Position numbers and translations under genes: made by a program
Shown here: in pieces, positions 1 through 64,000 of the stretch
How positions within the stretch are numbered: the first letter of the stretch is position 1
How the letters are laid out: every line of letters starts with the position of its first letter
Assembly: GCF_964194025.1 (NCBI RefSeq)
Contig: NC_134468.1
Location: 74,462,001 to 74,526,000, forward strand
DNA length: 64,000 nucleotides
Direction of reading: 5' to 3'
From: Convolutriloba macropyga
Taxonomy: Eukaryota
The notes under the pieces: generated by a model
The model's database searches: none
What the model was told of the DNA's origin: nothing
What the model saw: the letters and a program-made list of their open reading frames with translations, nothing else

Positions 1-885
1 AGACGAGTAATGCTAATTTTTCTGATGCTTCAGGTGACTTCAAAAACTAAGCTCTACGCTGTCATATGATTGACCACCCATTTTAGTCAATAGAAAATAT
101 GAGAAAACCTGAAGACATCACCAGTACATTTCTGCTTTAAACAATGGGATCATTTTTTTTTTAGAAAATTAGAGATTTATATTTTTCTAGTGAATTATTG
201 AGCAAATTTACGCTATACATTGTATCATTTCTTTTCTGTATTTAAATGTTGAATAAAATAAGACCAAACTTGTTTAAGAGCCATTAAAAACATAAAAGCA
301 GGGGAAACCACGTGTGGAAACAACGACACATTTACTGAAACTTTTGACTTCAGACTTAGAACTTTGATAGAAACAGATAGATCTGAATGAAAAAAATCGA
401 CGCCGCTCAAAAAGCTATGTAAGAAACATTCCGCAATAAATTAATGAAGGTTGTTGAAATTCACTCCGCAGAAGCCTTTTTATTAGGGACCTTTATTATA
501 CATATGAGTTCCTTTGACCTTACATTAACTCAAATTAAACTTTTAAAAAGCAAAAGTCGTTTTATTGAGTGAGGTAAGACACGTATGATTAAAATCTAAT
601 CACGCAAATATCTTAAAACCATTAGCTAAAGAGAGTGAGAAATGACATTACGCCCGAAAATGCCGCTAGTGAGAGGAAGAAGTCATCCAGAAGATTTGAC
701 TTTTTCAGCTTCGCTGTATGAACAAATGTAAAACGAAAAAGAGCGTCAGAAGACGAAACAAAAAACATAGCTGGACAGGTCCCGAGGTGCAACTCAAAGA
801 ATTTCCATTGACTTAAAAAAACCATACCCAGAACGGACATGAGTGAATTGAGAAAACCATCCCTAAAAAAAAGATCAAAAACATA

Positions 886-1393
886 AAAACATAGCAGGCA
901 GATTGCCAGAAAATAGCCGCAATAGCTTCGTAGAGCTGCAGTCTCAAAAAAAATTGTAAAGACAGACCACAAAAATTTGTCTTCTCATTGAAGGCTGATA
1001 TGTTATATTTTGATTAAAAATCTGTATAAGCTTTTGCTGCTTCTATTAGCTGCTCTCTAAAAACCTTCATTTGAGTGACACACATCCATTTGACCTTATC
1101 TCTTTGAATTAAAGTAAAAAAAAGTCAACTTCAAAGTGAGGAAGTCATTTTTGTGAGTGAGATAAGTCAAGTGTGACCAAAAATTTAACCACGCAAATGA
1201 AAAAAAACCTCGGTCCAATAGGAGCGAAAAATGACGTCACACACGCACTTCAGTTGAAATTGCATGAACGAATGAACAAAAAGCAGATTTGAAGTGGTTG
1301 TGACGTCATATGGTGGTAACAAAAATCGCGACGACGAAATAAAAAAACCAAGAGAAGGCCAATAATAGCCCCAGCTATCTCTGTGCGGCTATT
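886..1393. mobile_element. Non-autonomous Helentron/DINE(HINE)-like repeat, family B
   Basis: Starts AAAACATAGCA plus hairpin GGCA-GAT-TGCC. SubTIR AATAGCCGCA (912-921) is inverted at TGCGGCTATT (1384-1393). Homologous copies lie at 46259-46713, ~40975-41330 and after the gap at 33136. Confidence 0.55.
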
Positions 1394-3169
1394 AAAAATA
1401 GCACGTGCGCCTGAGGGGGCGTAAAAAATATAAGCACATTAAGTGATTTCACACGTCGTTTCTTTAAGTGAGGTAAGTTCACAGTAACTTCACCACTCTA
1501 AGTACTTGAAGGACTACCAAACGCGGCTAAGGGCCTCTAATGAATTTGATGCTCACTGAGCTTTACCTGTTTATCCCGTTTTGAAAGTGCAAAGTCACGA
1601 AAAGTCATCGAAGTCATGAAATTCAGGGTCAGACGAAACAAAAATCTGTTAGACGAAGTAAAAAACACAGCAGGACAAGTCCTGACGTACAATTCAAAAA
1701 ATTTTCACTGACTAAACAGAAAACTAGACCTAGAACGGACTGAATGAATTGGGAAAACCATTTAGAAAATCCGATCCAAAAAATTGAAAAAACATTGAAA
1801 ATCAAAGTGAAATTGCCGAATGTGAACAAAAAACCCCTAGCGAGAAAGCGAATTTTTGTTCAAACACCGTTTTCTCACTCTACTTTAAAATCAGAGCAAA
1901 AAAATTCCACACCGCAAAACCAATCGTTTTTCGCTCCACTTCCTGTTTCGGCGTGACCAAAATCACTACTCCAATTTGACTTCAAAAATGAAAATGTGTT
2001 AAGAGATCTTAAGAAAATAAAAAACATAGCCGGAAGAATTCCGGAAACGACACAAACTGGAAATCCATCTAAACGCTATGCAACTACTCATCAGACAAAA
2101 CGTGCCTCCACTAAATTATGATTATCTTGAATTAAAACCATAAAACAAAAAGTCAAAACAAGAAAATCAAATCTGAATCAAAATAAGATTAAAAGAATCT
2201 GATCAATTTTTGTTTTAAATTGAAATCCCAAAACAACAATCTCTTCCAAAAATACTTCATCAGAACAACTAGTACTCACTAAAAGCATATATTTCAATTT
2301 TATAAAAAATACTTGAGGCCAAATTATGATAAAAAAATTCTTCAAAACAACTTGCATTTAAAAACTGGAAAAAGTTGATAAACTTTTTAATATTACAAAA
2401 GCATATAAATCCAAAGAAAAAATACTTTAAGCCAGGGCATCCAGATGCTCGCAAGACAATAGGCAAGTCATAATAGGCTAGGAAACTTGTCTACAAAAAA
2501 ACTGCAAAAAAATTAATTAAAATAGTTCCAATTTTCGCCATTTTTGTCATTTCTCAACAAAAAAAATGATTAATATCCATAAAACTGTAACCAATTGTTA
2601 TCTAAAATTTTCTCAAGTAGTAGGGGTCTTTTTAATACCCATTTGAGCTAGTAAAACGAAACAATCGTCAAAAAAACGCAAAAAAAATACCCCGAAAATC
2701 AGCAAAATAAATGAAAACCTCAGAATTAGCATAAAATCCATACGAATTTTCAGAAAACTTCAAACCACTACCAGAACCAGCCTAAAATGAAAACAAAATC
2801 ATAACCAAACCTCTTAACCAAAAAAATTGAAAAAGAAACTGCTTTAAAATGCAGCACTAGAACAAAAAATTTCGCTCGCTTAGAATTTTTTTTCACACCT
2901 CAATTTCTCGCTCTCTAGAAAATAACGATATGAACAAAAAAACCCTCTCTTTTCATTCCACTCTTTGTTTTGTTCAGCAACAAAATCAGTCCACATTTTT
3001 TCACGTGTTTTATTTCCCGCTTCAAAATTCACTCCAATAAAATTCATTTAAAAAAAAAGGACTTCTCCCCAATACTCCTCTTCGAGTCGTAAAAAGACAG
3101 CGTCGACAGCGTCTCAAAACAATTCAAATTCTTTGAATTGTTAAAAACCAAGAGCACCGCAATATACTC

Positions 3170-6100
3170 CTAGAAAAAACTTGAGACGTATGTTGGGACA
3201 TTCTCTCTTACGACCTCATTTGGTAAAACTACCGTTTCGCGGACCACTAATACATTAAAACCAAAAAACTCCCAGAAAACAATTTCGCGGTTTAAAAGAT
3301 TAGCAGTTTTGAACCTCTTCTTGTCCTGTTCCTCCATACCACTGTCATCATCAGATGTATCTGGACTCAAATTGTCCACATCTGCCTGGTCAACCTGATC
3401 TTCAGTCTTAAAATCATTTTCACCCTTCATCACAATCCCACTTCCTTGACGTCGCTGAGAAGCCGTCTCAACAGCTCCCGACTCCGAATTACTGTCACTT
3501 GAAGTCGATTCCTCTCTTTTGCCCACTGTCATTTCACGAGACTGTGACGAGCTCCCTGCAGTTGACGACGATGATGTCGTTGAGTTAGTCGCGGGACCCG
3601 GTTGCGAGGACTCCCGAACAGGTTCCGCGAGTTCAACGGACTCTGAGCTATCACTCGACGCAGTGCTCGTATCACTCGACGAATCAGAGCTCGAGGGACA
3701 CAGCTCTAGGTTCGGGAAATGTTCTGGATTGTTCTTGCTCACTTCATGGGCTATGTCAAGTAGGTCATCCCGGCCGATCTTCTTCAGAGTGCGGTACCAC
3801 TTGTGGCAGAATCGAGGTCGACCCTTGGCAGTCTTTTGCCAGACATAACGGAAGTTTCCCGAGTTGCAGTAGTTCTGAGTCATGGCAATTGATATGTCCA
3901 GGTTCAACACCACGTGCCACCATCCTCCTTCAAACATCCAAAAATTTAATAGGTTGTCAAATTGTTCTCGTAGGTAAAAGTAACCAACACTATTTTTTTC
4001 GAAAAACACACCTTGCTGTGATCCTAAACCGGTAGTAAATTAGGTTTTTAATTAGATACAAATTCGATACAATATACTAATCCATGAAAATTCTCATTTC
4101 AAGTTGCATGCATTAGTCCCATAAGCAAAAGTATAACACCCTCAGATGATTATTTTGAAGCGAGGAGTACTGAAGCTACATACCAGGCACGAAGACCGTT
4201 TCGCCCGGAAGCTGGATGAACTCAATGGGTCTCCACTTGGCTGGCCAGGATGGACTGGTGACTCTGGGATGGACGTATCTGAACCAAGTCACTGCCTCGT
4301 CCTTCTGCTTCGAACAGTTGTCAGTACCCTGGCAATAAAGATACGCGACCATATTCTCAAAACCAAATTTGCAACTTCGTTTTCTCACAAAATAGAATTC
4401 CAGAAATCTTTTACGGTTAGGTAACAGCGACCAGAATTGCTCTTTATGTAAAGCAGTCTAACGAATCAGCTTTGTCTTTCGGATCAAAATTCATTTACTC
4501 TAAAAGCGTATTTGAAAAAAGATCTTCAGATTAATGTACATCAAATAGTCTCAATTGGAACTTTCTCTGCGTACATATGCAATCGTTGAATAGATTTCGA
4601 GTACGAGTTGTGCCTTACTTGTGGCTTGATGAGGTGTTTGGGCACTTCGTTGGGCAGGAGGCACCACCTCTTTGCACCCCTGATGAGAGAATTCCAGGCA
4701 GACGTGGCAAGTGGATCAATGTGGATCCCAGTTCCTGAGCGCGGAGGACCCATCACAAACCACCTGCAAACAACACTGCCGCCGGTAAATTTTTAAAAAC
4801 TGACATTTGAAACAAGCCACCACTTAGGCATCTTTCTTCATTTAACATAAGCGCTAGACCAGAAGTAATATGAGCAGACAATTACCTCAATGCTGAACAA
4901 GAAGTTACAGTAACACGGGAACTGAATGCCATAAAACAAACTGTGAAAACTATGTAGCCAGAGTTGAAAAAAGACAACTTACGCAGTAATTCACAAATCA
5001 AAAGTAACAAAGTAACAATTACAGACAAAAATTTGCCAAATGTACCAATTAGAGAAAACACAAATGAAGTTCGGCAAATTGACACAACAGAAACTACACA
5101 TACACCGACTAACTTCGGACGAATTGCTATCGAACCAATCTCGGGCCGCTGTAATTTAGAGGGGTAAAGGCTACGTAAACTTTTTTGGGTGCAAAAACAT
5201 CAGACAAGGGTGGGGTTCGAACCCGCGCTCTTCCGGATTACCACAGTCCATGACCACTAAGCTAGACGGACCGCGTTCGGTAACCAATCACAACCGCTTA
5301 TATTTCAGTAACAGACTTATTTTCTGAATGATAGCTAATTCAATCACTCAAAAATTCAAAACGTCAAGCGTTCAAAAGTCACTCGAAAAGTGAAATCAAA
5401 AGAGTGTTCAAGACAAAAATGTCAAAAATTTTGCATAAAAAGACAACCATCTTTACAATAATTGCTTCATACTTCGTTCGAAAGCAATTAAAAGCAGGAA
5501 TTATACACTGCCAACGAAAAGCTGAATGGCACTGAGGAAAGGTTTCATTAACGTAAAATTGTCCATTCACATTATCCATAAAACAATAGAAACAAGTCAG
5601 TAATGTAGCTCACAGATTTCTAGAGAAAAGCAGAGATTACTTTGCAGACCTGTAGTCTAAAAACAAAAAAACAAGGATTGAAAATGAAATCTTCACTAAT
5701 TATTGGGGTGTTACAATTTGATCTGAAAAATCACCCTAGTGTATGACGAGTTCTTTCCAAAAGCTGCTTTCAAATAAATTTCAACTAAAGTAAGTAATCT
5801 TCAACTGATCTTAACCCCGCCATTTAAAATAAGCAGACACTTTGATTGTCAGAAAGATCACGCATGAAAAAGATTATTCACACAAACGAAAACGGTCTGC
5901 CAGAGGAGTAAAAAACTTTACGCTGACAAACATGAAATAATAGCAGCAGATTTGAAGTGAGCTTGAAAAAACGGTTGCAGCAAAAACGTTGACGATAAAA
6001 TGAAAACCACGAAGAGTCTATCTTACTCATCTATCTTTCTCAACTTAAATAGAACCCGCGCTCTTCCGGATTACCACAGTCCATGACCACTAAGCTAGAC

Positions 6101-9100
6101 GGACCGCGTTCGGTAAACAATCACAACCGCTTATATTTCAGGACAGACTTATTTTCTGAATGATAGCTAATTCAATCACGCAAAAATTCAAAACGTCAAG
6201 CGTTCAAAAGTCACTCGAAAAGCGAAATCAAAAGAGTGTTCAAGACAAAAATGTCAAAAAATTTTGCATAAAAAGACAACCACCTTTACAATAATTGCTT
6301 CATACTTCGTTCGAAAGCAATTAAAATCAGGAATTATACACTGCCAACGAAGAGTTGAATGGCACTGAGGAAAGGTTTCATTAACGTAAAATTGTCCATT
6401 CACATTATCCATAAAACAATAGAAACAAGTCAGTAATGTAGCTCACAGATTTCTAGAGAAAAGCAGAGATTACTTTGCAGAACTGTAGTCTAAAAAGAAA
6501 AAAAAACAAGGATTGAAAATGAAATTTTCACTAATTATTGGGGTGTTACAATTTGATCTGAAAAATCACCCTAGTGTATGACGACTTCTTTCCAAAAGCT
6601 GCTTTCAAATAAAATTTCAACTAAAGGAAGTAATCTTCAACTGATCTTAACCCCGCCATTTAAAATAAGCAGACACTTTGATTGTCAGAAAGATCACGCA
6701 TGAAAAAGATTATTCACACAAACGAAAACGGTCTGCCAGAGGAGTAAAAAACTTTACGCTGACAAACATGAAAAAATAGCAGCAGATTTGAAGTGAGCTT
6801 GAAAAAACGGTTGCAGCAAAAACGTTGACGATAAAATGAAAACCACGAAGAGTATCTTACTCATCTATCTTTCTCAACTTAAATATAATTTCAAGCCAAA
6901 ACCTGCTGAACAAATTTTTCAAGTGACCAAAAAATTTTACTCTCACATTTCTTACACCCAATCTTCAGAGCTCTCAGACGTCATGATGACAAAAGTCCTG
7001 CTTTTTACTTTTCATCAGCAGCATTGAACTATCGTTTTTCATTCATGTGCTTCATTGCCTGTTTTAAATACACTTCAGTCAAAATCGTGATATCTGACTA
7101 AAACACGCTCCACCATTACACTTTCATAAGTTTTGAAAATAGAGAAATAAATTTGAGGAATATAAATTTCAAATTTTCTGACTGAGAACATCTAAGTCAC
7201 ATGTTAGAATTAGAGCTCACTTGTACAAGTCAATTTTTGTGAATTGTTAAAAAGGAGGATTACAACAATGGTCCACACCTTCGCTACCCAGACAATAAAT
7301 TAATGTAAGATGAAAAACGGCGTTCAAATTTATTTCAAACATAAACTGACTAACGTTGGATGAATTTCTCTGGAACGAACGTTGGAGGGGGGGGGGGGGG
7401 ATTTAATTTAAGGGTGCAGCTTAGAAAAATTTTTTGGGTGCAAAAACTCGGAACTGACAGTGGTTCGATCCCGCGACAGCAGTCAGACATGCTAACAACC
7501 GCCAACAATCATTTTTATATTAGTAACCAACTTCATTTCAGAATGAGAGCAGTTGCAGATGTGAATCGTGAAAAAGTCACTTGAGAAGTCACAAAATGTT
7601 CTAGAACAAAAACGGAAAAATGATCAGGCGAAAATTTTACATAAACAAAATTTTACACTAACAATAATTGCTTCAAACTTCGTTCGAGAGCAATTAATAG
7701 CAAAAATTCTAATCCCATACTCGGGATGCCTAGCTGTCGACGTTGGTCATTTGTTTTTCTTGGAGGAACCATGTAAAATAAAATTATAACATTTAGGTTA
7801 AATAATTACATGTTAAAAATATCAAATTACCATGCGTTATTTAGTATACATAAACTGCTATGCTCACAAAATATTAAGAGGCTGTTCATATGTGCTTCTA
7901 GATGTAAAAGTAAGATTTAGAGGAACCAATATGTTCATTGTAAGGTATTTTTCACATTGATTGAAATGGAAACCAACTACAGCGTGTACTACTCAATAAA
8001 CTTCTCAACGCTTTTTAGTATCAGAGATTTGCTAATCCATTTTTTCCTTTTCTTTTTGTATATGAGTCGTCTTGTTCTTAGGTTATGCTTAATATTTAGC
8101 GGTTGTTCGTTCTAGTATTTTAATTATTTGAGACACCTCGACCTCACATTGTGTCCTGTGAGCACTAAAAGAACTTATCACTTCATGGACAGCGCGTGTT
8201 ACGATTTTGCAGCTTTACCATTTTTACAAAATAATTGGCTTGAAAGTCAATTGTACAAAAGCACAGACGTTTGAGCATTTTCTTTACTCTCCCTATTTAA
8301 ACCACGGCTAGATAATAGATTCTAACCTTTAAAAACCAATCATAACGGCCTCTCGCAATTTAAAAATTACCAATTGGCATTCTGAAATAATTATAGGCTT
8401 CATTAGTTTTTATTGTTGTCATTTATTCTTATTGAATTTCTTGAAACTGTATGATTTAGAACGCTATTAATAAATTTTTTTTAGACCACTAATCAAAATA
8501 CCGAATTCAAGTTGAATCATGGATTCAATTATAATAGCCTTCTTCAACTGATTTCTTACGTGATCAGCGTGATATTTACATCATGGCAACCAACCTGTAA
8601 GGTGGTCTCTTTCCCTCCCCTGCATGTTGGAAGAGATCCTCCTGGAAGAGATGAGGCACTTTGTAATCATTGAGAAGCTTCTTCCTCTTCGGGTGTTCTC
8701 CGTAATTTGAGTCAAACACGTAAAGCGGCGAGTCATCACAGGTAGAGGTGAGATACTGTAGGTAGTACTTCATTTTGATTTTCACTGAGCATCCACTGTC
8801 ATCTTCGCCACACTTGAATTTCTGGTTGCGGAATTTCCTGTCCAGCCAAGCAAGACTGGACCATTTGGTGTTCTCTTTGTATCCAGGCCAGTCATCAATC
8901 AGGTGAGTAAAGATGACTGGAATCTTGGGTTTCTCAAATCTAAAAATTTTTGCAACTGATTTACTTTTTTTGCCGCTAATCTCATTTTTAAATTAATTCA
9001 ATGAGCAAAACTTCCATCGTTGGTCTCCCACAATCATAAAGCATTGCTAAGTTATTGTATGTTTAGCTATCTTCTTCAAACCAAGCGGCTACTTCTTAAA

Positions 9101-12100
9101 CTTAGTCAAATCAAATACATATTTTTTTCTCAATTTTGATCAAACAATACATTGACTGATTTAATAAAAGCTGTCTGCATTATAACCTTTCGATGAATTC
9201 CAACTCTGTCAATGTACGACCATCCACCCTGTCAATGACATATGGTCTCTGCTCTAGCATCTGGCGAGAAATCTCCATTGGCAGCTGGTCAATGGAATTT
9301 GTGAAGTTGGTCCTGAACTTTTCCAAATCCATCCGCAAGTAATACTGCTCGTTGCAGAACAGATCTCCGCTCGCCAGCTCTGAAGTAAGAAAGAAAACAT
9401 CCTAAACCCGTACTGTAGCAGCACTTCATGTTTTACAAAAAAGTGACGCGTTCAAGTTTTGTGATAAATCTAGCTTGTGTATGATTTCATCAATTGATGT
9501 ATTGACAAAAGTCACACACATTTAGTAAAGCAAAATAGTTTTTCCAATTCAAAAACTTTTTCCTGTTCCTTTTGTTTAAGTTTGGAGCCAAGCAAAACTA
9601 GACTTGTTTTAAATATTGTCAGCCAAACTATCGGAAAAACTTTGAGCATAGTAATCGTAAAAACAAACTCGAATAAAAAACGAAAGATTAATAATAGCCG
9701 TTTGAGAGGCTGACGGCCGCTATTAAAAAAAGAACAATTAAAAAACGAGAAATAACGAAGCAAGATTTGAGAATCAGTACGCCACACTTAAGATTTAAGA
9801 AAAGTTTTTCTTTTCCAGTAGATAACGAGAAGTCCATACAATTCTCATCACAAAAACCAGTTAAAAAACGCACTGGCGGCAAAAAAAGTTAGACAATAAC
9901 TGTTAACATTTTGCTAGCCAATTCAGTTCATAAATGACGTAATCCGACCAAGTTATGTCCAACATTTCAACTGTGAAATTCCGCTTTATTATACTCATAG
10001 CTTTATATCTACACCAGTTTTTCTTCCTAAAGGCGATATATTGGGCTTATTTCCGCTATGAAACCAGTCCCTGCTCAAGTCGCATGTATTAGAAATACTA
10101 ATTTGGCATTTCCAGTAGTATTTTCGATCCAGGGCTCGATCCAGCGACCCTGTGATCAATAGTCCAATGTTTTACCGCTATCTATCTGCGGTATATTGCA
10201 TTATTTACATGATATACAAATAAAAACTACACGCTTAAAATACTCGCTGCTGATTATATTTATTAATTTATCTCGTACTAGCAACAACCAAAGTCGAAAA
10301 AGTTTGCATAATTTTTATAANNNNNNNNNNNNNNNNNNNNNNNATACGAATTGGCAATTTTTGCCAGCGAATATTTCCAACTCCAGATTGATTTTGAGGT
10401 TTAGGATTCATAGTAAATGTTAGTAGTTACAAAATTACATTCACTTAAAAATTGAATTTTTTCAAAGTTGATAAAGGTCTTTTGCAAGACATACTTACTT
10501 TTATGACGATTTTGTGAGCTATATGTTCTGGCACTGCAAACATAAATACGCAAATTGATACCATTTTTTGCAATTTTTTTTACTTCTCTGAGTTTCATTC
10601 TTCGCTCATTCTGCTCAAAGTGCTTTTGAAAAGCAGTTGCTCAAGAAAACAATCTAAATTGAACGGAGCCATAAAAAATGAAATAAAATAAAGAAACGGT
10701 ATAAACCCATAAAGCCCAAATTTAGATACCCGCTATTCTTATAAGTCTTGGTTACCATCTCTGATGCTTATTGGTATTTCAAATAACCCCCTCTATCCTC
10801 TCCCTCAAGAACAGGAGTAACTACAAAAGGAAATAAAAGATATCGCAATTTAAAATTGTTTTTGTATAAAAATCAATCTTCATTTTTTTCTGATTCTTTT
10901 TCAATCCCATGCGGTTTTTTTCTGGCAATCTGCCGGGTATGTTTAAGAGTTTGAGGATAACAGATGTTTTGATATTGCAGCTTCTTTGACTCCGAAGTTC
11001 AACTTTGAGCGGATAATATCGTTTGATGCTCTGTCTCAACAACAGCTGGACTATTTAAAGCAAGGCAGCATCATATTCTTAGTCTATGGCAAACAGGAGG
11101 ACCTCAGAAGCGACCCGTCCAAGAAACACATGACCACAAAGGTACTCTGCATTTGTATAAACTTAACCTCTTTCTCATTACTCTCGGCCTTTACATCAAT
11201 ATCAAGGGTAACAATTCTATAATTTTAGCCCCTCCCCACTCCCACCTTTTTCTTGAAACTGCGTCCATGGCCGAGTTATGCATAACCAGCTAGAGCAGGT
11301 ACCACAGATTTTGCAACAAAAATCTATTTGAAGTTAAGGGATTAACTGTAATTAGGAGCCCTTGTTTTAATGTAAACTGGATTTTGCTTACGAAATCGAG
11401 AAAATTTGCACGAAATAGACAAATTTATGGGGCTGCTCTAGCTAGTTGTGTCCCTAACTCTGAGTGAAAATTTAGTTTTATATTTATGTATTGCATAAAT
11501 AGTATGCGCGTTCAAATTCTTAAAGTAAACGCTTTCGATAATCTGGAGTGGAATATGGGAAGTAGAATATATAACATTAGTAGTTATATGTAAGCAGATC
11601 AGGGGGGGGGGGGTAAAAGGACGTACCTATGTATAAAGATTACCTATAGCCTATTTTCATCAATTTTCCAAAGACGTACCTAAAAAAGAGAGTGAGAACA
11701 ATAGACCTGTCATCTTATCGTAATTACCCAGGGGTAATTATCTTAATTACCCCAGGGAAATGCATCCGCTCTAATGCACTTCAGCTAATCTTATCTACTT
11801 AATAAATTATATCTGCGGAACTTTCACTTTTAATCATTTTCACATTTTATTCATCCGCGCATAGTTATCACAACTATAACTTTCGTTCATTCATTTACAT
11901 GTGGAGAATGCTATTTTATCATTTTCAATTGTAATTCAATAGAATTTACACGATTTTGTGCTGATATACAAAAGTTTTGACAATTTTACCATTTTTCTCC
12001 AAAAATACCCAATTTTCCCCAAAAATAACCAATTCTTGGCAAAAAAACCCAATTCTTCCCAAAAATACCCAATTCTTGCTAAAAAATACCCAATTATTGG

Positions 12101-15100
12101 TAAAAAATACCCAATTCTTCCCGAAAAATAACCAATTCTGGCCAAAATATCCAATTCTTGGCAAAAAATACCCAATTCTTCCCAAAAAATACCCAATTCT
12201 TCCCAAAAAATACCCAATTCTGGCCAAAAAATACCCAATTTCCCCAAAAAATACCCAATTCTGACCAAAAAATACCCAATTCGTCCAAAAAATACCCAAT
12301 TTTTGGCAAAAAACCCAATTCCTGGCAAAAATACTCAATTCTTCTCAAAAAATACCCAATTCTGACCAAAAAATACCCAATTCTTATCAAAAAATACCCA
12401 ATTCTTCCCGAAAAATACCCAATTCTTAGCAAAAAATACCCAATTCTTCCCAAAAAATATCCAATTCTTCCCAAAAAATACCCAATTCTGGCCAAAAAAT
12501 ACCCAACTTTCCCAAAAAAAATACCCAATTCTGACCAAAAAATACCCAATTCTTCCGAAAAATACCCAATTTTTGGCAAAAAATACCCAATTCCTGGCAA
12601 AAAATACCCAATTTTTCCCAAAAAATACCCAATTCGTGGCAAATAATACCCAATTCTTATCAAAAAACTACCCAAATCTTATCAAAAACACCGAATTCGT
12701 GGCCAAAAATTAACAAGTTTGAGTTGAAAATCCCCAGTTTTATCAGCATATTTCAGAAAATTACCCAAAGTTCAAAGAATTTTACCCAAATTTTTCCTTA
12801 ACTGTTCGAATTTTTTCCCATTATTCCCACAATTTCGCAATTTTAGGTCCTTACAAGTTTCAAAATCTTTATTGTAATAACGAAATCTCTCACGTGATCG
12901 CATTAATTTTGTCTGGAGGTAAATGACCTCTGAATTCTCCTATTAACAAATTTACTGTGTCATCTGTTAATGTGCCTAAAATTCTCACGTGATTAGACAA
13001 TTAGTCACTATATTATTGTCACAATTACTCGCAAAAGTACAATCACATCATAGTAATCCACAATTACATCAAAGTATTGTCATAATTAGGTCATAATAAC
13101 GTCACAATTACGTCATTCTGTCATCACAATTACGTCATATTCAACAGAGAACTTTTCATTTTCGTTTATTTTCATTTTCCTGATTTACAGAATTGAGTGC
13201 AGTTGAGTACACTAATCTCTACAACTTCTGACAAAAATATTATTTCATCGCAACTTCCATCTTAACAATTTTTACTCCTCCTTTTCTCACTTCTAATCTT
13301 ACAATTTATTTTATTTTCAGAGATGCCTCGAAAGTCGGACGAAAAAGAACTTTGCAAGTCTTGCGATAAATTTATTTTGAAATCCAATATGAGTAGACAT
13401 CAGAAACGTCACGCAAAAGTTTGCTCACATTGAACCCAGTCATTTCCGGACGACGAGAAACTGCGGAAACACATTGCTTCTGTACATGCACCGTCTCTGG
13501 TTATCAAGAAAAAGTTTTCTTGTAGCAGCTCTCCCTTATCCTTCTCTACATATTATCAACTTCTTCATCATAAACGAAACAGTCACCAACGTTCAATTCC
13601 TAGCACCTACGAGGACGTTGACATAACTATCTATGGAGACTCTCCCGCTCTTCACAGTGAACTTCAAACGATTCAAAACTTTTTACAAGACTCAGTGCTT
13701 GAATTGTCTAGAAAGAAAGTGCATAACTTCAAGTTATTCGAACTCAGTCACAAAACAGTGATCAACAAATTGGATTTCGTTTACAACGACTTACCCAGTT
13801 CAGCGAAAATTAACATTTCCTTTGGTTTTGTACTTCAAAGTCTGCATAACTCGGACGAATTTCGATACTTTTACGCGGCAGACAACAATCCCATTTTTCA
13901 AAATCCTATGGTTCTCTCCGATGACTCAGATCTCAATTTTATCAAATCGAAATTGAGAAGTGAAGATTTTCTACCCAATCTAATCAATCAACGTCCAGAC
14001 ACGAAATGGAAGTTTTATTGTGTTACAAATGTCACTTTCTTTGTATTTCTCCTCAGTGGTGTTCCTCTAGACTGTATAACTCAAAATATTCCATCCATTT
14101 TGCTCAAGAACAAGCACGTTAAATGTTTTGTTTCGGATTGTGAAAAAAAACCCTACCAAGACAACCTGTGTATGTTCCGTGCCTTAGCTTACGATTTGTA
14201 CGGTAGTGTTGAATTACAAAATAAAACAATGGAATTGATGCAGATGTTTCTCTCAGCGACAAGGAGAGATAACGAAACCTTTCCAGGAGTACATGAAGAC
14301 GATATTTCTGTACTTGAAGAGATAACAGACAGAAATATTCAAGTTTATACAATATTTTTTGCGGAACAATCTGAAATGTTTGCTGAACTAACTCGTCGCT
14401 CCTTGATGAAACGCACAAAGACAACTTCGTTGCTGAGATAAGAAAATCATATCTGTTGGACAGCGGACATCAACAAATTCCTCAAAAAAATTCCGGTGCT
14501 ACATATGTGATCACTTTTTCGATAGATCAAACAATTTGATGGTCCATCTAAAGAATTGTTCCGAAAACACACAACATAGGTATCCCTCAGGAGCTTATCA
14601 ATTAGCAGAAACCATTTTTGATCGACTGAAAGACGTTAATATTACGGTTCCGCAAGAACTCAGGCTTTTTTCTCATCTTATTGTATTTGATTTTGAGTCA
14701 ATAACCGTCCCCGACAATACACTCAGAAACACTGATTTGACTTCGTGGATTGGAAAACATGTTCCCATTAGCGTTTCGATAGCTTCCAACCTAATTAAAG
14801 ACCCAATATTCATTTGCAACGAGGATCCGAATCAACTAATCCGTGATTTTGTATCCAGCTTGACTAATATAGCAGAAAAAAAGCACACTTATAATGAGGG
14901 AAAAACTCAATGCTTTCGTGCTGGAATTGGAAGAAAAGTATTGGGCAGTTCGACAATTGGTTCCAGTGAAAGACAAGCAGGTACCCACTGGAGTGGAAGA
15001 CTTATTTGACAACGAAGCTGAACCCGACGAAGAGGAGGATGAAGAACTTGAAATTAGGAGACTGAGGTGCGAGCTCAAGATGTTATCAAAATTGAGACAA

Positions 15101-18100
15101 GACATTGAGAACTATTACAGCGCCATTCCTGTTTTCGGGTTTAACAGCTCTCGGTATGATTTGAACCTGATAAAAGAATATCTTCTGCATCATCTGTTAA
15201 TCGAGAAAAACGTTGTTCCCAAAGTGATTCGTACGGGGAACAAATATATTGGAATGAACTTTCTTGGCTTGCAGTTTCTGGACATTCTTAACTTCCTGGG
15301 AGGAGTTACAACTCTGGATAATTTTCTGAAAGCGTATGGAGCCAGTGAAGAGAAGGGTTTTTTCCCTTATGAGTGGTTTGACAGTGCTGAAAAAATGAAT
15401 GAGTCCCAACTGCCACCAATTGAAAGTTTCTGGAGTAAGTTGAAAAACCATAACGTCTTGTCAGTCGATTACGATAAGTTCATGGATTGCAAAAAAAGGG
15501 GAATTGAAGAAAAGGAAGCTTTAAAGAAGCTGAAATTAAAAACAGTTCCCAAAAATGTAGAAGAGAACTACCGGGAACTTCAAAACATTTGGGAAAAGGA
15601 GAACATGAACACTTTTCGTGATTTTCTCAAGTGGTATAACAACAAAGACGTCGTGCCCACTCTTGATGCGATGACAAAGATGATTCAATTCTACCACTCA
15701 AAACAAATTGATATGTTGAAACTGGGCTATACGCTTCCCAACTTGGCAAACAGATTTCTCCATTCATCAACAGATGCTGCGTTTTTCCCATTCTGCGAGC
15801 AAGACAAGGAATATGATAACTATATCAGAAATTGGCTGACAGGAGGACCCTCAATTATCTTCACCAGATATGCAAAAGTTGGCGAAACAAAGATTAGAGA
15901 GTCCGAAAATGTGTGCAAGTCTATTGTGGGCATTGATGCGAGTCAACTCTACCCATTCTCAATGACCAGGGAAATGCCAACGGGACTCTACACAAAATGG
16001 GAGTTCAATGACGACACTGCAAAGTTTCACCCAAAAAGGAATTGGAGGAGTTTGTTTGAGCAGCAGGTAATCGAATACTTGCAGAGCACTCGTCCAGAAT
16101 GTTTAATACAGTCACAGTTCAGTCACAAAAAACAGAAAAAATTGGAACTTATTTCGTCGATGCCTTCTGCTCTCATTGCAACACAGTGTTTGAGGCAATG
16201 GGATGCTACTTTCATTTTGTCCCTGTCAGGAGGAAAAGCCGCTGTTATTTGAAGATATAGAGAACGGATTAAAGACACGGGAACGAGATAGTGATCGAAG
16301 AGAGTATCTGCAAGGATTAGGATACACAGTTGTTGAAATTTGGGAGTGTCAGTGGAAACAGTGGAGGAGGGAAAACATAAATGGAGTAAAGGAGTTCGTC
16401 AACAAGAAATATCCATTTCAACCACCCCTTTCTAAAAATGCTCTTATTGAAAAAATAAAACGAGATTTGTTTGGAGTGGTCGATTGCAGCCTTGAAGTCC
16501 CCGAACACTTGTACCCTTACTTTGAAGACTTTCCTCCTATTTTTAAGAATTGTGAAGTTGGACGAGACAACATTGGGGTCCACATGAAAGAATTTGCTGA
16601 GCGACACAAGTTATTGTCAAAACCAAGAAAAATGCTCATTTCTAGTTTCAAGCTTGACAGAGGACCAATTATTACTCCACTTTTGTTATTTTATCTGGAA
16701 AAAGGAGTGATTCTAAGAGACGTTTCTTGGTTCCTACAATACACTCCCCGTCTGCTTCCAGTCCTTTGTGCAAAACGTTGTTGATGCTCGCCGCTCTGGC
16801 ACTGCAAACATAAATATGCAAATTGATACCATTTTTTGCAATTTTTTTTACTTCTCTGAGTTTCATTCTTCGCTCATTCTGCTCAAAGTGCTTTTGAAAA
16901 GCAGTTGCTCAAGAAAACAATCTAAATTGAACGGAGCCATAAAAAATGAAATAAAATAAAGAAACGGTATAAACCCATAAAGCCCAAATTTAGATACCCG
17001 CTATTCTTATAAGTCTTGGTTACCATCTCTGATGCTTATTGGTATTTCAAATAACCCCCTCTATCCTCTCCCTCAAGAACAGGAGTAACTACAAAAGGAA
17101 ATAAAAGATATCGCAATTTAAAATTGTTTTTGTATAAAAATCAATCTTCATTTTTTTCTGATTCTTTTTCAATCCCATGCGGTTTTTTTCTGGCAATCTG
17201 CCGGGTATGTTTAAGAGTTTGAGGATAACAGATGTTTTGATATTGCAGCTTCTTTGACTCCGAAGTTCAACTTTGAGCGGATAATATCGTTTGATGCTCT
17301 GTCTCAACAACAGCTGGACTATTTAAAGCAAGGCAGCATCATATTCTTAGTCTATGGCAAACAGGAGGACCTCAGAAGCGACCCGTCCAAGAAACACATG
17401 ACCACAAAGGTACTCTGCATTTGTATAAACTTAACCTCTTTCTCATTACTCTCGGCCTTTACATCAATATCAAGGGTAACAATTCTATAATTTTAGCCCC
17501 TCCCCACTCCCACCTTTTTCTTGAAACTGCGTCCATGGCCGAGTTATGCATAACCAGCTAGAGCAGGTACCACAGATTTTGCAACAAAAATCTATTTGAA
17601 GTTAAGGGATTAACTGTAATTAGGAGCCCTTGTTTTAATGTAAACTGGATTTTGCTTACGAAATCGAGAAAATTTGCACGAAATAGACAAATTTATGGGG
17701 CTGCTCTAGCTAGTTGTGTCCCTAACTCTGAGTGAAAATTTAGTTTTATATTTATGTATTGCATAAATAGTATGCGCGTTCAAATTCTTAAAGTAAACGC
17801 TTTCGATAATCTGGAGTGGAATATGGGAAGTAGAATATATAACATTAGTAGTTATATGTAAGCAGATCAGGGGGGGGGGGGTAAAAGGACGTACCTATGT
17901 ATAAAGATTACCTATAGCCTATTTTCATCAATTTTCCAAAGACGTACCTAAAAAAGAGAGTGAGAACAATAGACCTGTCATCTTATCGTAATTACCCAGG
18001 GGTAATTATCTTAATTACCCCAGGGAAATGCATCCGCTCTAATGCACTTCAGCTAATCTTATCTACTTAATAAATTATATCTGCGGAACTTTCACTTTTA

Positions 18101-21100
18101 ATCATTTTCACATTTTATTCATCCGCGCATAGTTATCACAACTATAACTTTCGTTCATTCATTTACATGTGGAGAATGCTATTTTATCATTTTCAATTGT
18201 AATTCAATAGAATTTACACGATTTTGTGCTGATATACAAAAGTTTTGACAATTTTACCATTTTTCTCCAAAAATACCCAATTTTCCCCAAAAATAACCAA
18301 TTCTTGGCAAAAAAACCCAATTCTTCCCAAAAATACCCAATTCTTGCTAAAAAATACCCAATTATTGGTAAAAAATACCCAATTCTTCCCGAAAAATAAC
18401 CAATTCTGGCCAAAATATCCAATTCTTGGCAAAAAATACCCAATTCTTCCCAAAAAATACCCAATTCTTCCCAAAAAATACCCAATTCTGGCCAAAAAAT
18501 ACCCAATTTCCCCAAAAAATACCCAATTCTGACCAAAAAATACCCAATTCGTCCAAAAAATACCCAATTTTTGGCAAAAAACCCAATTCCTGGCAAAAAT
18601 ACTCAATTCTTCCCAAAAAATACCCAATTCTGACCAAAAAATACCCAATTCTTATCAAAAAATACCCAATTCTTCCCGAAAAATACCCAATTCTTAGCAA
18701 AAAATACCCAATTCTTCCCAAAAAATATCCAATTCTTCCCAAAAAATACCCAATTCTGGCCAAAAAATACCCAACTTTCCCAAAAAAAATACCCAATTCT
18801 GACCAAAAAATACCCAATTCTTCCGAAAAATACCCAATTTTTGGCAAAAAATACCCAATTCCTGGCAAAAAATACCCAATTTTTCCCAAAAAATACCCAA
18901 TTCGTGGCAAATAATACCCAATTCTTATCAAAAAACTACCCAAATCTTATCAAAAACACCGAATTCGTGGCCAAAAATTAACAAGTTTGAGTTGAAAATC
19001 CCCAGTTTTATCAGCATATTTCAGAAAATTACCCAAAGTTCAAAGAATTTTACCCAAATTTTTCCTTAACTGTTCGAATTTTTTCCCATTATTCCCACAA
19101 TTTCGCAATTTTAGGTCCTTACAAGTTTCAAAATCTTTATTGTAATAACGAAATCTCTCACGTGATCGCATTAATTTTGTCTGGAGGTAAATGACCTCTG
19201 AATTCTCCTATTAACAAATTTACTGTGTCATCTGTTAATGTGCCTAAAATTCTCACGTGATTAGACAATTAGTCACTATATTATTGTCACAATTACTCGC
19301 AAAAGTACAATCACATCATAGTAATCCACAATTACATCAAAGTATTGTCATAATTAGGTCATAATAACGTCACAATTACGTCATTCTGTCATCACAATTA
19401 CGTCATATTCAACAGAGAACTTTTCATTTTCGTTTATTTTCATTTTCCTGATTTACAGAATTGAGTGCAGTTGAGTACACTAATCTCTACAACTTCTGAC
19501 AAAAATATTATTTCATCGCAACTTCCATCTTAACAATTTTTACTCCTCCTTTTCTCACTTCTAATCTTACAATTTATTTTATTTTCAGAGATGCCTCGAA
19601 AGTCGGACGAAAAAGAACTTTGCAAGTCTTGCGATAAATTTATTTTGAAATCCAATATGAGTAGACATCAGAAACGTCACGCAAAAGTTTGCTCACATTG
19701 AACCCAGTCATTTCCGGACGACGAGAAACTGCGGAAACACATTGCTTCTGTACATGCACCGTCTCTGGTTATCAAGAAAAAGTTTTCTTGTAGCAGCTCT
19801 CCCTTATCCTTCTCTACATATTATCAACTTCTTCATCATAAACGAAACAGTCACCAACGTTCAATTCCTAGCACCTACGAGGACGTTGACATAACTATCT
19901 ATGGAGACTCTCCCGCTCTTCACAGTGAACTTCAAACGATTCAAAACTTTTTACAAGACTCAGTGCTTGAATTGTCTAGAAAGAAAGTGCATAACTTCAA
20001 GTTATTCGAACTCAGTCACAAAACAGTGATCAACAAATTGGATTTCGTTTACAACGACTTACCCAGTTCAGCGAAAATTAACATTTCCTTTGGTTTTGTA
20101 CTTCAAAGTCTGCATAACTCGGACGAATTTCGATACTTTTACGCGGCAGACAACAATCCCATTTTTCAAAATCCTATGGTTCTCTCCGATGACTCAGATC
20201 TCAATTTTATCAAATCGAAATTGAGAAGTGAAGATTTTCTACCCAATCTAATCAATCAACGTCCAGACACGAAATGGAAGTTTTATTGTGTTACAAATGT
20301 CACTTTCTTTGTATTTCTCCTCAGTGGTGTTCCTCTAGACTGTATAACTCAAAATATTCCATCCATTTTGCTCAAGAACAAGCACGTTAAATGTTTTGTT
20401 TCGGATTGTGAAAAAAAACCCTACCAAGACAACCTGTGTATGTTCCGTGCCTTAGCTTACGATTTGTACGGTAGTGTTGAATTACAAAATAAAACAATGG
20501 AATTGATGCAGATGTTTCTCTCAGCGACAAGGAGAGATAACGAAACCTTTCCAGGAGTACATGAAGACGATATTTCTGTACTTGAAGAGATAACAGACAG
20601 AAATATTCAAGTTTATACAATATTTTTTGCGGAACAATCTGAAATGTTTGCTGAACTAACTCGTCGCTCCTTGATGAAACGCACAAAGACAACTTCGTTG
20701 CTGAGATAAGAAAATCATATCTGTTGGACAGCGGACATCAACAAATTCCTCAAAAAAATTCCGGTGCTACATATGTGATCACTTTTTCGATAGATCAAAC
20801 AATTTGATGGTCCATCTAAAGAATTGTTCCGAAAACACACAACATAGGTATCCCTCAGGAGCTTATCAATTAGCAGAAACCATTTTTGATCGACTGAAAG
20901 ACGTTAATATTACGGTTCCGCAAGAACTCAGGCTTTTTTCTCATCTTATTGTATTTGATTTTGAGTCAATAACCGTCCCCGACAATACACTCAGAAACAC
21001 TGATTTGACTTCGTGGATTGGAAAACATGTTCCCATTAGCGTTTCGATAGCTTCCAACCTAATTAAAGACCCAATATTCATTTGCAACGAGGATCCGAAT

Positions 21101-24100
21101 CAACTAATCCGTGATTTTGTATCCAGCTTGACTAATATAGCAGAAAAAAAGCACACTTATAATGAGGGAAAAACTCAATGCTTTCGTGCTGGAATTGGAA
21201 GAAAAGTATTGGGCAGTTCGACAATTGGTTCCAGTGAAAGACAAGCAGGTACCCACTGGAGTGGAAGACTTATTTGACAACGAAGCTGAACCCGACGAAG
21301 AGGAGGATGAAGAACTTGAAATTAGGAGACTGAGGTGCGAGCTCAAGATGTTATCAAAATTGAGACAAGACATTGAGAACTATTACAGCGCCATTCCTGT
21401 TTTCGGGTTTAACAGCTCTCGGTATGATTTGAACCTGATAAAAGAATATCTTCTGCATCATCTGTTAATCGAGAAAAACGTTGTTCCCAAAGTGATTCGT
21501 ACGGGGAACAAATATATTGGAATGAACTTTCTTGGCTTGCAGTTTCTGGACATTCTTAACTTCCTGGGAGGAGTTACAACTCTGGATAATTTTCTGAAAG
21601 CGTATGGAGCCAGTGAAGAGAAGGGTTTTTTCCCTTATGAGTGGTTTGACAGTGCTGAAAAAATGAATGAGTCCCAACTGCCACCAATTGAAAGTTTCTG
21701 GAGTAAGTTGAAAAACCATAACGTCTTGTCAGTCGATTACGATAAGTTCATGGATTGCAAAAAAAGGGGAATTGAAGAAAAGGAAGCTTTAAAGAAGCTG
21801 AAATTAAAAACAGTTCCCAAAAATGTAGAAGAGAACTACCGGGAACTTCAAAACATTTGGGAAAAGGAGAACATGAACACTTTTCGTGATTTTCTCAAGT
21901 GGTATAACAAGACGTCGTGCCCACTCTTGATGCGATGACAAAGATGATTCAATTCTACCACTCAAAACAAATTGATATGTTGAAACTGGGCTATACGCTT
22001 CCCAACTTGGCAAACAGATTTCTCCATTCATCAACAGATGCTGCATTTTTCCCATTCTGCGTGCAAGACAAGGAATATGATAACTATATCAGAAATTGGC
22101 TGACAGGAGGACCCTCGATTATCTTCACCAGATATGCAAAAGTTGGCGAAACAAAGATTAGAGAGTCCGAAAATGTGTGCAAGTCTATTGTGGGCATTGA
22201 TGCGAGTCAACTCTACCCATTCTCAATGACCAGGGAAATGCCAACGGGACTCTACACAAAATGGGAGTTAATGACGACACTGCAAAGTTTCACCCAAAAA
22301 GGAATTGGAGGAGTTTGTTTGAGCAGCAGGTAATCGAATACTTGCAGAGCACTCGTCCAGAATGTTTAATACAGTCACAGTTCAGTCACAAAAAACAGAA
22401 AAAAATTGGAACTTATCTCGTCGATGGCTTCTGCTCTCATTGCAACACAGTGTTTGAGGCAATGGGATGCTACTTTCACTTTTGTCCCTGTCAGGAGGAA
22501 AAGCCGCTGTTATTTGAAGATATAGAGAACGGATTAAAGACACGGGAACGAGATAGTGATCGAAGAGAGTATCTGCAGGGATTAGGATACAGTTGTTGAA
22601 ATTTGGGAGTGTCAGTGGAAACAGTGGAGGAGGGAAAACATAAATGGAGTAAAGGAGTTCGTCAACAAGAAATATCCATTTCAACCACCCCTTTCTAAAA
22701 ATGCTCTTATTGAAAAAATAAAACGAGGAGATTTGTTTGGAGTGGTCGATTGCAGCCTTGAAGTCCCCGAACACTTGTACCCTTACTTTGAAGACTTTCC
22801 TCCTATTTTTAAGAATTGTGAAGTTGGACGAGACAACATTGGGGTCCACATGAAAGAATTTGCTGAGCGACACAAGTTATTGTCAAAACCAAGAAAAATG
22901 CTCATTTCTAGTTTCAAGCTTGACAGAGGACCAATTATTACTCCACTTTTGTTATTTTATCTGGAAAAAGGAGTGATTCTAAGAGACGTTTTTTGGTTCC
23001 TACAATACACTCCCCGCCGCTGCTTTCAGTCCTTTGTGCAAAACGTTGTTGATGCTCGCCGCGAAGGAGACCGAAACAAAGACTCAACAGTCGTTGCTGA
23101 AACTATGAAATTGATAGGTAACAGCTCATACGGGTATCAGATAATGGATCGTAGCCGGCACACGACCACAAAATATGTTAAAGGTTCTCAAGTGGATAAG
23201 TTTATCAACAACAGATTTTTCAAGACTATGAATGAACTACCAGAAGAAATTTATGAGGTAGAAATGAGCAAAACACGTATCGAGCACAAGGAACCAATAA
23301 TTGTTGGCTTTTTTATTCTGCAGTACGCTAAACTTACAATGTTACAACTCAAGTACAATTTCTTCTCCACTTTCTGCGACAAAAATAAGTACGAACTCAT
23401 TGAAATGGATACCGACAGTCTGTACATGGCGCTCAGTGAGGAAAGACTTGACAAAATCATTCGACCAGAAATGCAATCATTGTGGTACTGGATGAGACAG
23501 AGCGACTGCAGTGATAATTTTGCAGCAAACTCAAGCAGCAACTTTTTCCCACGTGAATGTTGCAACAAGCATGCGAATTTTGACAAGAGAACTCCAGGCT
23601 TGTTCAAAGAAGAATTTAGATGCTCAGAAATGATTGCTTTGTGCTCAAAAACTTATTGCTGCTACGATGAGCAATCAGATACTGTAAAATTATCCAGTAA
23701 GGGGCTCAAGAAAAACAACATCGAGGAACCCTTAGCCAAATACAGAAAAGTATTGTTTGATGAGGAGCGAGTATATTCAACGAACAGGGGATTTCGCGTA
23801 GTCGACAATAAGAAAGTATGCACATATGAACTCAAAAAAGTGGGACTGTCATACTTTTATCCCAAGCGTAAAGTCTGTGAAGACGGAATTCACACTACTC
23901 CTAGATATATAAGTCATTTTCTTTAGATTTTGTAAATTTTTAGCCTTCTTTCGTTTTATATCTTTTTTAATTCACTGTTTACCATACAAAATGTCTTTTG
24001 AAAAAAAATCATTGTATATAATAACTAAATTAGATACAAATACACATACAAATAATTAAGTACAAAATTTACAATTTTTTTTAAAAAGTTTTGAAAACCA

Positions 24101-27100
24101 TTTGCATCATTATACGGATCAATGTTTAAACAATTAAAGATTTTGGTTGTCAAAACTTACAAAACATCAGCAAAAAACTTCAAAATATGAAAATCATTTA
24201 AATATTTAGACGAGACTTTAGAAAATAACACATGTGCAAAATAAATAGCATATAAACCACACAATTATGAATCTTGGAGTTTTTCCTGTACTAATGAACC
24301 AAAGTTTGCTTTTGTCCTGATGCCATATTTTTCCAAAACTTCTCCCATCGAATCACCGTAGAACAACTTTCCATTTTTATTGGCTAGCAAAATCCAGTGC
24401 GAGCCCGGTTGAGTAGATGGATCTGTGTTGATTATACAAAACGTGTTTGTAGGTAAATTTTTTGGTCGAAGATCTGCAGGGAAGGAACCCAGATATTTGA
24501 ACTTTAGGTGTGGGAACCTGTTGACAACATGTAAGAGTTGTTGATTATCCATTTTTGGTGACTGATCCCTCTTTGTCAATTGCAATTGAACTTATACGTT
24601 CACCACTAACAAATAATTCTACAGTATTAGCCAAATTGTTAGCAAAGTAGAGCTCTAAGCGAATTCCTGCTCCAACTACATCAGGAAAATGCATTTCGAC
24701 ATTGGCCTCCTGTGTTGAAGTAAGATCGAAAAATAAATGAAAATGGTTTTCAAAATCCTTGTATTGAATGTTAGGACCGTCATCATCAAATTTGAGTGCT
24801 TTCATCGTTTCAGCATAAGCTCTCACATGATTTTCCGTTTGCAAGTTAACTATAGTTTGATTCCCACGCACAATTTTAACTTGTCGAAGACCAAATTTAC
24901 GAAAATGGAACGGATTCGTGTTGTATGTTCCACTGAACTCATTATTCAGATTCATAGCAATATCAATCATTCGAATTGGCTTGTTTGAAAATATATTTTC
25001 TTGTATAAACTGATTCTGTCCAGCTGGAATGATAAACGTTTTTGGAAGTTCTTCATTATAGTAAAATATGGCAGGTTCTCGCAGCAGTCTGCTTTTGAAA
25101 CTTCTCATCCAGTTATCTGAGATTGCTACCTGTCTAGTAAAAAGGCAAGCTTCCAAAATTGTAGCCTCAGAGTTCAGCCCACCAGTATCGATCATATAGA
25201 ACGCTGGAGATGACCGGATCAATTTCAGTCTGAGGTTGACATTTGGGAGAAGTAAAGTTTCACAGGCAAATAGACCTATTGCTAACGGACCGTAAAAAGT
25301 AAAATCATCTTTATCCTTTTTAAAAACAGTATCTGTAAATGCTCTTTTTGTAAAATCGTTTGGCTCAATCTCGTATCGATATCCTTGGCATTGAGATAAG
25401 CTTTCCTTCGTTCCTTTTGTCCCTGAAAATTCAGCAGAGACAAAAGCTTGATGAGCATAAAGAGAATTGGCACTGTGAACTTGTTCATTGTTAAGATATA
25501 CTTCGCAATTAGAGAAAAGAGAATGAAGAGCATTGTTTACCAATAATGTTTCTTCGGCATTATCTAAACGTGTTCGATCTCCTTTAATAACCCTTCCTCT
25601 GATGAATAATCGAGTAGAGCGCAAGTCAGTAAAAATATTACGATCAGTTTCCAATTGAAATTCGATTGTTGACTCGTTTAAGGAATTTGTTGGAAATATT
25701 TGCTGTTCATTGGACCAAAGAATGGGGTCTAGAATTGGAACTTTCCCAAAAAAGTCTAGCATAGAGTGAGACAAGGAATTCATTTGCATTTTAGCCGACC
25801 GTTTTTTATAATGATAATTGAGGAAATGATCAAGATTTTTTTTTGGAATAATAACGTAAGTTGAACTTGACCAATAGGGAAGAAGGGAACAAGGTGCCCA
25901 GCAGCGTTTCTTAATTCTACATGGATGCTGTGGAAGTTGGATTTGATTACTTTATGGAATCTCAAGTGTTCGAAACTGCGATAACTCAGAACCTGAGATC
26001 TCCTAAAATTCTCATCATTGTGGAACTCTCGGTGTTTGAACGGAAACGAGCGTAGAAGAGGACATTTCACATCACCGACTGAATCGGGTTCAACTATATC
26101 CAAGTAGAGTAAAACTGTATGTGTTCCAGTAATATCAAAAGGGAGATCTGCCGTTGCCCAGGACTTGGTGTTGCATGATCCTTTAGAATCAGGTGGCATA
26201 ACAGGTTTGTCAGCTTCAACGCCCAAGTTAGCAGCCAAACTTTTGCTGAAGGATACATTTTGAGATCCTCTATTGCAAAAAGTTAGTCTTCGACTTTTTT
26301 TGTCGATGTTGATAGAAAATTGAGGATCTAAGTTTTTGGGATGTCGTGCTTTTTTGGGTATATCTGTAAGACTCTTCGCAAATTCGTCCATAGAGTTAAA
26401 AACTGCTGGTGGAATAGCGAATACATGCTTAAATTTCTCATCATAGTGAAATGTCATCAATCCTCCTTCAATGTTATAACATATACCGGGATATGATACT
26501 TCGACTAAAGCTACTTCCCATGATCCATCCAGTTCAATTTTGTCGGGAAGAAAATTGGTGAACGAAGCCATTGCATTTTGAGGGTAAACTTGAGAGGAAG
26601 CGTTGGATACCAATTCTAGATAAAACGAATTCATGATGTTTGACTGTTCTGTGTGACGTTTGTTTGGAAAAATGATTAGTCAAGGTTCTTCAAAAAGTCT
26701 TTGCGAATTTTTTGTCGAGTAACACTTTGTCTAGTGTTTTTCCTCTTTTTCATACCACCACCAACTTGTTTCTGTATTGTTGATTTTGCAGTCTTCTTTA
26801 CTGCTTTTTTAATCGAAGTCTGTCCTGATAAAACACCACCAATTTCGGGAATGGCTGACTCGATTACATCTCGTCCAATTTTTTTTGCTGCAGGTAAAAC
26901 GTATTTCTTGAGAATGGGAAGAGTTGTCCTAGCGACTGTTCTAGCCAAGGCTCCAAAGCCACGCCCCCTCTGACGAGGAACTCCTTTAAAATAAGGTAGA
27001 TTGTAACCGTCCATTTTCTAGCGCGACTAATTGAAAAATGATTATGCAACTTTTGACAATTCTTGTTCGTAAAAGATTCCATCAATGATTTCTCCTTTCT

Positions 27101-30100
27101 GATCAACAACAAAATATGTCGGGAAGGGCGCTGAAGTATTTATTTTTCGAACTAGGAAAATTTCATGTGTATAGTGAGGTTTATATCCTTTCTGAAATTT
27201 GCCCTCTGCTAATGCCAACCTAACTTTATCTCCTACTTGAAACTTGGGCTTTGTATTTTTTCGTAGCTTCATTCGCTTGTACATGACAGTCAAAAAGTCA
27301 GCATTCACTACATCTTTGGGTGCCAACCCAATATTCCGATTGATTCTTGAGTTAATGACGTCAACAAACATTTGCAGTTCTTTGATATAGGTTAATGTGT
27401 CGTTTTCTTCCAGGTAGCGGTAAATTAAAACTTTCAGGGTTCGTATAGCTCTCTCGCCAAAAGCTACTTTCGTTTCACTATAAGTGTGATTATATTTGAT
27501 TCCCACGTCCTCGCAGAAATTGGCCATATCTCCGAAAAACTCTTTTCCCTGATCTAGCCATAATTTTTTTGGGAAATTGAGTTCGTTCTTTTTCGAACAC
27601 ATTTTGATAAAAGCTGCTTTTACGGCCTCTGCTCCTTTTCTCCGTAATGGTTCTACTCGCAGGTATCGAGAAAAAACATCTACAGTAACGAGTAAAAAGT
27701 TGATACCTCGATTCCATCGTGATAGTTTATCCATTTGCGCAAGATCCAAGCACCAAATCTCATCAATATAGCGAGCATGCGCATTTATCCGGGGAAATTT
27801 TCGTCTGATTCCTTTGTACTTCGTATAAGAGTCTTTTAACTGTAAAAATTCTGTAACTCTCTCGCGACTGATTCCACTTGCTTTTGTTAGGTTATTGATA
27901 GAACCGAAAGCTGTTGGTCCCTTCCCTTTATACAACTTCTGCAATTTGATTCTATCTGAAACTGTAATTGAACCAGTCTGAGCCATACTGTGTCCTCAAA
28001 ATGTTGTTTTTAACCAGATGTGTTCTCAGATTTAGAACTTTAAGAATAAGGAAATAGTTTGGATCAACTGGAGCGTTCTTCAATTTAATTGAATGAAGGA
28101 ATGTTTTTATGTCAACTCCTGTGTCAACGTTGTCGACAATAATTGTATTGGAAAGTGAAATTTTCAACCGTTTGTTTTCGTATATCTCTTTCAAAGTTTT
28201 CAATGTCTCAGGATAGTTCTTATAGTGAAATTCCAGGTCTGTATTAAGTTCTTTAGGTGGACGATTGGTTTTTTCGGAACGTTCTTCTTTCACTTTTTTG
28301 ATAACTGGGAAAATTGTTTCTTCTTTTTTATAGATCTCGCTGTAGGGTTCCGATGGTTTCCTTTTTCTGGTCTCCCACAGTTCTTTTGGAACAAGAACAA
28401 ACTTTTTGACCTCACTCATTGAAGAAAGTTGAAAATTTGTTCATACAAGGTTGGTATATGTAACTTAATATTGTTATTCCAGCTTTTGAGCCCAATATAA
28501 GTCTTCTGGAACTTAGGGTTGTTGATTTTGATGTGAGCTTTCTAAGTTGTTCTTGGAAGCGAGTGAACTGATTTCTTCTTAATCCTGTGAGGTTTCCTTT
28601 AATCAAGTTTACAATACACTCACAGAGAAATCTGATGAATTCCTTAGGACAATGTAGAAGGAAAGCTGGTTGAAATTTCTTGTTGAGATTCCGAAAGAGC
28701 TTCAGAGTATAATAATTCTGTGCGTTTATCATTAATATCACTAATACGAGCACGACTGTTCGGTACGAAGAATTCTGAAGGAAATGAAGTTACATTTGAA
28801 CAATATCTTAACAAATCAGGTGTAGATGGTCTCAAATCAATCATAAGATGCCCATATGGTTGTTGTGTAGCGTCATCATACCATTGTTTTAGTTGTTTTC
28901 CCAGACCCAGTTGTCTTCCCAATATATCAATTTGCTGCACATCTCTGGGTGATTTGAACAAAACAATGTGAGTAGTCTGAAGCTCGGCGTCACGTCCAGT
29001 TTTATTTTTGTGGAAGAGATTATGTTTGATATAAACACAATTTAAATTTTGATGTCTACCGGCTGTCGCAATTTCGTGGAATTTTTCCGACTTGGAAAGA
29101 ATGTCTAATGAGTCATCGAATATAAGTAAATATTTTGTGCCGTCAGCTGGTAAGTTCTCAATTAATTCAAAGTCAACACCCTGAATGAATTCTATACCTG
29201 CAATTGATTGCATCATTGTATCGTAAATTGTCTGAAAGTGCTTATAAAAGTATAAAATTCGATCAAAAGAGGGTTGAAAAGTTTTCATTTGCAGCATATC
29301 ATTAATGAAAACAGTTTTCCCAGATCCGGAAGGCCCAACAAGATACATCAGAATGCGTTCCTTTGTTGATATAATCTTGTTCATTTTATGCTCTGGGGTT
29401 AGGAAGTATGTAACCTACAGCACTTGAAAGAATAGCAATCCAAACTGTTCGTTCGTCACAAGTTCTAGCAAAAATAAGGTTGATAATTGAAAAAAGAAGA
29501 AGTATTAATACAACTAAGCACTGAAATATTGACAAAAAAGCTGTTCGAGAGCAAGTGCGTCCGCAAATTTTCCAAGGAGGTCGCTCCTGATTGTTATTAT
29601 CGAAAATAAAGTCAGCTGCGTGATTGTTATGATCTGTCATTAGAGTGCAACTGATTTTTGTTCGTGTTTAGGAAATAATGATTCACACTTTGATTGAATG
29701 GAATCGTGGTGAAAATTTCAGAAAACAACAATATGCTAGACCTGTTATATGTCCCAAGAAACAAAAGTTAAATTTTGAATTAGGGAATGGAACCAGGTAA
29801 CAGTACCCAGGACCAATATTTAGATTTGTTTTCAGGTATCCCGTTGCATCATGAAATGTGGCATGTAAACGAAAAATTTTCGACCAATTCAAAAGTTTTT
29901 CTAACTTTGAATCACCAACTCCTATTAGACCTCCAAAGGGAGCTTCTCTGTTAATTTTATCTAGATCTGCATTTTTGTCAAAACTTCGACAGACAGCCAA
30001 AAAATAATTTTTCCTTTTTGTATTTCCAACAAAAAGTTGACTGATTTCTTTTTCGAACTCTACAATTTCCTTAATATTCATATCAAGCAACTGTTCTGAA

Positions 30101-33100
30101 AGAATTTAATTCAAAAAGTGAATAAATAAAGACATCACATACATTATAAAAGTTTACAATTACTTTATGCACTTTGCGATTTTGTCGGGTTTTTGACTTT
30201 GTTCAGCACTGAAATAATTTCATTGCTCATTCGATGTAATTTCTGCAACTCCCCAATTCTGACAGAAAGGAAGCATTTCCTTCTAAAACTGTCCTTTTCA
30301 GTCCCTCGAGTGAAGAGCTTGATGCTGAAATAACATCGATTCGGATCATCTTGGTAAAATGTTCTGGTCACACATACTTTTCGCCTAGCAGTCTCACTCA
30401 ATTCTCAGAACACATCGAATTTTGCTTTTTCCTCCACATCAGTTGGCTGGAACAAAGTTTTGTCAATCATCAATTTTGCAGTAACTTCTGTGGGTTCAAA
30501 TTGTAGTGCTTCTTTCAACATCTCAGGTAATTTTTGGATGAAAATTTTCAATTCCCAGACCGACAGCATCAGAAACTGATGTAGAACAAATTCACCTTCG
30601 ACATTTTCGCGAAAGACTTTCAAGTGGGTCCAATTCGAGCTTGTGTTGATAGTCTCCTCTGGGATGCTGATTTGAAATTTCCGGTTGCTGTATTCTTGGA
30701 AAGACCAAAGGTTGTTGTTTCCTTGGTGATCCTCATTTGTTTTGCAAACAGTGTCCTCAACTTTCACGTTGGTATCGGTAAACAAAGAATATATGCTTTC
30801 ATTATGATAATCAAACTGGGAGGAAGGAGTAACTGGTCTTCCCTTATGGTTTCGTTTGCGGAAGGGGAAGGCGTAGGGTTTTTTGCTGTCAGCTGAGACT
30901 GAACTTTGATCCATCTGTGGCGTGTGAAGTAAGTAAAAGATGAGTTTTTAAAGCAAGAAAGGAAGAATTGAATAAATAAGGTAACTGAATATTGAAAACG
31001 AAAAGCAACAAATGAATGAATTATCTTCGAAGAGCTTCATAAATCGAACCAATGAAATTTTAGTAAGAACGAGAATTATTGCGACATCGTAACCAATGAG
31101 ATTATGTAAAAGCAGTCGTAACCAATGAGATTTGAGTGCTCATCATGACGTAATAGTTATGTCATTTCTAATTTTAGTAACATCACGTGACGTGACAAAT
31201 GTTGTCACGTGAGGGAGAATTTAGCAAAGAATACAAGAAAATGTTAAGACTTATATTGGAGAGCACCTGTAGTTCGAGAAAGAAACATTTTGATGAAGTG
31301 ATTGGTTCTCATCATTGTCATTTTCTTGGATAGGAGGAAGAATAAGATCTCGGAAATTGGGAAGATCGAAGGTTTCTGATTTTGTAGAAATTGTATCAGC
31401 ATGTTTGGAGAACATGTCTTCTACCCACCATACACCGTAGTGATTTATTTCACGAGAGTACGGGAACAAAATACCTTTGCAGTCTTTGAGTGGATGAAAT
31501 CCTTGTTCTTTTCGAATTCTCTCAATGGCCTGGAAATAAGTGGGGAGAGAAAGTACTGAATTGTTGACTTTTTCTTCTGCTAAGTGGAGGTCATGATGTC
31601 TAGCAGCCTCTAAAGTTCTCCACAAATCTTTCGGAAGTGTTAAGCTGGTAGTCTGTGTTTTTATTGTTACTCTTGTGCAATCCACCTCAAAGGATAATTC
31701 GATGTTGTTATCAGTTACTGTTGTTCTAAATTTCGATTCCTCTTTGTTGGGAACGAAATCTAGATCAGAATGAAATGTCGAAAGAAAAGATGTTGAAGGA
31801 AGAAAAGGAAGTGTTGGAGTAGTTTGCATTTTTTTAAGACCACTGATATTCAACTGAGACAAAACACAAAATGAACAGAGTTTCTCGGTCCTAGCTTATT
31901 TTAACATAGATTATACGAATGATATGATTGGATAAAAAAATTCATTATAGTAAAACATTTTTCAAAAAAAAACTAATGTAAAACTTTTACATAAAAAACT
32001 TCAAAAATTGAAAAATGGAAAAGAAAAATAAAAAACCGCAAAATTTGCATTTTCTGTTATAAACCTTATGTAAAAAAACGCATATTTGGAAGAAAGTTAT
32101 TTTAAGTAAAAACGATTTTTTTTCAAAAAAAATTACATTAAAAAACTTCAAAAACTGAAAAAATAGAAAAATAGAAAAATAAAAAACATCAAAATCTGCA
32201 TTTTTTGCTAAAACCTTATGTAAAAAACGACATTTTTGAAAGACATTTAATTTAAGTAAAACAATTCTTTTCAAAAAAAAATAATAAAAATTTACATGAA
32301 AAAAACTGCAAAACTGAAAAATGATAAAATAGAAAAATAAAAAAACATAAAAATCTGCATTTTTTGTTATAAACCTTATGTAAAAAACAACTTTTTTTAA
32401 ATAAGAAATATTCTAAAAAAATTAGCATTTCTATAAAAATAATTATTTTTTTAAATTAAACTCAAGAATTCGAAAAAAAATGAAAACTATTTTTTTTTCA
32501 AAAACTAACAAATGGAAAAAAAGAAAATTTCAAATTATACATTTTTCATCAAAAACCTTACGAAAAAAAAGACATTTTTCAACCAAAATTGATTTAATTA
32601 AATTAAAAAAAATTAAAATAAAAAAATTTTCATAAAAAACTTCAAAAATTGAAAAGTGGAAAAATAAAATTAAAAAAAAACAAAAATAATTATTTCCTTT
32701 CAAAAAAGTTTAAGTAGATAAGATTAGCTGAAGTGCATTAGAGCGGACGCATTTCCCTGGGGCAATTAAGATAATTATCCCTGGGTAATTACGATAAGAT
32801 GACAGGTCTATTTTTCTCACTCTCTTTTTAGGTACATCTTTGGAAATTGGACGAAAATAGGCTATACCTAATGTTAATACATAGGTACATCCTTTTACCC
32901 CCCCCCCAGGTCTGCTCAGCTACTACTACTGGTGCNNNNNNNNNNNNNNNNNNNNNNNNNNNNNNNNNNNNNNNNNNNNNNNNNNNNNNNNNNNNNNNNN
33001 NNNNNNNNNNNNNNNNNNNNNNNNNNNNNNNNNNNNNNNNNNNNNNNNNNNNNNNNNNNNNNNNNNNNNNNNNNNNNNNNNNNNNNNNNNNNNNNNNNNN

Positions 33101-40580: not shown

Positions 40581-43500
40581 GAACATCTCAATTATTGCTC
40601 AATGCCTCGAAATTGACAAACACGAAATATAAGGACATCTGTTAGTCAAATACAGTAACACATGTATTTCAATAGACCTTGAATTTCCAGGTCAATATTT
40701 CCAGAAACTAGAGCACGATGGAGTTTTGCACCTTAGCCAATTTGTCATCAGAAAAGCTAGAAAAATCAATTTGTTGCGCGCAAGTCTCTTTGAAAAATCA
40801 CATCTGATGAAAAATCGACTGAGAAGTTTTCAATTTTTCAGAAACTCTTTTTTCTAATTCATATATACAGAAATGCAGTAATGTTTTTGTTATTTCAAAG
40901 AGATCTATCGAGTTTTACGGGTACAGATACAACTTTTGTGTTGGTAAATTTTTTACTTTAACAAAAGGCTATTAAAACATAGCTGGCAGACGGCCCGAAA
41001 ATAGTCGCAATAGCTTCGTATATCTGCAATCTCAAAAAAATGGCAAAAATGTTGAGATGCTATTTTGATTCAGAATCTGTTTAACTTATTGCTGCTTTCA
41101 TTAGCTGCTCTCAAATAACCTTCATTTAGAGTGGCACGCATTCACTTGACCTTATCTCTGAATTAACGTAAATAAAAGTCATTTCTGAGAGCGAGGTAAG
41201 TCAAGTGTGACCAAAAATTTAATCACGCGAATGAACAAAAAAATCGTTCCACAAAGAGTTAAAAATAACGTCACGCACGCAATCCAGTTGAAATTGCATG
41301 AGCGAATGAGCAAATGGCAGATTTTGTGACGTCATAAAAAAACCTGTAGATCATAACAAACAACCTGTGGATGAAATAACATAGCACGGCCAGTTTTGAA
41401 AGACAACAACGTGGTCCAATTTTACCGGTAGTAAAGACATACAAATTGCTGACACGATCATCCTTCACAATTATGAGGACTGATTGTACCTCTGGTTCCC
41501 ATGACAGTGTTCTGGAACAAACAATTTGGAGACTTTCGCTAATTTGTTTTTATCAAAAATGAACAATTTAATATTTAATTTACCAAGAAATTCTTCCCCC
41601 AAAACCAATATTGCGCAACTATTTGGAACAAAGAATTTTTTAACAGCCCCACGATGATAGCAAGGCCAGTTTTCGTCTCAGAGTAGACTTTTGCAACGAA
41701 AAAAGAATATGATTGTCTTTTGACTCTGTCCGTTTAATACTTTTTGCAATTTTCTTCATCTCACACAGGCTGTTATCATTTAGTGAGTTTAAACTAATGA
41801 GAGGTCTAATTTATGTTAAAATGAGGCCAAAGGAATAAATATTGTGTTTTCTGAGAAAAGCTAATGGTTTTTATGGCTCCCAAAAGTTCACGTAAATTTG
41901 TAAATTCTTGAGTTCTGCCAGCACTTGTTACTTTTGACGATATCTAACAAATCTTATTTGCTATCTAGGTAGCTATTAAATAAACTATCTAAAGCTTTCA
42001 ATTGATACCTAATGGTTTTATTACTACAAGTTGATCATTACGCAAAATTCATATTATATTTTTGATATATTGTTTTTTATTGTCTATTTAGCTATTTTGG
42101 CAAATTTTGAAAAACCTATTCATTCAATTTGACAAGCAGTAAAAGCGAGATTAGTTTTGGTTTCATTGTGGAGCTTTAAAATTCCAAATTTTTAGGGTAG
42201 TAATGGGGCGCTGTTTTTTTCAAAGTTTTCTTTGTTTTTTATATTAATTACAGACCACAATCATTTCAAATCACAACCCAATTACTGTAAATTACAAACT
42301 ACGAGCACATGAAGAACAAAGAACCTACATTAATATTTCAGCGATAAGCTTGCGGTTTTTTCAGCTTCAAAACTGTTTGCTTGAAAAAAATTTGAAATTT
42401 TGAGTTGCGCCTGTACTCGTTGTTGTTTTGTAGTCCTCTGACTTAGCCTCAGTAATGATGTGTCGAATAGGCAGTAATAATCGAATCTAATTGCATTGTT
42501 TTAGTTTAAAGCATACAGTTTTTATTTCGTATAATTTTGAAAAAAAGATGTTTACAAAAAAAACATTGGTTTTTTCAGATTTGCCAATTTTGTCTCATTT
42601 CTGTCGTCTTGTAGCAAAGTATCACCAAACCGAGAGATCATATTCTCTTTCAGGTTAATTATAATGTAGTCTTCATTGCTGTTTTTTAATTGAATGATGT
42701 TTTTTGGCTTTAAAACTAAACTTGGTTTTTCAAATCTTTCTTGATTTTTGGACATTTTGCTGTCTTTCAGTTTTTTGCTATCTTGTACAATTATCAAATT
42801 ACTGAAAGGTCATATATCACAGTGTTGGGGATTGGAGACGCAATTAAATATGTTCAATGTTTTTTGTGAATAGACTATGATTTTAGAGCATTCGGCACCA
42901 TTTTCTCGCAATGATTGACACCGGTTTTTGGCAATGATTGACTGTATTTTTTCTCTTTGTATTTGTAAGACATTCTGGATAATCAATGGTCTCAATGGTT
43001 TACTATGAAAGTACAAATGTGCTCATTTAATTCTTTTAATTTAATAGCTAGAGGTTTTCATGTCTCTAAAATTGTTTTCAAAAAGTATAAACGCATTTTT
43101 CTAACTTTGCCTTTTTGGTTTTTGTCTACATGTTAATTATCCTCCATAAAACCAGGTCCTTTATCTTTTCAGGTGAGCTTCAGATCATTTTTTTATTTGG
43201 GTTCATCTCATGCTCTTTTAACTTTATTATTAAGCTTTTTTTAAATTTAAGTAAGGCTTGTTGTTTGTATTTGCTCCTATTGTCTGTCTTGTCTCCCAGT
43301 CTCCATAATAGCAGATGTCATCGGCATTCTATTGAGGCATTAGTTAATTTTTTAATGGTTTGGATTTAAATTGATTTTTTAAATGGATGTACCAATTGTT
43401 TTTTAGAACAATTTATGAGTTTTTGAAATTTTTCTATCTACTCATTTGGTATACAATTAAGTCAAAAATGTGGTTGAGCGGGGTTGGATTTATATGTGCG

Positions 43501-44574
43501 AAAGCGCATTACCGAGCCTTCTTAAAGTAGCACGAAACTTCACATGAAGCAAACAAAGCATGATCGTGTATCTAGATCAAATTCAGATCCTCGTTATTCG
43601 AAAGTTACTCGAGTCATCCAGCACGAACAAAAAAGTGGAACTTAATAACACAAACTCCTTGTGTTCATTTTTCATTTAAAATTTTAACATCAAGTGCTGT
43701 AAAGAACGTAACAAAAAAAAGAATTAATCGATTCAAGTACTCTCGTCGACGAATTTAACGCTATAATCGCATTATTAGTTTTCCAATTTTTTTATTCTGA
43801 GTTCTACATGAATCGATTGCAAACGAATGCAATTTTAGCAGCTCTAAAATCTGCATATATCGCCAACGGAAAAAATGAAGATAGAAAACTGCCAGTGTTC
43901 TGCAAGTAGCAACAAGATGGGTCCCACAAAATTTTCCCAAATTGATCATTAAAGTCTTGATTTCACAATACAAATACTTGCTAGAAATAATGAACGCATG
44001 ATAAAAATGAACAAATTTCACGTGAATGAACAAAGTGGACTGTAAATCGATAGATTTTTTATAGCTCTAAATTCTAAATGATTACAGCAGTACGGAGAAA
44101 ATCCAGATAGAAATTTGAAGGTTTCCTGTAAGGAACATTAAATTGATTAATGTTCCTAACAGTAAACTGTCAAATTTCAACCTGCATTTTTTCCGCATTA
44201 CTGCCATCTTTAAAAATTTAGAGCTAATAAAATCTTTCGATTTACAGTCGATTCATGAAACCTTCAAAACAAAAAAAAACGAGTGTAAGAAGGTGGAGAT
44301 AACATTAAAATATCAAAATGGCAAAGACCTTTGAACTCATATCTGAGTCCTGCAAAGCCACCTTATATGTAGGCACTTAAAATAACCACGTGACTAAGAT
44401 TACTTGACTAGGATTAAAAAAACTTGACACAATCCCAAAATTAGGCCTTTTTCTGAATTCAAAACTATTCTTCAAGTGGGGAAAAAATAAAACTGATTTA
44501 ACCTTTAATTATTCAGTTCTATGAAAAATAGATTTTGGCAATAAATACTTATCAATGCTGAATCAATAACTGCA

Positions 44575-47500
44575 TCATTTAAATGTGAAGTCACCCACCA
44601 GAGCCAAATGATCGGAAGCCATTCCAATATTGGGTAACCCCCCAAAAGTGGCGACACTTTCTAATGAAGGCATTGGCAATCTGTTCACGCATTTCAAATT
44701 GTCAGAGTCGAAGTATATCCAATCTAATGTGCTGTGAAAATTGTAGACCATATTTGTGAACTCAATACTCCATTTAGGAAAGCAGCTTTCTAGCATACTC
44801 AATACAGGTGGCAGACTCAAGGTAAACTCGATGCCTGCCGATAACGGATCCAACTCTTCAATGTCCAACACTTCGCTGTGCATAAAGCGCGTTGCAAAGG
44901 AACATGGGCTTGAATTCATATCACCCAACATCAGACTTCCCAAATCGCCACTTTGCATTCCCAAAGTAGCATAGAGATCTTCAGTTTTGCGCATGATGAA
45001 ATGAGCTAAGGTTGCTGTTTGCAGAAGCCTGACTGCATCAAAGTCGTGTTTTGCAGCTAAGTGGGTATTAGCCACCAACACATATTTCTGTTTTGCCTTC
45101 AACTTTAGGACGCAAAACTAAAATATGACTCACGTCAAAAGAATTCAAACTTTACAATTCGCACTCGAAAATAAATATTTTATACATGGTTACATTTTTA
45201 TACATTTCATACATGCGCAAAAATTATCAAGCACAAATTTTGCATAAAAAAGACACATGTTTACAATAATTAACTTAAACTTTGTTCGCGAGCAATTAAA
45301 AACATAGAAGGACAAGTCCTCTAGTACAATTCAAAGAACTTTCATTGACTAAACAGAAAACAAGGCCTAGAGAGGACTAGGAACTGATTCGGAAAAGCAA
45401 TTTAAAAAACCGATCAAAAAACATTAAGAACATAATTCAAATTTCCCCAAGTAAACCGGCACCGATTTATTAATCTACTTTAAAACTTTCAGTCCATTTC
45501 CTGTTTCGACGTGACCAAAATCACTTCAATTTGACTTCAAAAAAATGAAAATGTGTTCATAGATAAAAACATAGCCAGAAGACTCCGGAATCGACTCGAA
45601 GTAAAAAAAATCACTCAGGCCCAAACTTAGCGTAACGTTACTCACTAATTGTAAGATAATTCTTGTTTACTCGTCTTTTAAAAATCAATTAAGAAAAACT
45701 CAGAAAAATGAGGAAAAATACCTGATAACTTTTTCCTAAAAATTCTTCGATTCCAAACAACTTGTTCTCAACAGACCATCTATTACAGTTTCTTAAAATG
45801 AAAACACTTACATTTAGTGATATCACAAATCTGTTTTCAGAAAGACTTGCACTACGACTTCTGCTCAATCAGTGAATAACACCACAGCCACTTAACAACA
45901 CAAAACACCCAAAAAAGCGAAAACGATTTTAAGAAAACAGCATTTTTCTCGAGTATTCTAGTAAAACTGGCCTTTGAAACTTTCAAATGTCTCAGGTAGT
46001 AAAATAACCCAAAGAGTAGTCCAAACTAAGCAGAGAATAGATAATTGAACCCAAGAAAGTATTTTAAAAAGCATAAAAACCAAGTAAATAAGAAAAAAAC
46101 TTCAAGAAGAGGCCAAAATTTTTCACAATTTAATCAATTTTCTTTAGCAAAACCAACTCAAAATTAATAGCAATCAAATGAATTGCTCACAAAAAAAACA
46201 AACTGACTTCAACCAAAATATTTCCGCAGCACAAAAATAAATTGAAGGAGAACTGAATAAATAGCAGGCAGATTGCCAGAAAATAGCCACAATAGCTTCA
46301 AAGATCTGCATTCTCAAAAAGATCTGCAGTATCATTAAACGCTGAGAAGTTTTTTTTGGATTTTGATTTAGAATATGTATAAGTTATTGATGATTATTAG
46401 CTGCTCTTAAATATAGAGGGACACACACACTCACTCGACGTTACCTCCCTAAATTAATGTAAAGAAAATTTGTTTTGAGAAGTCAATTTTGAGAGTGAAA
46501 TAAGTCACGTGTGACCAACAACTTCAACATGCGAATAAAAAATGCTCCACTAAGAGTGATACATGACGTCACGCACGCAATTTAGTGGCAATTGAATGAA
46601 AGAATGAGCAAAATGACGATTTGAAAAGATTGACATCATACGGTGGTAACAAAAAACGCAACAAAAAATCAGAGAAGGCCAATAATAGCCCCCGCTATTG
46701 TTCTGCGGAAATTAAACAGCGTTTAGGACGGCAAAACAATAAATAGCTCGAAATTGAATCACAAAAAGTAATAATCACTTCCGATGGTCGAAATAACCCA
46801 CAAACGTACAATTGCAAGCTAATATAGATGTTAAAAACCACATTGCCGAAAAGTAAGAGCTAAAACTACTGAAATGCTTTGAAAAAACCGCACGTGGTGA
46901 GAAACTCGATCGCTTAGAACTTTTCAAACCTACCTTTTCACGCTTTCCTTTTGAAAACCGGTATGAACAAAAAACAACGCTTTCTTTTCTTTCCGCTCTT
47001 CAGTTCTGTTAACAAGCAAAAATCAAAGTATTAATACTTGCGACAATGACTTTTACATCTTGTTTCAGAACAACTAAACGGATTAGAAAATAGATCACCA
47101 TAACTTCTCTTTATGCCGTGAAAAGTCAGCGCCCCAATAAAACTCAAAATTTTTGAAGTGTAAAAAAGAACAAAACCTAATAGACTCGATACCGATACAA
47201 ATCAGCATTCTCTCTGAAGAACTCTGATACCCTGAACAATATTACTTAATGACCGTTATTCATCCATGTAATCTATTTTTCTTTTCAACTCGCTCTTTCA
47301 ATCACGGCCGTATTCGCTATATTGAGAAAAATTCAAAACTGAAAATTCTAAACTCCAATCACTTGAAACAGTGGGTAAGGTAAGTCCGAAATCAATGCCA
47401 AATGATAAAAGCAATTACAATACAAAGAAACAATAATTGTAAATTCCTAATCTGGTCATCAGAAATGAAGCACAGGTTAAAAGATGCATTTAAAATCAAT

Positions 47501-49168
47501 AAAACACAGGCTAAATAATTATAAAATGCAGAAAAATATAGTATAAGTGCAGCAAAAAACTTTGAAGGAAATCCTTTTTTAAAATTGAAAAAAAAGAATC
47601 CAAAAGCCCATAAAATTCATGCCACATAGCTATGGCGATGATACTCTAACGCCCCCTCGCTCCACCCTTTTTGAATATAAGGAGCCGAAGAGAAGTGTAT
47701 CAAAATATCCAAACTAGCAACCGTTGGTTTTGACGTATTTAGAAAAAATGAAAGCCGAACACTAGAGAACAGAAAATGTGATAGGGAACATAAAAATTTA
47801 ACTTGACCCTCAGAACCAAACAGACAAGAAGATAAATTCCCAATACAAATTAAATGCAAAATTTACTAAAAAGATTTCTTTCATAGCTCAAAATTCCGTC
47901 AAAGTGTTACATTCGCTACCGATGGTCAAAAATCACCCTCAAACGTACAATTACAAGTTAATGCAGTTGTTAAAACCACTTTGCAGAAAAATTAGAGCTA
48001 AAACTACTCACCGCTTTGAAAAAGCTGCACGTGATAAAAAAAAATTTGCTCGCATAGCAAACTTTTACACTTACTTTTTTTCGCTCATCTTTCGAAAACC
48101 GATAGGAAAGTAACCACCAATCTCTCCTCTCCAACTCTGTTCGACAAGTGAAAATAGTTGTTTTAACATGTGTAGCATTGACTTTTATATCCTCTCTCAG
48201 AACAACTCGACCGATAAAAACAGATCACCATAACTCCTCTTCGAGTCATAAAGACAGCTCCATCAAATTGTGGGTGCCAACGAGAAGTATATGAAAACAT
48301 CCGACTAGCAGCTACCTTAGGCCTTAAGTGTTAAAAAAATGAAGGCATAACGCTAGAGAACAGATTGTGATAGTGAACTTAGCAAAAACTTTTTGGAATC
48401 AAACAGACAAAAGTATATATACCACGTAGGAATTAAGAAAAGCAAAATTCACTAAATAGAGAAAGGTTTCAATTTTTCACTTAAAAATAACTAACTTGGA
48501 GACCAGAAAGACTTGCTTAGCATCCAGACGTCCAAAAAATCGAGAAAGGGAAAAACTAGCAAAACCCCTCTAATTCGTTTAAAATGTTTAACTCACACCT
48601 ACATAAAAACCTGTCCACGAGCATAGAAAAAATAAATGCGCTCTTAAAGCAAACACAAAAAACGACAATTTTTCACACAAAAAAAGTGCATCAAGACCCA
48701 CATGAACGACCTATTAAATTGAACAAAACTGAAAACTGTGACTGCTATCAAGTAAAAACTAAGAACTCAAAAAAGACTGAGAAAAACAATAAAATCTACT
48801 CCTTTTGGTTAAATAAACATAACCGACTAACGTTGGGCGAATTGCTTTCAAACGACCCGCGAGCGGCTGCCTTCGTCAGCAGCTAGCCACGGTTTAGTGA
48901 CCTCTGGTTGCTACCTCTTTAACCCGTTTCTCAAGACGAAAGTCAAATGGGTCAGACAAAAAATCGGCCAAGCGAAAAACTGCATAAAAGAGACAAACAG
49001 GATTAGTATATTTGCTACAAATTGCTTTTGAGAGCAATTAATAATGATTTCCTAAAAAGTGATTGTAAGGTCATTTATGATGAAAAAACAACTTACTATA
49101 ACTCATTGTTGGTGAGGATCAGAGAAGATGACATTACGCCACATAAGAGCAGCTGAAGTGCGGCATCA

Positions 49169-49210
<42 letters not shown>

Positions 49211-52200
49211 AACGGGAACCAGAAAGCGAAGGAAAGGAACTCTAACCGGCAGAGAGAGAAAGAGACAGAACAATTTTCCATGATGGGATTCGACTCTGCA
49301 ACATGTATTTTCTAGCCTTGTTAGTAAATAAATCATGAAGAAAAAACTGAAAAAGGCAAAATAAAAAAGTTTTCAACTTCACAGTAAAAAAAGTTCAAAA
49401 CAATCTTTGTCTCGAAAGTTCTGTCAAGAAAAGTTTCGTTAGCCAGTAATAGTCGTTAAACTCAGAAGACAAAATAACAAAATTTTGAAAATTGCAAATT
49501 TTAACAAAATCTTGCAAAAACAAAGTCTTAAAATTCAAGATATTAAAATCTTAAGAACAATTTCATTGTCTTAAGAGATTATTCGGTATCCCTGTTCCAA
49601 GCCTGAAATAGTTTCACAAGCTCATAAAGATCCATACACATGAAACATAAAACTTTATCCAAAAATTACAAATACTGGAGTCATTAGAAAAATTGATCAC
49701 CATCTCATTAACTCTAAAAACTATGCATCAGCTTATTATCAAACCTTGGAGGAGGTCCCAGGGCCTGTGCTGCCAGAAAATTTTCAAAAACATGAAAAAA
49801 TTGCAAATAATTTGAAAAACTGCTGAAAATCTTGATATTAAATTCTTGAAGAACATTCCATTATATCTATAAACTATGCAGTCACATATTATCAAACCCT
49901 AGAGGAAGTTCCGTGGCTCTTGAGGCTAGAGAAACCTATAAAATGAGAGAATTTCAAAAAAATTAAAAATTGCGAGTTTTATTTAAAAAAAGGCTAACTT
50001 GTGATATTGAAACATTGAAAATTATTCCATGACCAATAAAAAACTTTTCAGGAACTTATAATCAAACCCTAACTTAGGTTTTCTGATCTTTGAAGCTCAA
50101 AAAACCTGAATGACTATAAATGTCAAAAAACTAAAATGGCAAAAATTGTCAAAAATATGCTAAAATTCGTGATGTTAAAATCTTGCAAGACATTCCATTT
50201 AATGTAGACATTATACAGTAAACTAATTTCAAAACTTCATAGGAGGTTCCATGGCTCTTGAGACTGAAAAAACCTAAAAAATTTTTAAAAAACGTGAAAA
50301 AAGCAAGTTTTATCAAAAAATTGCTAAAATTTGTGACATTAAAAAGTTGAAAAACTATTTCATCGCCTATAAAAAATTGTCAGTAAATTATTATCAAACC
50401 CCTCAGGATGTTTTCTGGCCCCTGGGATTGGGAAAACCTGAATAAGTAAAAATATGTCAAAAAATTTGAAAAAAATTGCAAGTTTTGTCAAAAAATGCTA
50501 AAATTTGTGTTAAAATGTTGAAACAATTCCATTACCACTAAAAACAAGGTAGTAACCTATTATTAAAACCTAAAGGAGGTTCCTTGACACCTAGGGCTAA
50601 TAAAAATCAAAAGTTATAGATTTTCAAAAAGCTTGAAAAAATTGCAAAATAGTACAAATTTGCGTTTTTAGCAAGCGGTTGTTCGTCAGTAGCTAGCCAC
50701 GGGGGGGGGGGGGGGTTGCACCTGGGGCTGATGGGGGCGGGGGTGCAACAGTGGGGTGGAAGGGGCAACAGCGCGGTGTAGGGGGACAATAGTGAGTGGG
50801 GGGGTCAAAAGTGGGGTGTCTTCAACCTCTACGAACCGCCCTTCACACCAACACCATAAGTATAAGTATAAGTCTCCCAAACAGTTTGAGCTGAAACAGA
50901 GCTGAAAAGCTCTAAGAGCACTTAATGTCCGCTGTGCGCTACCTGTTTATCCCGTTTCTGAGGACGCAAAGTCAAAAGCGTCAGACGAAAAATCGGTCAA
51001 GCGAAAAATCGCATTAAAAAAAAGACCGACAGGACTAACATAATTGCTACAAACTTCGTTTGAGAGCAATTAAAAATGCCCCTTTTTAACTTGAAGTAAT
51101 TTCTTCCCAAGAACTTAACATACTCCGCACTCAAAGCAGTGAAAACTTTTTTATTCAAACGCCACCACTCTCTATTCCAATTCCCTCGTGCTTTAGGGGT
51201 TACCAGGTATCAAAGTAATCTGAAAACTGTGAAGACATCCATCATACACAAAAAGAGAGCACCAATACAGTCTTATTTTTTGAAACGGTAAGAAAGCGAG
51301 CAAATAAATAAAAGCCACATGAGCAGCTTATTTCAGTTATTAAAATTTCCTTTCAGGAAAATTCGTTCAAAATCACTTATTCTACAAGCTTACGGTCCAG
51401 AAAAGATGATCGAAGGGAGAACATTCCCACAACTGTGTAAATCTTCTTGTGATGCAGAAGTATGACTGGATCCGTGAAAAATAGACCAAAATTGAAAAAC
51501 CGGTAGCATAACCAGCCGCCAGCTCTCTTTAATCCACCGAGTGCCAAAAATAATGATCTTTGAATATATTAGCAAACTTTGAATTGCGTGATAATTGGAA
51601 GATTTTGACTCTTAACTTAAAACCAAAACTGCGGGACGACACATCTGAAGACATTTTTCTAATTTACCTTTTTCAGTACCTCCAAAAAATAACAAACTTC
51701 AGCAGAAAGGACAGACGACAAATTGTATTCAGTTACTATGTCTATATGATACATTACGACTATGTCTATATGATACATTACGTCTATATAAGCTTTCGAA
51801 ACGCATTTTTAAATGTTTTTATAGTATTTTTCAAAACTGGATCTGAATTACAGATATTTCAAAGAAAGAAACTAAAAATTGGCCGATATTAGAAACAATA
51901 TACCGGAAACTGATCACAACTGAAGGCAGAGAGCCTCGTTAAATAGATAACCTAACCAAAATTAGCAGAAATCTGCCAGGAAAGTCAATCATCGACTACT
52001 GTGAAACAAAAACGGCAGATCATAGATTTTCTGGGAATTCTAGCCGAATGGGCGTTTAGCAGAACACTAAAAACGAAAACTCCAAACGATACATTTGATC
52101 AAATGCAATTATGCATTATTTACCTGAAATGTTGTAGTTCTGCACAGAAAATCTTCACGCAGATCATGCGAGCAGACAGCTAAGAATGAGGTCAACACTT

Positions 52201-55200
52201 CACTTTCATAGCAATACTCATTCATAGATAATGTTCCACTCTCAACCAACTCGAACACCTGTCCTTTGAAAAAGATTGCTTCTCCGTCACTTCTACGTGC
52301 ATTCTGGGTTGAGTAGACTCCATTCAGTCCATGTAGCTTCATAAATGGTAGCAATTCATTGTGATAAAATTTATCTTCAACCTCTTGCAATGCCAAAATG
52401 TCAGCATTGTAGTCAAGGAACTCACGATACAGGATCTGTTTTCGGTACTCCATTGGCAACACGTACTTGGGGCACTGAGGATACACTTAAAAAGATAAAG
52501 AATAATAAATAAATTCAATGTTTTTGCTTTTCATTTTTGTTAGACGGTTATTCCGCTGTGTTCCCAAGTAAGAAAATGGAGAGGCTTATTTTTACATGTT
52601 AAAATAACTCGATGATCACAATAGATGAGTTGACCATAAATGAGCTTCACGTATCATAATCTTTTCTCTATTATAACACCCCAGTTGTAATTTAATCCAC
52701 GGAGTGCAAAAAAAGCCAGTCAAAACATACATTCAAAATAGACTTGCTGTTGTAGCATACAGATATAATTAGGTATGATTGAGATAACGAAACGACCACA
52801 GAGACTAAAACATACAAATTAAACCTTAGTCAAATTAAATTAGTGATTTCACTTCAAACGTTATGCGCTTCTAGAAGCAGCTGACATTTCAAGCTGTTCT
52901 ACCGAAGCATAGCTCCGTTCAGCTTACAGCTATAATCAAAACAACCCTTGAAAGATCTTACTTGTGGTAAGTGCAAAGTCAGTGAAGACGTAACAGTCCG
53001 CAAGAATGTTGTAGGAGACCACTCTGAAATCAATCTCAAGGTTACCAGAGGTCATTCGCACCAGCTGCTGCCTCACAGTTAAAGGCGTCTCGCCAACTGG
53101 TGCCTGGAAGGGCTCCGGTCCATCTATCGTAACACTTTCACCTCTGCGATTTTCAAAATATGGGGTAATTTCCACTTTGAATCGTTTGCTCACAAACTGA
53201 ACAGGCGGTTCGTAAACAGGTTGTTGACAAACAAGGGCAAAATTGTGCGGCTGTGATTCGACAAACCAAGAGCATTCAAAATGGGTGGAAAACTCCATTT
53301 CAATAGTAGGTTGGATAATGTAAGTTGCCATCGCATGAGAAGATATCGAAGCAGAGAGGACTTTGGGCAGATTAATGACAAGCGCGTAGATTGTGTCGTT
53401 GATCCGAAACTTGTTCGAATTATCCAAAACCACCTTTTCCAATAGAAGATTTTCACTTAAAGTATTCAACATTTATCAGATTAACGGAACTGAATTGGGA
53501 TTCATGACAAAACGGTAAAAATTCTATAATTGTGAGCCTATTTGTTAACATTTTAAATTCTAAGTAGGCTTCATTATGAAAAAATAAGAGAACAACGCTA
53601 TGCAAAGAAAATTGTGAATAAATATAGGTAGTTAAGATTTCAATTAGAAGTTTATAGCTTAAAATTTGACCGCATATATTGGTGAACCAGGTACACGGCG
53701 TTTTCCGGTTTCGATTGAGTCAACAAAATCTCAAAATTATATAATCCAATGCCATTTTTTTATTGATGCATTTCATTTACTCTCATAGCAAAACAAATAC
53801 GGCCAGCTTGCAACTTCTAAAAGAAAAAAAATAAAATTTGCCATTGTTAACACATTCTACAAATACGAAGTCTTGCGAGTCTGTGCAAGGAGATGAAGAA
53901 AACCTACCACCTGGTAATATGCGAAGCACGATGACAAGACTAGATGAATGTTTAAAAATTGGTCACTAAAACCAGGCAAAAACCATTGCAGAGAGATATA
54001 CAAAAAGTGGTAATAAAAAATTACCACACAGTTATCGTCGAGATTGATATTAATGGTAACAGCTATGCTGTTCAAATTAAGGGTACAATCATAGGTTTAA
54101 CGCCCGGTATCAGAATCCCTACCGAGTCTTCCATATAACTCATAGAGGACGCAACGAAGGCTCCACCCTCGAGAAAGCATCTCAAACTTCAATAAAAAAA
54201 CAGATCGATTCAAATACACAGTTATGAAACAATTGCCCTTAAGAATATCAGTTTCCTCCCAACAAACCTACATCTAGGGGCAGGCGTGGCCCTGGGTCAG
54301 GACTTTCTTACGGACTATTCGGCATCTAAGAAAAGGTTTTGTAATGTGTCTTTTGTTAGTTATCTGGCAGTGCCCTTCGGGAACTGACAGTTTCATAAGT
54401 AGACAAACTAAATTTTTCAACCACTATCAATATTTTGTTCTTTGCTGTTCTTCGAGGCTGTGAGGCATCATGATGAGTTGCATCGAAAACCTCTGAGCGG
54501 CTTAGATGGTATGTCGTGGTTCATGCAACACATACATGCCCGCAGTAACTTTTTAGCGATAGTAAAAATTTTGGAAAAATTTGAAAAATTGTTAGTTTTT
54601 AAGCCCAAAAATAACTTAGAATGACTGAATTTGATCTGGAAAGCAATTGAAAACAGTTAAAAGATCGCAAAATTTCAAGGCTTGCGCCAAGCTCTCGATC
54701 TATGATGGGAGCATGATGCGGGGCAACCCCCACATTCATGCCCTGAGTGACTCTTTTGCTAAGAAAACGGAATTTGAGAACAGTTTTGAAATAAGTTTTT
54801 CGTCCAATTTAGGGTAAAAAATTAGATGAGTTGTGGACCAACTCTCAACAATTTGTGGGATCGAGAAAAAAATTTTAAGAAAATCGAAGCACTCCATAAA
54901 GAACAATTTTTGGACTCAAATTTTCAAAACTTTCTTTTTAGTTTTCAATATTATTGAGACCTGTCGTCGTTTCCCAAGTGCAGATCTAGCTGTAGGCAAA
55001 ATAAAATCTTGTTTGGTCTCCACAAAATTATTTCGGTTCAAAGATAGAGCTTTAGATATTGGCGAAAAATTCGAAAAATTTATGGAATTATTCTATCCAA
55101 TTCTGTCACTTTTGGCCCAAAAGCACCTTTCATACAATCCTCGTAATTTTTGACGGCAGACAAAGTTTCCCACGATAAGGTTAAAAGATCAATAAACTGC

Positions 55201-58200
55201 AAAAAAACAAAAAGATTAAAATTTTTTTGAAAAAATACGTGAAATTAATTTTTGAAAATGTGGAATTAGTTATCCGAAGACTCATTCCGAGGACAATATA
55301 TATTACCCGTGAGAAAAACGGCGTAACGATTCAGGCAAAAAAAAAAACTAGACAGAAGTCCCAAAAGTTGTGTAAAAATTTACCCAAATTTTGCAAAAAC
55401 TCAAGAAGCAGATTTTGAAAAAAACAGTCCACTACGAGACTTTTGCTTCCATAGGCCTTGCAAGCCGGAATGCAAAAATTGGGAATCTTTGATTCAAGGA
55501 TTTCGAGATATTCTGTACATAGACTGAATAACTTTCTAGTAAAATTAATAAAAATTTTGGAAGAATTGATAATTAAAAAAATTTATTAAAAGTAATTGTC
55601 AAAATCTTAATCCCAAAAATTATTCAGAATGACTAGGCATCATGATGAGTTGCATCGAAAACCTCTGAGCGGCTTAGATGGTATGTCGTGGTTCATGCAA
55701 CACATACATGCCCGCAGTAACTTTTTAGCGATAGTAAAAATTTTGGAAAAATTTGAAAAATTGTTAGTTTTTAAGCCCAAAAATAACTTAGAATGACTGA
55801 ATTTGATCTGGAAAGCAATTGAAAACAGTTAAAAGATCGCAAAATTTCAAGTCTTGCGCCAAGCTCTCGATCTATGATGGGAGCATGATGCGGGGCAACC
55901 CCCACATTCATGCCCTGAGTGACTCTTTTGCTAAGAAAACGGAATTTGAGAACAGTTTTGAAATAAGTTTTTCGTTCAATTTAGAGTAAAAAATTAGATG
56001 AGTTGTGGACCAACTCTCAACAATTTGTGGGATCGAGAAAAAAATTTTAAGAAAATCGAAGCACTCCATAAAGAACAATTTTTGGACTCAAATTTTCAAA
56101 ACTTTCTTTTTAGTTTTCAATATTATTGAGACCTGTCGTCGTTTCCCAAGTGCAGATCTAGCTGTAGGCAAAATAAAATCTTGTTTGGTCTCCACAAAAT
56201 TATTTCGGTTCAAAGATAGAGCTTTAGATATTGGCGAAAAATTCGAAAAATTTATGGAATTATTCTATCCAATTCTGTCACTTTTGGCCCAAAAGCACCT
56301 TTCATACAATCCTCGTAATTTTTGACGGCAGACAAAGTTTCCCACGATAAGGTTAAAAGATCAATAAACTGCAAAAAAACAAAAAGATTAAAATTTTTTT
56401 GAAAAAATACGTGAAATTAATTTTTGAAAATGTGGAATTAGTTATCCGAAGACTCATTCCGAGGACAATATATATTACCCGTGAGAAAAACGGCGTAACG
56501 ATTCAGGCAAAAAAAAACTAGACAGAAGTCCCAAAAGTTGTGTAAAAATTTACCCAAATTTTGCAAAAACTCAAGAAGCAGATTTTGAGAAAAACAGTCC
56601 ACTACGAGACTTTTGCTTCCATAGGCCTTACAAGCCGGAATGCAAAAATTGGGAATCTTTGATTCAAGGATTTCGAGATATTCTGTACATAGACTGAATA
56701 ACTTTCTAGTAAAATTAATAAAAATTTTGGAAGAATTGATAATTAAAAAAATTTATTAAAAGTAATTGTCAAAATCTTAATCCCAAAAATTATTCAGAAT
56801 GACTAAATTTGGTGTTGTAAACACCTGAAAACAATTTTTAAGAGCAAGGCAAACTCTCGGAACTGTTGAAAGTTCACCTCTGTTTTAAAGTATAGGATCA
56901 ATTTCAGGTCATAGGAACTCTATTTGGCCTTTACCGAAGAGTGGTGCAAGATTTGGTTTCAAAGGTAGAGCTTTAGAAAAAACGGTCGAAATGGAAAAAA
57001 AATAAACGAACTGCTTTCAAAAAAATATAAATTATGTTACTTTTGTCAACAAAACTCTTGAAGCGATGTCCATAATTTTTGATGACAAAATCTACAAGGA
57101 TGAAAAAGTGGAAAACCCAATAGTTTGCGAGAAAAACAAAATTTAAAATCACTTAAAAAAGAACCAATTTTTAGCGTTTATGAAAAGTTATCAGAAAACT
57201 CTTTCCAAGGATCAGGAATAAAAATTAACAAAAAAAGAGCAAATAAAATGAATATTTAGGGCAAAACTGCACCCAAAATTTACCCAAAAGTTCATGAAAA
57301 AATTGAGTAGAAAACTTCGCTAAGGGACTTTCAATTGGCTTCACATGACAGGTCTTTCCCAAAAAAAGAGGGGAAAATTCACTGTTGAGGAGATTGACAA
57401 ATCAACGTTTTTTAGCTGTAATATAAAATAGCTGTACATGTATTTCTGAATAGCCGGGGCTCCTACCCCAGCTGAAAAAATTTTGTTGCTAGGAGGTACA
57501 CAGCCACCCAGTTCTGATTCCTTAATTTCAAGCTATTAATATTTCTTGGTGTAATTTTATTCTGCAAACGCGCTTTTTTACGGCAGCTGCCTTTTGAGTA
57601 CTTAAGTTTCCGAATTGCCGGCTGTCCAGAGGAATTCGGTTGAAATCCACTGAACGAGGGTTGTATTTGACCGTTGCAAACCTCGACAGAATTAGTTGTT
57701 CTACGAAATCTGTCTATGACAGCAGATCCATTCGATTCGAGATATATGGTAAGAAAATGGGAGCACGGTTAAATAGCAGATCCTTGCTTAAATTTGATTG
57801 AAATTTAAAACAGCTTGATTATTTTTTCAAGTCTTTCGTTACTTCAATCAATGCATTCTTACTAAATGCACTCTTCTAACAACTAAAGTCGTTACTTCTC
57901 AAATGATTTTTGTTTTCTCTGGTTTTTGGAACGCAAGAGCTGTGATAATTTTCAGAGCCAGGGCATCTCCAAGGTTTTGTAATAAGATTTCTCAATCCTG
58001 ATTCTTCGATTTTTTGTCTATGGGTTAGGTGAAATAGTAGTCTGATCATATTGATTCCGCATGGTTTGTTTTATAATGCAGTAAACTGGGCATACTGGGC
58101 ATGCAGTAAACTGGGCACAAACTTACCGGGCTCACAATCTGGAGCAAAAATTGCTAAGGCATCAAGTAATTGTACGTTTTGAGGGTCGAATACAAACAAG

Positions 58201-60347
58201 TGGGAACAACACCGAGAACAAACAATAAAATTTGATAAGTTTTCACAAAAACCAAAAATTTCAGTCAAAATATAGAAGTTTTTAGAAAGTATATCTTACA
58301 TATTGATCAACAAAAAATTCGATATGTTTCTGTTTATCTTTTCGGTTGTCAAACCGCTAAAATTCTATTAAAATCTCGGGTATATCAAATTCTGTCTCAC
58401 GTTTTGACACTCTGTTTGCGATGTCAATTGACAATATTCTTTCTTAAACTTTATATGTGTGTAATTAATTTGGTTCCGAGAGCAACGCATACTGTCAGCA
58501 GAACGTCGGTTAAGGGTAGTATTGCAACTGCTGCGTGCATAAAATTTTTATTCAAATCTTTGATCTCGTTTATAATATTTTGTGATCTCTTTTATGACGA
58601 GGCACCAGCTTCCCAATGCAAACATTTTGATTGTGTTAAAACTAAGCGAATAACTAGTCCATCTTGGGTAAATGCCAAAAACTAATTTGATAATGGTTAT
58701 AACTTTGCTTGTAGTCATTGAGCCTTTAGCTTAGATTTTCTGACAGTCAAACAGGCGAGAAAAGACTGGAATGTTAAAATGTTTTTTTCACCCCTCGTTC
58801 ATTTCACCCCAATTTTAATCTCCATTAACGGGAATAATTACAATTATTTAAACAAAATTATCCTTAATTATAGGAATCTTAAAATCAGTGTGTAACAACT
58901 TAGGGGCTAAAACATTGCGTGGTTAACAGAATAGCATAGTGAACAAACAGGACACCAAAAAACGGCCAAAGAATGTTGGTTGCACGCGTCAGCTAATTTA
59001 GGGTAGAAGATCGGAAACTGTTAGAGAAAAAGGCATCTTAAATTCCGAACATCACTGAAATTGATGAAAATGGTCAAAAACGAAAGACAAGTCCATCTGT
59101 AAGGCTTTTAACAGAGTTTTCAGCGAAATGGGCTTCTACAGAGGGCAGGTTGTTCCATTGAACGTCGAAAAAAAAAGCAGAAATTTCAGAGTTTATCTTC
59201 AGACCTTTTGCCTTGAGAGAAATCTTTAAAGTTATTGATAACCTAGACAACAAAGCGCCAGAGCCGGGATCATCAATGCTGGGGCATTGAAATCCGGAAC
59301 ATACGCTGATGGAACACATCTTCAGATTAAACTTAACGATTGTATTCCAAAGAAAAATTTTCCTACAACTCTAAAGTACGCACACAACGCACAAATTTTT
59401 CAAATAAGGAGGTCTCTTGACCAGAAAACAGTCGATTTCAAATTTAGAAAGTCGTCTAGTGATACCGTGCTTTAATTTTATGAAAAATGGAAGATAACCA
59501 AGACACAGGTGCTGTGTTCTTGAATCTCGCAAAAGCAAGATGTTAAAGAAAAAGGCATCTTAAATGAATCTACAAAATTTAATACGAATGTGATGTTCTT
59601 ACCTCACTTTAAGCCCTCATACAAAGGGAGCACAAATAATTTGTAAGAAATGTATGACAAAAATCTATTCAAGCGAATGAGATCTTATGAACGCGACGAA
59701 TAATGTCACGCGCAAATTTCAGAAGAAAATTGTATAAATTGAAAAAATCCACAACTGTTCGAAATGGAGCGTGAGCAAAAGCTCAAAAATTTTTAGTTTA
59801 CTTTTAAATTATAGGGGGAGGAAACTGGAATTAAGTAACCTTTGATTTACTAAAACAAGTGTATGGATACAGGTAAGCGCATAAATCTATTTCGCACGCA
59901 ATTGAGATAGTAAATGGTATGTGGCAGAAAAAGAAATGCCAATTGCCAAAGGTAATTGGTGAAAGCATTGATTTGATCATCACCACATACAAATAAAAAG
60001 AAGAGGTTCTATAAGATAATGACAAAAAGGACCGAAAACATCCACTGAGATCAAGATACCTAATGGAAAGTAATACTTAAATAAAATGTTCAAATATTTG
60101 AATACTTTAAGGCCGTATTGTCTGATGACAAAAAGCAGCAATCGAACGTTTCAGTGTGCACATTTTCGGTTGATTTGGAATGTTTCTTCTTTTTCGGGCT
60201 ACTTAATTTTATTTCACATCTCTGCAAAAATTGTTTTATTGTGTCTCTGCAGGAACGCGAGAATACTACCTTCTTCATAGAATATGTAAATTCGACTCCA
60301 AAAGTTTCAGCATCACTTTGCTTTGATATGTAAATGATATTAGCCAT
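44575..60347 (-). CDS. PDE12: 2',5'-phosphodiesterase 12 (EEP/CCR4-family deadenylase); exons 60347-60106, 53455-52962, 52485-52124, 45117-44575 (546 aa)
   Basis: FRVVSYNILADCY, YPQCPKYVLPMEYRKQIL, YNADILALQEV, VANTHL, VRLLQ, GDMNS, LDWIY and ASDHLALV. Junction phases 2/1/0 are consistent, total 1641 nt. Confidence 0.88.
46259..46713. mobile_element. HINE-like repeat, family B
   Basis: Homologous to 886-1393, including both termini. Confidence 0.55.
48815..49039. mobile_element. HINE-like repeat, family A (short)
   Basis: AAACATAACCGACTAACGTTGGGCGAATTGCTTTCAAA ... TTTTGAGAGCAATT. Confidence 0.55.
49173..49207. repeat. (GA)n microsatellite
   Basis: Directly visible. Confidence 0.95.
49500..50650. 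repeat. Degenerate ~165-bp tandem satellite (~7 units)
   Basis: ATCAAACC...GGA.GTTCC...AAACCT recurs near 49738, 49891, 50061, 50229, 50393 and 50563. Confidence 0.75.
50680..51071. mobile_element. HINE-like repeat, family A (one end missing), G-rich interior
   Basis: Ends AATTGCTACAAACTTCGTTTGAGAGCAATT; interior similar to 48880-49039. Confidence 0.5.
54463..56805. repeat. Tandem duplication, ~1172-bp unit (54463-55634 / 55635-56805), in PDE12 intron 1
   Basis: Near-identical copies; an identical spurious ORF occurs at 54833 and 56005. Confidence 0.95.
59100..59540 (+). mobile_element. Degraded non-LTR retrotransposon RT fragment
   Basis: Remnants resembling NKAPxP..I, FPTTLKYA and TGAVFLNLAKA (VFLDLxKAFD motif), with stops and frameshifts. 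Confidence 0.5.
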
Positions 60348-60620
60348 GCATCTGAAAAAAGCACTATAGAAGTGAGCAATATAGAGTCACATTATATGGA
60401 AACACAATTACATGTGCGATACGAGTGATCTATCGATACATCTAGTAACAGCGTTTTAAAATAGTTTTTTACAACTCTGGGGTCAGAGAATTGGAAAAAT
60501 TAATTGGAATAGCACTAATTGGCGATTAATTAATTGCAATGACTGTTTGGTAAGAGCTCTAATTTGATTGCAATAACTGATTGAAATGACACAATTAATT
60601 TACAACTAGCAGGCCCGCAA

Positions 60621-62640
60621 AGTAGTAGTAGTAGTAGTAAAAGACTTAAATTCCAACAAGAGGAATACATAGTAAAAGAAAGACATGACAGTACAAATTA
60701 ACAAAGCACAGTAGCAAATTAAGATCTGCAGTCCACACAGCGACATTTAAGAAAATATGTACATGGCCGAAAGTAATTAAAAGAAAGTGTTTTGGCTATG
60801 AGAAAATTATCTAAATTCTTACAAAAACTATTGAAAGATGACCTAAAGTCAATGACGTTGATAGAAATTAAGTAATTGGCGGAGTGGATAGTTCGACTAA
60901 GAAAACAGTTGTCAGTTTTGAATTTTTTGTTCAACGGTTGTTCAAAAAATGTTTTGACTGATCCTCGGGAGCTGAGTGTCGTACTATTGACATGCAGCTT
61001 TAAGTCACTCTCCATTGTTCCATGCCAAGTTTTCCATAGTAGAATAAGGTCAGCTCGCGCAATTTGATAGCAAATTGGATACAAATTTAGTTTTGAAAGT
61101 GTCTCGTTGTAATCCTCAGACCTAATAACCCAGCGCAACACTTTGCGCTGAAACTTTTCTAACACTTTCAAAATACCAGTTGTAATACACCAAGCTTGGG
61201 AGCAGTAAAGTAGCACAGATAGAATCATCGTTTGGTACAACGTTTTCTTGCGGAGAATAGAAACTTGAAACGGTATGCTTCTTTTCAAAAAATTAAAAAT
61301 TTTATTACATTTCGCAAGTTTCGTCTTAACATGTGTTGTCCAACAGAGATCTTCAGTAACTAGCATTCCCAAATCCATAATCTCTCTAGTGAAAAGAATT
61401 TCCGCTTCTAGAAATAAGGGAGACTGGCTGCATTTGAAGTTCATCGCTTTACACTTTTCTGAATGAAATTCAAGTTGATTTTTGCGTGACCATTCATAAA
61501 CACCATTGATGTCACATTGCAGACCTTCGAAACAATCAACGCATAGCAGCTTTAGGTCGTCGGCATATAAGTAAACATGGGAGTTTTGCACATGGTCAAC
61601 AAGATCGTTCATGTACAAGATAAACAGAAGTGGTCCAAGGACACTTCCTTGTGGGACACCAGATGTTACAACGGAGGGCCTAGAAAAACAAGATCCTATG
61701 CGGACGATTTGGTGTCGATCTTCGAGATAATCCGAAAAAAGATGAAGAAAAGCGTCGTCAAACCCAAATGCTGCCAGTTTTCTTAGTAAATTATGATGCG
61801 GAACGGAATCAAAAGCCTTTTTGATATCAAAATAGACGCTAGCACAAGAAAAATTTTTGTCAAGATTGTTGTAAAGAACATCAAAATATGAAATAAGTTG
61901 AGTGTTTGTGCTGCGTCTCTTAATAAAACCGTGCTGAGCGTTTGTGACTAGCGGCCTAACTAGTGGATACTATAAAGTCTTTCATTGTTAGCAGGGTTTT
62001 TGAACTTTCCAAGGCGTCTTGCTTGCACAATATTTCCGTCTGATTTCAGACCCATAAAAGTGATAACCTCGTCAAGAAGCTTCGTGTCAGACTCTATAAG
62101 TTTGTTCTAAGATATTGCATTTTCGGGCAGACCGTTAATCAGAAACTGCATTGGCTCATTAGCCGTTTTGTGCCCCTTAATTTTCTTATTCGTTAGAACA
62201 GCATCACGAAAAGATGGCAAAGTCTAGTTGAAAACTTTTTCGAAATTGTCCTTGATATGATTAGGCAATGCTAGCTCAATAATTTTTGGTATTTCAGTAC
62301 CGATTTTAGCAGACAAGGCAACAGCAACTTTGTCAGCAATTTTATTCTCATCTAAAGTCTTTGTCAACTTAGCTTCGGATGGGAAGAGCTGATCACTATC
62401 ACAGGTATCACAAATCCATTTGCAGTTTTTCCTTGCTCCAAGCCAGTCCACATCGTCAACTGATAGAGATACACATGGACCAATGGACCATGGAACCAAA
62501 GCTCACACTTCTCGCATGATATTGCCGATTTATCATTGTCTTTGATGTTCCGTTTACACACACTGCACTTGCAAGGGTTTGACCGTCGTGTCATTGTTTA
62601 GAGCATAACCAATATGAAACTATTTAATTTGAAACTACTG
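60621..62640 (-). mobile_element. CR1/L2-like LINE, internally deleted: PHD-finger ORF1 remnant joined to the RT half of ORF2, with a (TAC)n 3' tail
   Basis: ORF1 CSVC..CEKCELWFH..C..WICDTC. The RT frame is open from 61969 to 60719 with QHGF, YFDIKKAFDSVPH, GVPQGSVLGPLLF and YADDLK. The 3' end is (AGT)n on the plus strand at 60621-60639. Confidence 0.88.
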
Positions 62641-62701
62641 TCGTGTCATTGTTTAGAGCATAACCAATATGAAACTATTTAATTAAATCCTAATTTTTCG
62701 A

Positions 62702-63189
62702 TTTTTTTCGAAAAATTAGGATTTAATTCTCATCCGCACTTCGCCTGTTTTACCGCACCTTAAACATGTAGATTAATGTTTTATATGAGTTGCGCTCTGT
62801 CAACATGTAGAAGTTGATTATCTGTACAAGTCTTAGCAAAAGCATCGCAAGAAGCATCGCAAGAAAATCATTCAAAAGAATATATTTAAAATTGATATTT
62901 TTTCGTACTCGGGCTGTAAGCCATGCCCATCCTTCAACAGCCAGAGATATTACGTTACGTTACCGGTGTTTGGTTTAGTATATTAACCCAAGTAACACCA
63001 ATTTTTTGATTAAAGACTTAATTGGCTGAGCTATCTTGCAAATTTAGGTACCGCTAAGACTTGTACAGATAATCAACTTCTACATGTTGACAGAGCGCAA
63101 CTCATATAAAACATTAATCTACATGTTTAAGGTGCGGTAAAAGAGGCGAAGAGCGGATGAGAATTAAATCCTAATTTTTCGAAAAAAAT
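62702..63189. mobile_element. Foldback/MITE-like element with ~135-bp inverted arms
   Basis: 62702-62837 is the near-perfect reverse complement of 63053-63189. Confidence 0.75.
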
Positions 63190-63506
63190 GGAATCTTGCG
63201 AGATCACATTTTATACTCCCAAATAACCTATAAATTCCAAGTCCAACACCCAAACACGCATGAACGATTCATCTCCTCCTACTTAAAAGAGCTGCGGCAC
63301 TTACAGCTGGAAGCCCCGAGGGGATTACATGTGCTGCAAGTGCCGACCAACTGGGAGCGAGAAAGCTGGAGATGAAAAGTCCAAACGTGTCCAAGTGAAG
63401 GACTTGGCCAATCTACCTCCATCATAATTGGAGGTGAATATTAACAATCTATTACAGTAGATGAGGTCGTCACATACGACGTAATCTTAAATTCGTGCTT
63501 AAAATA

Positions 63507-64000
63507 TTGAGAAAAGAAAGTGAGAAAAGAAAGTCAGAAAAGAAAGTGAGATGAGAAAGTGAGAAAAAGTGAGAAAAAGATAGTGAGAAAAGAAAGTGGG
63601 AGAGCAAAGTGGGAGAAGAAAGTGAGATTAGAAAGTGGGGGAAAAAGTGAGAAAAGAAAGTGAGAAAAGAAAGTGAGAAAAGAAAGTGAGAAAAGAAAGT
63701 GAGAAAGAGAGGAAAGAAAGTGAGAAAAGAAAGTGAGAAAAGAAAGTGAAAAAAAGAAAGTGAGAAAAGAAAGTGCAACAAGAAAGTGAGAAAATAAAGT
63801 GAGATAAGAAAGAGAGAAAAGAAAGCGCGAAAAGAAAGTTAGAAAAAAGGGAGGAAAAAATGAGAAAAGAAAGCGAGAAAAGGAAGTGAGAAAGAAAGTG
63901 AGAAAAGAAAGTAAGAAAAGAAAGTGAGAAAAGAAAATGAGAAATGAAAGTGAGAAAAGAAAGTGAGAAAAAAACAAGAAAAGAAAGTAAGAAAAGAAAA
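63507..64000. repeat. 13-bp purine-rich minisatellite (GAGAAAAGAAAGT)n
   Basis: Directly visible and running to the window end; explains the FLFSLSFLTF ORFs. Confidence 0.95.

Follow-up and report, generated by a model that had tools for sequence, protein, structure and literature searches.

The Polinton in this stretch of DNA can be understood as a broken, chimeric copy that belongs in a kinesin-3 intron and was mis-scaffolded into JMJD6, in a family whose terminal tips covary with their polymerases in the way expected if each polymerase reads its own origin; as a whole, this account seems to us appreciably better than an even bet. The window, that is, the whole stretch analysed, is 64,000 nt of Convolutriloba macropyga (GCF_964194025.1, NC_134468.1, positions 74,462,001-74,526,000). 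How Polintons start replication has been inferred from adenoviruses and phages; an origin-recognition element of their own was found nowhere in the literature examined. A base-to-residue match taken from natural copies would name candidate origin bases and the residues that read them, and could be put to the test with short oligonucleotides and a domain of 25 residues.

The element is a capsid-encoding Polinton of the adintovirus type (Table 1). A sequence-only reading had presented it as virion-complete; the rve integrase, the ATPase, pieces of pPolB, the MCP and a weak adenain stand, but the virion module is not intact. Not all core ORFs are open: PolB lies in seven pieces, and protease and penton are broken; part of these breaks may be assembly errors. 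The adenain match has E 0.019 in the window and E 0.003-0.005, below the Pfam cut-off, in family copies. The MCP is predicted to fold as a double jelly-roll (pLDDT 86.5; Foldseek E 3e-17 to an iridovirus MCP) from an alignment, single-sequence prediction giving pLDDT 32; its profile found nothing beyond E 0.02 among PDB sequences and Pfam. The labels penton, core-like and membrane-active have no library match and go by position and general resemblance: the candidate penton matched nothing in Pfam or PHROG, the 112-aa ORF we take to be cupiennin/protein VI-like, and the 106-aa ORF is presumably GasderminX-like.

Table 1. Features of the window, in window coordinates
Feature	Position	Strand	Remarks
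JMJD6 next exon	9187..9379	-	
23-N gap	10321..10343	.	
Kinesin intron downstream of insertion site, reversed	10344..10421	-	ends in reversed target site AATGTT (10416-10421)
8-nt remnant AGTAGTTA of true right TIR of kinesin insertion	10422..10429	+	tip type as left end
First tandem copy	10527..16794	+	host repeat, kinesin exon (10981-11141), left TIR at 11579, 5' PolB
Kinesin-3 exon, second copy	17249..17409	+	AG/GT bounded; allelic to intact gene ~90 kb away
Target site AACATT, left junction	17841..17846	+	
Left TIR	17847..18070	+	hypervariable tip nt 7-23 (17853-17869): nt14=A, nt21=T, nt23=A
21-bp tandem array	18259..19007	+	
pPolB, seven pieces	19591..23926	+	three C2H2 fingers, putative TP, vOTU-like, C2HC finger, exonuclease, Vsr insertion, palm
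PolB patch, aa 260-265	20368..20385	+	K262 fits tip nt23, K264 fits nt21
C2HC zinc finger, aa 392-412	20765..20827	+	N403 and V407 match tip nt14
Approximate point of change from one family copy to another	21900..22050	.	nearest copies change
Adenain-like protease, 95 aa (family mode 131)	24265..24552	-	ends before CGLY motif (residue 98 of 131-aa copies)
Double jelly-roll MCP, full length	24545..25789	-	
Probable penton, aberrant C-terminus, 284 aa (mode 267)	25780..26634	-	position and size only
Basic amphipathic ORF, 112 aa	26676..27014	-	length conserved in copies; no family match
rve integrase, full length	27042..27986	-	Pfam E 5.8e-9
Two conserved ORFs, 155 and 106 aa	27952..28732	-	
A32-type packaging ATPase, full length	28644..29384	-	E 6.5e-9
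Four accessory ORFs, 84, 132, 169 (truncated; mode 249) and 192 aa	29386..31829	-	no meaningful family match
Right TIR	32710..32930	-	other tip type: nt14=G, nt21=C, nt23=T; from different insertion
200-N scaffold gap	32936..33135	.	begins 5 nt beyond right TIR
JMJD6 first coding exon (start codon not fixed)	35552..35789	-	donor after 35552; phase-1 join

The family numbers at least about 90 copies (94 matches). Judged by its domain sequence, the window PolB is of a divergent, Vsr-bearing type: the Vsr domain matches PDB 1vsr (E 3.4e-6); a natural family PolB of 1436 aa has no PF03175 match at E<=1, and the window piece has only a partial one (profile 112-271 of 468, E 1e-11). The OTU-like D-x-x-C and His are almost invariant among 50 aligned PolBs (D 50, Cys 49, His 50), and the domain matches no OTU profile. 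Such a domain had been taken as the mark of an alpha-adintovirus; it does not serve as one, because OTU is common to Alpha and Beta PolB in the available text of Starrett et al. 2021 (PMC8502044). With adintoviruses the element has in common adenain, rve, FtsK-type ATPase, hexon and small membrane-active-looking genes, together with a putative OTU in PolB and a probable penton. The archetypal Alpha adintovirus has a pfam03175 PolB, in contrast to the full-length copy here; with the Beta type (divergent PolB, Cupiennin, GasderminX) the divergence fits, the accessory labels here being tentative ones. A divergent pPolB with Vsr is shared with the pPolB2-Vsr Polintons of molluscs and a marine nematode (Jeong et al. 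2023, 10.1101/2023.08.22.554363, in the sections available). Their Vsr set includes the host Haliotis rufescens, which is also among the named PolB relatives at 34-37%; the likeness goes by the Vsr domain and the homologue names.

The ends of the window copy probably do not belong together. It had been described as a TIR-to-TIR element, and inverted repeats there are (17847-18070 and 32710-32930; 224 nt, 89.7%), with (AGT)2 ends, but they do not bound a single intact insertion. No 6-bp TSD surrounds 17847-32930, where AACATT on one side faces GGTGC and a gap on the other; 15/17 other paired family copies have an exact one, of the remaining two one agrees at 5/6 and one was misregistered by the search pattern. 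The TIRs mismatch at 20/217 nt, against 0-5 in 12 TSD-flanked copies, and the PolB residues fit the left tip, not the right. The likely reading of these ends is a broken, chimeric copy. A 6.27-kb piece comprising flank, left end and 5' PolB is also present twice in tandem (10527-16794 equals 16795-23062 at 99.6%), a duplicate that the sequence-only reading overlooked. Its two copies begin to differ at 21908: they are near-identical to 21,900, then show 9 substitutions and 14 indel columns. Contig depths of the window allele and the empty kinesin allele were 45.5/32.7, 3/3, 72.9/42 and 43.1/18.6.

One could suppose instead that the mosaic is real, the product of ectopic recombination between two insertions rather than of a mis-join, and that the tandem duplicate is perhaps real as well. 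Family copies recombine often, and the junction of the 8-nt TIR remnant is found in contigs of both samples (a 166-nt contig spans it in X1, X3 and X4), which would mean that the allele is truly rearranged. However, the contig ends 5 nt beyond the right TIR; the tandem copies, so alike up to 21,900, thereafter differ mostly by indels; and the GGTGC end has no left partner that a pattern search of the assembly could find. A like search for the intact right junction of the kinesin insertion returned only the window's own left ends. True recombination is, to our mind, the less likely source of the mosaic, though by no means a remote one.

The polymerase argument is carried by the family: 68 copies from one genome, with 34 distinct tips. 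TIR nt14 predicts aa403 of the C2HC finger in 65/65 scorable copies of the 68 (46/46 of those held out), and aa407 in 63/65; nt23 predicts aa262 in 64/67, and K264 goes with nt21=T in 12/12 copies and occurs nowhere else, the rules for aa262, 264 and 417 and the T class of nt14 (3 copies) having been derived with the held-out copies in view. Counting one row per distinct tip gives 31/31 and 31/32. These associations stand as narrow peaks (nMI 0.74-0.86; shuffle maximum 0.28 in 200 shuffles over 164 variable residues). The nt14 and nt21/23 pairs reassort independently, cross pairs having nMI 0.07-0.08; both skip some 2.5 kb of unlinked sequence, with nMI <=0.15 in the TIR interior. The four ligands of the finger are invariant in 50/50 aligned PolBs, and its helix positions vary. 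No strong partner in aa 1-560 goes with the variation at tip nt 7-11, 13 and 22 (best nMI 0.29-0.44), and one TSD-flanked copy has unequal tips.

It is likely, on this pattern of covariation, that pPolB reads its own replication origin at the TIR tip. The C2HC finger before the exonuclease domain would contact tip nt 14-16, helix residues -1 R, +3 N and +6 R going with GAG, +6 V with AAG or CAG, and +6 N with TAG; nt 21-23 would be contacted by a basic patch where the vOTU domain begins. The zinc-finger code assigns bases to helix positions, and the nt14-residue match runs in the direction expected from it; single zinc fingers usually bind weakly. If recombination left a genome with a tip at odds with its polymerase, that genome would replicate badly and seldom integrate anew; the tip and the polymerase would therefore stay matched while the sequence between them is shuffled. 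Copying through paired TIRs would keep the two tips of one genome equal, and the rve integrase would insert the product with a 6-bp TSD. The covariation of helix +2 is also perfect and is unexplained by the canonical code, in which its usual partner here is nt17, an invariant position.

A further step, to which we incline only slightly, would make this a modular origin code: finger and vOTU-edge patch each recognise a few tip bases, the pairs reassort, and dozens of specificity types arise per genome, probably as a way of evading host factors or defective copies that would otherwise ride free. The match implies that genome and enzyme are tightly coupled in cis; a putative function falls to a conserved finger of this polymerase class; and chimeric copies in an assembly could be recognised simply by whether tip and residues agree.

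Two other explanations of the covariation deserve weighing. In one, the contact is real but serves packaging, excision/integration or TIR transcription, not the start of replication; covariation does not reveal which step was selected, and PolB could act in pieces once cleaved by vOTU. Against this, the partner residues sit in the polymerase; the integrase and ATPase-free capsid bins have no such peak in 18 copies (integrase p 0.32-0.88); and protein-primed replication begins at genome ends, according to the accessible part of PMC5175343. Contact at another step is, on balance, improbable. The other explanation, which we rate lower still, involves no recognition: a few subfamilies would show the pattern through common descent or linkage. 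The copies are related, and bins far from the peaks partly associate with tip type (p 0.001 at 23347, for example), therefore lineage structure exists; moreover, trees from recombining sequences are imperfect. But there are 34 distinct tips in 68 copies; neither the neighbouring interior of the TIR nor aa 1-245 shows linkage; each pair varies independently of the other; and where tips share their upstream letters and differ at nt14, the finger is of the other type. When the intervening aa 1-245 are used for a tree, 8/8 and about 7/7 independent pairs go in the same direction (p 0.008 and 0.016); trees on the vOTU and exonuclease parts give 2-5 pairs, again in that direction, not significant.

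Recognition of the origin by the polymerase would have a counterpart in adenoviruses, where the pTP-polymerase recognises core origin bp 9-18 and Cys/His clusters are implicated in DNA binding: there, likewise, it is the polymerase that carries the recognition, and the sub-terminal ITR bases it reads lie about as far from the end as here. That core origin is conserved in adenoviruses, whereas in this family the stretch in question varies more than any other part of the TIR, changing together with the enzyme among the copies of a single genome. Animal Polintons/Mavericks (Barreat and Katzourakis 2021, PMC8097293) share the (AGT)2 ends, the 6-bp TSD, the size of 13-18 kb, and the pPolB, integrase, ATPase and capsid genes, and most of their copies are decayed; the available text gives a 6-bp end motif only, in contrast to the hypervariable nt 7-23 tip matched to polymerase here. 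The TP-vOTU-Exo-Palm pPolB of Krupovic et al. 2024 (PMC11071308) shares the vOTU-like Cys/His upstream of the exonuclease; the word "zinc" does not occur in its text as available, whereas the pPolB here has four fingers, one tracking the terminus. The available sections of Jeong et al. 2023 likewise contain no passage on zinc fingers in pPolB. No report of a tip-polymerase code, judged by title and opening lines of the abstract, or of acoel Polintons turned up among the papers listed from the freely accessible literature. A cross-species search of IMG/VR gave 0 loci; among 80 metagenomic loci, 42 have such a finger and none gave a usable polymerase and tip pair (10/80 were scanned for inverted repeats).

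There remains the host locus. JMJD6 is genuine, as had been read (PDB match E 1.8e-44; the downstream exon matches human JMJD6), and its exons at 35552 and 9379 do join in phase, in phase 1. The placement of the element in intron 1 between them does not hold up: its contig is bounded by gaps on both sides (10321-10343 and 32936-33135), and both insertion junctions are kinesin-3 intron, in the chromosome's own orientation. The left flank is 94% identical over 626 nt to an uninterrupted kinesin exon and intron about 90 kb away (the empty allele), in a gene with both motor and KIF1B domains. The right junction that belongs with it, consisting of target site, 8 nt of TIR and downstream intron, is found in reverse orientation at 10344-10429; the sole other genomic match of 10344-10421 is the empty kinesin site (79% over 68 nt). 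Most likely, to go by these flanks, the contig is a haplotype remnant that scaffolding put into JMJD6 intron 1 by error. Co-transcription with JMJD6, which had been proposed, is unlikely because the flanks show insertion in the kinesin-3 intron.

The 23-N gap itself is likely to mark haplotype overlap removed by software; purge_dups, we assume, writes 23 N. Overlap removal by purge_dups is described in the available text of 10.1101/729962; a literature search for a 23-N gap signature found none. Contigs in X1 and X2 extend 328 and 340 nt beyond 10320, apart from the contig covering 10344-10487; those in X3 and X4 end 24 nt past 10320. The first difference from the empty allele, at 10352, together with 31-letter words predicts a contig start 22 nt before 10344, as is seen in X1, X3 and X4. 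Contig placement at 32800-33560 was swamped by repeats. That a rearranged kinesin fragment carrying the Polinton truly lies in JMJD6 intron 1, as the assembly shows it, is very unlikely: the identity of the reversed flank could reflect a paralogous duplicate, and a 16-nt true gap would also suit the X3 and X4 contig ends, but the flanking gaps, the kinesin intron at both junctions in the chromosome's orientation, the separate course of the X1 and X2 contigs and the allele difference that explains the 22-nt offset all speak against it. This negative result also matters, as JMJD6 is probably uninterrupted and one kinesin-3 allele probably interrupted. The reversed flank resembles the empty allele less closely (79%) than the other flank does (94%).

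The terminal inverted repeats (TIRs) of this Polinton family are most variable at nt 7-23, the tip (up to 1.6 bits per site vs an interior mean of 0.29); 34 different tips occur among 68 copies. Across 18 copies, tip type associates with the 5' part of the polymerase gene (PolB) and not with the neighbouring TIR interior, with background association in some distant bins. The interest of the finding rests on this tip-polymerase code, not on where the element lies. In a first set, G at nt 14 accompanied the helix RSFNL.RH, and A or C accompanied RSNNL.VH, in 19/19. Sixty further left ends were taken after the rule had been seen; 70 of the 81 stretches had both tip and PolB, and dropping two irregular tips left the 68 used (residues are numbered as in an open-frame copy). 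Among 48 held-out copies, nt 14 predicts aa 403 in 46/46 scorable cases and aa 407 in 44/46, counts that include a third class (nt 14 T with RSYNLVNH, three copies) first met there.

When all tip bases were scanned against aa 1-560, the top nMI pairs were nt 14-aa 403 (0.86), nt 14-aa 407 (0.85), nt 23-aa 262 (0.82), nt 21-aa 264 (0.75) and nt 12-aa 417 (0.74); several tip positions had no strong protein partner in this range. At nt 23, A goes with K262 (29/29) and T with R262 (35/37); T at nt 21 goes with K264 (12/12); nt 12 pairs with aa 417 as G-Q (41/41), T-K (11/12) and C-H (9/12). Peaks are limited to aa 241-280 and 381-440, shuffled maxima reach at most 0.28, the TIR interior at most 0.15, and the two tip-residue pairs are independent of each other (0.07-0.08). 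Common descent is addressed by a tree of aa 1-245, on which the tip states switch 13 and 10 times and independent pairs agree in 8/8 and about 7/7; trees of other PolB parts hold too few independent pairs. When each distinct tip is counted once, 31/31 and 31/32 agree. The covariation is known from one genome.

Residues 403 and 407 lie in a C2HC zinc finger (aa 392-412) of canonical spacing, with ligands invariant in 50/50 aligned PolBs; such a finger occurs in 42/80 distant loci. In the zinc-finger code, a helix with R(-1), N(+3) and R(+6) reads GAG; in copies with that helix, GAG is found at nt 14-16, and R+6 is lost together with the first G. Covariation at helix position +2 falls outside the canonical code. 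The available portions of two sources propose that the vOTU cleaves between TP and itself (PMC11071308) and place the start of protein-primed replication at genome ends (PMC5175343). Such a cut would therefore leave the mature polymerase with both the finger and a patch at the vOTU domain (aa 260-265) at its front; of the two, the finger would lie closer to the genome end. From these sequence patterns we infer that PolB recognises its origin at the TIR tip, and that mismatched recombinants would be selected against. Weighing against this are the +2 covariation, the tip positions lacking a partner, the restriction to one genome, one copy with unequal tips and the background association in distant bins. 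Diversification of the code could, speculatively, be a way to escape defective copies, a result of incompatibility between resident copies, or an effect of host factors. No report of a tip-polymerase match was found in the literature searched, including the accessible parts of PMC8097293, 10.1101/2023.08.22.554363, PMC11071308 and PMC8502044; subscription literature, Repbase or supplements could contain one.

The window copy had been taken for a single TIR-to-TIR insertion. Among 17 other copies with both ends (one misregistered by the search pattern), 15 have an exact 6-bp target-site duplication (TSD) and 16 have the same first 24 nt at both ends. The window copy has unlike tips, and flanks of AACATT on the left and GGTGC plus gap on the right; its TIRs mismatch at 20 positions in 217 nt vs 0-5 in 12 TSD-flanked copies, and its nearest relatives change near 21,900. 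Independent support comes from its PolB residues K262, K264, N403 and V407, which match the left of its two tips but not the right one. Judged from its sequence, this is not one insertion and is likely a chimera. Elsewhere, the TSD-flanked L109-L110 copy has tips unlike at nt 7-15, the left alone fitting its polymerase. Two TSD-flanked derivatives, L089-L090 (14.7 kb) and L072/L074 (6.1 kb), carry right-end-like sequence at both ends, which suggests end replacement via paired TIRs, or non-autonomous forms.

Features of the window
Position	Feature	Remarks
5219-6888	near-identical tandem duplicate	97%
9871-10270	old LTR-like repeat in JMJD6 intron 1	relatives form same-strand pairs, ~10 kb apart
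10321-10343	gap	23 N
10344-11578	apparently inverted allele	downstream intron, the target site and an 8-nt piece of right TIR point away from exon and left end
10465-10944	high-copy host repeat	present both at the rearrangement and at the tandem-duplication junction
16794/16795	tandem-duplication junction	
17847-32930	Polinton element	
17847-18070, 32710-32930	TIR pair	89.7% alike
18259-19007	left sub-terminal array	21-bp units; length differs from copy to copy
31941-32687	right sub-terminal array	~150-bp A-rich units; length differs from copy to copy
32936-33135	gap	200 N
35552/9379	JMJD6 exons joining in phase	minus strand
54463-56805	near-identical tandem duplicate	99%

JMJD6 is real, but the placement of the element in its first intron, as the sequence-only reading had it, most likely does not hold. 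The element lies on a 22.6-kb contig between the two gaps. Over 626 nt, its left flank shares 94% identity with a kinesin-3 exon and intron; the matched gene, about 90 kb downstream and gap-free, lacks the element. The contig start, read in reverse, gives 8 nt of TIR, the target site as at the left junction, and the intron beyond the empty site, which is its sole other genomic match. Both insertion junctions are therefore in the kinesin intron; the element is very probably misplaced, and its location in JMJD6 most likely reflects an artefact. In public contig sets X1 and X2, contigs extend 328 and 340 nt beyond 10320, separate from a 166-nt record over 10344-10487 that begins 22 nt before 10344 in X1, X3 and X4. 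The first mismatch with the empty allele is at 10352, which, with 31-letter words, predicts that earlier start if kinesin intron lies to the left. Contigs in X3 and X4 stop 24 nt past 10320, and a true gap of 16 nt would fit too. On the misplacement account, a long insertion-haplotype contig would have overlapped the next contig, and software would have cut the overlap, leaving an unmatched tail beside JMJD6; the 23-N run is presumably its mark. Overlap removal of this kind is described in the available part of 10.1101/729962. The insertion allele also appears inverted and may lack an exon in the right orientation; the assembly does not contain the other breakpoint.

An OTU-bearing PolB had been read as marking the Alpha type; Starrett et al. 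(PMC8502044, as far as available) place OTU in both Alpha and Beta adintoviruses. The D-x-x-C and His columns are kept in 50, 49 and 50 of 50 aligned PolBs. A natural 1436-aa PolB copy has no PF03175 match in Pfam and includes a Vsr domain (1vsr, E 3.4e-6); its named relatives are from molluscs and one echinoderm (34-37%). These features fit the Vsr-bearing pPolB2 group in the accessible text of Jeong et al. (10.1101/2023.08.22.554363); the class may be Beta or pPolB2. The genome holds at least 94 PolB matches (92 of 1956 candidates scored), 12 of them in stop-free frames of at least 1,400 aa; the family has therefore been active recently, and TIR pairs of its copies differ at 0-5 of ~217 nt. 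The element belongs to a known kind, of which it is a new member.

Of the gene content claimed, Pfam recovers rve (E 5.8e-9), the A32 ATPase (6.5e-9), pPolB pieces and, weakly, adenain; a 414-aa ORF is predicted to fold as a double jelly-roll capsid protein (alignment of 63 rows), in agreement with the proposed MCP. The copy is broken. Compared with 20 other copies, MCP, integrase, ATPase and six small ORFs keep their modal length, whereas PolB is in seven pieces, the protease ends at 95/131 aa, upstream of its CGLY motif, and changes also affect the penton and one accessory ORF. Some of these breaks may be sequence errors, because the two copies of a 6.27-kb tandem duplicate in the contig (flank, left TIR and 5' PolB) differ by 14 indel columns in 1.15 kb. 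The two further tandem duplicates in the window are possibly assembly-related.
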